Source: a virus (taxonomy: Duplodnaviria; Heunggongvirae; Uroviricota; Caudoviricetes). Taken from it: a stretch of 23,911 nucleotides of DNA. The stretch is taken from IMG/VR virus record IMGVR_UViG_2526164594_000022. One strand, given 5' to 3'. The notes under the pieces were generated by a model, which made no database searches, was not told the DNA's origin, and was given only the letters and a program-made list of their open reading frames with translations. The first letter of the stretch is position 1. Every line of letters starts with the position of its first letter. Position numbers and translations under genes: made by a program. Positions 1 to 23,911 of this stretch are shown here, one piece after another.

Positions 1-9202: not shown

Positions 9203-9687
9203 TTGTTCTTGCCCCCTTATTTCCAGACAGGGGGGGTATCTTAAGTTAACGTTACCCGCTGACGTCGATATTCTCGCGGAGAGCGATAACCCAACGCACT
9301 GTGCGGATGGTTTTCATTGTAATGTTCGATCGCCACTGCAAGATTATGCAATGCCGTTCTTACATTCGGTTTCGGCATGAACGCGATGTAGTCTTCCTTC
9401 ATCGTTTTCACGAACCTTTCTGCAATTCCATTACTCTGAGGACTGCTGATTGCCGTTGTGCAGGGCTCCAGATTCAACTCTCTGGCGAACTGCCGTGTTT
9501 CATGCGCTCTATACGCTGAACCGTTATCTGTCAGCCACTGGATGGACTGTTCCGGTACTTTATCGCCAAAGCGTTTTTCTATCGCTCCTAACATGACATC
9601 CTGCACTGTCGCTTTATCGTAACCTCCCGTGCTTGCGGCCCAGTCTATGGCTTCACGATCGCAACAGTCCAGGGCGATTCATCTGGG
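9203..9687 (-). mobile_element. IS2-family (IS3 superfamily) remnant: 3' end only, with terminal repeat
   Basis: Minus-strand translation ..[72 protein letters not shown]...[14 protein letters not shown] resembles IS2 InsD (OrfB) C-terminus. Homology stops at a stop codon near 9687. Reverse complement of ~9203-9235 resembles the IS2 right end (TGTCTGGAAATA..GGGGCAA). Confidence 0.65.
9241..9606 (-). pseudogene. Transposase OrfB C-terminal fragment (rve integrase core) of the IS2-family remnant
   Basis: 121-aa ORF with DDE-region motifs (..TDNGSAYRA.., ..[11 protein letters not shown].., [14 protein letters not shown]); N-terminal two-thirds missing. Confidence 0.7.
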
Positions 9688-9953
9688 CCAATCCTTGCTC
9701 ATAACAGGCATTCACTTCAGTCATGGCAGAAAGGTATGCATGCTGGAGAAGTCGTGAAAGAAAAGAAGACTGCTGCGCCGTTTGTCGTCACGTTTATCTT
9801 CATTGGCTATGCAAGTCGTAATACAAGGTGGGACAAAACTGAGACACATAAGGCCTCGCAATGGCTTGCAAGGCTTTACATGTTTTGATGTGGTGGGACG
9901 TGTGAGCGCAGTGTTGATGGGGTAATGCTTTGAATTAGAAGCGGATTCTTATA

Positions 9954-9999
9954 ATTCGTAATGCGAAGGTCGTAGGTTCGACTCCTATTATCGGCACCA
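9954..9999 (+). other. 3' fragment of tRNA-Thr (thrW-type, anticodon loop to CCA): attL-like direct repeat of the P4-like element
   Basis: ATTCGTAATGCGAAGGTCGTAGGTTCGACTCCTATTATCGGCACCA matches the 3' 46 nt of tRNA-Thr(CGU) as recalled. Upstream sequence lacks the 5' half (no GCCGATA acceptor strand). Confidence 0.75.
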
Positions 10000-10161
10000 T
10001 CTCAACTTCCTCAAACGTCCGTATTAGTCCATAAAATCTCTGATTTATAACATTTTTTATTCTTTTAAGTCCATAGTAGTCCGTAACCATCCAGTAGAAT
10101 CCGGTACTGAATGTGTATAGGATTGTGTATATGTTCCTGTTCGGTCTGGATTCCTATACAC

Positions 10162-11343
10162 ATGCCTTTAAACGATATGCAGATTCGCCGCGCTAAGCCT
10201 GAAGCTAAAGCCTATACATTTGGAGATGGGCTAGGGTTGTCATTACTTATAGAACCTAATGGAAGCAAGAGTTGGCGGTTCCGCTATCGCTATGCCGGCA
10301 AACCCAAAATGATCTCGCTTGGTGTTTACCCAACGATCACCCTTGCCGATGCTCGTTCCCGTCGTGATGAAGCTCGAAAACTTGTGGCAGAAGGAAAGAA
10401 CCCTAGTGAGGTTCGAAAAGAGCAAAAGCTAGCTATGCAAACAGAGTCAGAGAACGCCTTCGAAAAGATAGCCAGAGAGTGGCATCAACTTAAATCTGCT
10501 AAATGGTCGGCGGGATATGCATCAGACATCATGGAAGCGTTTAAGAACGACATTTTTCCTTATGTCGGAACAAGGCCTGTGGGAGAGATTAAACCGCTAG
10601 AGCTGCTGAACGTTCTGCGTAAAATTGAGAAACGTGGTGCGTTGGAGAAAATGCGCAAAGTGCGGCAGCGTTGCTCCGAAGTGTTTCGCTACGCAATTGC
10701 AACGGGTAGGGCGGAGTACAATCCTGCGGCTGATCTCTCCAGCGCTCTCGAAGTACACCAATCCAATCATTTCCCATTCCTAAAAGCTGATGAGATACCT
10801 GATTTTCTACGTGCCTTAGAGGGTTACTCCGGGAGTAAGCTTGTCCAGATAGCCACGAAATTACTGATGATTACGGGTGTGAGAACCATCGAATTACGCG
10901 CGGCATTATGGCAAGAATTTGATCTGGATAACGCTATTTGGGAAATTCCTGCTGAAAGGATGAAAATGCGTAGGCCACATCTTGTGCCCTTATCATCTCA
11001 AGCGGTAGATTTACTCAATGAACTCAAGATCATGACAGGGAACTATCGTTATGTTTTTCCAGGGCGGAACGATCCGAATAGGCCAATGAGCGAAGCGAGT
11101 ATAAATCAAGCCATTAAGCGTATTGGGTATGGAGGAAAAGTCACTGGACATGGTTTTCGTCATACCCTTTCTACAATCCTGCATGAGCAAGGTTTTGAGA
11201 GTGCTTGGATTGAAATCCAGTTGGCTCATGTAGATAAAAATTCTATTAGGGGGACTTATAACCATGCTCAATATTTTAGTGGAAGGAAGTCTATGATGGA
11301 CTGGTACAGTAATTTGATATTTGAAAGACTAAAAAGGAGTTAA
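10162..11343 (+). CDS. int: P4-type tyrosine integrase
   Basis: N-terminus MPLNDMQIRRAKPEAKAYTFGDGLGLSLLIEPNGSKSWRFRYR (P4-integrase-family arm-binding region); C-terminal catalytic residues in ..GHGFRHTLSTILHEQG..LAHVDKNSIRGTYNHAQY. ORF track starts at 10111 with an unlikely Cys-rich leader. Confidence 0.85.
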   Translation: MPLNDMQIRRAKPEAKAYTFGDGLGLSLLIEPNGSKSWRFRYRYAGKPKMISLGVYPTITLADARSRRDEARKLVAEGKNPSEVRKEQKLAMQTESENAFEKIAREWHQLKSAKWSAGYASDIMEAFKNDIFPYVGTRPVGEIKPLELLNVLRKIEKRGALEKMRKVRQRCSEVFRYAIATGRAEYNPAADLSSALEVHQSNHFPFLKADEIPDFLRALEGYSGSKLVQIATKLLMITGVRTIELRAALWQEFDLDNAIWEIPAERMKMRRPHLVPLSSQAVDLLNELKIMTGNYRYVFPGRNDPNRPMSEASINQAIKRIGYGGKVTGHGFRHTLSTILHEQGFESAWIEIQLAHVDKNSIRGTYNHAQYFSGRKSMMDWYSNLIFERLKRS

Positions 11344-11346
11344 TTT

Positions 11347-11763
11347 GTGTCTCAACCACTTTCGGAAATATTGACATGGGATGATGAACAATGGGAGGTA
11401 TTTGTCCATGATTGGCTTATTGTCTGTAAATCAGATGATTACCCGTGGAGCGAACGTTTGGGAGGAGCTGGAGATAAAGGTAGAGACGTTGTTGGATATA
11501 AATCGGATCCTAACGTAGAAGGTTATTCTTGGGATAATTATCAATGCAAACTGTACAAAAAAAGTTTAGGGTTCTCTGATGTTGTAGTTGAGTTTGGAAA
11601 ACTTATCTATTTTACTCTGAATGGTGATTATCCCATCCCTCAGAAGTACTTTTTTGTGGCACCCTATGATTTATCTACTACATTTTCTAATTTATTGAAA
11701 AATAAAAACGAGCTTAAAAAAGCAGTCCTTGATTCATGGGATTCAGCAATTTCAAAAAAATAA
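11347..11763 (+). CDS. Cargo protein, N-terminal part: Mrr-like PD-(D/E)xK restriction-endonuclease-fold domain (LmuA-like effector candidate); ORF ends in an A7 run
   Basis: GTG start preceded by SD AAGGAG. Motifs WEVFVHDWL ... GGAGDKGRDVVGY ... YQCKLY fit the E...D...(Q/E)xK catalytic arrangement of Mrr-type nucleases. Stop immediately follows an A7 homopolymer at 11754-11760. Confidence 0.55.
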   Translation: MSQPLSEILTWDDEQWEVFVHDWLIVCKSDDYPWSERLGGAGDKGRDVVGYKSDPNVEGYSWDNYQCKLYKKSLGFSDVVVEFGKLIYFTLNGDYPIPQKYFFVAPYDLSTTFSNLLKNKNELKKAVLDSWDSAISKK

Positions 11764-12353
11764 CTAAAAAGATTGATATTCCATTAGATGATGAAATAAA
11801 AAAATATATTGAGGATTTTGATTTTAGTATTTTTTACTCTCTACCCTTATCATTGATTTTAAATGATATTGCAAATACACACCTTTATTTTAAGTACTTT
11901 AACGAGCTGTATGTCGTGAGAATCCCTCCAAATGAAATTCCAACATACAATTCAAAAAAAGAGTCTGTATATGTTAATGCACTGCTTCAAGCCTATTCAG
12001 AGCATGGAAATAAAACTTATAGTTCTTTCTTAGAGCTTGATGATCCATACAGACGACACTTTAATAATAGTAGAAATGATTTTTATTTTGCATCTTCGCT
12101 TGAGGTTTTTGTCCGCGAAGTATTTAAAGATGATGTATTCAAAGCATTGAAATGTTACATTTCATCTTCAATTGAACCCGTCTTTTATGAAGACCATAAT
12201 TATGCATTTATTAGGTGTAATGCAGTCTTGAAGCAGGCTGTTCTGACACCAATTGCACATTCAGTACTATCAAAAATATGTGAAGCAAATGATAAAAAAG
12301 GAATATGCCATCATTTGGTTAATGATGGTGAAGTAATTTGGACGGTGAGATAA
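11736..12353 (+). CDS. Cargo protein, probable continuation of the preceding ORF in the +1 frame (C-terminal domain of the nuclease protein)
   Basis: Open frame passes through the same A7 run; one extra A would join ..DSWDSAISKK to ITKKIDIPLDDEIKKY.., giving a ~335-aa protein. Stop overlaps the next ATG (TAATG). Confidence 0.5.
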   Translation: MGFSNFKKITKKIDIPLDDEIKKYIEDFDFSIFYSLPLSLILNDIANTHLYFKYFNELYVVRIPPNEIPTYNSKKESVYVNALLQAYSEHGNKTYSSFLELDDPYRRHFNNSRNDFYFASSLEVFVREVFKDDVFKALKCYISSSIEPVFYEDHNYAFIRCNAVLKQAVLTPIAHSVLSKICEANDKKGICHHLVNDGEVIWTVR

Positions 12354-12811
12354 TGGTTAGAATTTATAATTCAAGTTTAGAAGTGGCATGTCGAATGGCG
12401 AAAGTGCTCGTCGCTATTTATCCTTCTTCATTAAGCCTTGAACGGCTTATTTGTTTTGATTTTATTTTAGTAAATCTTAAGGATTTTTTACCTGAAGAGA
12501 TTAGTCTTCATCCTCCAATACCCCGTAGAGATGCTCAGTTAGCCCTAAAACGAGAGATTGTTTTAGAATCATTGGCTTTGTTGCAAGGCTATGAACTAGC
12601 CTCAAAAATTTATACACATCGTGGTTTTGTATATAAAGCTTCTGAAAAAACATATGCATTTACAAATTCTCTACATAATGAATATGTTGCGCAGATGGAG
12701 CATAATATAAATTTGGTGGTTAAGTTATATAGTGATATTCCTGATGAGCAGTTGCAATCAATTATAAAAAATAAAATTGGCAAATATGATATGGAATTTA
12801 ATTATGAATGA
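12353..12811 (+). CDS. Small cargo protein (~152 aa), candidate middle component (LmuC-like by position)
   Basis: ATG at 12353 overlaps the upstream stop (TAATG), suggesting translational coupling; 3' end overlaps the next ATG (ATGAATGA). No motif recognised. Confidence 0.5.
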   Translation: MVRIYNSSLEVACRMAKVLVAIYPSSLSLERLICFDFILVNLKDFLPEEISLHPPIPRRDAQLALKREIVLESLALLQGYELASKIYTHRGFVYKASEKTYAFTNSLHNEYVAQMEHNINLVVKLYSDIPDEQLQSIIKNKIGKYDMEFNYE

Positions 12812-13436
12812 CAATTTTTTTACGTTCAGAAAAATAAAGGTAACCGGATTCAATAAATTAGATGCTATAATTGAATTTGGTTCTAAATTGACTATTTTAT
12901 ATGGTGGTTCTGACTCTGGAAAAACATACATATATTATTTGATTCGATATTTATTAGGGAGTGAAAAACTAAAAAATAAAGATATCGATCATGCTCAAGG
13001 TTATGATTTAGCCTATCTGGAATTTAATTTTCAAGGTAGGGTAATGACAATTGAGAGGTCTCTTCAGGATAGCGCCCATTACAGATTATATGATTCGAGC
13101 ATTGAAAATGTTAGTGAAGCTAATCTGTTGATGGTTTTTTCCAAAAGTGCTTCGTCTAAAAAGAGTTTTTCATCATACTTTTATGGTAGGTTGAATTTCA
13201 AAGAGGCTAAAGTAAGAACAAACTTAAGTAATACTCTTCATAAATTTAATCTTAATAATGTTTTTGAATTTTTTTGTATTGATGAATTAAGAGTGTTAAC
13301 TGAGAAGTCGTTAATTCTTTCTGATATTCCTAGCGAGGAGACAAAAAGAAAGTCTGAATTTAAATTCCTTTTAACTCAGAGAGATGATACTAACTCCTTA
13401 GCAGAAAAACCAAATAAAAAAGCAAGATATTTTTAA
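12804..13436 (+). CDS. SMC/Rad50/RecF-like ABC ATPase, N-terminal head half (Walker A); LmuB-like candidate, fragment 1
   Basis: MNDNFFTFRKIKVTGFNKLDAIIEFGSKLTILYGGSDSGKTYIYYLIRYLLG: the typical SMC_N-type start (..i.i.nF...) and P-loop GGSDSGKT. Ends at an in-frame TAA that begins an A7 run. Confidence 0.6.
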   Translation: MNDNFFTFRKIKVTGFNKLDAIIEFGSKLTILYGGSDSGKTYIYYLIRYLLGSEKLKNKDIDHAQGYDLAYLEFNFQGRVMTIERSLQDSAHYRLYDSSIENVSEANLLMVFSKSASSKKSFSSYFYGRLNFKEAKVRTNLSNTLHKFNLNNVFEFFCIDELRVLTEKSLILSDIPSEETKRKSEFKFLLTQRDDTNSLAEKPNKKARYF

Positions 13437-13466
13437 AAAAATCAAATTGCAAATATTTATGAGGAA

Positions 13467-13856
13467 TTGAAAGCGCAATTAATTTATCCTGAATATGATC
13501 AAGTCATTGTTTCAAGAGAACTTGAGAAAGTAGAGCAAGATATTGAATCATCGAAAGATATATTGAAAGGTATTGTTGATGCACTTGATGATAAGAAGCA
13601 ATTATTAAAAGAGTTAAGTGATGAATTATATTCAATCAGTGACAGGGAAAAATACTTATCATTACTCATTGAAAGATTTAGTCTTCTTAAAGACCAATAC
13701 TTTATAGATCTACAAAGAATAGATGTTGTATCACAGGCGAATTTCTATTTAAATAATTTTGCAGATATTTATTGTGAGTTCTGTAATACACCGCAAAAAA
13801 AGAAAATGAAATATCATATGATGATTGTTTTTTGTCGTGTAATGCAGAAAAATTGA
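13467..13856 (+). CDS. Coiled-coil segment of the SMC-like ATPase (fragment 2), ending in CxxC
   Basis: Same frame as the preceding ORF, separated by a single TAA. Heptad-rich sequence ..ELEKVEQDIESSKDILKGIVDALDDKKQLLKELSDELYSI.. ending ..CEFCNTPQKK at an A7 run (13795-13801). Confidence 0.45.
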   Translation: MKAQLIYPEYDQVIVSRELEKVEQDIESSKDILKGIVDALDDKKQLLKELSDELYSISDREKYLSLLIERFSLLKDQYFIDLQRIDVVSQANFYLNNFADIYCEFCNTPQKKKMKYHMMIVFCRVMQKN

Positions 13857-14056
13857 AAATCAAAAGCCAGCTGAAAGGATTAATTGAATCAATCGGATCT
13901 AATGTTCGCGAACATGAATTAATTATGTTAAGAAAAAATGATGTTAATGAAATTTATCAATCAGAAAAAAGTGATTTTAAGACGTTAGAAGATAAAAATA
14001 TAAAACAATACATTCATCTCTTGAATCACTTTATGAATATAAAGACAATCTTTTAA
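13832..14056 (+). CDS. SMC-like ATPase fragment 3 (second half of a putative zinc hook, CFLSC, plus coiled coil)
   Basis: With one extra A in the A7 run the reading becomes CEFCNTPQKKENEISYDDCFLSCNAEKLKIKSQLK.., i.e. CxxC-x16-CxxxC, reminiscent of Rad50/SMC hook motifs. Confidence 0.4.
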   Translation: MSCNAEKLKIKSQLKGLIESIGSNVREHELIMLRKNDVNEIYQSEKSDFKTLEDKNIKQYIHLLNHFMNIKTIF

Positions 14057-14622
14057 TGGATCACACAAAACATAGCATTCTATCTTCATTACAAGATAAA
14101 GAAGATGATGTTGACGAACTTAAATACTCCGCCGAGGACTTTGACTCCTTAACAGTAGCTGATTTGTATGATATAGAAATAGCGATGCAAGACTTTTTGA
14201 ATGATATAAATTTTGAAAATTCTAAAGATAACAAAGTGCGATTTGACGAAGATACATATGACTTTAATATCAATGGGAAACGCCGAGGAATGTTTGGTAA
14301 AGGTACCCGTGCAGTAATGCATGCTATATTTACCATTTGCTTTGCGGAATTTTTATCAAGAAAAGGGAATCCATTCATTGGATTTGTTGTGCTTGATAGT
14401 CCATTAGTGACGCACTTTGATAAAGATAGAGGGGGTTCTCTATCGGATGTTAATAGCGTCAGTCTCAGTGATTCATTTTATCACGCATTAATCAAAAGGG
14501 ACTATAATTTCCAGATTGTAATTCTTGAGAATAAAGGTCCGACGTTCCAAATAAAAATTAATGATGCAAATAAAATCCATAACTTAAATAAGAATGGAAG
14601 CTCTGGTTTTTATCCTGTTTAA
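14056..14622 (+). CDS. SMC-like ABC ATPase, C-terminal head half (signature-like and Walker B-like motifs), fragment 4
   Basis: ..GKRRGMFGKGTRAVMHAIFTICFAEFLSRKGNPFIGFVVLDSPLVTHFDKD..QIVILENKG: signature-like GKGTRA, hydrophobic stretch plus acidic residue (VVLDSP) in Walker B position. ATG overlaps the upstream stop (TAATG). Confidence 0.55.
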   Translation: MDHTKHSILSSLQDKEDDVDELKYSAEDFDSLTVADLYDIEIAMQDFLNDINFENSKDNKVRFDEDTYDFNINGKRRGMFGKGTRAVMHAIFTICFAEFLSRKGNPFIGFVVLDSPLVTHFDKDRGGSLSDVNSVSLSDSFYHALIKRDYNFQIVILENKGPTFQIKINDANKIHNLNKNGSSGFYPV

Positions 14623-14984
14623 TACATTAAAAATATAACTGCTAATTGGGGTGCTCGAAATTATATTTCGTTTCGAGCGCTCAGTTCATTTCTAAATAAT
14701 TTGCAAAATTATTTTGGGTACTTTCGCCTCTACACTTCCTTCGGGTGGTTCCACAATAATGGATCTCACCGGCGTTTGATATTTTATAATCTAACCCCTT
14801 AGCGCGCGCAGCCCCCCACGCCTGCTCGCTTCGCTTAACAGACTGGTTTTCATGCATTCCGCAAATCGTCTCAGAAGCCACCACACAAGGGCTTTCGCGT
14901 CAAAAATGGTGCATGAGAATCATGCGTTTTCATGCGCTATAGACATGCACTCATGCGCTCTCAGGCCAGCCAGGGAAAAGGCGT

Positions 14985-15027
14985 AAAAAATCCCAGTACT
15001 GGACCGGGATTACGTGGGCTTTTTTTG
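14985..15027 (-). terminator. Putative intrinsic terminator downstream of the delta/ogr-like gene
   Basis: Minus-strand hairpin AATCCC-N11-GGGATT followed by TTTTTT. Stem is short, so tentative. Confidence 0.35.
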
Positions 15028-15031
15028 CTAA

Positions 15032-15304
15032 TCAGACAGGAATTTGCTGACGGCTTGACAGCTTTGACGCGGAGCCATAGCGATTGAGAGTTTGCTGTTG
15101 TTTTTCCGGCATTTGTGCTTTCTCTGATTCCTGTTCATTGCGCCGGGGCTTCATGATTATCGTATCCACACTTTCCAGTGCGGTAAATGTGTAGGAACAT
15201 TCAAGATTCTGGCACTGATACCATGAGCGTTTAACCGATGGTGCTTCATAGGCGGAGGTTCTGGCGTGTGCCGTCGTACCGCATTCGGGACATTTAAGTG
15301 CCAT
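15032..15304 (-). CDS. Ogr/Delta-family zinc-finger late-gene activator
   Basis: MALKCPECGTTAHARTSAYEAPSVKRSWYQCQNLECSYTFTALESV..: C-x2-C...C-x4-C pattern and AHARTS motif as in P2 Ogr / P4 Delta. Confidence 0.85.
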   Translation of the reverse strand: MALKCPECGTTAHARTSAYEAPSVKRSWYQCQNLECSYTFTALESVDTIIMKPRRNEQESEKAQMPEKQQQTLNRYGSASKLSSRQQIPV

Positions 15305-15309
15305 TAATA

Positions 15310-15861
15310 TTACTCCTGCATGCCGTTAATGTAATCCAGACGTTGCTGAAAGCGCAGTTGTTGTGCAGGGGTGTAAGAGCTCTGGCAATCACGAACCATC
15401 ATGGGGTCAGGCATCACACCGGATTCATCCAGAATCATACGATAATCCCCGGCAATTTCAGGCGGTGTTATTGCCAGCTGGCGAACCAGAGCATTGCGTA
15501 ATATACGGGACGCAACGTCAACCCCTCCGCGCCCCTTCAGGAACGGAGCCAGTGCAGATGTCAGGGCTGCTCCATTCGCCTGCATAAAATTGCTGAGAGC
15601 GTCTTCTGTGCAGGCCTCCATCAGTTGATGCTGCGAGTAAATGCATTCGCGCGCAGCACAGTTAATTTGCCATTTCAGCACATCCAGATGTTCCCGCTGT
15701 AATTCGAGCTGTCGAGCATAATCTGCTGGTTTTTCCATGGCAGTGAGGAGTGATTCTATCTGTTGTTCAACGGCTTTTCGGCTCTCACTATGTCCAGCCC
15801 ACAGAATACGGGCATTTCTAAAACTGATAAGCGCTTGGTCTGGAGTGACTCGGGCCATCAT
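15310..15861 (-). CDS. psu: Psu-like protein (polarity suppression / capsid decoration)
   Basis: 183-aa ORF between the sid-like and delta-like genes; partial resemblance to P4 Psu (..LKWQINCAARECI.., ..GAALTSALAPFL.., ..YTPAQQ..) by recall. Confidence 0.65.
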   Translation of the reverse strand: MMARVTPDQALISFRNARILWAGHSESRKAVEQQIESLLTAMEKPADYARQLELQREHLDVLKWQINCAARECIYSQHQLMEACTEDALSNFMQANGAALTSALAPFLKGRGGVDVASRILRNALVRQLAITPPEIAGDYRMILDESGVMPDPMMVRDCQSSYTPAQQLRFQQRLDYINGMQE

Positions 15862-15930
15862 ACTGCTTTCTCCTTCTCAGCACGTTCCTGACGAACCTTC
15901 ATTTTATGCATAGCTGCTGGAGAGAGTTTA

Positions 15931-16611
15931 TTACTGAAATCCAGACGGGCCGCATAATCCGGGGGCAACTCCCGCCAGTTTAAACACGGGGTCCTGTTCG
16001 GGCATCGCATCGTTAGTCAGAGCCGGTCTGGTGATATGTTTATGAATAAAATCTTTCAGCAGTGTGTCCGGGTCATTAACTGAATGCACCACACCGACAA
16101 CTGCGCTGGCTTCCCTGCCCATTGTTGATTTGAGCAGGCTTAGTGTCTGGATTAGTGCTTTTCCATGCGACTGCATAAAATCTTCCCAGATTTGTTTTGC
16201 GCGAATACCCACAAGGGTGTCGTGCGCGTGGATATACTTTCCGGCTAATTCCGCAGCCTCCTGCGGCAAAAGTGCATTTTCGCTTTCCTGAGCCGCCAGC
16301 AGCTCATCAAAATCCTCAAGCGTTTCTCGTCCCAGCGCAATTTCCGTGCGCAGTTTTTTCATTTCCTTTGAGACTACGCCCTGACTTTCACGAAATAGCG
16401 TGCGCCACTCCTCATTCAGGGCGTTCGTCGTGGCTTCCATTTCAGCGCGGCGCTGGCGGATTGTCGCAATATTATCCGCTGCCGCTTTTTGCTGACGACG
16501 TGCTTCAAGCCATGCAGATTTGGTGGCATTCACTTTCTCAAGCGCCTGTTGCGTCGAAACAGGGATAGAAATTTCAACGATCGGGTTATTGTTCTGTTCT
16601 GGGATTGTCAT
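15931..16611 (-). CDS. sid: Sid-like external scaffold (capsid size determination) protein
   Basis: 226-aa ORF first in the minus-strand late cluster; shares ..EEWRTLFRESQGVVSKEMKK.. with P4 Sid (..DDWRTAFRAAGGVLSDELKQ..) by recall. Confidence 0.6.
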   Translation of the reverse strand: MTIPEQNNNPIVEISIPVSTQQALEKVNATKSAWLEARRQQKAAADNIATIRQRRAEMEATTNALNEEWRTLFRESQGVVSKEMKKLRTEIALGRETLEDFDELLAAQESENALLPQEAAELAGKYIHAHDTLVGIRAKQIWEDFMQSHGKALIQTLSLLKSTMGREASAVVGVVHSVNDPDTLLKDFIHKHITRPALTNDAMPEQDPVFKLAGVAPGLCGPSGFQ

Positions 16612-17544
16612 GTCAGCACCTAGTGGTTTGTCGTGGTGTCAATTGTGCTGTGATGCATACAAAGCTGCCATTGAACGCCATTGTGCGAGCGACAAGACAA
16701 AGACTGAACCGCCCCGGACCTCTTTTGGCTAGCCAGAAAAGGCCTCGTTTAACTAAGGCTGTTTCAGACTTACCTTAACTATTCACTACTATTCACTTAG
16801 GTAAAAAAAATAGGTAATACAGAAGGTTATAAGGTGAAGGGTTGGCATGGCAGTATTCATCGACTGTTCATAACTGTTCACATGGGAATAAAATTATTTA
16901 TGGTATTTTTTCATAATGGGTGGTTTTTTTATTCCTCGTAGCTATTTGTTTTTTGCTCCTCACCACTATTCATCCTTATTCAGGAGTATTCAACAGGCAC
17001 ATAAATAGACTGCATGTTTTTGCCGGGGAATAACATTTTCGCCTCTGGCCATGGTGTTGCATTTCATACTGATTTTTATAAAACTAGATCTGTCCGGTTC
17101 TTTATGGATTCATTCGGATATATTTTACGATTTAAGGTGATGTTATTTAATATCAAGGTTTTTATGCAGGCCCAATGTTTATAAGTTGGATGCGATTCAA
17201 AAATATGCCCGGAAATTGGGGCCTGCAATGCAAGGCCTCGTGTAGAAGTTGTACTGCCTTGCTGTATTGGCGGTGGGGTTAGCACTATCAGGTGCAATGA
17301 CCCATAGGATAGTAAACCCTGGGTGAATGGTAGTTCCTATTAATGCTCCTGTATTTATAGTCCGCAGGCATGGTATTTATTATGTCATTTTATATGGTTT
17401 AATCGGGCTTTAAATTCCATAAAATCAATATGTGACGCTAAATAAAAAATGCGTGCGCAGGTGGTTTATATACACATAATAAGGAACTACCTGAACCCGG
17501 ATAAATTCATCCGGACTGTTGTGGAAATTAAAGAGGGTAGATAA

Positions 17545-17805
17545 ATGCGTAATATTTCTGTGTCTGCGCCAGCTCCTGCTGCGCCATTATTTCCTGTATC
17601 GAACCATCATGAGCGATTTTTACGCCTGCCTGAGGTGATGCACTTATGCGGGTTGTCCCGTTCGACCGTTTACGACCTGATCAGCCGCGATGCGTTTCCG
17701 AAGCAGATCCCGCTTGGCGGTAAAAATGTCGCCTGGGCACAGTCTGAGGTCAGCGCATGGATGGCGGACCGCATCAGCGCCCGTGGGCGGGGATGTGATG
17801 CATGA
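17545..17805 (+). CDS. AlpA/Vis-family small HTH regulator / excisionase-like protein
   Basis: ..[50 protein letters not shown].. fits the AlpA-family consensus (LP.V..G.S..T.Y......FP.PI.LG.R.V.W...EV..W). True start may be internal. Confidence 0.7.
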
Positions 17806-17933
17806 TGATACCTGCATACATTAAATACCTTTATTCTGGCTTGCTTACTGTCGTCATTTCCAGGTATAGTTTTTCCGCTGTCGCAAAATCGGCAGCCGGA
17901 ATTGGCGTTCCGTATAACTTATTGGCGACAATT

Positions 17934-17955
17934 GACGCCCCTTGCGTCTTTTTTT
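17934..17955 (+). terminator. Intrinsic terminator (GACGC-CCCTT-GCGTC followed by T7) within the early leader region
   Basis: 5-bp GC-rich stem, 5-nt loop, run of 7 T. Position is analogous to the immunity terminator region of P4-type elements. Confidence 0.55.
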
Positions 17956-18162
17956 ACGTCGTAGCTCAGGCACAACCATTTTCAGGGCTGTGGTGTTTAT
18001 GCTTACACCATGGTTCTATCGAGATAATGGTAGTCCGGGCGGGGCAGCCTTCGGGCTGGCCGGTTTCCAATAAGGCCGGTTACGCCAACCCCGTTCGGGC
18101 TGCCACCAGTGAAATTGGCGTTTCCGGTGGTAGCAATAACCGCTACTTATTGGAGGCTGCCA

Positions 18163-18359
18163 TCATGGCTACAATCCTCACCCCGTCACACCCGCAATAT
18201 GTCTTTGTGTTTGCCGCAATCCGCCGTGCTGACACTCACCCCCGCATCTGTATGCTTCGCACTGTCTCCTGCGATGAGCGTTCCGCGCGCCGTTTGCTAG
18301 TCCGAGATTATGTACTCTCCCTTTCTGCACGGCTGCCTGCCGGGGAGGTGACGCTATGA
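18163..18359 (+). CDS. Small hypothetical early protein (65 aa)
   Basis: ATG preceded by SD GGAGG (ATTGGAGGCTGCCATCATG); stop overlaps the next start (ATGA). The longer ORF-track entry 17802-18359 spans the terminator and structured region and is not credible upstream of this start. Confidence 0.45.
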
Positions 18360-18577
18360 ACCAGTTTGAGATTTCCTACGACGATGTTGTAAGGCTGAAA
18401 CATTTACGCAATGTGGGTGAGTATGTAACTGGCATGGCAGCCCTGCAGGACTGTTATGAAAAGCCAGCAGGTGCCCAATGCGAACAACTGGTTTCCCTCA
18501 TTTATCTGATGACAGAGCAACTGGATGGAGTGGTGCAACGCTGCCATGACGACCTGATGAATGCGGAGGTGGCCTGA
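18356..18577 (+). CDS. Small hypothetical early protein (73 aa)
   Basis: Translationally coupled to neighbours on both sides (ATGA and TGATGATATG overlaps); typical placement of P4-like early regulators. Confidence 0.5.
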
Positions 18578-18900
18578 TGATATGCTGTGAATCTCTTCTG
18601 GCACTTCGTGCCGCTCTGTATCGCCGTGCCGTTGCCTGTGCCTGGCTGGCTCTAAGCAATCATCAGGAACGTTATTCCGGCCTGACGCTCGCTGAACTTG
18701 AAGATGCCATAGCCCGCGAGCTGGAAGGGTTCTATCTGCGCCAGCATGGGCAGCAAAGAGGGCTGGAAATTGCCTGCGCGTTGCTTTCGGATCTGATGGA
18801 GTCGGGGCCGCTTAAAGCCTGTCCGGTTCTCTCACTGCTCGGAATGACGGTCATGGATGAACTTTGTTCCCGTCACCTCAACAAACCAGCGCTGCACTAA
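18577..18900 (+). CDS. Small hypothetical early protein (107 aa)
   Basis: ORF immediately upstream of the primase, in operon arrangement; no motif recognised. Confidence 0.5.
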
Positions 18901-18913
18901 GGAGGGCCGCACA

Positions 18914-21247
18914 ATGTCAGGAATGAAAGTTAGCCAGGCTGAGAAAGCAGCTCGGGGTCACTGGTCAAGAATTTTACCTGCGCTGGGCGTAAATGTACTG
19001 AAAAATCGGCACCAGCCCTGCCCGGTCTGTGCCGGGAAAGACCGCTTTCGATTTGATGACCAGGAAGGGCGGGGAACGTGGTTCTGTAACCAGTGCGGGG
19101 CAGGTGATGGCCTGGCGCTTGTAAGTAAAGTACTGGATGTAGGCATTAGTGAAGCGGCAGACAGAATAAACGGCATTATCGGAAACCTGCTGCCAGTATC
19201 TCAGGGAATGCTTGAATCTGGTTCTCCTGAAAAAGAGGACGGGAGAAAAGCTGCAGCAGTGCTGGCTGCCCGTTTGTTTGATAAGTCCCGCCAGACCACT
19301 GGCAATGCCTATCTGACGAGTAAAGGGTTTCCTGCACTGCCTTGCCGGGAATTAACCGCTATGCATAAAGTCGGTGGTGTGGCATTTCGCGCGGGAGATC
19401 TTGTCGTTCCATTGTATGCAGATGGAGAGCTGGTAAATCTGCAGTTAATCAACGCTAATGGGGGCAAATGCTTCCTTAAAGGCGGTCAGGTTAAGAATGC
19501 CTTTTACCTGGTTGAAGGTACTGCCAAAGCAGCCAAACGGCTCTGGATAGCGGAAGGATATGCCACCGCACTTACTATCAACTATCTGACTGGCGATGCT
19601 GTCATGGTGGCCTTTTCGTCCGTCAATTTCCTTTCCCTGGCGAGCATTGCCTGCAGTGAGTACCCAACGCACCAGATAATTATTGCTGCTGACCGCGATC
19701 TCAACGGTGCGGGGCAAACAAGGGGCGCAGCTGTTACCGGGGCCTGCAATTGCACAATGGCGCTCCCGCCTGTGTTTGGTGACTGGAACGATGCATTCAC
19801 GCAAAACGGCGAAGAAGCCACCCGGCATGCAATTCATGAAGTAATAAAACCAGCTGTTGCCAGCCCCTTCGACACAATGAGCGAAGCTGAATTTACCGCG
19901 CTGAGCGTCAGCGAAAAAGCGCAGAGGGTAGTGGATCACTATAAAAATTCACTGGCAGTAGACCCGAACGGGCAGCTCCTTTCACGCTATGAGGCGGGGG
20001 CCTGGAAAGTTATCTATTACGCCGATTTTGCCCGTGATGTCGCTGCGCTGTTTCAGCGCCTCGACGCACCTTTTTCATCCGCGAAAATTGCGTCTCTCGT
20101 GGAAACCCTCAAACTGATCGTTCCGCAACAGCAGAATCCGGCGCGGCAACTTATCGGATTTCGCAACGGTGTGCTCGATACCCGGACAGGATTGTTCAGC
20201 CCGCACGATAAGAAGCACTGGTTACGTACGCTGTGCGAGGTGGATTACACGCAGCCCGTTGACGGTGAGTCACTGGAAACCCATGCCCCGGCATTCTGGC
20301 GCTGGCTGGATCGTGCCGCAGGTTTTAATCCTGAAAAACGGGACATTATTCTGGCTGCATTGTTTATGGTGCTGGCTAACCGTTATGACTGGCAGCTGTT
20401 TCTGGAGGTCACTGGCCCTGGCGGAAGTGGAAAGAGTATTCTTGCTGAAATAGCAACCATGCTGGCGGGTGAAGATAACGCGACCTCGGCAACCATTGAA
20501 ATGCTTGAGTCGCCAAGAGAACGAGCTGCGTTAATAGGTTTTTCACTGATTCGACTTCCCGACCAGGAAAAGTGGAGCGGTGACGGGGCCGGACTAAAAG
20601 CCATCACTGGCGGCGATGCGGTATCCGTTGATCCCAAATATCAGAACGCCTATTCAACCCACATCCCGGCGGTCATCCTGGCTGTGAACAATAATCCGAT
20701 GCGCTTCACTGATCGTAGTGGTGGAGTTTCACGCCGAAGGGTGATCCTGCATTTCCCCGACCAGATAGCCCCGGAGGAACGCGATACCCAGCTCAAAGAG
20801 AAAATTGCCAGTGAGCTAGCGGTGATTGTTCGCCAGCTTATGCAGCGTTTCAGCGACCCAATGAGTGCCAGGACATTGCTTCAGTCACAGCAGAACTCCG
20901 ATGAAGCGCTCACCATCAAACGTGATGCTGATTCAGCTTTTGATTTTTGCGGCTACCTTGAGGTCCTACCTGACACCACGGGCATGTTTATGGGGAACGC
21001 TAATATTGTTCCACGTCAGCCTCGAACTTACCTCTACCATGCCTATCTGGTCTACATGGAGGCTAACGGCTATAAAAATACGCTCAGTCTGACCATGTTT
21101 GGCAAGGGGCTACCGTTAATGCTCAAGGAATATGGGCTGCAGTATGAGAAACGACGGACCAATCAAGGAATGCAGACTAATCTGGCCCTAAGAGAGGAAA
21201 GCAATGCTGACTGGTTGCCAAAATGCGATGAGTTTGCAGCGAAATAA
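18914..21247 (+). CDS. P4 alpha-type primase-helicase (zinc-binding primase, TOPRIM, D5-type NTPase)
   Basis: Strong SD AAGGAGGG before the ATG (MSGMKVSQ..). Zn motif CPVCAGKDRFRFDD..GTWFCNQCG, Walker A GPGGSGKS, 777 codons like P4 alpha. ORF track starts upstream at 18857. Confidence 0.9.
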   Translation: MSGMKVSQAEKAARGHWSRILPALGVNVLKNRHQPCPVCAGKDRFRFDDQEGRGTWFCNQCGAGDGLALVSKVLDVGISEAADRINGIIGNLLPVSQGMLESGSPEKEDGRKAAAVLAARLFDKSRQTTGNAYLTSKGFPALPCRELTAMHKVGGVAFRAGDLVVPLYADGELVNLQLINANGGKCFLKGGQVKNAFYLVEGTAKAAKRLWIAEGYATALTINYLTGDAVMVAFSSVNFLSLASIACSEYPTHQIIIAADRDLNGAGQTRGAAVTGACNCTMALPPVFGDWNDAFTQNGEEATRHAIHEVIKPAVASPFDTMSEAEFTALSVSEKAQRVVDHYKNSLAVDPNGQLLSRYEAGAWKVIYYADFARDVAALFQRLDAPFSSAKIASLVETLKLIVPQQQNPARQLIGFRNGVLDTRTGLFSPHDKKHWLRTLCEVDYTQPVDGESLETHAPAFWRWLDRAAGFNPEKRDIILAALFMVLANRYDWQLFLEVTGPGGSGKSILAEIATMLAGEDNATSATIEMLESPRERAALIGFSLIRLPDQEKWSGDGAGLKAITGGDAVSVDPKYQNAYSTHIPAVILAVNNNPMRFTDRSGGVSRRRVILHFPDQIAPEERDTQLKEKIASELAVIVRQLMQRFSDPMSARTLLQSQQNSDEALTIKRDADSAFDFCGYLEVLPDTTGMFMGNANIVPRQPRTYLYHAYLVYMEANGYKNTLSLTMFGKGLPLMLKEYGLQYEKRRTNQGMQTNLALREESNADWLPKCDEFAAK

Positions 21248-21254
21248 CTGACCT

Positions 21255-21275
21255 AAGACCGGCTGTGCCGGTCTT
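21255..21275. terminator. Stem-loop (AAGACCGG-CTGTG-CCGGTCTT) between convergent genes; possible terminator
   Basis: 8-bp perfect stem directly after the primase stop and downstream of the convergent 318-aa gene. No clear U-tract, so the function is uncertain. Confidence 0.4.
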
Positions 21276-21379
21276 AAATCCGCTACAGGAAATTATCTCA
21301 AAATATATATCGATAAAATTTAAAAGTTATATGCTAAGGCGTCAGCGGAAAATGCATCTAATTCATTGTTAGATGATGT

Positions 21380-22336
21380 TTATTTTTGAATTGATTTAAA
21401 CATCCCATCGAGTTGTAATTTATTTATGTCGGTTTTCTTTATGGCTTTAATTAAGTTTTCAATAACTTCCAAAGAAAAAATTACATCTTTCTTTTCAATT
21501 CTAACCCCCCCGTGGTGGCTGCAAGCATTAAGGATGTCCTTTGTAATTTCAACATCATTTTTCATTAATGGTTCATAGTCCAGAGCCTCAATAACAGAAA
21601 CTAAACTACCTAGCATTTGCTCTTGGTATTGAACGTTGTTTAAATGCATTATACGAATATTAACAAGCATGAGAATATATTCTAAATATCTCCTGGCAGT
21701 ATTTCCTTTCTCTTGTAAAGAATCACGATCATATTCCTCAATACTCATGACTTCATTATGTAAAGAGGCTATTTTGTGCTCTGCTAATGAAATATTTATC
21801 GCATCCATGAGGTTTCGTGAGAAGCCTGTAGATGTAACATGACCATTTGCGGGCCTTGTTAAAATACATGTAGTATAGCAATTTATATTTGGGGTCTGGA
21901 TTGTCTCATTTACTCTTTTAACCGTTCTATAAACGTCTACCATATAAGAACCTGAGTTTTCAAATGAACATGAAGAGCATTTTGTATTATATATTCTATT
22001 TAGAGATAACTGATTGTGATAGTATCCCTTTAAGAAAGCATATATAGTGTCATTAAACTCGACAAACACAACGGACTCAATATATATATGGAATTTATCA
22101 TTGGGGTGCCACTCTAATTCAAGTCTTCTTGTAGAGTCATCAAAGGAAAAGTTTGAAATAAAATCCCAGTTACCTAAATCTATAAAATCAACGATATTTC
22201 TACCTGCACCATGGATATTTTTATTTATTAAAGTTGTGATTGAGTTTTTTATAATGTCCCAATCATGAATTTCATGATCGAATTTATTATTGATGGTTTC
22301 TTTTATTTGATTGGAAAAGTTTGAATAACTAGTCAC
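21380..22336 (-). CDS. Hypothetical 318-aa protein, AT-rich; second cargo gene of the P4-like element between primase and attR
   Basis: Long uninterrupted ORF in an AT-rich stretch convergent with the primase; no recognisable motif. Confidence 0.6.
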   Translation of the reverse strand: MTSYSNFSNQIKETINNKFDHEIHDWDIIKNSITTLINKNIHGAGRNIVDFIDLGNWDFISNFSFDDSTRRLELEWHPNDKFHIYIESVVFVEFNDTIYAFLKGYYHNQLSLNRIYNTKCSSCSFENSGSYMVDVYRTVKRVNETIQTPNINCYTTCILTRPANGHVTSTGFSRNLMDAINISLAEHKIASLHNEVMSIEEYDRDSLQEKGNTARRYLEYILMLVNIRIMHLNNVQYQEQMLGSLVSVIEALDYEPLMKNDVEITKDILNACSHHGGVRIEKKDVIFSLEVIENLIKAIKKTDINKLQLDGMFKSIQK

Positions 22337-22866
22337 TTGTTAGCCTCAAAATTAATAATGAGTATTAAAATTTAATTGATATTGTCTATAAAATGTAGCG
22401 ATGCAATTTTATTGCAACGAAATGATTTTTACAACATACCATTATCGCTAAACAAAATCGCACCCATCAAATCAACTTACGTTACAATCACTACAAAGCG
22501 ATTGCATTTAAATTCAAAACAGTTTTCTGTTGGGCGCATTTTTTGTTGTACTGGACTAAAGAGAAAAAATGGGGTAAGGAACAAATACCTTCCGTGCTCA
22601 AAAATTAGGTTTTTATGCACTTATTAATCAGTCAAGGTGAACAGTAAAGTGTTCACTTCTTATCAATCGTTAATTTCATATCTTTTTGAATATTAATGAA
22701 AAAAAACACAATGAGTAGTATGAACAGTTTTCCCCCAAAAAAAGTTTTTTCTGCCTTGAGAATGCGCGGAAAGCGAACGCCTTCACCAATGTGTATAGGG
22801 GTGTGTGTAGTTTAAATCTTCTATTTTAATTTATGTATTAAAATCATTGTGTTGGTGGCGATTATT

Positions 22867-22885
22867 GGTTCCTATTATCGCACCA
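22867..22885 (+). repeat. attR-like direct repeat of the tRNA-Thr 3' end
   Basis: GGTTCCTATTATCGCACCA versus the left copy GGTTCGACTCCTATTATCGGCACCA: shared core CCTATTATCG(G)CACCA in the same orientation. Confidence 0.6.
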
Positions 22886-23011
22886 TTTAAATCAAGTAGT
22901 TACCCCATATTTAAATACACCACGTTTCCTCCTGTGCCGCATTTGTGCCATTGTAACCCTGGCAATTAATCAAAATACTGTTCTGACATCAGGCAATGCA
23001 GGTGCAGACAT

Positions 23012-23911
23012 TTAAGCCAATTGCTGCCGCCATTCCTTAACGTGGTCAATCAGAGCGCGGAGCTTTGGTGCAATATTGCGACGCTGTGGGAAATACAGAT
23101 AGAAGCCCGGAAATTGTGGAAGAAAGTCATCAAGCAGAGATACAAGCTTACCGCTTTCAATATACGGCCTGAAAGTTTCCTGAGTGGCAATTGTTATTCC
23201 TCCGCCGGCAAGAGCCAGCCTCAACATCAGACGCAGATCATTAGTCGTAATCTGCGGTTCAATCGCAAGGTCGAAAGCTCTCCCGTTTTCTTCAAATGGC
23301 CAGCGATAAGGCGCAACCTCCGGGGACTGACGCCAGCCGATACACTTATGATTCACAAGTTCACGCGGATGAACAGGTGTGCTGTTGGCTGCGAGATAGG
23401 AGGGAGAGGCAACGACCATTTCACGCTGCCTGCCGGTAAGGGGCACAGCAATCATGTCTTTTTCAATGACCTCTCCGAGCCTTACGCCAGCATCGTAACC
23501 TGCGGCCACGATATCGAATTCCTCATCCGTGACAACAATATCAAGCGTAACGGCTGGATTGGCTGCTGCAAACGAAGCGATTAGCGGACCTGAAAGAAAT
23601 TCTTCAGCTATTGACGTCACCGCGATTCTGAGAAGTCCGCGTGGCACATGGTCAGAAACCATCTCTTCGAACGCTGCCTCAATACCGGATAAAGGTAATG
23701 ACAGCGATTTATGCAGCCGTTCTCCCGCTTCTGTCAAATTAACTGAGCGCGTGGTCCGCATTACAAGCATTGTCCCGAATGCATCTTCAAGGCGTCTTAT
23801 TCCCTGACTGACCGCTGAACGGGTAACGCCCAGCCGTGCGGCGGCTTTACTAAAATTACTCTCTTCTGCTACCGCGATAAAAATGGGTAAAAGATTAAGA
23901 TCGATTTTCAT
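23012..23911 (-). CDS. LysR-family transcriptional regulator (probably chromosomal flank)
   Basis: 299-aa ORF starting at the window edge: MKIDLNLLPIFIAVAEESNFSKAAARLGVTRSAVSQGIRRLEDAFGTMLVMRTTRSVNLTEAG.. (LysR N-terminal HTH) plus substrate-binding domain. Confidence 0.85.
   Translation of the reverse strand: MKIDLNLLPIFIAVAEESNFSKAAARLGVTRSAVSQGIRRLEDAFGTMLVMRTTRSVNLTEAGERLHKSLSLPLSGIEAAFEEMVSDHVPRGLLRIAVTSIAEEFLSGPLIASFAAANPAVTLDIVVTDEEFDIVAAGYDAGVRLGEVIEKDMIAVPLTGRQREMVVASPSYLAANSTPVHPRELVNHKCIGWRQSPEVAPYRWPFEENGRAFDLAIEPQITTNDLRLMLRLALAGGGITIATQETFRPYIESGKLVSLLDDFLPQFPGFYLYFPQRRNIAPKLRALIDHVKEWRQQLA

What the first reader, a model, noticed from the sequence alone, without database searches (positions are those of the whole stretch)
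9954..9999. P4-like satellite bounded by tRNA-Thr 3' repeats, but the tRNA next to int is incomplete
Seen in sequence: 46 nt matching the 3' end of tRNA-Thr lie directly upstream of the integrase, and a shorter imperfect copy (CCTATTATCGCACCA core) lies at 22867-22885 in the same orientation, delimiting a ~12.9-kb element. The sequence upstream of the left copy does not provide the tRNA 5' half; instead there is an IS2-family remnant and an AraC regulator. Inference: either the target tRNA was destroyed by later rearrangement, or elements are stacked in tandem at this site.
Basis: partly seen in the sequence, partly recalled or inferred. Interest (0 to 1): 0.45.

Follow-up and report, generated by a model that had tools for sequence, protein, structure and literature searches.

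The report
Tandem prophages at tRNA gene thrW
The half tRNA next to the satellite's integrase is the ordinary seam between two mobile elements, a decayed SfIV-like prophage (Sp1) and a P4-like satellite (Sp2), inserted one after the other into the tRNA-Thr gene thrW of E. coli O157:H7; the intact thrW lies 1.9 kb beyond the window's left edge, and the reference genome already annotates this layout.

Summary
Window 9954-9999 is an exact copy of the last 46 nt of thrW (tRNA-Thr, anticodon CGT). Window 22870-22885 repeats the last 17 nt with one G missing. The window contains no tRNA.

The window is E. coli O157:H7. In complete genomes the intact thrW sits 11.9 kb upstream of 9954, outside the window. 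The order is thrW, Sp1, 46-nt repeat, Sp2, 16-nt repeat, yagP.

The 46 nt are the attR core of Sp1. The attP of phage SfIV can be rebuilt exactly from the two Sp1 junctions, and the Sp1 integrase remnant is 99% identical to SfIV Int. The last 17 of the 46 nt also serve as the attL core of Sp2.

Sp2 is a genuine P4-like satellite. Its alpha protein is 73% identical to P4 alpha, and it has Int, Sid, Psu, an Ogr/Delta protein, AlpA and the CI RNA. Its cargo is a decayed Lamassu defence system.

The Sakai reference record annotates both prophages at these boundaries, and published PCR found no excised circles. This is already known and of low interest.

The parts
1..815 (-). 3' part of IS629/IS1203 (IS3 family), inserted in the integrase gene of Sp1. 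It includes the ALIL frameshift pseudoknot at 361-477.
   Evidence: Annotation of L001. Rfam ALIL hit at 121 bits. Collinearity with Sakai, which lacks this IS copy, starts at 816.
784..3984 (.). Lambdoid early region of Sp1: hypothetical gene (784-1167, -), cI-like LexA-family repressor (1295-2008, -), cro (2109-2309), cII (2428-2721), frameshifted O gene with lambda-type ori iterons (3102-3216), and P fragments.
   Evidence: Annotations. Iteron family D2.
4312..6190 (.). Pin-invertible tail-fibre segment of Sp1, bounded by 20-nt inverted repeats at 4316-4335 and 6166-6185. It is inverted relative to strain Sakai. The pinE invertase gene follows at 6247-6801.
   Evidence: Inverted repeat I7. 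BLAST against Sakai shows 4312-6190 on the minus strand at 99.8% identity. Annotation.
6859..7632 (-). GIY-YIG (LEM-3-like) gene of Sp1 that matches the PD-T4-3 anti-phage defence family.
   Evidence: PADLOC PD-T4-3, E=2e-140. Pfam LEM-3_GIY-YIG.
8456..9199 (+). AraC-family regulator, moron cargo of Sp1. It is probably PatE (z0321 of O-island 8).
   Evidence: Pfam HTH_AraC and HTH_18. The PatE identity is inferred from locus-tag order only (PMC10877973; PMC4048457). The same cassette occurs in phages ev099, mEp332 and PhiR70_1.
9204..9673 (-). Partial IS3-family element, annotated 'ISEc48 partial' in Sakai. It is a transposase C-terminal remnant.
   Evidence: Pfam rve_3 and rve. Sakai repeat_region annotation. 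Annotated as InsD in phage PhiR70_1.
9829..9953 (+). P arm of the Sp1 attachment site, the left flank of attR.
   Evidence: Window 9829-9999 is 98.2% identical to the SfIV attP region. Alignment.
9954..9999 (+). 46-nt copy of the thrW 3' end. It is the attR core of Sp1. Its last 17 nt (9983-9999) double as the attL core of Sp2.
   Evidence: The Sakai annotation puts the Sp1/Sp2 boundary at window 9982/9983.
10000..10161 (+). P' arm of Sp2 with arm-type repeats TGTGTATAGG at 10112-10121, 10124-10133 and 10153-10162 (-).
   Evidence: Four matches in the window, all within about 165 nt of the two att cores, against 0.85 expected by chance.
10162..11343 (+). Sp2 integrase (intS, 393 aa). It is a P4-type tyrosine recombinase and appears intact.
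   Evidence: Pfam Arm-DNA-bind_3, Phage_int_M and Phage_integrase. 38% identical to P4 Int over 404 aa, E=1e-99.
11347..14622 (+). Cargo in the int-psu hotspot: a pseudogenised Lamassu (ABC-three-component) defence system. LmuA is split in two (11347-11763 and 11736-12353). LmuC is at 12353-12811. LmuB is in at least three fragments (12804-13436, 13467-13856, 14056-14622).
   Evidence: PADLOC hits cover successive parts of single LmuA (336 positions) and LmuB (610 positions) profiles. Pfam CTD6, MC2 and AAA_23. Sakai annotates the ATPase as a pseudogene.
14804..14822 (-). cos-like sequence GGCGTGGGGGGCTGCGCGC in the expected position between the cargo and the late genes. It is diverged and shortened relative to the P2/P4/186 cohesive ends.
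   Evidence: The P2/P4 19-mer is absent at 3 or fewer mismatches. Comparison with the cos regions of related satellites L004, L006 and L007. Location. Function is inferred, not shown.
15032..16611 (-). Sp2 late operon, transcribed sid, then psu, then ogr/delta: Ogr/Delta-like gene (15032-15304), psu (15310-15861), sid (15931-16611). In this strain an extra G at 15961 frameshifts the sid C-terminus.
   Evidence: Pfam Ogr_Delta and Psu. PHROG 6165 for Sid, E=6e-87. Frameshift seen against L001 and Sakai.
16612..17544 (.). Intergenic control region between sid and alpA, with clustered TATTCA/TGTTCA motifs that resemble P4 type-1 ori repeats. It is the probable origin and promoter region.
   Evidence: Sequence inspection, compared with the P4 crr sequence. 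Inferred only.
17545..18900 (+). Sp2 immunity and early region: AlpA/Vis-like HTH (17545-17805), isrK sRNA (17877-17954), C4/CI antisense RNA (18023-18110) inside the Ash-family ORF (17802-18359), a 73-aa ORF, and DUF5375, the P4 orf106 homologue (18577-18900).
   Evidence: Rfam hits above gathering score. Pfam Phage_AlpA, Phage_ASH and DUF5375. About 70% DNA identity to P4 over this region.
18914..21247 (+). Sp2 alpha primase-helicase (777 aa).
   Evidence: 73% identical to P4 alpha over the full length. Pfam Zn_Ribbon_Prim, Toprim_3, D5_N and Pox_D5.
21380..22336 (-). 318-aa ORF of unknown function between alpha and attR. It could be second-hotspot cargo.
   Evidence: No Pfam, PADLOC or PHROG match. 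Annotated as hypothetical.
22870..22885 (+). attR core of Sp2, TCCTATTATCGCACCA, which is the thrW 3' end minus one G. An arm-type repeat lies at 22790-22799 in the P arm.
   Evidence: The Sakai annotation ends Sp2 at window 22869.
22886..23911 (.). Native chromosome downstream of thrW, including the LysR-family gene yagP (23012-23911, -).
   Evidence: Identical to the sequence directly following thrW in empty-site genomes (L003). 948 genomes have this junction.

Best explanation
The window is the thrW integration hotspot of E. coli O157:H7, and it holds two mobile elements head to tail. The layout is: intact thrW (outside the window, 1.9 kb left of position 1), then Sp1, then a 46-nt thrW 3' repeat (9954-9999), then Sp2 (10000-22869), then a 16-nt thrW 3' repeat (22870-22885), then yagP.

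Sp1 is the remnant of an SfIV/SfV-type temperate phage. The attP of that phage type shares a 46-bp core with thrW. Integration regenerates a complete thrW at attL and leaves the 46-nt partial copy at attR. That partial copy is the finding.

Sp2 is a P4-like satellite. Its integrase uses only the last 16-17 nt of thrW as core, and this core lies inside the 46 nt. One repeat therefore serves as attR of Sp1 and as attL of Sp2.

Shown here: the layout, the identity of both att cores and their arms, and the family of each element.

Inferred: the order of events, at about 0.7. Sp2 was probably resident first, next to intact thrW as in O55:H7. The SfIV-like phage then integrated into the regenerated thrW and pushed Sp2 downstream.

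Also inferred: Sp2 is now immobile in practice. Its Lamassu cargo is pseudogenised, its cos is diverged, its sid is frameshifted in this strain, and the host has no competent P2-type helper.
For: Location of the tRNA:
- There is no tRNA in the window.
- An intact tRNA-Thr(CGT) lies at L001 10018-10093, which is 1.9 kb left of the window start.
- The Sakai RefSeq record annotates thrW, then 'prophage Sp1, lambda-like' (300042-310627), then 'prophage Sp2, P4-like' (310628-323514). The boundaries map to window 9982/9983 and 22869.

Sp1 is SfIV-type:
- The SfIV attP equals the Sp1 attR left flank, plus the 46-nt core, plus the sequence that follows intact thrW in O157. Window 9829-9999 is 98.2% identical to SfIV.
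- The Sp1 integrase remnant is 305/306 identical to SfIV Int residues 82-387.
- The literature reports a 46-bp attP for SfI, SfIV and SfV, with integration at thrW (PMC3851460).
- It also reports SfI integrating at the attL of resident SfX to give a tandem array at thrW (PMC3306764).

Both elements and the empty site occur separately in 5426 E. coli genomes:
- 948 genomes have the empty junction.
- 120 genomes have thrW directly beside an Sp2-like int.
- 316 genomes have the Sp1-type right end, the 46 nt and the native flank with no Sp2. One of them, L005, is a prophage with intact head and tail modules.
- 207 genomes have the tandem arrangement.

Order of events:
- O55:H7 DEC5A carries an Sp2 that is 99.7% identical over 13.1 kb, directly beside intact thrW and with no Sp1.

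Sp2 is P4-like:
- Arm-type repeats flank both cores.
Against: - The final structure is the same whichever element arrived first, so the order rests on the distribution among strains. O55:H7 and some O157 strains could instead have lost Sp1.
- No activity of either att site has been shown in O157. Published tests found no circularisation, replication or packaging of Sp1 or Sp2, with or without mitomycin C (PMC2669165).
- The Sp2 attR core is one base short of the tRNA sequence.
- No canonical P2/P4 cos 19-mer is present.
Confidence: 0.95

Rival explanations
1. This rival keeps the tandem layout but reverses the order. Sp1 integrated first, and Sp2 later integrated into the partial thrW copy at the attR of Sp1, using it as a secondary attB.
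For: - The end structure is identical under both orders.
- The 17-nt Sp2 core lies wholly within the 46-nt repeat.
- Incoming phages can use a resident prophage's attR. Sp10 integrated at the attR of Rac in K-12 (PMC2669165).
- Sp1-type prophages without Sp2 are common, in 316 genomes.
Against: - O55:H7 DEC5A and O157:H- 493/89, which I recall as basal relatives of O157:H7, have the orthologous Sp2 beside intact thrW without Sp1. The DEC5A copy is 99.7% identical to Sp2 here.
- The best Sp1-only junctions (99.5% identity or lower) are not in O157:H7 strains.
- In the one experimental tandem at thrW, the newcomer went to attL (PMC3306764).
Confidence: 0.25
2. The thrW copy next to int was once complete. 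Its 5' half was destroyed by a later rearrangement, for example an IS-mediated deletion.
For: An IS3-family remnant lies 280 nt upstream of the partial tRNA.
Against: - The break is exactly at the edge of the SfIV 46-bp attP core, and the 125 nt to its left are 98% identical to the SfIV P arm.
- The same junction (P arm plus 46 nt) occurs in 316 genomes without Sp2.
- An intact thrW is present upstream.
- The AraC gene and IS remnant form a cassette carried beside the attP-int region in the free phage ev099 and also present in mEp332 and PhiR70_1.
Confidence: 0.01
3. The short right-hand repeat is a chance match and is not the true end of the element.
For: It is only 16 nt long and imperfect. 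Matches of this quality occur by chance in about 6% of shuffled windows.
Against: - Empty-site genomes join thrW directly to the base after 22885.
- The same core, preceded by a similar P arm and a P4-like alpha gene, recurs in VR50 and in at least six other Enterobacterales species.
- An arm-type repeat sits 70 nt to its left.
- The Sakai annotation ends Sp2 here.
Confidence: 0.01

Closest known systems
Prophage Sp2 of E. coli O157:H7 Sakai (CP-933I in EDL933, a name I give from memory)
   Same: It is the same element at the same locus. The window is collinear with Sakai at 99.98% identity across Sp2. Sp2 is described as the P4-like prophage of Sakai, with intact repressor, integration, excision and replication functions predicted (PMC2669165).
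   Different: This strain has three small differences from Sakai within Sp2: an extra G that frameshifts sid, one deleted A in the LmuB pseudogene, and one SNP.
Satellite phage P4 (NC_001609)
   Same: - Gene set and order match P4: int, hotspot cargo, cos region, late operon, immunity RNA region, orf106 homologue, alpha, att.
- Alpha is 73% identical over all 777 aa.
- The early region is about 70% identical at the DNA level.
- C4/CI RNA is present.
- AlpA/Vis, Psu and Sid are present.
- Arm-type repeats lie on both sides of a short core at a tRNA 3' end.
   Different: - The target is thrW, whereas P4 uses leuX (from memory). Int is only 38% identical.
- The late gene order is sid, psu, delta instead of sid, delta, psu.
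- The activator is a 90-aa single-domain Ogr-like protein, not the 166-aa Delta.
- No epsilon homologue was recognised in Sp2. The literature places one in Sp13 instead.
- gop, beta and cII are replaced by a dead Lamassu system.
- The cos sequence is diverged.
Shigella serotype-converting phages SfIV, SfV and SfI, and prophage Sp1 of Sakai (CP-933H)
   Same: - The 46-bp attP core in thrW is the same.
- The P arm is 98% identical and the P' arm nearly identical.
- Int is 99% identical over the surviving 306 aa.
- Tandem occupation of thrW is documented for SfI plus SfX (PMC3306764).
   Different: - Sp1 is a remnant of about 10.6 kb, plus an IS629 copy in this strain.
- It has no gtr genes and no head or tail module, apart from the invertible tail-fibre segment.
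- Its int is truncated and its O gene is frameshifted.
- In the attR-proximal moron position it carries an AraC regulator, an IS remnant and PD-T4-3.
P4-like satellites with defence hotspots between int and psu (Rousset et al. 2022, from memory)
   Same: Relatives at thrW carry different cargo in the same slot: a SIR2 protein (L004), an ATP-dependent nuclease plus a UvrD helicase (L006), and a reverse transcriptase (L007). Sp2 carries Lamassu.
   Different: The Sp2 cargo is pseudogenised in O157:H7. It is pseudogenised by different lesions in O55:H7, where LmuC has an internal stop and LmuB is less fragmented.

Membership tests
P4-like satellite phage | Alpha-type primase-helicase replication protein | tested here: met
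   A 777-aa protein 73% identical to P4 alpha over the full length. Pfam primase zinc ribbon, Toprim, D5_N and Pox_D5.
P4-like satellite phage | P4-family tyrosine integrase next to a tRNA 3'-end att core, with arm-type repeats | tested here: met
   Int is 38% identical to P4 Int, E=1e-99, with all three domains. A 17-nt core and a 16-nt core lie at the two ends. TGTGTATAGG repeats flank both cores.
P4-like satellite phage | Helper-exploitation late genes sid, psu and delta | tested here: met
   Psu, E=5e-42, and Ogr_Delta, E=1e-16. Sid PHROG 6165, E=6e-87. Caveats: the gene order differs from P4, the activator is single-domain, and sid is frameshifted at its C-terminus in this strain.
P4-like satellite phage | RNA-based immunity (CI / C4 antisense RNA) | tested here: met
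   Rfam C4 antisense RNA at 84 bits (gathering score 45) at 18023-18110. isrK at 72 bits at 17877-17954.
P4-like satellite phage | P2-type cos site for packaging by a helper | tested here: inconclusive
   The P2/P4 19-mer is absent at 3 or fewer mismatches. A diverged, shorter cos-like sequence lies at 14804-14822 in the right place. It is similar to a second cos-like type in L007 but has deletions.
P4-like satellite phage | Epsilon antirepressor of the helper | not tested
   No Pfam name was recovered for the 73-aa ORF at 18356-18577; it matches only PHROG 10110, of unknown function. The literature says the epsilon homologue in Sakai sits in Sp13, not in Sp2 (PMC2669165).
P4-like satellite phage | Excision, replication and packaging dependent on a P2-like helper | not testable with these tools
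   Published data report no circularisation, replication or packaging in Sakai with or without mitomycin C. The resident P2-like Sp13 lacks most morphogenetic genes (PMC2669165).
SfIV/SfV-type thrW-integrating temperate phage (Sp1) | 46-bp attP core identical to the thrW 3' end, with matching P and P' arms | tested here: met
   Three-way alignment of the SfIV attP, the Sp1 attR and the Sp1 attL. 98.2% identity over 171 nt. The 46-bp attP is reported in PMC3851460.
SfIV/SfV-type thrW-integrating temperate phage (Sp1) | SfIV-type integrase | tested here: met
   305/306 identical over SfIV Int residues 82-387. The N-terminal 81 aa are missing, so the gene is inactive. It is annotated as a pseudogene.
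SfIV/SfV-type thrW-integrating temperate phage (Sp1) | Complete morphogenesis and lysis modules (a functional phage) | tested here: not met
   Only early-region genes and a tail-fibre/Pin segment remain. A relative with intact head and tail modules and the same right end exists in strain PapM-32-1 (L005). Sp1 is therefore a remnant of this kind of phage, not a working member.
Lamassu / ABC-three-component defence system (Sp2 cargo) | Intact LmuA, LmuB (SMC-like ATPase) and LmuC genes | tested here: not met
   LmuA is split into two overlapping ORFs, and LmuB into at least three ORFs that cover successive parts of one 610-position profile. Only LmuC is whole. Sakai annotates the ATPase as a pseudogene.

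The most novel reading that the evidence does not exclude
The thrW-specific P4-like satellites may carry, as a family trait, an att core one base shorter than the tRNA (TATCGC instead of TATCGGC). If so, strand exchange must occur 3' of that position, within the last few nucleotides of thrW, for the tRNA to be rebuilt intact. When exchange happens further 5', thrW is left with a defective acceptor stem.

Copies of this kind, full-length thrW ending in TATCGCACCA, do appear in Citrobacter murliniae, a Buttiauxella MAG and Klebsiella spallanzanii. In the C. murliniae genome the upstream flank places the copy at the native locus. This would mean that satellites at this site sometimes damage their target tRNA.

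The evidence does not exclude this reading. It equally does not exclude assembly errors or unrelated elements. No P4-like int lies next to those three copies.
Probability: 0.2. Interest if true: 0.3.

Novelty: already known. Interest (0 to 1): 0.08.

Why it matters
It matters little beyond correct annotation. A partial tRNA next to an integrase should first be read as a junction inside a tandem array, and the intact tRNA may lie outside a short window. The case is a clean worked example of one repeat serving two integrases, with a 46-bp core for the SfIV-type Int and a nested 17-bp core for the P4-type Int. It also shows thrW as a busy hotspot: among 5426 E. coli genomes, 948 were scored as empty at thrW, 120 with a P4-like element directly beside thrW, 316 with an Sp1-type right end and no Sp2, and 207 with the Sp1-Sp2 tandem. 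For O157 biology it adds that the Sp2 Lamassu cargo is dead, while the Sp1 remnant still carries intact-looking PD-T4-3 and AraC (probably PatE) genes.

Tried and rejected
1. I hypothesised that the missing G in the Sp2 attR core is a decay mutation that explains the lack of excision. I rejected this. The same one-base-short core, preceded by a similar P arm and often by a P4-like alpha gene, occurs in E. coli VR50 (L006) and in more than 20 loci from other Enterobacterales. It is therefore a family trait. One relative (L004) has the perfect 17-mer.
2. I searched for the canonical P2/P4 cos 19-mer and found no match at 3 or fewer mismatches. BLAST of the expected region against the P4 cos junction gave nothing significant. 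Only comparison with related satellites revealed a diverged cos-like sequence.
3. I searched for the P4 type-1 ori repeat TGTTCACC and TTCACC clusters. Counts were no better than chance. Only looser TATTCA/TGTTCA clusters are visible by eye in the 16612-17544 region.
4. A literature search for 'CP-933I' returned no paper using that term. The PatE paper PMC3416394 is not held, so equating the AraC gene with PatE rests on locus-tag order only.
5. The scan of genome contigs with the 16-mer gave mostly chance hits in unrelated phyla (95 of about 120 listed).

Full report
**Observation**

Window 9954-9999 reads ATTCGTAATGCGAAGGTCGTAGGTTCGACTCCTATTATCGGCACCA. ARAGORN finds no tRNA anywhere in the window.

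The window is 100% identical to many E. coli O157:H7 chromosomes. I fetched one complete genome with 12-kb flanks as locus L001. In it, an intact 76-nt tRNA-Thr (anticodon CGT, thrW) lies downstream of proA at L001 10018-10093, about 1.9 kb left of window position 1.

The 46 nt at 9954-9999 match the last 46 nt of that gene exactly. Identity stops at 9953/9954.

The right-hand copy is also real. Window 22870-22885 is TCCTATTATCGCACCA, the last 17 nt of thrW with one G missing.

**Boundaries tested against other genomes**

I built chimeric junction queries and searched 5426 complete E. coli genomes.
- 948 genomes join thrW directly to the sequence that follows 22885 here, which is the empty site (example L003). 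Everything between thrW and 22886 is therefore inserted DNA.
- 120 genomes have an intact thrW directly beside an Sp2-like integrase.
- 316 genomes have the left flank of 9954, the 46 nt and the native flank, with no satellite.
- 207 genomes carry the whole window arrangement.

Both elements, and the empty site, therefore occur independently.

**What the 46 nt are**

The 171 nt ending at 9999 are 98.2% identical to the attP region of Shigella phage SfIV.

A three-way alignment shows how the SfIV attP is rebuilt from the two ends of the upstream element. It equals the left flank of 9954, plus the 46-nt core, plus the sequence that follows intact thrW in O157.

The truncated integrase gene next to thrW is 305/306 identical to SfIV Int residues 82-387.

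SfI, SfIV and SfV are reported to have a 46-bp attP and to integrate at thrW (PMC3851460).

The 46-nt partial tRNA is therefore the attR core of an SfIV-type prophage. Nothing destroyed a tRNA. The AraC gene (8456-9199) and the IS3-family remnant (about 9204-9673) are cargo at the attR-proximal end of that prophage. The same cassette lies beside the attP-int region in the free lambdoid phage ev099 and is also present in mEp332 and PhiR70_1. A relative with intact head and tail modules and the same right end exists in strain PapM-32-1 (L005).

**The downstream element**

Window 10000-22869 is a P4-like satellite. The evidence is as follows.
- Alpha is 73% identical to P4 alpha over all 777 aa.
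- Int is P4-type, 38% identical to P4 Int with all three domains.
- Psu, a 90-aa Ogr/Delta-like activator and Sid are present.
- An AlpA/Vis-like HTH, an Ash-family ORF and DUF5375 are present.
- Rfam finds the C4/CI antisense RNA and isrK above gathering score.
- DNA identity to P4 is about 70% across the early region.
- TGTGTATAGG arm-type repeats lie only next to the two att cores.

It differs from P4 in several ways.
- The target is thrW.
- The late gene order is sid, psu, delta.
- The canonical P2/P4 cos 19-mer is absent. A shortened cos-like sequence sits at 14804-14822.
- The int-psu hotspot holds a Lamassu system that is pseudogenised. LmuA is in two pieces and LmuB in at least three.
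- In this strain an extra G frameshifts the sid C-terminus.

**Already annotated**

The Sakai RefSeq record lists thrW at 299983-300058, 'prophage Sp1, lambda-like phage' at 300042-310627, and 'prophage Sp2, P4-like phage' at 310628-323514. The window is collinear with Sakai from 816 to its end. The annotated Sp1/Sp2 boundary therefore maps to window 9982/9983, and the Sp2 end maps to 22869.

PMC8190617 also states that Sp1 and Sp2 are located at thrW. Asadulghani et al. (PMC2669165) classify Sp2 as P4-like with predicted intact repressor, integration, excision and replication functions.

**Mechanism and order of events**

Integration at a tRNA 3' end regenerates the tRNA at attL and leaves a partial copy at attR. 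The length of the partial copy equals the core of the element that made it.

Here the SfIV-type core is 46 bp and the P4-type core is its last 17 bp. One repeat therefore serves as attR of Sp1 and attL of Sp2.

The final structure is the same whichever element came first. Three observations favour Sp2 first.
- O55:H7 DEC5A carries the orthologous Sp2, 99.7% identical over 13.1 kb, directly beside intact thrW with no Sp1. The Sp2-only set also includes O157:H- 493/89.
- No O157:H7 genome showed the Sp1-only junction among the best hits.
- In the experimental tandem at thrW, incoming SfI integrated at the attL of resident SfX (PMC3306764).

I rate Sp2 first at about 0.7. Loss of Sp1 from those strains cannot be excluded.

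**The imperfect right repeat**

I first suspected that the missing G was a lesion explaining the lack of excision. That does not hold. The same one-base-short core closes a different P4-like element in E. coli VR50 (L006). It also recurs, with a similar P arm and often a P4-like alpha gene, in many Enterobacterales species. One relative (L004) has the perfect 17-mer.

The short core is a family trait. It implies, by inference, that strand exchange occurs 3' of the G/GG position. That would explain why attL keeps GG and a working tRNA while attR keeps the element's single G.

The failure to see circles in Sakai is better explained another way, again by inference. P4-type satellites respond to a P2-type helper rather than to SOS induction, and the resident P2-like Sp13 is defective.

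**Verdict**

The tandem-stacking alternative is correct and the tRNA-destruction alternative is refuted. The arrangement is already known and annotated, so interest is low.

Noticed in passing
window 4312-6190 (inverted repeats 4316-4335 and 6166-6185; pinE 6247-6801): The tail-fibre segment of Sp1 is inverted relative to strain Sakai. It is bounded by 20-nt inverted repeats next to the Pin invertase gene. This looks like a Pin-type invertible segment caught in the other orientation, which implies the invertase of this remnant is, or recently was, active.
   Followed up: partly
window 6859-7632 (-): The Sp1 remnant carries an intact-looking GIY-YIG gene that matches the PD-T4-3 anti-phage defence family (PADLOC E=2e-140).
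   Followed up: partly
window 11347-14622; L002 16724-19999: The Lamassu (LmuA-LmuC-LmuB) cargo of Sp2 is pseudogenised. The lesions differ between O157:H7 and O55:H7 DEC5A. In DEC5A, LmuC has an internal stop and the LmuB N-terminal 394 aa are still fused. This indicates ongoing independent decay.
   Followed up: partly
window 15961 and 13795: Relative to Sakai and L001, this strain has an extra G in a G-run that frameshifts the last 34 codons of sid. It also has one deleted A in the LmuB pseudogene. These could be real or could be homopolymer sequencing errors.
   Followed up: partly
window 8456-9199: The AraC-family regulator is probably PatE (z0321, O-island 8), a published activator of acid resistance and repressor of LEE genes. 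The identity is inferred only from locus-tag order relative to the CP-933H tail-fibre genes Z0314 and Z0316.
   Followed up: partly
window 3102-3216: Five lambda-type ori iterons (ATCCCTCAAAACGAGGGAAA and variants) lie inside the frameshifted O replication gene of Sp1.
   Followed up: no
window 1-815: An IS629/IS1203 copy interrupts the Sp1 integrase region in this strain but not in Sakai, so the window does not come from Sakai itself.
   Followed up: partly
window 21380-22336 (-): A 318-aa ORF between alpha and attR has no Pfam, PADLOC or PHROG match. It could be uncharacterised cargo in a second satellite hotspot.
   Followed up: partly
L018 3760-3833 (-), L024 2064-2137, L027 3076-3149: In Citrobacter murliniae, a Buttiauxella MAG and Klebsiella spallanzanii, a full-length thrW ends in the one-base-short TATCGCACCA (ARAGORN calls a 74-nt tRNA). 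In C. murliniae its upstream flank resembles the E. coli proA-thrW spacer, so it sits at the native locus. In two of the three (C. murliniae and Buttiauxella) it is followed by a P'-arm-like sequence. No P4-like integrase is nearby. thrW may have been damaged by integration, or these may be assembly errors.
   Followed up: partly
L015, L025, L041, L059, L073, L094, L104 (genome-contig hits): Several Enterobacterales loci show the short core flanked by a P-arm-like sequence on the left and a P'-arm-like sequence on the right. These are junctions between two satellites in tandem, so stacking at thrW appears common beyond E. coli.
   Followed up: no
L004 16301-32774 (E. coli G47-1): This is another tandem array at thrW. 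A P4-like satellite with SIR2 cargo is followed directly by a CP4-6-like island (ykfI, yafW and others).
   Followed up: no

Follow-up and report, generated by a model that had tools for sequence, protein, structure and literature searches.

A probable decayed short Lamassu (ABC-3C) operon in the int-psu cargo slot of a P4-like prophage of Escherichia coli O157:H7

Introduction

Among the closest described systems are Vibrio cholerae DdmABC (PDB 9NY5/9NYG/9NXX) and Salmonella enterica LmuACB (PDB 9HQU/9HQX). The cassette analyzed here shares with them the order lmuA-lmuC-lmuB with overlapping stops and starts, a LmuB of ~600 aa carrying Walker A, a signature-like motif, Walker B and a CxxC hook, and a LmuA made of a PD-(D/E)xK nuclease and a helical C-terminal domain (CTD). 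It differs from them in its disrupted genes, in its Walker B, which reads D-S here and D-Q in the V. cholerae and Salmonella short Lamassu, and in its effector: here a possibly Mrr-like nuclease occurs with CTD6 and MC2, the LmuA of V. cholerae has a nuclease of the Cap4 type, and that of Salmonella has been called PD-(D/E)xK. The published motif definition of LmuB includes a Walker B of the form hhhhD[Q/S/T/E] and leaves the CxxC hook optional (PMC12663957). ABC-3C (Krishnan, Burroughs, Iyer, Aravind), with the Pfam families PF20288 (MC2) and PF20282 (CTD6), is another name of the Lamassu short systems; our cassette scores 104.5 bits vs a cutoff of 26.9 and 104.4 vs 26.4 for these two families, and we see no family-level difference.

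A counterpart of the locus is already published. 'Lamassu-var' (Johnson et al., Domainator paper, NAR 2024, PMC11754643) is cluster 1 of the E. coli Psu-integrase hotspots and the commonest cargo there, with 259 instances of '3 to 9 CDSs'. It was cloned from O55:H7 TB182A (CP038295, 4116517-4120474), and the clone gave smaller plaques of T2, T4, T6 and RB69 at the highest dilutions (PMC11754643).

Results

The cassette is cargo of a P4-like prophage

The window, i.e. the whole stretch of DNA analyzed, is 23,911 nucleotides long (IMG/VR record IMGVR_UViG_2526164594_000022). A sequence-only reading of it had placed an AT-rich block between a P4-type integrase and a delta/psu/sid cluster, and both base composition and flanks agree: GC is 0.27-0.34 over positions 11501-14500 vs 0.44-0.55 in the flanks. 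The borders of the slot are as follows.

10162-11343, plus strand: P4-type tyrosine integrase, left border (Pfam Arm-DNA-bind_3, Phage_int_M, Phage_integrase)
15032-15304, minus strand: delta gene, right border (Pfam Ogr_Delta, 1e-16)
15310-15861, minus strand: psu gene, right border (Pfam Psu, 4.8e-42)
15931-16611, minus strand: sid-like gene, right border

The RefSeq annotation of the identical locus of strain 272 makes the same call for the integrase, flags the sid-like gene as frameshifted, and also annotates HTH, Icd-like, DUF5375 and primase-helicase genes in the element. The sid-like gene matches Psu weakly, at 27.2 bits, narrowly under the Pfam cutoff of 27.4 bits. The Psu of this element is ~31% identical to P4 Psu (PMC11754643), a low value that places the element in a divergent P4-like lineage. 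The Sakai record labels it 'prophage Sp2, P4-like phage'. P4-like satellites with this hotspot also carry alpA-like, Icd-like and primase-helicase (alpha) genes. The host element, known as Sp2 in Sakai, is a cryptic P4-like prophage that occurs in E. coli O55:H7/O157:H7, the window being from O157:H7, and the cassette, lying in the gene context of the int-psu defense hotspot, is cargo of a P4-like satellite.

Gene content and identity

Between these borders lie one intact gene and the fragments of two others.

11347-11763, plus strand: lmuA 5' fragment, 138 codons from a GTG start to a premature TAA (11761-11763), PD-(D/E)xK, possibly Mrr-like nuclease domain (PADLOC LmuA PDLC03852, E=9e-41, profile positions 10-140 of 336)
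11736-12353, plus strand: ORF holding the lmuA 3' fragment, whose real continuation of the reading starts at ~11758, helical C-terminal domain CTD6 (Pfam PF20282, E=7.7e-30; PADLOC LmuA, E=3.9e-44, profile positions 141-333)
12353-12811, plus strand: lmuC, middle component MC2, 152 aa as in its homologues and the sole intact gene (Pfam PF20288, E=6e-30; PADLOC LmuC PDLC03871, E=2.5e-36)
12804-13436, plus strand: lmuB fragment 1, N-lobe of the ABC head with Walker A (PADLOC LmuB PDLC03863, E=8.4e-50, profile positions 3-199 of 610; Pfam AAA_23)
13467-13856, plus strand: lmuB fragment 2, ascending coiled-coil arm and CxxC zinc hook, CEFC (PADLOC LmuB, E=2e-16, profile positions 230-329)
13832-14056, plus strand: lmuB fragment 3, descending coiled-coil arm (alignment with intact homologues)
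14056-14622, plus strand: lmuB fragment 4, C-lobe of the ABC head (PADLOC LmuB, E=5.1e-37, profile positions 428-608)
14649-14682, plus strand: terminator-like hairpin at the cassette end, 13-bp stem with T-rich tail, a consensus match only, beginning 27 nt 3' of the lmuB stop

The motifs quoted in the sequence-only reading were all located: in lmuA, WEVFVHD, GDKGRDVVGY and QCK start at nucleotides 11392, 11470 and 11542; in lmuB, the Walker A GGSDSGKT lies at 12903-12926 (fragment 1), and the signature-like GKGTRA and the Walker B VVLDSP lie at 14296 and 14386 (fragment 4). The two overlaps that it described are present as well, TAATG at 12351-12355 joining the lmuA stop to the lmuC start and ATGAATGA at 12804-12811 joining the lmuC stop to the lmuB start. 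A second TAATG, at 14054-14058, joins the stop of lmuB fragment 3 to the ATG of fragment 4, and CEFC...CFLSC straddles the junction of fragments 2 and 3.

The PADLOC E-values for LmuA, LmuC and LmuB, 2e-16 to 8.4e-50, are far beyond chance. Searching the PDB sequences with the LmuB profile retrieved Salmonella LmuB (9hqu_A) at 3.3e-18 over nearly the whole length, followed by V. cholerae LmuB (9ny5_D) and then by Rad50 and SMC; in the alignment with 9hqu_A, GKGSR stands opposite GSGS and LLDSP opposite ILDQP. The LmuA profile found no match among PDB sequences. By fold, the AlphaFold model of a 67%-identical LmuA homologue (pLDDT 94) had as its best Foldseek matches the solved LmuA chains 9nxx, 9ny1, 9hqx_A and 9uxl_C; the Cap4, MspJI and FokI nucleases also matched, and no Mrr structure did so by name. 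For LmuB, the model of an intact Proteus protein (~85-88% aa identity) has two long helices besides a head and a hook loop. The highest-ranking matches of this model are LmuB chains (9uxh, 9hqu and 9nyg) together with 9a6c_A, an integrative model of YYDD-YYDB that ranks second, and then Rad50. V. cholerae DdmABC and Salmonella LmuACB are the best fold matches of both modeled homologues, their LmuB proteins being remote in sequence (14-16% identity in the fold alignments).

Each component has the features by which its family is recognized: LmuB is ~600 aa with Walker A, signature-like motif, Walker B and coiled coil, LmuA joins an N-terminal effector to a conserved C-terminal docking/oligomerization domain, and lmuC lies between lmuA and lmuB with all three genes co-oriented. 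CTD6 is present in all 53 LmuA homologues, across which D43, D47, Q66 and K68 are invariant. The Pfam Mrr_cat model (PF04471) reached E=0.2 with the window fragment (12.2 bits, cutoff 21 bits) and matched 6 of the 53 homologues, the best at 1.6e-6. With Rad50/SbcC-Mre11/SbcD, a complex for the repair of DNA ends, the cassette shares the ABC head, the antiparallel coiled coil and the CxxC zinc hook, and Rad50 is matched by both profile and fold; it differs in a much shorter coiled coil, in having no Mre11/SbcD partner and in pairing the ATPase with a sequestered toxic nuclease and LmuC.

That the cassette belongs to a different ABC-ATPase defense (Gabija, PARIS, Septu or an OLD-family nuclease) we regard as barely credible. 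The N-terminal ATPase fragment does match GajA (1.9e-6), AriA (1.2e-5) and PtuA (1.7e-3) weakly in PADLOC, which is explained by the shared ABC fold, but the LmuB match is more than 40 orders of magnitude better and extends over head, coiled coil and C-lobe, the partners are LmuA (CTD6) and LmuC (MC2) and not GajB, AriB or PtuB, and LmuB chains come first in the fold ranking. We conclude that the cassette is very likely a pseudogenized Lamassu / ABC-3C operon of the canonical short kind (type II), ordered lmuA-lmuC-lmuB and carried as int-psu cargo in a P4-like prophage. PADLOC, Pfam and folds hence bear out the proposal of a Lamassu-like system in the int-psu slot, in which LmuA is a PD-(D/E)xK and possibly Mrr-like nuclease, LmuB resembles SMC/Rad50 and LmuC is small; of the checks proposed with it, profile searches matched CTD6, MC2 and the LmuA, LmuC and LmuB models, and head, coiled coil and hook appeared in the intact Proteus model. 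The suggestion that the system may be divergent or undescribed, with no named family, did not hold: PADLOC and Pfam models strongly match all three genes, RefSeq already names the proteins ABC-three component system proteins, and ECs_0293 is an AAA ATPase pseudogene in the Sakai record.

Intact homologues and the putative ancestral mechanism

Uninterrupted genes of 335, 152 and 606 aa were found in Proteus mirabilis and in the assemblies SRR1122541 and ERR019441, the LmuB of the latter two being identical to that of Pantoea alhagi. These two assemblies and Pantoea carry the cassette in the same int...delta/psu/sid slot, with the Pantoea lmuA called shorter (201 aa). Unbroken A-C-B ORFs occur in 52 of 56 loci across many phyla, and the intact form is the norm. 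Among 5426 complete E. coli genomes, no other copy of the cassette, intact or broken, was found down to ~65-70% identity, and an intact E. coli copy is absent from this set.

By analogy with the solved homologous systems (PMC12663957; bioRxiv 10.1101/2025.03.14.643221), the intact ancestor probably worked as follows. A LmuB dimer, built like Rad50 in its ABC head and carrying an antiparallel coiled coil with a CxxC zinc hook, would join LmuC in holding the C-terminal domain of LmuA, CTD6 docking LmuA on LmuB/LmuC, so that the nuclease stays an inactive monomer. Once DNA ends or aberrant phage replication DNA are bound and ATP drives the heads to engage, LmuA would be released; it would then oligomerize via its CTD and cut DNA indiscriminately with its PD-(D/E)xK domain, aborting the infection. 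In the window, the lmuA frameshift falls between the nuclease domain and CTD6; in lmuB, the nonsense codon lies past the N-lobe of the head, one frameshift in the loop of the zinc hook and another in the returning coiled coil, so that the gene is left in four pieces.

Four lesions disrupt lmuA and lmuB

Lesions were called by DNA alignment with the intact Proteus and Pantoea-type cassettes. Lesion 1, in lmuA, is a 1-nt deletion in the A7 run 11754-11760 that shifts the reading to the -1 frame; it is present in 309/309 E. coli records, O55:H7 included. Lesion 2, in lmuB, is a TTA to TAA nonsense mutation (T to A at 13435, TAA at 13434-13436, codon 211); the codon is Leu in the O55:H7, Proteus and Pantoea-type copies, and the mutation sets the O157:H7 alleles compared (three of three) apart from those of O55:H7, none of which has it. 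Lesion 3, in lmuB fragment 2, is a 1-nt deletion leaving A7 at 13795-13801 where Sakai, O55:H7 and Proteus have A8; 66 of the 309 records carry the window allele and 243 the other. Lesion 4, in lmuB fragment 3, is a 1-nt deletion leaving A5 at 13994-13998, common to O55:H7 and O157:H7 (306/309). Restoring one A in lmuA yields a protein of intact-homologue length (335 aa), and repair at all four positions gives exactly 335 codons for lmuA and 606 for lmuB. The sequence-only reading was right that the ATPase, an SMC/Rad50-like LmuB, lies in pieces, of which there are four, but it understated the damage, as the nuclease gene is also split by a frameshift (11347-11763 and 11736-12353).

Of the four lesions, three consist of one base missing from an A-run, which is a common type of error, and the noisy ATCC 43888 assembly has many extra frameshifts. 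Even so, homopolymer sequencing or assembly errors in genes that are really intact have a negligible probability in our judgment: lesions 1 and 4 recur at the frequencies given above in records from many different laboratories and platforms, the Sakai and EDL933 references among them, lesion 2 is not an indel but a substitution, and both alleles of lesion 3 occur in many independent assemblies.

The lesions built up stepwise, from O55:H7 to O157:H7 to the window sublineage, and they arose mainly as single-A losses in A-runs, very likely after relaxation of selection. O55:H7 strains and strain 2017C-4109 have further private indels. Within E. coli we counted 7 nonsynonymous, 1 nonsense and 1 synonymous substitutions and 4 private indels, dN/dS across the intact family being 0.06-0.12; selection on the cassette thus appears relaxed within E. 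coli.

A system-level call, as well as function, supposes uninterrupted genes, and lmuA and lmuB are split here. With lmuA inactivated by one lesion and lmuB by three, the window copy is most likely dead, a non-functional relic that gives the strain no protection. We weighed against this a split cassette that still works at a low dose: slippage at the A7 runs, either a low-level -1 ribosomal frameshift or one during transcription, would supply some full-length LmuA, and the LmuB pieces, each translated by itself, would come together as a head/coiled-coil dimer. Lesion 1 (TC A_AAA_AAA TAA) and lesion 3 (CA A_AAA_AAG) would read as slippery heptamers in the correct register, at both of which a -1 slip yields the exact ancestral protein, and the TAATG at 14054-14058 might allow coupled translation of the C-lobe. 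Rad50 heads are known to reassemble when their N and C halves are supplied separately. However, the TAA at lmuB codon 211 is beyond the reach of slippage, the A5-run frameshift is no slippery heptamer, and the RNA downstream is no more stably folded than shuffled controls (z = 0.32 and 0.75), so that nothing suggests programmed frameshifting. Furthermore, independent disruptive mutations are still accruing in different sublineages, and the substitutions within E. coli stand at 8 non-silent vs 1 silent. The likewise frameshifted O55:H7 allele had a weak plaque-size phenotype (PMC11754643), and residual activity of a split cassette is thus conceivable; for the window allele it is unlikely, the published phenotype being marginal.

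Relation to Lamassu-var

The relic in the window and Lamassu-var are the same locus: the clone is identical to the RM12579 allele and 99.7% identical to the window, and clone and window both have the integrase/delta/psu flanks, the lmuA frameshift and lesion 4. The idea of an undescribed variant therefore falls, an O55:H7 allele having been published and tested. The locus is not new, and what we show is that it is a decayed copy of a standard operon. The main text of PMC11754643, searched for frameshift, pseudogene, split and truncation, has no mention of them and presents Lamassu-var as a functional variant, whereas here it is a broken copy of the standard three-gene operon. The 259 instances of '3 to 9 CDSs' fit the 309 fragmented copies counted here. 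Unlike the window, the clone is free of the TAA at 13434-13436 and of the A7 deletion at 13795-13801, and it has a -A at 13970 that the window allele does not have. The published Lamassu-var allele itself carries frameshifts in both split genes, with the one in lmuA and two in lmuB already present in the O55:H7 clone.

The AT-rich block of the P4-like element encodes a Lamassu system

The sequence-only reading placed the cassette (11347-14622) in an AT-rich block between a P4-type integrase and the delta/psu/sid genes, and the GC profile and gene annotation bear this out: GC content is 0.27-0.34 across 11501-14500 as against 0.44-0.55 on both flanks, and the block is bordered as follows:

10162-11343, P4-type integrase, left border
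15032-15304, strand opposite to the cassette, Ogr/Delta, right border
15310-15861, strand opposite to the cassette, Psu, right border
15931-16611 (-), with 15858-16010, Sid-like gene, right border, marked in RefSeq as frameshifted

Beyond the Sid-like gene, RefSeq annotates HTH, Icd-like, DUF5375 and primase-helicase genes. Since RefSeq marks its sid-like gene as frameshifted, the P4-like element is itself decaying, and the frameshift is consistent with a cryptic, immobile island. ARAGORN found no tRNA genes anywhere in the window, and an attachment tRNA or attachment site was not located. The host chromosome is that of E. coli O157:H7; many complete O157:H7 chromosomes, strain 272 (NZ_CP018239) among them, are 100% identical over the 3.4-kb region, and in the Sakai record the element with the cassette is labelled 'prophage Sp2, P4-like phage' (genes ECs_0290-0293).

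The motifs quoted from the cassette were all found in place, as were the TAATG and ATGAATGA gene overlaps. PADLOC models matched its ORFs as follows:

first lmuA ORF, LmuA, E=9e-41, profile 10-140
second lmuA ORF, LmuA, E=3.9e-44, profile 141-333
152-aa gene, LmuC, E=2.5e-36
ATPase piece 1, LmuB, E=8.4e-50, profile 3-199
ATPase piece 2, LmuB, E=2e-16, profile 230-329
ATPase piece 4, LmuB, E=5.1e-37, profile 428-608

A single LmuA model thus spans both lmuA ORFs in consecutive parts, and a single LmuB model is matched consecutively by three of the four ATPase pieces, the third piece (74 aa) being without a PADLOC match of its own. Together with the Pfam ABC-three-component domains CTD6 (7.7e-30) and MC2 (6e-30), found along with AAA_23, these matches show that the call of a Lamassu system was correct; ABC-3C, DdmABC and LmuACB are synonyms for the same systems. 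No NCBIfam model matched any cassette fragment, and the PHROGs matches are families without known function. Gabija, PARIS and Septu were rejected, as the scores of GajA, AriA and PtuA were much weaker and the partner genes differ.

Single-sequence searches of the PDB with LmuB, LmuA and LmuC homologues returned nothing meaningful. A profile of LmuB homologues matched Salmonella LmuB best (9hqu_A, 3.3e-18, near full length; Foldseek describes 9HQU as Salmonella LmuACB), followed by V. cholerae LmuB (9ny5_D) and then by Rad50 and SMC heads. In the profile alignment with 9hqu_A, GGSDSGK pairs with GASRTGK, the CxxC hooks pair, and GKGSR and LLDSP are aligned to GSGS and ILDQP, respectively. The D-S Walker B of the cassette LmuB fits hhhhD[Q/S/T/E], the motif published for short Lamassu. 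When modelled, the intact Proteus LmuB (P0001; pLDDT 86) shows a head, two long helices (233-318 and 339-439) and a hook loop; its fold matches were LmuB chains first and then Rad50, the second-ranked match being 9a6c_A, a YYDD-YYDB integrative model.

Solved Lamassu structures were reached with the LmuB profile only; that of LmuA matched nothing in the PDB by sequence, so a fold comparison was needed. The AlphaFold model of an intact LmuA homologue (67% identical; pLDDT 94) gave as its first Foldseek matches the solved LmuA chains 9nxx, 9ny1, 9hqx_A and 9uxl_C, and after these the PD-(D/E)xK nucleases Cap4, MspJI and FokI. The effector had been described as Mrr-type, a label to be taken as tentative: Pfam Mrr_cat scored under the cutoff against the window nuclease fragment (E=0.2) and was matched by 6 of the 53 LmuA homologues, and residues D43, D47, Q66 and K68 of LmuA are invariant in the homologue alignment. 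The suggestion of a divergent or undescribed variant was wrong: databases and the literature already cover the Lamassu family, its subtype domains, the hotspot and even this precise locus (PMC11754643). What the present analysis adds is that the locus is a decayed standard LmuACB operon.

Four lesions disrupt lmuA and lmuB

Intact relatives of the cassette exist. The Proteus mirabilis cassette, with genes of 335, 152 and 606 aa and 89% nucleotide identity to the window, lies in a different island near smpB. Three further loci, from Pantoea alhagi and the SRR1122541 and ERR019441 assemblies, encode identical LmuB proteins, are 79% identical to the window in nucleotide sequence and share its integrase...delta/psu/sid layout; the two assemblies carry unbroken genes of 335, 152 and 606 aa. 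Genome contigs were also scanned for related loci, with no result for the Proteus LmuB sequence alone but with success for an alignment. Uninterrupted lmuA, lmuC and lmuB in that order were present in 52 of the 56 related loci, spanning many phyla, indicating that a split state is exceptional. The remaining four had no upstream lmuA- or lmuC-like ORF, and in three of them the match begins at the locus edge. Four distant relatives (L029, L049, L059 and L061) also look interrupted, with lmuC-lmuB gaps or a shortened lmuB ORF, and occasional decay or insertion may occur in the Lamassu clade beyond E. coli.

Gap-by-gap alignment with the intact relatives revealed exactly four frame-destroying differences:

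lesion 1, A7 at 11754-11760 after a one-base loss, splits the nuclease domain from CTD6
lesion 2, TTA>TAA at 13434-13436, lmuB codon 211
lesion 3, A7 at 13795-13801 after loss of one A, five codons past the CxxC hook
lesion 4, A5 at 13994-13998 after loss of one A, in the returning coiled-coil arm of lmuB

The nuclease gene is therefore also split (11347-11763 and 11736-12353), which the sequence-only reading had omitted. Once the four positions were repaired in silico, lmuA and lmuB had 335 and 606 codons, as in the intact relatives, and lmuC is intact in the window. With its nuclease cut off from the docking domain and its sensor in four fragments, the cassette is most probably a relic without function. 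Sequencing error was excluded, the same lesions being present in hundreds of independent assemblies. A phase-variable contingency locus was rejected because the nonsense codon, a substitution, and the A5 lesion cannot revert by slippage.

The cassette has decayed stepwise within E. coli

Sensitive blastn of 5426 complete E. coli genomes detected no other copies of the cassette, each of the 310 records matching the window at 99% identity or more. O55:H7 and O157:H7 have lesions 1 and 4 in common. As judged from five compared alleles plus the RefSeq labels in the spread listing, the nonsense codon separates the O157:H7 alleles, all three of which carry it, from those of O55:H7, where it is missing throughout. 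Sakai lacks lesion 3, which 66 of the 309 E. coli records carry. DEC5B and RM12579 (both O55:H7) and strain 2017C-4109 carry one further private indel each. From this distribution we infer that lesions 1 and 4 came first, followed by the nonsense codon and then by lesion 3. Within E. coli the cassette has accumulated seven nonsynonymous, one nonsense and one synonymous substitution, and dN/dS among intact family members is 0.06-0.12 for all three genes; genes freed from selection show such a pattern.

The A-run at 13795 is A7 in 66 records and A8 in most of the other 243, and private indels occur in the dead cassette at 11804, 13932 and 13970 among O157:H7/O55:H7 sublineages (alleles L007-L011 compared). 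Such run lengths and indels could serve as simple lineage markers, and some may be single-genome assembly errors.

Residual activity of the cassette is improbable

By analogy with solved homologous systems, in the intact ancestor the LmuA CTD would have been sequestered by the LmuB dimer and LmuC. LmuA would be released when the complex meets DNA ends or DNA from aberrant replication and ATP drives the heads together; it would then oligomerise and degrade DNA, aborting infection. That the window allele retains meaningful activity of this kind is very unlikely. Lesions 1 and 3 create the heptamers A_AAA_AAA and A_AAA_AAG, at which a -1 slip in register restores the ancestral protein, and the stop of lmuB fragment 3 overlaps the ATG of fragment 4. 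However, no stimulatory RNA structure was found downstream of either slippery A7 site, and programmed frameshifting was rejected for this reason; slippage cannot overcome the A5 lesion or the TAA codon, and disruptive mutations keep accumulating in the cassette. Very unlikely, too, is expression at low dose, in which -1 slips at the lmuA and lmuB hook heptamers and a TAATG-coupled LmuB C-lobe would yield a little working or split Lamassu complex. If true, it would keep a toxic abortive-infection nuclease tolerable and explain the weak T-even phenotype of the O55:H7 allele, but the window allele would in addition have to read through, or tolerate, the TAA of lmuB codon 211.

The published 'Lamassu-var' is an allele of the same relic

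In the Domainator study (PMC11754643), Psu-integrase hotspots were taken from 2718 E. coli genomes. The commonest cluster comprised 259 instances with '3 to 9 CDSs' and a Psu ~31% identical to that of P4; by PADLOC it was 'related to Lamassu systems'. From it CP038295 4116517-4120474 was cloned as 'Lamassu-var', and plaques of T2, T4, T6 and RB69 were reported to be smaller when the phage was most dilute. Accession CP038295 belongs to E. coli O55:H7 TB182A. The cassette that was cloned does not differ from the RM12579 allele and hence has the frameshift in lmuA and two in lmuB; the main text of that paper mentions neither frameshifts nor pseudogenes. 'Lamassu-var' is an ordinary LmuACB operon reduced by frameshifts to a relic and its weak phenotype is to be read so; it is abundant because the clonal O55:H7/O157:H7 lineage has been oversampled. 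Proper test constructs would be intact relatives, namely the Proteus cassette and the Pantoea-type cassettes of the two assemblies. According to a 2026 preprint (bioRxiv 10.64898/2026.02.27.708500), P4-like satellites seldom contain defence pseudogenes; the cassette is a clear and conspicuous exception. As a discovery the decayed cassette matters little; it is a dead system that was retained, and went on decaying step by step, while a major pathogen lineage emerged, with a small set of lineage-marking indels.

Other candidate defence and cargo genes in the window

Further genes of the window are:

6859-7632 (-), intact 257-aa GIY-YIG protein, matching PADLOC PD-T4-3 almost end to end (E=2e-140) and Pfam LEM-3_GIY-YIG
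8456-9199, AraC-family regulator gene, in a stretch of 35% GC
9241-9606 (-), truncated IS/integrase-core fragment, after the AraC-family gene and directly upstream of the P4-type integrase
21380-22336 (-), 318-aa orphan ORF, in a second AT-rich block (29-35% GC)

PD-T4-3 is a single-gene defence system. The PD-T4-3-like gene lies upstream of the P4-like element, in what is left of a lambdoid prophage, and from its sequence one defence gene is apparently intact beside the dead Lamassu. The 318-aa ORF, which had no Pfam, PADLOC or NCBIfam match and only a marginal PHROG match, directly follows the P4-like primase-helicase gene (18857-21247), and the satellite may have a second cargo slot here.

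What the first reader, a model, noticed from the sequence alone, without database searches (positions are those of the whole stretch)
11754..11760. Frame break in the nuclease-domain gene at an A7 homopolymer
Seen in sequence: ORF 11347-11763 stops right after AAAAAAA and ORF 11736-12353 is open through the same run in the +1 frame. An A8 run would give a continuous ~335-aa protein (..DSWDSAISKK ITKKIDIPLDDE..). Inference: a 1-bp deletion in a homopolymer. It may be a sequencing or assembly undercall, a genuine inactivating mutation, or slippage-based phase variation of a potentially toxic effector.
Basis: seen in the sequence. Interest (0 to 1): 0.55.

Follow-up and report, generated by a model that had tools for sequence, protein, structure and literature searches.

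The report
Frameshifted nuclease gene in dead Lamassu operon
The frame break is a real, inherited one-base deletion that split the nuclease gene (lmuA) of a Lamassu anti-phage system carried by a P4-like prophage of E. coli O157:H7; the partner sensor gene is broken in three more places, so this is an ordinary decayed gene cluster, not a switch.

Summary
An A7 run at 11754-11760 is followed by TAA, and the next ORF is open through it in the -1 (=+2) frame. One extra A gives a 335-aa protein.

That protein is colinear with intact 334-337-aa homologues (best E 3.5e-156, 100% coverage). It matches PADLOC LmuA at 8e-89. It has an N-terminal PD-(D/E)xK/Mrr-like nuclease domain and a CTD6 domain.

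The locus is lmuA-lmuC-lmuB, a Lamassu (ABC-3C) system. It sits between int and delta/psu of the P4-like prophage Sp2 of E. coli O157:H7.

- **Not an assembly error, no sign of phase variation.** An 81-nt probe across the tract is 100% identical in all 309 matching complete-genome records (308 O157:H7 and O55:H7 genomes).
- **An intact allele exists elsewhere.** The exact fused protein is on 434 public contigs, and Salmonella partial proteins read through the junction.
- **lmuB is also dead in the window.** It carries a TTA>TAA nonsense codon and two more 1-bp poly(A) deletions. Repairing all three gives a 606-aa ORF that matches an intact Klebsiella aerogenes LmuB at every junction.

Verdict: a fixed inactivating frameshift in a decaying defence operon. 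Low interest.

The parts
10162..11343 (+). P4-type tyrosine integrase (intS, ECs_0289), left boundary of the satellite's defence hotspot
   Evidence: Pfam Arm-DNA-bind_3, Phage_int_M and Phage_integrase. RefSeq annotations. The start at 10162 follows the 393-aa RefSeq CDS.
11347..11763 (+). lmuA 5' fragment (138 aa, ECs_0290): the PD-(D/E)xK / Mrr-like nuclease core, ending at a premature TAA
   Evidence: Invariant D43, D47, Q66, C67, K68 and E82 in homologues. Five of 17 homologues hit Pfam Mrr_cat. The alpha-beta-beta-beta-alpha-beta core spans residues 13-105 of the model. Fold hits to LmuA, MspJI and Cap4.
11754..11760 (+). A7 tract, the site of the 1-bp deletion (ancestral A8)
   Evidence: The tract is A7 in all 309 matching E. 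coli records and in every clean locus fetched. The A8-type fused protein is on 434 contigs, and Salmonella partials read through the junction.
11760..12353 (+). lmuA 3' fragment (annotated as the 205-aa ORF 11736-12353, ECs_0291): rest of the N-terminal region plus the CTD6 domain
   Evidence: Pfam PF20282 CTD6 at residues 206-332 of the fused protein, E 2.1e-29. PADLOC LmuA profile matched over residues 3-333.
12353..12811 (+). lmuC (ABC-3C middle component 2, ECs_0292), apparently intact at 152 aa
   Evidence: Pfam MC2 5.5e-30. PADLOC LmuC 2.9e-36. Same length as the Xenorhabdus orthologue.
12804..14622 (+). lmuB pseudogene (SMC-like ABC ATPase, ECs_0293), read in three frames with an internal stop
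   Evidence: tblastn of the intact 604-aa Xenorhabdus LmuB maps colinearly to frames 3, 2 and 1. Sakai RefSeq marks it as a pseudogene. Repairing three lesions gives 606 aa, matching intact K. aerogenes P0177.
13434..13436 (+). lmuB lesion 1: in-frame TAA, from TTA (Leu) by a T>A change at 13435 (T6A6 became T5A7)
   Evidence: L005 and L012 have T here. K. aerogenes and Salmonella proteins read ...ARYFLKNQ....
13796..13802 (+). lmuB lesion 2: A7, where most relatives have A8 (1-bp deletion specific to the window's sub-lineage)
   Evidence: EDL933 has A8. The window-type A7 is in 66 of 309 records; 243 differ, and A8 was confirmed in the loci read, including O55:H7 strains among the 82-nt matches.
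13994..13998 (+). lmuB lesion 3: A5, ancestral A6 (1-bp deletion), separating the 188-aa C-terminal ORF 14056-14622
   Evidence: The frame 2 to frame 1 switch maps to 14008-14050. Adding one A gives ...TLEDKKYKTIHSSLESLYEY..., matching K. aerogenes ...TLEDKKYKTIHSFLESLYEY.... A5 in all E. coli loci fetched.
14649..14682 (+). Terminator-like hairpin after lmuB, the likely end of the operon
   Evidence: 13-bp stem with 6 GC pairs. Consensus scan only.
15032..16611 (-). P4 core genes delta (ogr/Delta), psu and a sid-like gene, the right boundary of the hotspot
   Evidence: RefSeq annotation. Pfam Ogr_Delta and Psu on the called genes.

Best explanation
The two ORFs are the halves of one gene, lmuA. 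It encodes the nuclease effector of a type II Lamassu (ABC-3C) anti-phage/anti-plasmid system with gene order lmuA-lmuC-lmuB. The system lies in the defence hotspot, between int and delta/psu, of the P4-like satellite prophage Sp2 (my name for it in EDL933: CP-933I) of E. coli O157:H7. An A8 tract lost one base, most likely by replication slippage. This places TAA after codon 138 and uncouples the PD-(D/E)xK nuclease core from the rest of the protein, including the C-terminal CTD6 domain. In solved Lamassu systems the C-terminal domain docks LmuA on LmuB2-LmuC and drives the tetramerisation that activates the nuclease. The deletion is a fixed, inherited, inactivating mutation shared by the O55:H7/O157:H7 lineage. 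It is one of at least four lesions in the operon; lmuB has a nonsense codon and two further poly(A) deletions. The system is therefore a decaying pseudogene array. Shown here: the tract, the homology, the fixation, the additional lesions, and the existence of intact alleles elsewhere. Inferred: the slippage mechanism, the loss of function, and the idea that once lmuB was lost an unrestrained LmuA became dispensable or harmful.
For: The sequence and ORFs are. Homologues are full-length, single-ORF proteins of 334-337 aa with no gap at the junction. Intact operons are 335+152+604 aa in Xenorhabdus and 334+159+609 aa in a Serratia P4-like element beside proBA. PADLOC scores are LmuA 8e-89, LmuC 2.9e-36 and LmuB 1.2e-118. 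Pfam gives CTD6 and MC2 and Mrr_cat in 5 of 17 homologues. The AlphaFold model has pLDDT 94, and its best PDB fold matches are solved LmuA chains, followed by MspJI and Cap4. The 81-nt probe across the tract is 100% identical in 309 of 309 records, 308 genomes, including O55:H7 strains. The exact fused protein is on 434 contigs, and Salmonella partials P0129 and P0134 read ...SAISKKITKKIDI.... The lmuB lesions are mapped and validated against the intact 606-aa K. aerogenes LmuB. Sakai RefSeq already marks lmuB as a pseudogene. Literature: the LmuA C-terminal oligomerisation domain is sequestered by LmuB2-LmuC, and freed LmuA tetramerises to become active; the isolated N-terminal domain needs forced dimerisation to be active; mutants that loosen LmuA binding are hyper-toxic (10.1101/2025.03.14.643221; 10.1101/2025.04.02.646746).
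Against: No read-level data were available, so low-frequency A8 subpopulations within cultures cannot be excluded. I could not retrieve the 434 contigs that carry the exact fused protein, so their assignment to Salmonella rests on six Salmonella-labelled partial proteins and on contig sizes. Some of them could be O157 revertants or assembly errors. A_AAA_AAA followed by a stop codon is a known type of slippery context, so a little full-length LmuA could still be made. Loss of function is inferred and was not measured. The published mechanism comes from Cap4/CTD7/MC3 Lamassu systems, whereas this one is Mrr-like/CTD6/MC2.
Confidence: 0.87

Rival explanations
1. Sequencing or assembly undercall: the real genome has A8 and an intact lmuA.
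For: Homopolymers are error-prone. One IMG/VR contig (L017) shows A8, but it carries about 30 homopolymer indels in 4.6 kb. For the E14K allele, a fused version occurs on 1 contig against 262 contigs with the 138-aa form. That ratio looks like a background error rate.
Against: All 309 matching records, from 308 independently sequenced complete genomes, are 100% identical over the 81-nt probe spanning the tract. The same A7 is in every clean locus fetched from NCBI and IMG/VR.
Confidence: 0.01
2. Phase variation: the A tract is a contingency locus that switches a toxic effector on and off by slipped-strand mispairing.
For: The break is at a homopolymer inside the coding sequence of a potentially toxic nuclease. 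An A8 allele with otherwise identical protein sequence exists. Another A8/A7 tract in lmuB is polymorphic among O157 strains, 243 against 66 records.
Against: There is no length variation at this tract in 308 genomes. The tract is not conserved: intact relatives read AGT AAA ATA or CAC AAA ATC at this site. The gene is 33% GC and has eight runs of 6 or more bases per kb, so A runs are incidental. Switching lmuA back on could not restore the system, because lmuB carries a substitution-type nonsense codon and two other frameshifts. A7/A8 tracts are short for efficient switching (general knowledge).
Confidence: 0.03
3. Recoding: -1 ribosomal frameshifting on A_AAA_AAA before the UAA, or transcriptional slippage, yields full-length LmuA from the A7 allele as a programmed low-level expression mechanism.
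For: The downstream ORF is in the -1 frame, and a -1 slip on A_AAA_AAA gives exactly ...SKKITKK..., the ancestral protein (derived). A stop codon directly 3' of a slippery run favours shifting in E. coli (general knowledge of 'shifty stops').
Against: There is no stimulatory structure downstream: the 80 nt after the site fold at -5.9 kcal/mol, z = +1.0, worse than shuffled sequence. No Shine-Dalgarno-like element lies at dnaX-like spacing upstream (read). No homologue is organised this way; all are single ORFs. lmuB is dead, so a full-length LmuA would have no functional partner.
Confidence: 0.03
4. The two ORFs are natively separate or secondarily functional: a stand-alone 138-aa nuclease plus a CTD6 protein retained under selection.
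For: Both ORFs have stayed open and nearly invariant across the O55:H7/O157:H7 lineage. RefSeq PGAP annotates them as ordinary CDSs, not pseudogenes.
Against: Among the top full-length hits (334-337 aa) every homologue is a single ORF, and only fragments occur otherwise. The break removes the near-invariant FDFSIF strand (F158, F160, I162) and following helices from the N-terminal region. ATG 11736 has no recognisable ribosome-binding site (read). The lineage is too young and clonal for invariance to demonstrate selection. In solved systems the isolated N-terminal LmuA domain is inactive unless artificially dimerised.
Confidence: 0.04

Closest known systems
Lamassu (ABC-3C) type II systems, LmuA-LmuC-LmuB, such as Salmonella enterica LmuACB (PDB 9hqx) and Vibrio cholerae DdmABC (9nxx, 9uxh)
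   Same: Three-gene order: effector, middle component, SMC-like ABC ATPase. LmuA has two domains, an N-terminal PD-(D/E)xK-type nuclease and a C-terminal docking/oligomerisation domain. PADLOC LmuA, LmuC and LmuB profiles are matched strongly. The best PDB fold hits are solved LmuA chains.
   Different: The subtype differs: Mrr-like N-terminal domain, CTD6 and MC2, instead of Cap4, CTD7 and MC3. A sequence profile finds no PDB relative, and the fold match has low TM (0.26-0.30). The copy in the window is non-functional, with lmuA split and lmuB carrying three lesions.
Defence hotspot of P4-like satellites (Rousset et al. 2022, PMC9122126; NAR 2026, PMC13586616)
   Same: The operon lies between the P4 integrase and delta/psu/sid. 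AlpA, Ash and the alpha primase lie further on. A homologous intact system occupies the same position in a Serratia P4-like element beside proBA.
   Different: PMC13586616 reports that recognisable defence pseudogenes are rare in P4 elements, at under 1% of P4 pseudogenes. Here the whole defence cargo has decayed, yet it is retained across a lineage.
Homopolymer frameshift pseudogenes in clonal pathogens
   Same: A 1-bp deletion in a poly(A) run of an AT-rich, horizontally acquired gene, fixed in a clonal lineage and accompanied by further lesions in the same operon.
   Different: Nothing substantive. This is the category it belongs to.
Phase-variable contingency loci (simple-sequence tracts in restriction-modification or surface genes)
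   Same: A homopolymer tract inside the ORF of a nuclease-type gene, with an alternative tract length known that restores the frame.
   Different: No tract-length polymorphism in 308 genomes. The tract is not conserved in relatives. The tract is short. The partner gene is irreversibly inactivated.

Membership tests
Lamassu / ABC-3C defence system (type II) | LmuB: SMC/Rad50-like ABC ATPase of about 600 aa | tested here: met
   The window sequence aligns colinearly with the intact 604-aa Xenorhabdus LmuB, but only as a pseudogene. The Xenorhabdus orthologue scores 1.2e-118 on the PADLOC LmuB profile. Pfam AAA_23 and SMC_N match the N-terminal fragment.
Lamassu / ABC-3C defence system (type II) | LmuA: variable N-terminal effector domain fused to a conserved ABC-3C C-terminal domain | tested here: met
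In the window itself the gene is split at codon 138.
Lamassu / ABC-3C defence system (type II) | LmuC / middle component encoded between lmuA and lmuB | tested here: met
   Pfam MC2 5.5e-30. PADLOC LmuC 2.9e-36. Gene order confirmed.
Lamassu / ABC-3C defence system (type II) | Protects against phage or plasmids through abortive DNA degradation | not testable with these tools
   Needs experiments. The four inactivating lesions predict no activity for the window's copy.
PD-(D/E)xK (Mrr-like) nuclease domain | Alpha-beta-beta-beta-alpha-beta core with a D...(D/E/Q)xK catalytic motif | tested here: met
   Invariant D43, D47 and Q66-C67-K68. Predicted core H13-27, E34-37, E48-51, E62-67, H76-91, E100-105. 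Mrr_cat hit in 5 of 17 homologues, best 6.3e-6; the E. coli sequence itself is below threshold. MspJI, Cap4, EndoMS and FokI appear among the fold hits.
Phase-variable contingency locus | Tract length differs among closely related isolates | tested here: not met
   309 of 309 records are 100% identical over the 81-nt probe spanning the tract.
Phase-variable contingency locus | Switching ON restores a functional unit | tested here: not met
   lmuB carries a TAA nonsense codon and two frameshifts in the window.
Programmed -1 ribosomal frameshift site | Slippery heptamer X_XXY_YYZ in the zero frame, with the downstream ORF in the -1 frame | tested here: met
   A_AAA_AAA at 11754-11760. ORF 11736-12353 is in the -1 frame.
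Programmed -1 ribosomal frameshift site | Stimulatory element (downstream hairpin or pseudoknot, or upstream SD-like sequence) and conservation of the arrangement in homologues | tested here: not met
   The downstream 80 nt fold no better than shuffles, z = +1.0. Among the top full-length hits every homologue is a single ORF, and relatives lack the A run.
P4-like satellite prophage | Core genes int, delta, psu, sid, alpA, ash/epsilon region and alpha primase in P4 order | tested here: met
   RefSeq and Pfam annotations. Sakai carries the feature 'prophage Sp2, P4-like phage'. The 796-aa primase ORF is at 18857-21247.

The most novel reading that the evidence does not exclude
The A7-UAA junction might not be simply dead. 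-1 ribosomal or transcriptional slippage on A_AAA_AAA could make a trickle of full-length LmuA, or the 138-aa Mrr-like fragment could be kept as a free-standing nuclease. In that reading the O55:H7/O157:H7 lineage retains a low-dose, sensor-independent effector after loss of LmuB. Alternatively, rare A8 revertants form a subpopulation with an active nuclease.
Probability: 0.04. Interest if true: 0.5.

Novelty: new member of a known kind. Interest (0 to 1): 0.14.

Why it matters
Mostly housekeeping.

- **Annotation.** ECs_0290 and ECs_0291, and their PGAP equivalents, should be annotated as one frameshifted lmuA pseudogene. The operon should be recognised as a defunct Lamassu system, so that defence-system censuses of O157:H7 neither miss its origin nor count it as active.
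- **A counter-example.** A recent report says defence pseudogenes are rare in P4 hotspots because systems are swapped before they decay (PMC13586616). Here a defence cargo has accumulated at least four lesions in situ and has still been retained through the O55:H7 to O157:H7 radiation.
- **Mutation pattern and markers.** All three frameshifts are 1-bp losses in poly(A) runs of a 33%-GC operon, and the nonsense codon arose at a T/A run boundary. This illustrates how AT-rich acquired genes decay. The lmuB A8/A7 tract and the sid G4/G5 tract may serve as lineage markers.

Tried and rejected
- **Looking up the neighbouring MC2 protein** returned only A7 contexts, because only the longest-contig blocks (E. 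coli complete genomes) were read.
- **IMG/VR scan.** It gave five clean A7 loci and one A8 locus, L017, from a Salmonella SopE context. L017 has about 30 homopolymer indels in 4.6 kb and cannot be trusted.
- **Genome-contig scan.** It found only one distant relative, at 32% identity.
- **tblastn against phage records.** Only three distant hits.
- **Exact look-ups of four reconstructed 606-aa LmuB variants** were all absent from the collection. The cluster listing did reveal an intact K. aerogenes LmuB.
- **PDB sequence-profile search.** No hit. The fold search was needed instead.
- **Apparent A7 in Salmonella.** I considered that the Salmonella-labelled 138-aa protein P0151 showed A7 in Salmonella, and rejected it. 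It is marked partial, and its longest contig (37,978 bp) is 56 bp shorter than that of the 157-aa read-through partial P0134 (38,034 bp), about the 57 nt that 19 codons would occupy. It is therefore probably a contig-end truncation.
The 67%-identical, gap-free Xenorhabdus orthologue was modelled instead.
- **Literature search for ECs0290 to ECs0293.** Nothing found.

Full report
**Observation.** ORF 11347-11763 (138 aa) ends ...TCA AAA AAA TAA. The A run is 11754-11760, seven bases. ORF 11736-12353 (205 aa) is open through it. (11736-11347) mod 3 = 2, so the downstream ORF is in the -1 (=+2) frame. One added A restores a 335-aa ORF reading ...DSWDSAISKKITKKIDIPLDDE....

**Where the window comes from.** The window matches E. 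coli O157:H7 and O55:H7 chromosomes at 99% identity or more. In strain Sakai the two ORFs are ECs_0290 and ECs_0291, inside the feature 'prophage Sp2, P4-like phage'. The neighbours are a P4-type integrase upstream (10162-11343). Downstream on the minus strand are ogr/delta, psu and a sid-like gene. AlpA, Ash and the alpha primase follow. The operon therefore sits in the variable defence hotspot of a P4-like satellite, as described by Rousset et al. 2022 (PMC9122126) and PMC13586616.

**What the gene is.**
- The fused 335-aa sequence finds 157 homologues. The best are single ORFs of 334-337 aa covering 99-100% of the query: Xenorhabdus bovienii at 67% identity (E 3.5e-156), then Aeromonas, Serratia and Yersinia.
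- The alignment runs through the junction without a gap.
- Pfam finds the ABC-3C C-terminal domain CTD6 at residues 206-332.
- PADLOC profiles name the three genes: LmuA (8e-89, residues 3-333), LmuC (2.9e-36) and, for the intact Xenorhabdus orthologue, LmuB (1.2e-118). The operon is a type II Lamassu (ABC-3C) system.
- The N-terminal region has invariant D43, D47, Q66-C67-K68 and E82. Five of 17 homologues reach Pfam Mrr_cat.
- An AlphaFold model of the Xenorhabdus orthologue has pLDDT 94.2. That orthologue has the same length as the fused protein and aligns without gaps. The model shows an alpha-beta-beta-beta-alpha-beta core at residues 13-105.
- The best PDB fold matches are solved LmuA chains (9nxx, 9ny1, 9hqx), then MspJI, Cap4, EndoMS and FokI.
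- 'Nuclease-domain gene' is therefore correct. A PDB sequence-profile search found nothing.

**Intact operons elsewhere.**
- Xenorhabdus has 335 + 152 + 604 aa, inside a prophage.
- Serratia marcescens has 334 + 159 + 609 aa, directly after a P4-type integrase beside proBA. That is the same kind of site as in the window.
- The native state is one lmuA gene and one lmuB gene.

**Assembly error?** No. An 81-nt probe centred on the tract is 100% identical in all 309 matching records, from 308 complete genomes that include O55:H7 strains DEC5B and others. One base more or less would give 98.8%, as seen with the control probe. All clean loci fetched from NCBI and IMG/VR also have A7.

**Is A8 the ancestral state?** Probably yes.
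- The exact fused 335-aa protein is present in the 15-billion-protein collection on 434 contigs, the longest 1.88 Mb.
- Salmonella-labelled partial proteins P0129 (serovar Brandenburg) and P0134 read ...SAISKKITKKIDI... through the junction.
- A 138-aa Salmonella entry (P0151) is marked partial. Its longest contig is 56 bp shorter than that of P0134, about the 57 nt that 19 codons would occupy, so it is probably a contig-end truncation and not an A7 stop.
- For the E. coli E14K allele, the fused form is on 1 short contig against 262 contigs for the 138-aa form. That looks like error background.
- I could not retrieve the 434 contigs, so assigning them to Salmonella is an inference.
- The only A8 DNA I obtained is L017, from a Salmonella SopE context. 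It has about 30 homopolymer indels in 4.6 kb and is not reliable.

**Is the tract a designed switch?** The evidence is against it.
- Intact relatives read AGT AAA ATA or CAC AAA ATC at this position, so they have no long run there.
- The E. coli gene is 33% GC and has eight runs of six or more bases in 1 kb. All the others are in frame.
- Tract length does not vary in 308 genomes.

**The rest of the operon is broken too.** tblastn of the intact Xenorhabdus LmuB maps onto the window colinearly but in three frames. Three lesions explain this.

| Lesion | Position | Change | Distribution |
|---|---|---|---|
| 1 | 13434-13436 | TTA to TAA, a T>A change at 13435 (T6A6 became T5A7) | L005 and L012 retain TTA |
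| 2 | 13796-13802 | A8 to A7 | Window state in 66 of 309 records. The other 243 differ; A8 was confirmed in EDL933 and the other loci read, and O55:H7 strains are among the 82-nt matches |
| 3 | 13994-13998 | A6 to A5, creating the separate 188-aa ORF 14056-14622 | Present in all E. coli loci fetched. Complete 188-aa ORFs are also called in Salmonella serovars such as Infantis |

- Repairing the three sites in silico gives a continuous 606-aa ORF.
- An intact 606-aa LmuB from Klebsiella aerogenes (P0177) lies in the same 90% cluster. It agrees with the reconstruction at all three junctions...ARYFLKNQ......TPQKKENEISYDD... and ...TLEDKKYKTIHSFLESLYEY....
- Sakai RefSeq already flags ECs_0293 as a pseudogene.
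- One complete genome has in addition an IS inserted in lmuB (L008).
- Counting the lmuA frameshift, the window's operon carries four inactivating lesions. Three are 1-bp losses in poly(A) runs.

**Mechanistic reading.**
- In solved Lamassu complexes the LmuA C-terminal oligomerisation domain is sequestered by two LmuB protomers and LmuC.
- On activation, freed LmuA forms a tetramer that brings two nuclease domains together.
- The isolated N-terminal domain is active only when dimerised artificially.
- Mutations that loosen LmuA binding are hyper-toxic.
- Salmonella LmuA alone is toxic when expressed from a plasmid (10.1101/2025.03.14.643221; 10.1101/2025.04.02.646746).

The stop after codon 138 falls at the end of helix 120-138 of the model. 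It cuts off the near-invariant FDFSIF strand and all of CTD6. The expected result is a null allele. It is plausible, though only inferred, that an lmuA-null mutation was neutral or advantageous once lmuB was damaged. The order of events is not settled. The A5 lesion in lmuB appears in both E. coli and Salmonella copies, while read-through lmuA appears in Salmonella. I could not show that the two states occur in the same Salmonella genomes.

**Rivals.**
- A sequencing error is excluded.
- Phase variation fails on polymorphism, on conservation of the tract and on the state of the partner gene.
- A -1 ribosomal frameshift on A_AAA_AAA before UAA would produce exactly the ancestral protein, and such 'shifty stop' contexts do leak in E. 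coli. Against a programmed site: the downstream 80 nt fold worse than shuffled sequence (z = +1.0); there is no upstream SD-like element at suitable spacing; and no homologue shares the arrangement.
- Separate functional genes are unlikely. Every full-length homologue found is a single ORF, and ATG 11736 has no recognisable ribosome-binding site.

**Novelty and interest.** Lamassu, P4 hotspots and homopolymer frameshift pseudogenes are all known. No paper in the library mentions these locus tags. RefSeq does not flag lmuA as a pseudogene, so the specific call is new but ordinary. The one mildly notable point concerns PMC13586616, which reports that recognisable defence pseudogenes are rare in P4 elements and argues for swap-before-decay. 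Here a decayed defence cargo has persisted through the O55:H7/O157:H7 lineage. Interest is low.

Noticed in passing
window 13796-13802: A second poly(A) tract, in lmuB, is polymorphic among O157 genomes. The window-type A7 is in 66 of 309 records. The other 243 differ from the window by one base; A8 was confirmed in EDL933 and the other loci read, and O55:H7 strains are among these matches. Carriers of A7 include RM6067W, TR01 and Argentine cattle strains, so it may mark a sub-lineage. Clonality was not formally tested.
   Followed up: partly
window 13434-13436: There is an in-frame TAA in lmuB where L005, L012, K. aerogenes and Salmonella have TTA (Leu). It is a T>A substitution exactly at the T-run/A-run boundary (T6A6 became T5A7). 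L005 lacks Sp1 and has the P4-like element directly beside proBA, so it represents a different E. coli background that carries the lmuA A7 and lmuB A5 lesions but not this one.
   Followed up: yes
window 15957-15961 (minus-strand ORF 15931-16611): The window has G5 where EDL933 and most genomes have G4. This shortens the sid-like ('septation initiation protein', Psu-domain) ORF from 250 to 226 aa. Only 20 of 312 records share the window's allele.
   Followed up: partly
window 4316-6185: A 1.83-kb segment is flanked by 20-nt inverted repeats (4316-4335 and 6166-6185) next to the pinE invertase gene (about 6247-6801). It lies in the opposite orientation to EDL933. This is a classic Pin/Gin-type invertible tail-fibre segment in the prophage remnant Sp1, and a genuine phase-variable element in the window.
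   Followed up: partly
window about 11680-11820 (draft assemblies): Many NCBI draft assemblies of E. coli and Salmonella break contigs within or near this AT-rich stretch. Partial LmuA proteins end at 111, 120, 121, 138, 145 and 157 aa, or start right after the A run. Partial proteins can therefore mimic the frameshift product.
   Followed up: partly
L008:6934-8147 (GCA_000155125.1): One O157 genome has an IS3-family element inserted in lmuB. This is a further independent lesion in the same operon.
   Followed up: no
window 9241-9606 (minus strand): A truncated IS3-family transposase (ISEc48 remnant) lies between the AraC-family regulator gene (8456-9199) and the P4-like integrase, at the Sp1/Sp2 junction. 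ARAGORN finds no tRNA gene anywhere in the window.
   Followed up: no
L017 (IMGVR_UViG_2923272612_000005): A Salmonella contig has a SopE gene and a Hin/Pin-like invertase upstream of the same P4-like element. It shows A8 in lmuA and A6 at the lmuB 13994 site. It also carries about 30 homopolymer indels across the operon, so it is probably a noisy assembly.
   Followed up: partly

What the first reader, a model, noticed from the sequence alone, without database searches (positions are those of the whole stretch)
13434..14058. SMC-like ATPase split into four ORFs: in-frame TAA, A7 frame break and TAATG junction
Seen in sequence: the Walker-A head fragment (to 13436) and the coiled-coil fragment (from 13437) are in the same frame, separated by a single TAA at the start of TTTTAAAAAAA. 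The coiled-coil fragment and the next piece are separated by a -1 shift at the A7 run 13795-13801; an extra A yields CEFCNTPQKKENEISYDDCFLSC. The last two pieces meet at TAATG (14054-14058). Domain order across the fragments is that of one SMC-family protein, so the ancestral gene was probably a single ~600-codon ORF. Inference: pseudogenisation of the ATPase, or a combination of sequencing error and a nonsense mutation. Natively split ATPase halves are a less likely alternative.
Basis: partly seen in the sequence, partly recalled or inferred. Interest (0 to 1): 0.6.

Follow-up and report, generated by a model that had tools for sequence, protein, structure and literature searches.

The report
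Broken Lamassu defence ATPase gene (lmuB)
The four small reading frames are the wreck of one 606-codon gene, lmuB, the SMC-like ATPase of a Lamassu anti-phage system on a P4-like satellite in E. coli O157:H7; one stop mutation and two one-base deletions in A-runs broke it, so it is an ordinary pseudogene, although the same broken locus has been published as a working "Lamassu variant".

Summary
The fragments at 12804-14622 are one ancestral gene. Intact relatives are single polypeptides of 594-621 aa (Proteus mirabilis 88% identical, Pantoea alhagi 75%) and read through all three junctions. PADLOC, a PDB profile search and a fold search identify the protein as LmuB of a short, type II Lamassu system (lmuA-lmuC-lmuB).

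lmuB carries three lesions in the window:
- TTA to TAA at 13435 (codon 211).
- A8 to A7 at 13795-13801 (codons 331-333).
- A6 to A5 at 13994-13998 (codons 398-399).

The third break is therefore not at TAATG. That motif is the in-frame Leu418-Met419 (TTA ATG) read out of frame. A fourth lesion (A8 to A7 at 11754-11760) splits the nuclease effector gene lmuA.

Sequencing error is excluded. Among 309 complete E. coli records, the lmuA lesion is in 309, A5 in 306, TAA in 295 and A7 in 66. Other lineages carry their own extra indels and a second nonsense codon. Within-lineage substitutions run 11 non-synonymous to 2 synonymous, against dN/dS 0.12 between genera.

No natively split homologue was found. 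The O55:H7 allele of this locus was published as the functional "Lamassu-var" (PMC11754643). Verdict: a decaying defence operon of a known kind, low interest.

The parts
10111..11343 (+). Tyrosine integrase of the P4-like satellite (context)
   Evidence: ORF list; RefSeq annotation of the identical locus.
11347..11763 (+). lmuA fragment 1: N-terminal Mrr-like PD-(D/E)xK nuclease domain, 138 aa, GTG start with a GGAG Shine-Dalgarno
   Evidence: Aligns with residues 1-135 of the intact 335-aa LmuA. PADLOC LmuA 2e-87 on the intact orthologue. 2 of 26 homologues reach Pfam Mrr_cat.
11754..11760 (+). A7 run carrying the -1 frameshift in lmuA (codon ~136), which separates the nuclease domain from the CTD6 domain
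   Evidence: One-base gap relative to the Proteus and Pantoea-type genes. Inserting one A restores a 335-aa protein 92.6% identical to Proteus LmuA. Present in 309 of 309 E. coli records.
11736..12353 (+). lmuA fragment 2: linker plus CTD6 (oligomerisation/sequestration domain), 205 aa
   Evidence: Pfam CTD6 7.7e-30.
12353..12811 (+). lmuC (ABC-3C middle component 2), apparently intact, 152 aa; its start overlaps the lmuA stop as TAATG
   Evidence: Pfam MC2 6e-30. PADLOC LmuC 3.3e-35 on the orthologue. Junction sequence. Same length as in intact loci.
12804..13436 (+). lmuB fragment 1: head N-lobe with Walker A GGSDSGKT (12903-12926), codons 1-210, then TAA
   Evidence: Pfam AAA_23/SMC_N; alignment A1; structure model.
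13434..13436 (+). Nonsense codon TAA (codon 211); the ancestral codon was TTA (Leu), changed by T to A at 13435
   Evidence: TTA in LSU61, three O55:H7 strains and Proteus, CTG (also Leu) in Pantoea-type. The TAA allele is in 295 of 309 records.
13437..13856 (+). lmuB fragment 2: ascending coiled coil and CxxC zinc hook (CEFC, 13773-13784). It is homologous to LmuB up to the A-run; the tail after 13801 is out of frame
13795..13801 (+). A7 run: -1 deletion from the ancestral A8 (codons 331-333, in the apex loop just after the zinc hook). It contains A AAA AAG in phase (13796-13802)
   Evidence: A8 in FORC_044, LSU61, O55:H7 strains and Proteus. A7 in 66 of 309 records.
13802..14056 (+). lmuB fragment 3: descending coiled coil in frame 2. 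It is homologous up to 13993; after that comes a 19-residue out-of-frame tail ending in TAA at 14054-14056
13994..13998 (+). A5 run: -1 deletion from the ancestral A6 (codons 398-399, mid descending coiled coil). This is the true third break
   Evidence: One-base gap relative to Proteus (A6) and Pantoea-type genes. Repair gives 606 codons. Present in 306 of 309 records.
13996..14622 (+). lmuB fragment 4: frame 1 is open from 13996. The annotated ORF starts at ATG 14056, which is the conserved internal Met419. It encodes the rest of the descending coil and the head C-lobe with Walker B FVVLDS (14383-14400)
   Evidence: Pfam DUF3732. ORF4 aligns to the C-terminal ~190 residues of ~600-aa proteins.
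14054..14058 (+). TAATG: the in-frame codons TTA ATG (Leu418-Met419) read out of frame. It is not the lesion
   Evidence: The same CTTTTAATGGAT occurs in the intact Pantoea-type lmuB.
14649..14682 (+). Terminator-like hairpin (13-bp stem) after lmuB; probable end of the operon
15032..16611 (-). ogr/Delta, psu and sid-like genes of the satellite, which bound the defence hotspot (context)
   Evidence: The same layout flanks the intact Lamassu in the Pantoea-type loci.

Best explanation
The region is a decaying short (type II) Lamassu anti-phage operon, lmuA-lmuC-lmuB. It sits in the cargo hotspot (between integrase and ogr/psu) of a P4-like satellite in the E. coli O55:H7/O157:H7 lineage.

What an intact system does (from the literature): two SMC/Rad50-like LmuB protomers plus LmuC hold the C-terminal domain of the nuclease LmuA. 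Sensing DNA ends releases LmuA, which forms a tetramer and cuts DNA.

What happened here: the system was inactivated before O55:H7 and O157:H7 diverged, by two one-base deletions in A-runs. One is in lmuA (A8 to A7 at 11754-11760) and cuts the nuclease domain off its oligomerisation domain. The other is in lmuB (A6 to A5 at 13994-13998). The gene then drifted. O157:H7 gained TTA to TAA at 13435, and a sub-lineage that includes this window lost another A (A8 to A7 at 13795-13801). Other branches gained lesions of their own.

Shown: the identity of the gene, the position and nature of each lesion, their population frequencies, and relaxed selection. Inferred: the order of events, and that the fragments have no function. 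The cause is replication slippage in AT-rich foreign DNA (28-35% GC; 6.4 homopolymers of 6 nt or more per kb, against 2.1 per kb elsewhere in the window) once selection was lost.
For: Single ancestral gene:
- Intact relatives are single proteins of 594-621 aa, the closest 88% and 75% identical. They align across all three junctions.
- DNA alignment shows TTA/TAA at 13435 and one-base gaps at 13795-13801, 13994-13998 and ~11754.
- Repair gives 606 codons (87.8% identical to Proteus LmuB) and a 335-aa LmuA (92.6% identical).

Family:
- PADLOC on the intact orthologues: LmuA 2e-87, LmuC 3.3e-35, LmuB 3.4e-117.
- Pfam CTD6 and MC2 on the window's own ORFs.
- A profile search hits the PDB chain 9hqu_A at 1.3e-13.
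- The AlphaFold model (pLDDT 85.5) has solved Lamassu LmuACB structures as its top Foldseek hits (9uxh, 9hqu, 9hqx, 9nyg; E 1e-15 to 1e-12).
- Walker A, the short-Lamassu Walker B and the CxxC match the motifs defined in PMC12663957.

Not an artefact: allele counts in 309 records are lmuA lesion 309, A5 306, TAA 295, A7 66.

Decay:
- Independent extra lesions occur in CB9615 (T7 to T8, A6 to A5, CAA to TAA), TB182A (A6 to A5), DEC5B and LSU61 (+A giving an immediate TGA).
- Within-lineage lmuB substitutions are 11 non-synonymous (2 of them nonsense) to 2 synonymous, where the site ratio is 4.2 to 1. Between genera dN/dS is 0.117, with equal branch counts.

Context: intact loci have the same int-lmuA-lmuC-lmuB-ogr-psu layout.
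Against: - PMC11754643 cloned the O55:H7 TB182A allele of this locus and reported smaller plaques for T-even phages. That allele has lmuA split and lmuB in two pieces, so some residual activity of the fragments cannot be excluded.
- lmuC and ORF4 carried no disabling lesion in the strains examined. Those strains were chosen for differences inside lmuB, so the sample is biased.
- The TAATG overlap at 14054-14058 could allow termination-reinitiation and so produce the C-terminal piece.
- RefSeq does not mark the lmuB fragments as pseudogenes.
- The order of events is inferred from allele frequencies and a handful of strains, not from a phylogeny.
Confidence: 0.92

Rival explanations
1. A functional multi-piece Lamassu. 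The fragments are translated separately, with ORF4 made by termination-reinitiation at TAATG, and assemble non-covalently through the antiparallel coiled coil and the two head lobes. This would give a weak but real defence.
For: A small-plaque phenotype was reported for the O55:H7 allele, which has two-piece LmuB and two-piece LmuA (PMC11754643). From established knowledge, not tested here: Rad50 head domains can be reconstituted from separate N- and C-terminal polypeptides. lmuC is intact. TAATG is also the native lmuA/lmuC coupling motif.
Against: - The cloned segment starts exactly at the lmuA GTG, so it has no native promoter or ribosome-binding site. The vector was described as promoterless, and the insert also carries the ogr/Delta activator gene. 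The phenotype was seen only in plaque size at the highest dilutions.
- Lesions keep accumulating, and substitutions look neutral.
- The window allele has four lmuB pieces. The middle two have only a TTG candidate start (ORF2's preceded by an AGGA one base upstream, too close to act as a Shine-Dalgarno; none before ORF3's).
- LmuA needs its nuclease domain and its oligomerisation domain in one chain for activation by tetramerisation (abstract of 10.1101/2025.03.14.643221).
Confidence: 0.05
2. Programmed recoding or phase variation. A -1 ribosomal frameshift, or transcriptional slippage, at the A7 run (A AAA AAG in phase), together with stop-codon readthrough, restores full-length LmuB. Alternatively, A7/A8 switching acts as an on/off switch.
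For: The heptamer A AAA AAG (13796-13802) is in the correct phase, and a -1 slip would recreate the ancestral ...PQKKENE.... The tract is polymorphic in the population (A7 in 66 records, not A7 in 243).
Against: - Three independent events would be needed in one translation: TAA readthrough, a -1 shift at A7 and a -1 shift at A5. lmuA would need a fourth.
- The RNA downstream has no stimulatory structure (z = +0.75), and no Shine-Dalgarno-like element lies upstream.
- Intact relatives have the in-frame A8 (Proteus) or a different in-frame sequence of the same length (Pantoea-type), so the shift is not conserved.
- A8 strains still carry TAA and A5, so switching cannot turn the gene on.
Confidence: 0.02
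3. A sequencing or assembly artefact: homopolymer miscalls in an otherwise intact gene.
For: Three of the four lesions are homopolymer length changes. Some single-strain indels could be errors: L001 at 11798, L004 at 13269 and L005 at 13343. The ATCC 43888 assembly is riddled with frameshifts.
Against: The window's lesions are shared by 66, 295, 306 and 309 of 309 independently sequenced complete genomes. One of them is a base substitution, not a length change.
Confidence: 0.01

Closest known systems
Short, type II Lamassu (LmuA-LmuC-LmuB; e.g. Salmonella enterica LmuACB, PDB 9hqu/9hqx; Vibrio cholerae DdmABC, also called Lamassu Vc-Cap4)
   Same: Three-gene order. An LmuB of ~600 aa with Walker A Gx4GK[S/T] (lysine at position 40), Walker B hhhhDS and one CxxC hook. 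An MC2-type LmuC. An LmuA made of an N-terminal nuclease plus a C-terminal domain. PADLOC, the PDB profile search and Foldseek all place it here.
   Different: Here lmuB carries three inactivating lesions and lmuA one. The effector looks Mrr-like rather than Cap4, which is weakly supported (2 of 26 homologues reach Pfam Mrr_cat). Identity to the solved LmuB chains is only 12-14% in the structural alignments.
'Lamassu-var', cluster 1 of the 'P4-like hotspots' in Domainator (PMC11754643)
   Same: It is the same locus. The cloned CP038295:4116517-4120474 is the O55:H7 TB182A allele of window ~11347-15304.
   Different: The paper treats it as an abundant functional variant with '3 to 9 CDSs' and never mentions frameshifts or pseudogenes. 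Comparison with the intact Proteus and Pantoea genes shows the extra CDSs are fragments. The window allele has two more lmuB lesions (TAA, A7) than TB182A, and lacks TB182A's deletion at 13965.
ABC-three-component (ABC-3C) systems (Pfam CTD6, PF20282; MC2, PF20288)
   Same: The effector C-terminal domain CTD6 and middle component MC2 score 7.7e-30 and 6e-30. An ABC ATPase is encoded next to them.
   Different: ABC-3C is the earlier computational name for the same assemblage. There is no real difference apart from the decay.
Rad50/SbcC zinc-hook SMC-like ATPases
   Same: A split ABC head joined by an antiparallel coiled coil with a CxxC apex. These are the next-best structural and profile hits.
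   Different: The coiled coil is much shorter (~100 residues per arm). The partners are LmuC and LmuA rather than Mre11/SbcD.

Membership tests
Lamassu (short, type II) | LmuB: an SMC/Rad50-like ABC ATPase of about 600 aa | tested here: met
   The repaired reading is 606 codons. PADLOC LmuB 3.4e-117 over 6-605 of the 88%-identical orthologue. Top Foldseek hits are solved LmuB chains.
Lamassu (short, type II) | Walker A Gx4GK[S/T] | tested here: met
   GGSDSGKT, codons 34-41 (12903-12926). G34, S36, D37, G39 and K40 are invariant in 17 homologues. Motif definition from PMC12663957.
Lamassu (short, type II) | Short-type Walker B hhhhD[Q/S/T/E] | tested here: met
   FVVLDS, codons 528-533 (14383-14400, in ORF4). 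D532, S533 and P534 are invariant.
Lamassu (short, type II) | CxxC zinc hook at the coiled-coil apex (zero, one or two copies in short LmuB) | tested here: met
   CEFC, codons 324-327 (13773-13784). C324 and C327 are invariant. The motif lies in the apex loop 319-338 of the model.
Lamassu (short, type II) | An adjacent LmuC | tested here: met
   12353-12811. Pfam MC2 6e-30. PADLOC LmuC 3.3e-35 on the orthologue.
Lamassu (short, type II) | LmuA: effector domain and C-terminal domain in one polypeptide | tested here: not met
   Homologous (PADLOC LmuA 2e-87 on the orthologue), but split at codon ~136 by a -1 frameshift into 138 + 205 aa.
Lamassu (short, type II) | An uninterrupted lmuB open reading frame (needed for a working member) | tested here: not met
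   TAA at codon 211 and -1 deletions at codons 331-333 and 398-399.
Lamassu (short, type II) | Protects against phage or plasmids | not testable with these tools
   The only data are a weak small-plaque phenotype published for the O55:H7 allele, from a promoterless construct.
Natively split SMC-like ATPase | Homologues encoded as separate polypeptides with the same boundaries and no frame discontinuity | tested here: not met
   - The 26 closest full-length hits are 594-612 aa.
- About 86 of the best 150 relatives of ORF4 are 590-643 aa.
- Short hits are mostly on contigs of 1-4 kb or are labelled partial.
- The Xylanimonas 420 + 188 aa pair is a frameshift at residue ~408.
Programmed -1 frameshift (dnaX type) | A slippery heptamer in phase, plus stimulators, plus conservation of the shift in relatives | tested here: not met
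   The heptamer A AAA AAG is in phase. However, the downstream RNA gives z = +0.75, and relatives have an in-frame sequence of the ancestral length (A8 in Proteus).

The most novel reading that the evidence does not exclude
LmuB may tolerate a break in its descending coiled coil. The ancestral O55:H7-type allele would make an N-piece (residues 1 to ~398) and a C-piece (419-606, by termination-reinitiation at the accidental TAATG). These would reassemble with LmuC and keep weak anti-T-even activity, as PMC11754643 reported.

Two observations leave this open. Xylanimonas has an independent frameshift at the equivalent residue ~408. There is also a small excess of ~190-200-aa C-terminal fragments in other taxa. 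Both would then point to a recurrent, tolerated or even selected way of attenuating a toxic defence system, rather than to plain decay.
Probability: 0.06. Interest if true: 0.55.

Novelty: already known. Interest (0 to 1): 0.22.

Why it matters
The value is mainly as a correction.

1. RefSeq annotates the lmuB pieces as separate proteins ('AAA family ATPase' WP_000999326.1; 'hypothetical protein' WP_000647286.1 or WP_000647284.1, and WP_000350115.1) in about 300 O157:H7 genomes. They should be one pseudogene.
2. The most frequent "P4-like hotspot" cargo reported for E. coli, 'Lamassu-var', is a frameshifted Lamassu. Its count reflects the heavy sampling of one clone. Its weak phenotype came from a promoterless clone with four lesions, so it should not be taken as evidence for a new functional variant.
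3. It is a clear case of a defence system pseudogenised inside a satellite hotspot. A 2026 survey (PMC13586616) found such cases rare, below 1% of P4 pseudogenes.
4. The lesions (all records, then TAA, then A7, with the G5 run seen in fewer still; nesting was not tested) may be convenient lineage markers for O55/O157.

Tried and rejected
- An 81-nt query centred on TAA found nothing, because the low-complexity filter masked it. An offset 97-nt query solved this.
- Single-sequence searches of LmuB and LmuA against the PDB gave no hits. A 17-sequence profile was needed. NCBIfam has no model for any of the three proteins.
- I suspected recurrent inactivation of lmuA in Proteus and Pantoea, because the gene calls were 145 and 201 aa. 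The DNA is identical or nearly identical to loci with a 335-aa call, and the gene starts with GTG, so this was a gene-calling artefact.
- I considered that the +A insertions in LSU61 and DEC5B compensate for the downstream A5 deletion. Both create an immediate TGA, so they are further lesions (read from the sequence).
- My first repair of the A5 site was one base off and produced a stop. It was corrected (the run is 13994-13998). The dN/dS figures are affected in one or two codons only.
- Promoter-like sites are no more frequent than in shuffled sequence (20 against 19.9). The window contains no tRNA.
- I did not test whether A7/A8 is homoplastic across O157 clades. That needs a genome phylogeny.
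Full report
**1. The observation**

The window carries four consecutive ORFs on the + strand:
- 12777/12804-13436
- 13467-13856
- 13832-14056
- 14056-14622

Their frames are 0, 0, 2 and 1. The first ends in TAA at 13434-13436, inside TTTTTAAAAAAA, and the second continues in the same frame. The A7 run is at 13795-13801 and TAATG is at 14054-14058.

**2. What the gene is**

Pfam finds AAA_23/SMC_N in the first ORF and DUF3732 in the last. The two genes upstream hit ABC-3C CTD6 (7.7e-30) and MC2 (6e-30).

A search with the repaired, concatenated protein found single-polypeptide relatives of 594-621 aa. The closest are Proteus mirabilis (606 aa, 88% identical) and Pantoea alhagi (606 aa, 75%), followed by many at about 45%.

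PADLOC models score the intact Proteus proteins as LmuA (2e-87), LmuC (3.3e-35) and LmuB (3.4e-117, nearly end to end). A 17-sequence profile hits the PDB chain 9hqu_A at 1.3e-13, then Rad50 and SMC heads.

An AlphaFold model (pLDDT 85.5) has this layout:
- head N-lobe, residues 1 to ~200
- ascending helix, 233-318
- apex loop, 319-338
- descending helix, 339-439
- head C-lobe, ~479-606

Its best Foldseek matches are solved Lamassu LmuACB complexes (9uxh, 9hqu, 9hqx, 9nyg), ahead of SMC and Rad50.

The motifs that PMC12663957 uses to define short Lamassu LmuB are all present:
- Walker A GGSDSGKT, with the lysine at position 40
- Walker B FVVLDS
- one CxxC (CEFC, 324-327)

So the "SMC-like ATPase" is LmuB of a short, type II Lamassu system.

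**3. Where the breaks are**

I aligned the DNA with the intact Proteus and Pantoea-type genes and with other E. coli alleles. This gives three lesions in lmuB:
- T to A at 13435, turning TTA (Leu211) into TAA.
- A8 to A7 at 13795-13801 (codons 331-333, just after the zinc hook).
- A6 to A5 at 13994-13998 (codons 398-399, mid descending coiled coil).

Repairing all three gives exactly 606 codons.

The third break is therefore not at TAATG. ORF4's frame is open from 13996, and its peptide KYKTIHSSLESLYEYKDNLLMDHTK aligns with the intact proteins. The ATG at 14056 is the conserved internal Met419. The intact Pantoea-type genes contain the same CTTTTAATGGAT, read in frame.

A fourth lesion, A8 to A7 at 11754-11760, splits lmuA at codon ~136 into a nuclease fragment and a CTD6 fragment. 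Repair gives a 335-aa protein 92.6% identical to Proteus LmuA. lmuC is intact.

**4. Not an artefact, and still decaying**

A copy at least 99% identical is present in 309 of 5426 complete E. coli genomes, essentially all O157:H7 or O55:H7. Short allele-specific queries gave these counts:

| Lesion | Records with it (of 309) |
|---|---|
| lmuA frameshift | 309 |
| A5 | 306 |
| TAA | 295 |
| A7 | 66 |

The 14 records without the TAA allele include the O55:H7 strains and LSU61.

RefSeq calls a 196-aa fusion of ORF2 and ORF3 in A8 strains.

Other branches carry their own lesions:
- CB9615: T7 to T8 at 13269, A6 to A5 at 13965, and a second nonsense codon at 13443.
- TB182A: A6 to A5 at 13965.
- DEC5B and LSU61: +A insertions that create an immediate TGA.

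Substitutions within the lineage are 11 non-synonymous (2 of them nonsense) to 2 synonymous, where the site ratio is 4.2 to 1. Between E. coli and Proteus, dN/dS is 0.117, with equal counts on both branches. Inactivation is therefore recent relative to that divergence, and evolution since then looks neutral.

The cargo is 28-35% GC. It has three times the homopolymer density of the rest of the window, which explains the type of lesion.

**5. Rivals**

*Native split.* ORF4 was searched against 1.84 billion representative proteins. Most relatives are 590-643 aa, with ORF4 matching their C-terminus. Shorter hits are mostly on contigs of 1-4 kb, or are labelled partial, or cluster with a full-length protein. 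Xylanimonas allomyrinae has lmuA, lmuC, a 420-aa ORF and a 188-aa ORF. However, a 616-aa homologue aligns continuously across a frame switch at a C4/G4 run at residue ~408, so that gene is also frameshifted. A small excess of ~190-200-aa fragments remains unexplained.

*Recoding.* A AAA AAG is in phase at the A7 run, and a -1 slip would restore the ancestral protein. But there is no stimulatory structure, relatives are in frame, and the TAA and A5 lesions remain.

*Artefact.* Excluded by the population data.

**6. Literature**

Intact Lamassu sequesters the LmuA C-terminal domain in an LmuB2-LmuC complex. It releases LmuA on sensing DNA ends, and LmuA then forms an active nuclease tetramer (PMC12663957; 10.1101/2025.03.14.643221). 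Splitting LmuA between its nuclease and C-terminal domains should abolish this.

PMC11754643 reported the most frequent "P4-like hotspot" cluster in E. coli (259 of 910 regions, "3 to 9 CDSs") as a new "Lamassu-var". The authors cloned CP038295:4116517-4120474 and saw smaller plaques with T-even phages. That segment is the O55:H7 TB182A allele of this very locus. It has lmuA split and lmuB in two pieces (394 + 188 aa). It begins exactly at the lmuA GTG and includes the ogr/Delta gene. The paper does not mention frameshifts or pseudogenes.

PMC13586616 reports that defence pseudogenes are rare in P4 hotspots. This locus is one of them.

**7. Verdict**

This is a pseudogenised Lamassu operon of a known kind. 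The biological novelty is low. The useful outcome is the correction to the annotation and to the published "Lamassu-var".

Noticed in passing
window 11347-12353 (lesion at 11754-11760): The Lamassu effector gene lmuA is also frameshifted (A8 to A7, codon ~136). This separates an Mrr-like nuclease domain (138 aa) from the CTD6 domain (205 aa). The lesion is fixed in 309 of 309 E. coli records.
   Followed up: yes
window 15961-15965 (sid-like gene 15931-16611, - strand): The window has a G5 run where most strains have G4. G5 shortens the 'septation initiation' (Sid-like) protein from 250 to 226 aa. G5 is in 20 of 312 records, so it is a real sub-lineage marker rather than an error.
   Followed up: partly
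window ~11347-15304 = NZ_CP038295.1:4116517-4120474 (L014): The published, experimentally tested 'Lamassu-var' (PMC11754643) is the O55:H7 allele of this locus. The cloned insert starts at the first base of the lmuA GTG (no native promoter or ribosome-binding site) and includes the ogr/Delta gene. The paper does not note the fragmentation.
   Followed up: yes
L015:3694-5567 (Xylanimonas allomyrinae CP035495): An independent frameshift in lmuB at residue ~408, at a C4/G4 run near nt 4908-4917, gives 420 + 188 aa ORFs. This is almost the same split as in E. coli. Across taxa there is also a small excess of ~190-200-aa LmuB C-terminal fragments. Whether the descending coiled coil is a recurrent break point is unresolved.
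   Followed up: partly
window 12351-12355 and 12804-12811: The native gene junctions of the operon are overlaps: TAATG between lmuA and lmuC, and an 8-nt overlap between lmuC and lmuB. The accidental TAATG at 14054-14058 therefore mimics a genuine coupling signal.
   Followed up: partly
window 13796-13802: The A7 allele creates A AAA AAG (the dnaX-type -1 slippery heptamer) in the correct phase. A -1 slip would restore the ancestral reading. No stimulatory RNA structure lies downstream (z = +0.75).
   Followed up: partly
L013 (E. coli ATCC 43888, NZ_CP041623.1:843-6122): In this assembly nearly every gene of the island is marked frameshifted, including psu, sid and ogr. That pattern points to homopolymer errors in the assembly rather than to biology. 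Single-strain indels in other records (L001 at 11798, L004 at 13269, L005 at 13343) may be of the same kind.
   Followed up: no
window 1-23911; 11001-14000: ARAGORN finds no tRNA gene in the window, although in the Pantoea-type loci the same satellite sits next to proBA. The Lamassu cargo is 28-35% GC against 45-55% for the satellite core genes.
   Followed up: no
summary (E. coli genomes): One of the 311 matching places lies on a record labelled as a plasmid, and one genome holds two copies. Neither was examined.
   Followed up: no

What the first reader, a model, noticed from the sequence alone, without database searches (positions are those of the whole stretch)
21380..22336. Second AT-rich cargo gene between the primase and attR
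Seen in sequence: a 318-aa uninterrupted ORF, strongly AT-rich, convergent with the primase and separated from it by a perfect 8-bp stem-loop; no motif I can recognise. Inference: single-gene accessory cargo, possibly an abortive-infection or other defence protein, in a second variable slot of the satellite.
Basis: inference. Interest (0 to 1): 0.5.

Follow-up and report, generated by a model that had tools for sequence, protein, structure and literature searches.

The report
Orphan HEPN RNase-like cargo gene
A real, conserved but uncharacterised gene rides as a 1.36-kb single-gene cargo in the minor defence slot of a P4-like phage satellite of E. coli O157:H7, and its C-terminal half looks like the RNA-cutting domain of known anti-phage suicide nucleases, making it a plausible but untested new defence gene.

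Summary
Window 21380-22336 (-) is an intact 318-codon gene with 31% GC. It is convergent with the P4 alpha primase and lies about 100 nt from a perfect 10-bp hairpin. Purifying selection is strong (dN/dS 0.06-0.13).

The gene sits in a discrete 1,358-bp module (21276-22633) inserted between the alpha terminator and the att-proximal region. The satellite itself is bounded by thrW att copies. Related satellites carry a SIR2-like gene, an HNH/type IV restriction-like gene, or nothing at the same junction, and this slot is a published minor P4 defence hotspot.

The protein matches no Pfam, PADLOC, PHROG or NCBIfam family. A confident AlphaFold model shows two domains:
- an N-terminal beta-rich domain with no clear structural relative;

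The family's only invariant residues are R215-x3-E219...S273-H274. This reproduces the mutationally validated Arg-x3-Glu...(Ser)His triad of the PrrC/RloC anticodon nucleases. The canonical Rx4-6H motif and the ABC-ATPase domain are absent.

Homologues occur alone on other mobile elements: an ICE, a lambdoid prophage, a P2 remnant and an integrase islet.

Best reading is a sensor-plus-HEPN RNase abortive-infection candidate. This is inferred, not demonstrated.

The parts
21380..22336 (-). 318-aa protein-coding gene (= RefSeq WP_000205213.1, 'hypothetical protein'); GTG start; stop codon at 21380-21382
   Evidence: ORF listing; 100% identical annotated CDS in O157:H7 genomes; dN/dS 0.06-0.13; the exact protein was seen on at least 1000 contigs
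21833..22336 (-). Codons 1-168: N-terminal alpha/beta domain (two helices, then a roughly 10-strand antiparallel meander). It carries the family signature G45..D50-F51-x-D53-x-x-N56-W57-D58. Proposed sensor or regulatory domain.
21383..21829 (-). Codons 170-318: C-terminal all-helical HEPN-fold domain, the proposed RNase effector
21668..21694 (-). Codons 215-223 (RRYLEYILM): invariant R215 and E219 of the family motif N212-x2-R215-R216-x2-E219-x2-L222-K223. K223 is Met in this subfamily.
   Evidence: Column statistics over 67 diverse family members: R215 67/67, E219 67/67, K223 65/67. Same R-x3-E spacing as the PrrC R320/E324 and RloC R692/E696 catalytic residues.
21506..21529 (-). Codons 270-277 (NACSHHGG): family motif N270-x2-S273-H274-D-[ST]-G277 with invariant H274, in the loop between the last two long helices
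   Evidence: N270 64/67, S273 64/67, H274 67/67, G277 61/67. RloC motif 'Arg-X3-Glu-X36-52-His where Ser often precedes His' (PMC2610378). The family's E-to-H spacing is 50-83 residues, mode 53.
22344..22347 (-). GAGG Shine-Dalgarno sequence, 7 nt upstream of the GTG start
   Evidence: Read directly from the sequence. Homology with the 77% allele in a second satellite lineage begins 29 nt upstream of the start codon and so includes this element.
21250..21280 (.). GC-rich hairpin shared by the two convergent genes. Perfect 10-bp stem at 21254-21276; 14 pairs on the minus-strand RNA, followed by a U-rich tail. It is the backbone terminator of alpha; the cargo begins immediately after the stem.
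   Evidence: Terminator-like call; RNA fold z = -4.1. The cargo-less relative LR-03 has the same hairpin with a T7 run, and homology to the window ends at 21275.
21276..22633 (.). The 1,358-bp AT-rich cargo module (GC 0.311): 104-bp 3' flank, the ORF, and a 297-bp 5' flank with no conserved partner gene
   Evidence: Breakpoints against cargo-less L016. An equivalent 1,357-bp versus 18-bp presence/absence polymorphism exists between L017 and L016 at one chromosomal site. GC content.
22634..22750 (.). Backbone segment conserved in satellites that lack the cargo. It contains the inverted repeat GTGAACAGTAAAGTGTTCAC (22637-22656). This may be the P4 crr-type alpha-binding region, but that identification is from memory and was not tested.
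   Evidence: 73.7% match to the segment directly after the alpha terminator in L016; also conserved in L017/L018; TGTTCAC matches
22863..22885 (+). attR: degenerate copy of the thrW 3' end (GGTTCCTATTATCGCACCA at 22867-22885). The conserved E. coli backbone resumes here.
   Evidence: About 3,670 E. coli genomes match only from 22863-22870 onward, some with tRNA-Thr annotated under the match. Compare the attL copy.
9953..9999 (+). attL: 47-nt partial thrW copy ending in TCCTATTATCGGCACCA, immediately upstream of the P4-type integrase gene (real start about 10163)
   Evidence: Sequence and pattern search. The integrase is annotated as 393 aa in RefSeq. Arm-type repeat pair at 10110-10131 and 22788-22809.
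18857..21247 (+). P4 alpha-type primase-helicase gene, the core gene bordering the slot
   Evidence: RefSeq annotation 'primase-helicase zinc-binding domain-containing protein'. 76-94% amino-acid identity to alpha of other P4-like elements.

Best explanation
The gene encodes a stand-alone two-domain protein carried as a self-contained cargo module in the alpha-to-att slot of a P4-like satellite integrated at thrW.

Shown:
- It is a real gene under purifying selection.
- It is mobile on its own among unrelated mobile elements.
- It occupies a slot that holds defence-type genes in sister satellites.
- Its C-terminal half has a HEPN fold.
- The only invariant residues of the whole family are an Arg-x3-Glu pair on one helix and a Ser-His in the loop before the last long helix.

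Inferred:
- The HEPN domain is a metal-independent endoribonuclease that uses this Arg/Glu/His set as PrrC and RloC do. Like other HEPN RNases, it probably acts as a dimer or higher oligomer.
- The unrelated N-terminal beta-rich domain, with its conserved D50/D53/W57/D58 cluster, keeps the nuclease off until it binds a phage-derived protein or ligand.
- Activation cleaves tRNA or other cellular RNA, stops translation, and aborts infection of the cell that carries the satellite.
- Low basal expression is expected from the GTG start, the AT-rich rare-codon body and the AT-rich promoter region. It would limit self-toxicity, as argued for RloC.
For: Gene reality.

Cargo module and slot:
- att sites and backbone breakpoints.
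- Clean 1,357-bp versus 18-bp polymorphism.
- Slot occupants in relatives are SIR2-like (PADLOC E 3.8e-9), HNH/type IV REase-like (1e-10), or nothing.
- Published statement of a minor defence hotspot between the primase and an att site, holding 7% of P4 defence systems (PMC13586616).

Autonomy:
- Homology to the ICE copy is confined to the ORF.
- Homologues sit next to an orphan methylase and ArdC on a conjugative element.
- One follows a P4-type integrase at thrW, beside a PDC-M60-like gene.
- One is in a lambdoid prophage.
- One is beside ogr of a P2 remnant that also has a GmrSD-like gene.
- Others are solitary islets in Proteus and Serratia.

Catalytic-type residues:
- R215, E219 and H274 are invariant; S273 and N270 are 64/67 each; K223 is 65/67.
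- PrrC R320/E324/H356 and RloC R692/E696/H737 are required for anticodon nuclease activity. RloC motif: 'Arg-X3-Glu-X36-52-His, Ser often precedes His'.
- E-x3-K fits the HEPN Ex3[KR] motif.
- Weak but recurrent Pfam hits to the C-terminal end of AAA_13: positions 602-712 of 713, E 3.9e-5 in one member, and 3 of 67 others.

Mechanistic precedent: RAZR is a small sensor domain plus a divergent HEPN that is activated by direct binding of phage proteins and then cleaves RNA (PMC13017515).
Against: - No experiment of any kind bears on this protein. It appears in no searchable paper.
- The target protein matches no HEPN, DUF4145, AAA_13 or PADLOC model. The HEPN assignment therefore rests on a predicted structure.
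- The canonical Rx4-6H arginine is absent from the target and present in only 14 of 67 relatives.
- K223 of the Ex3K motif is Met in this subfamily.
- The E-to-H spacing (50-83) is mostly longer than in PrrC (31) or RloC (36-52).
I could not model a dimer either.
- Some HEPN domains are non-catalytic binding modules.
- In the Citrobacter ICE the neighbours (orphan methylase, ArdC) are anti-restriction genes. That fits a counter-defence role as well as a defence role.
- In Proteus and Serratia the gene sits among housekeeping genes, with no defence neighbours.
Confidence: 0.55

Rival explanations
1. It is a counter-defence or anti-restriction accessory protein. The mobile element would carry it to protect itself or its helper from host immunity, for example by binding or degrading an RNA or nucleotide signal, rather than to kill infected cells.
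For: - The closest non-E. coli homologue (80% identity) lies between an orphan N6/N4 DNA methylase and ArdC on a conjugative element.
- HEPN domains can be non-catalytic binders.
Against: - The same slot in sister satellites holds SIR2-like and restriction-like genes, not anti-defence genes.
- RloC, a bona fide defence nuclease, is itself reported linked to ArdC in two cases.
- Strict invariance of an Arg/Glu/His set identical in pattern to an RNase triad argues for catalysis.
Confidence: 0.12
2. It is the toxin of an addiction or stabilisation module (HEPN toxin). Its role would be to keep the satellite or island in the genome, with an antitoxin that is either the N-terminal domain in cis or an unrecognised small gene or RNA nearby.
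For: - The gene persists intact in at least 1000 O157 contigs, while the Lamassu genes of the same satellite are fragmented.
Against: - No partner is conserved. Flanks share no homology between the satellite and ICE copies.
- The 5' flank is not alignable even between two satellite lineages.
- No MNT-like gene was found in any context.
- Solitary copies sit in chromosomal islets that have no element to stabilise.
Confidence: 0.1
3. It is a satellite-specific life-cycle factor, for example one that modulates the P2 helper, replication at the adjacent crr-like region, or excision, and is not a general defence gene.
For: - It lies next to alpha and to the conserved inverted repeat near att.
- It has co-diverged with the backbone in a second P4-like lineage (75.5% nt identity from the RBS through the alpha 3' end).
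- Two homologues lie beside ogr/delta genes.
Against: - Close relatives of the satellite lack it entirely.
- Homologues occur on an ICE, on a lambdoid prophage and in islets with no P2 or P4 genes.
Confidence: 0.06
4. It is a nucleotidyltransferase-plus-HEPN protein of the kanamycin nucleotidyltransferase or LinB type. In this reading the N-terminal acidic cluster binds metal and nucleotide, and the helical domain only binds substrate.
For: - Pol-beta-fold enzymes (Rel, SpoT, LinB, CdnE, TUTases) recur among the N-domain hits.
- D50, D53 and D58 are conserved.
Against: - The G[GS]-x9-13-DxD signature is absent.
- The aligned lengths for the ANT hits (117-133 residues) cover only the helical domain.
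- NTase-associated HEPN domains typically lose their conserved polar residues, whereas this family keeps an invariant R/E/H set.
Confidence: 0.05

Closest known systems
PrrC / RloC anticodon nucleases (HEPN family 'PrrC/RloC/APECO1_4465')
   Same: - C-terminal HEPN-type domain.
- The family's invariant residues form the same Arg-x3-Glu ... (Ser)His pattern that mutagenesis showed to be essential in PrrC (R320/E324/H356) and RloC (R692/E696/H737).
- Weak Pfam matches of family members to the C-terminal end of AAA_13.
- Non-ATG start and codon usage suggest low expression, as noted for rloC. One homologue is linked to ArdC, as are two rloC genes.
   Different: - No ABC-ATPase or Rad50-like N-terminal domain. 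A 165-residue beta-rich domain of unknown affinity takes its place.
- No linkage to a type I R-M locus in the window.
- The E-to-H spacing is longer (50-83 versus 31-52).
- The target protein gives no Pfam or PADLOC hit.
- tRNA cleavage is untested.
RAZR (ring-activated zinc-finger RNase; zinc finger + DUF4145 divergent HEPN)
   Same: - A small single-protein system with an N-terminal recognition domain and a C-terminal divergent HEPN that sequence models barely recognise.
- It acts by abortive infection through RNA cleavage after direct binding of phage proteins (PMC13017515).
- Two to three family members give marginal DUF4145 hits (E 0.04-0.07).
   Different: - No Cys4 zinc ribbon.
- RAZR's catalytic pair is R146/H154 within one motif. 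Here the arginine at that position is missing, and the invariant Arg lies about 59 residues upstream of the His.
- No PADLOC hit of any kind for any of the 67 family members.
Defence cargo of P4-like satellite hotspots (psu-int hotspot, Rousset 2022; minor primase-att hotspot, NAR 2026)
   Same: - AT-rich, swap-prone cargo inside an att-bounded P4-like element.
- Located between the primase gene and att, exactly the minor hotspot described.
- Sister elements carry recognisable defence genes there.
   Different: - The gene is not detected by any defence catalogue used here.
- It is not named in the main text of either paper. The supplements of the NAR 2026 paper (PMC13586616) were not available as text; those of Rousset 2022 were not looked up.
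- No phenotype is known.
Single-protein HEPN Abi proteins (AbiD/AbiF 'Abi2', AbiJ, AbiV, AbiU2, ApeA)
   Same: Stand-alone or two-domain HEPN proteins on mobile elements, proposed or shown to abort phage infection.
   Different: - No sequence match to any of their Pfam or PADLOC models.
- The canonical Rx4-6H motif is not conserved.

Membership tests
HEPN superfamily | All-alpha up-and-down helical bundle fold | tested here: met
HEPN superfamily | Rx4-6H catalytic motif before the last core helix | tested here: not met
   H274 is invariant and sits at the expected place, in the loop before helix 282-301. The position 7 residues upstream is Asp in the target and Arg in only 14/67 relatives. Anantharaman 2013 lists families that keep H and use another basic residue; R215 could play that role, but this is inference.
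HEPN superfamily | Second conserved acidic residue in an Ex3[KR] motif | tested here: met
   E219 is 67/67 and K223 is 65/67. In the target's own subfamily K223 is replaced by Met.
HEPN superfamily | Metal-independent endoRNase activity | not testable with these tools
   Needs biochemistry.
PrrC/RloC anticodon nucleases | Arg-x3-Glu ... (Ser)His catalytic triad in the C-terminal domain | tested here: met
   R215-x3-E219-x54-S273-H274 in the target. The triad is invariant in 67/67 members; Ser precedes His in 64/67; spacing is 50-83. Published values are x31 for PrrC and x36-52 for RloC. This is a pattern match only; homology of the positions was not proven by alignment to PrrC or RloC sequences.
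PrrC/RloC anticodon nucleases | N-terminal ABC-ATPase (Walker A/B, signature motif) regulating the nuclease | tested here: not met
PrrC/RloC anticodon nucleases | Sequence-model match (Pfam AAA_13 covers RloC-like proteins including their C-terminus) | tested here: inconclusive
   The target gives no hit. Three of 67 relatives hit (best E 7.8e-4), and fragment P0115 hits at E 3.9e-5 to profile positions 602-712 of 713. All are below the curated cut-off. That this part of AAA_13 is the nuclease domain is my inference from RloC residue numbering.
PrrC/RloC anticodon nucleases | Genetic linkage to a type I R-M locus (PrrC) | tested here: not met
   No R-M genes in the satellite. Only the Citrobacter ICE copy lies about 5 kb from hsdM/hsdS genes.
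DUF4145 (PF13643) / RAZR | Match to the PF13643 model | tested here: not met
   No hit for the target at E<=10. Marginal hits only in 2/67 members (E 0.042) and in P0112 (E 0.073, profile positions 9-81 of 88).
DUF4145 (PF13643) / RAZR | N-terminal Cys4 zinc ribbon (RAZR) and an R...H pair in one motif (R146/H154) | tested here: not met
   No Cys4 pattern in residues 1-165 (alignment). No conserved Arg 7-8 residues before H274. No consistent PADLOC hit for any of the 67 family members (six unrelated models, one member each, E 0.0025-0.065).
P4-like satellite defence-hotspot cargo | Lies inside an att-bounded P4-like element, between a core gene and att | tested here: met
   attL 9953-9999 and attR 22863-22885. 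Core genes int, delta, psu, sid and alpha are present. The gene lies between alpha and attR.
P4-like satellite defence-hotspot cargo | Slot content varies among closely related elements and includes recognised defence genes | tested here: met
   A30 carries an HNH/mREase_IV-like gene, AR_0019 a SIR2-like gene, and LR-03 has an empty slot. Clean indel of the module. Literature statement.
P4-like satellite defence-hotspot cargo | Confers resistance to phage infection | not testable with these tools
   Needs plaque assays.
HEPN-MNT type II toxin-antitoxin | Adjacent minimal nucleotidyltransferase or other antitoxin gene conserved with the toxin | tested here: not met
   No conserved neighbour in 10 different contexts. 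Flanks are not conserved.

The most novel reading that the evidence does not exclude
The family is a previously unrecognised class of single-protein anticodon-nuclease-type immune effectors. In it, the PrrC/RloC Arg-Glu-His RNase module has been uncoupled from its ABC-ATPase and R-M partners and fused to a compact new beta-rich sensor domain. It can then work as a 1.36-kb plug-in on satellites, prophages and ICEs, and is triggered directly by a phage component.
Probability: 0.35. Interest if true: 0.55.

Novelty: new variant of a known kind. Interest (0 to 1): 0.42.

Why it matters
If the prediction holds, this would add an uncatalogued single-gene defence family. About 108 clusters at 50% identity were found among 1.8 billion representatives, and none is detected by PADLOC or Pfam.

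It would be a minimal form of the PrrC/RloC-type nuclease, regulated by a new sensor domain instead of an ATPase. That would give a small, tractable system for asking how HEPN nucleases are kept silent and then switched on.

It would also provide a concrete, testable example for the little-studied primase-to-att hotspot of P4-like satellites. The gene is fixed in the O157:H7 lineage: 307 of 5,426 complete E. coli genomes carry it, nearly all of them O157. In that lineage the satellite's main-hotspot Lamassu system appears broken, so this gene may be the satellite's only working cargo.

In a wider view the result is incremental. Satellites are already known to be reservoirs of defence genes, and HEPN effectors are common.

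Tried and rejected

3. Direct sequence link to DUF4145 or other HEPN Pfam families:
- The profile of the C-terminal domain (A4) against PDB sequences gave only designed helical repeats.
- Two word-indexed searches with A4 returned only close relatives. The second was wasted.
- Pfam on 67 + 10 members gave only marginal DUF4145, HEPN_Swt1 and AAA_13 hits.

4. PADLOC on the target and on all 67 relatives gave nothing consistent. PHROGs and NCBIfam gave nothing significant.

5. Foldseek against AFDB50 was unavailable. BFVD with the N-domain gave no hit with E<=0.001.

6. The scan of one genome per species found a single locus. The phage and plasmid collections gave one marginal hit and one fragmentary hit.

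7. Fusion partners in longer relatives (DUF3775, otherwise nothing) were uninformative.

8. Promoter-like hexamers upstream of the ORF are no more frequent than in shuffled sequence, so no promoter is claimed.

9. Literature searches for the accession and for the O157 element name found nothing useful.

10. I could not obtain PrrC, RloC or RAZR sequences for a profile-profile comparison. I could not obtain model coordinates to measure distances between R215, E219 and H274.
Full report
**Where the window comes from.** The region is 100% identical to chromosomes of E. coli O157:H7. It lies just downstream of proA and tRNA-Thr (thrW).

Window 1-9950 is a degraded lambdoid prophage. It carries a LexA-family repressor, Cro, CII, a frameshifted replication gene, tail-fibre genes, pin and IS3 remnants.

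A 47-nt partial copy of thrW at 9953-9999 ends that prophage and starts a P4-like satellite. The satellite carries, in order:
- an integrase (real start about 10163);
- an AT-rich cargo block;
- ogr/delta, psu and sid;
- a regulatory region;
- the alpha primase-helicase gene, 18857-21247.

A degenerate copy of the thrW 3' end lies at 22867-22885. It marks attR, because about 3,670 E. coli genomes match the window only from 22863-22870 onward, some with tRNA-Thr annotated under the match. A pair of 22-nt repeats at 10110-10131 and 22788-22809 flanks the two att copies at arm-like distances. The gene under study therefore lies inside the satellite, between alpha and attR.

**The observation.** The ORF at 21380-22336 (-) is intact and encodes 318 aa.
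- It has a GTG start with GAGG 7 nt upstream.
- Homologues start at the same codon with ATG or TTG.
- GC is 0.313, against 0.523 for alpha.
- At that composition an open frame of this length has a chance probability of roughly 1e-11 (my arithmetic).
- dN/dS against alleles from Citrobacter, Providencia and a second E. coli lineage is 0.06-0.13.
- All alleles are AT-rich (GC 0.28-0.34) whatever the host.
- The exact protein occurs on at least 1000 contigs and is always called hypothetical.

The hairpin is a perfect 10-bp stem at 21254-21276. On the minus-strand RNA it extends to 14 pairs followed by a U-rich tail, and it scored as terminator-like. The fold z-score is -4.1.

**The cargo module.** A related satellite without cargo (strain LR-03, locus L016) aligns with the window up to 21275, which is the end of the hairpin stem. 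In LR-03 a T7 run follows. The alignment resumes at 22634-22750. The insert is thus 21276-22633, or 1,358 bp.

A second satellite lineage (L017/L018) carries a 77%-identical allele in the same place and orientation. It sits at the same chromosomal site as LR-03. The two differ by 1,357 bp versus 18 bp exactly between the hairpin and the conserved inverted repeat.

In L017 the similarity to the window is about 75% nt. It runs from 29 nt upstream of the start codon through the ORF and the hairpin into alpha. The gene has therefore been resident long enough to co-diverge with the backbone.

Other relatives show different contents in the slot:
- Strain A30 (alpha protein 94% identical) carries an HNH protein that matches a type IV restriction model (PADLOC E 1e-10).
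- Strain AR_0019 (alpha protein 82% identical) carries a SIR2-like protein (E 3.8e-9).

[quoted passage not shown] The well-known hotspot is psu-int (PMC9122126).

**The gene travels alone.** Nucleotide homology between the O157 copy and an 80%-identical Citrobacter copy is confined to the ORF. Contexts of homologues:

| Context |
|---|
| Conjugative element, between an orphan N6/N4 methylase and ArdC, near type I R-M genes |
| Directly after a P4-type integrase at thrW, next to a PDC-M60-like gene |
| Lambdoid prophage of Pantoea |
| Beside ogr of a degraded P2-like prophage that also carries a GmrSD-like gene |
| Beside an Ogr/Delta gene in Providencia |
| Solitary islets with long non-coding flanks in Proteus and Serratia |

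No partner gene recurs.

The family is rare:
- 36 clusters at 90% identity among 5.8 billion proteins;
- 108 representatives at 50% identity among 1.84 billion;
- one marginal hit in 50,697 phage genomes and one fragmentary hit in 72,556 plasmids.

**What the protein is.** No Pfam, PADLOC, PHROG or NCBIfam model matches it. PADLOC gives no consistent hit for any of 67 diverse relatives.

AlphaFold2 with the family alignment gives a confident two-domain model (pLDDT 87.6, pTM 0.83).

- sacsin HEPN;
- then Csm6, AbiA and Las1.

*Conserved residues.* Across 67 members that are only 16-44% identical to the target, three positions are invariant: R215, E219 and H274. They sit in two motifs:
- N212-x2-R215-R216-x2-E219-x2-L222-K223;
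- N270-x2-S273-H274-D-[ST]-G277.

The HEPN survey (PMC3710099) defines the superfamily by an Rx4-6H motif and an Ex3[KR] motif. The second motif is present here: E219-x3-K223, although K223 is Met in the target's subfamily. The first is not. An Arg 7 residues before H274 occurs in only 14 of 67 members, and the target has Asp there.

The invariant trio has the published pattern of the anticodon nucleases:
- PrrC needs R320, E324 and H356 (PMC1484252).
- RloC shares 'Arg-X3-Glu-X36-52-His (where Ser often precedes His)', confirmed by mutagenesis of R692, E696 and H737 (PMC2610378).
- In this family the pattern is R-x3-E-x50-83-S-H, with mode 53.

Some members also give weak Pfam hits:
- to the extreme C-terminus of AAA_13, the model that covers RloC-like proteins (E 3.9e-5 for one fragment, 3 of 67 others);
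- to DUF4145 (E 0.04-0.07);
- to HEPN_Swt1 (E 0.14).

These support a distant relationship, but they do not reach curated thresholds.

**Most likely mechanism.** My best reading, at 0.55, is an autoinhibited sensor-plus-HEPN RNase that acts by abortive infection. The N-terminal domain would recognise a phage product and release the nuclease, which would cut tRNA or other RNA and stop translation.

RAZR gives a precedent for this logic. It is a small recognition domain fused to a divergent HEPN, it is switched on by direct binding of phage portal or Gp77 rings, and it then cleaves RNA (PMC13017515).

Steps that are shown: gene reality, modular mobility, slot variability, HEPN fold (on a predicted structure) and the conserved trio. 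Steps that are inferred: RNase activity, regulation by the N-domain, the phage trigger and the defence phenotype.

**Rivals.**
- A counter-defence role, suggested by the methylase and ArdC neighbours.
- An addiction toxin. No partner was found.
- A satellite life-cycle factor. This is contradicted by cargo-less relatives and by contexts with no P4 genes.
- An NTase-plus-binding-domain enzyme. The structural hints are only weak.

**Comparison and novelty.** The protein works most like PrrC/RloC in its nuclease chemistry and like RAZR in its architecture logic. It fails membership of both:
- It has no ABC-ATPase and no R-M linkage.
- It has no zinc ribbon and no match to the DUF4145 model.

It belongs to the known kind 'HEPN effector carried in a mobile-element defence hotspot', but as an uncatalogued family with a new partner domain and a non-canonical motif. 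I therefore rate it a new variant of a known kind. Interest is moderate, because everything beyond fold and context awaits a simple phage-challenge experiment.

Noticed in passing
window 11347-14622: The satellite's main hotspot, between the integrase gene and the delta-psu-sid block (delta is the adjacent gene here), encodes a Lamassu system of the ABC-3C type that looks pseudogenised. LmuA is split over two overlapping ORFs (11347-11763 matches model positions 10-140; 11736-12353 matches 141-333). LmuC/MC2 is intact (12338-12811). LmuB is split over three ORFs (12777-13436, 13467-13856 and 14056-14622, covering model positions 3-199, 230-329 and 428-608 of 610). The alpha-side cargo gene may therefore be the only intact cargo of this element.
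   Followed up: partly
L027 905-1853 (IMG/VR UViG_2923272612_000005): A near-identical copy of the satellite has about 8 small indels and a few substitutions, nearly all within or just 3' of this ORF. Its alpha and int proteins are 99.7% identical to the window's. The 300-bp upstream flank carries only a single substitution, and the 2.4-kb alpha gene is intact. This is either targeted inactivation of a costly gene or sequencing error in AT-rich homopolymers.
   Followed up: partly
window 3101-3208: Five tandem 18-23-nt repeats (TATCCCTCAAAACGAGGG and variants) lie inside the frameshifted replication gene of the upstream lambdoid prophage remnant. They look like lambda-type ori iterons; that recognition is from memory.
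   Followed up: no
window 1-9999: Two elements are integrated in tandem at thrW. A degraded lambdoid prophage (cI-like repressor, cro, cII, broken O/P-like genes, tail-fibre genes, pin invertase, GIY-YIG protein, AraC regulator, IS3/IS1203 pieces) is followed by a 47-nt partial thrW copy (9953-9999) that serves as attL of the P4-like satellite. In some O157 strains IS1203 has deleted most of the first element.
   Followed up: partly
window 22637-22656 (and L016 4997-5113, L017 7683-7714): The inverted repeat GTGAACAGTAAAGTGTTCAC lies just outside the cargo module. It is conserved in P4-like satellites with and without the cargo, and LR-03 has several more GTGAACAG/TGTTCAC copies. It may be the crr-type alpha-binding replication element of P4, which would mean the cargo is wedged between alpha and crr. 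The motif count in the window is not above chance.
   Followed up: partly
window 10110-10131 and 22788-22809: A 22-nt direct repeat (AATGTGTATAGGATTGTGTATA / AATGTGTATAGGGGTGTGTGTA) lies about 110 nt inside attL and about 60 nt inside attR. The two copies are candidate arm-type integrase binding sites. The mechanical ORF call for int (10111) starts inside the first copy, whereas RefSeq and N-terminal homology place the start at 10163.
   Followed up: no
L015 5039-6136 (E. coli AR_0019) and L014 5055-5912 (E. coli A30): Alternative occupants of the same alpha-to-att slot. One is a 365-aa protein annotated hypothetical, with no Pfam hit at E<=0.001 (it matches PADLOC SIR2 models at E 3.8e-9). 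The other is a 285-aa HNH protein that matches a type IV methyl-directed restriction model. Both are single-gene defence candidates.
   Followed up: partly
L019 9446-14327 / L020 2923-7804: In another thrW island, the 45%-identical homologue sits directly after the integrase gene. It is followed by a convergent three-gene block: a 387-aa protein with a PDC-M60C-like N-terminus, a 149-aa receiver-like protein, and a 1091-aa Y4jQ-family protein. This is a candidate multi-gene defence system.
   Followed up: no
L006-L009 (Proteus) and L011-L013 (Serratia), gene at 10001-10900/10966: In these genera the homologue is a solitary islet among housekeeping genes, with roughly 0.5-1.2 kb of non-coding DNA on at least one side and no integrase or other mobile-element gene within 10 kb. 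How the gene was acquired there is unexplained.
   Followed up: no
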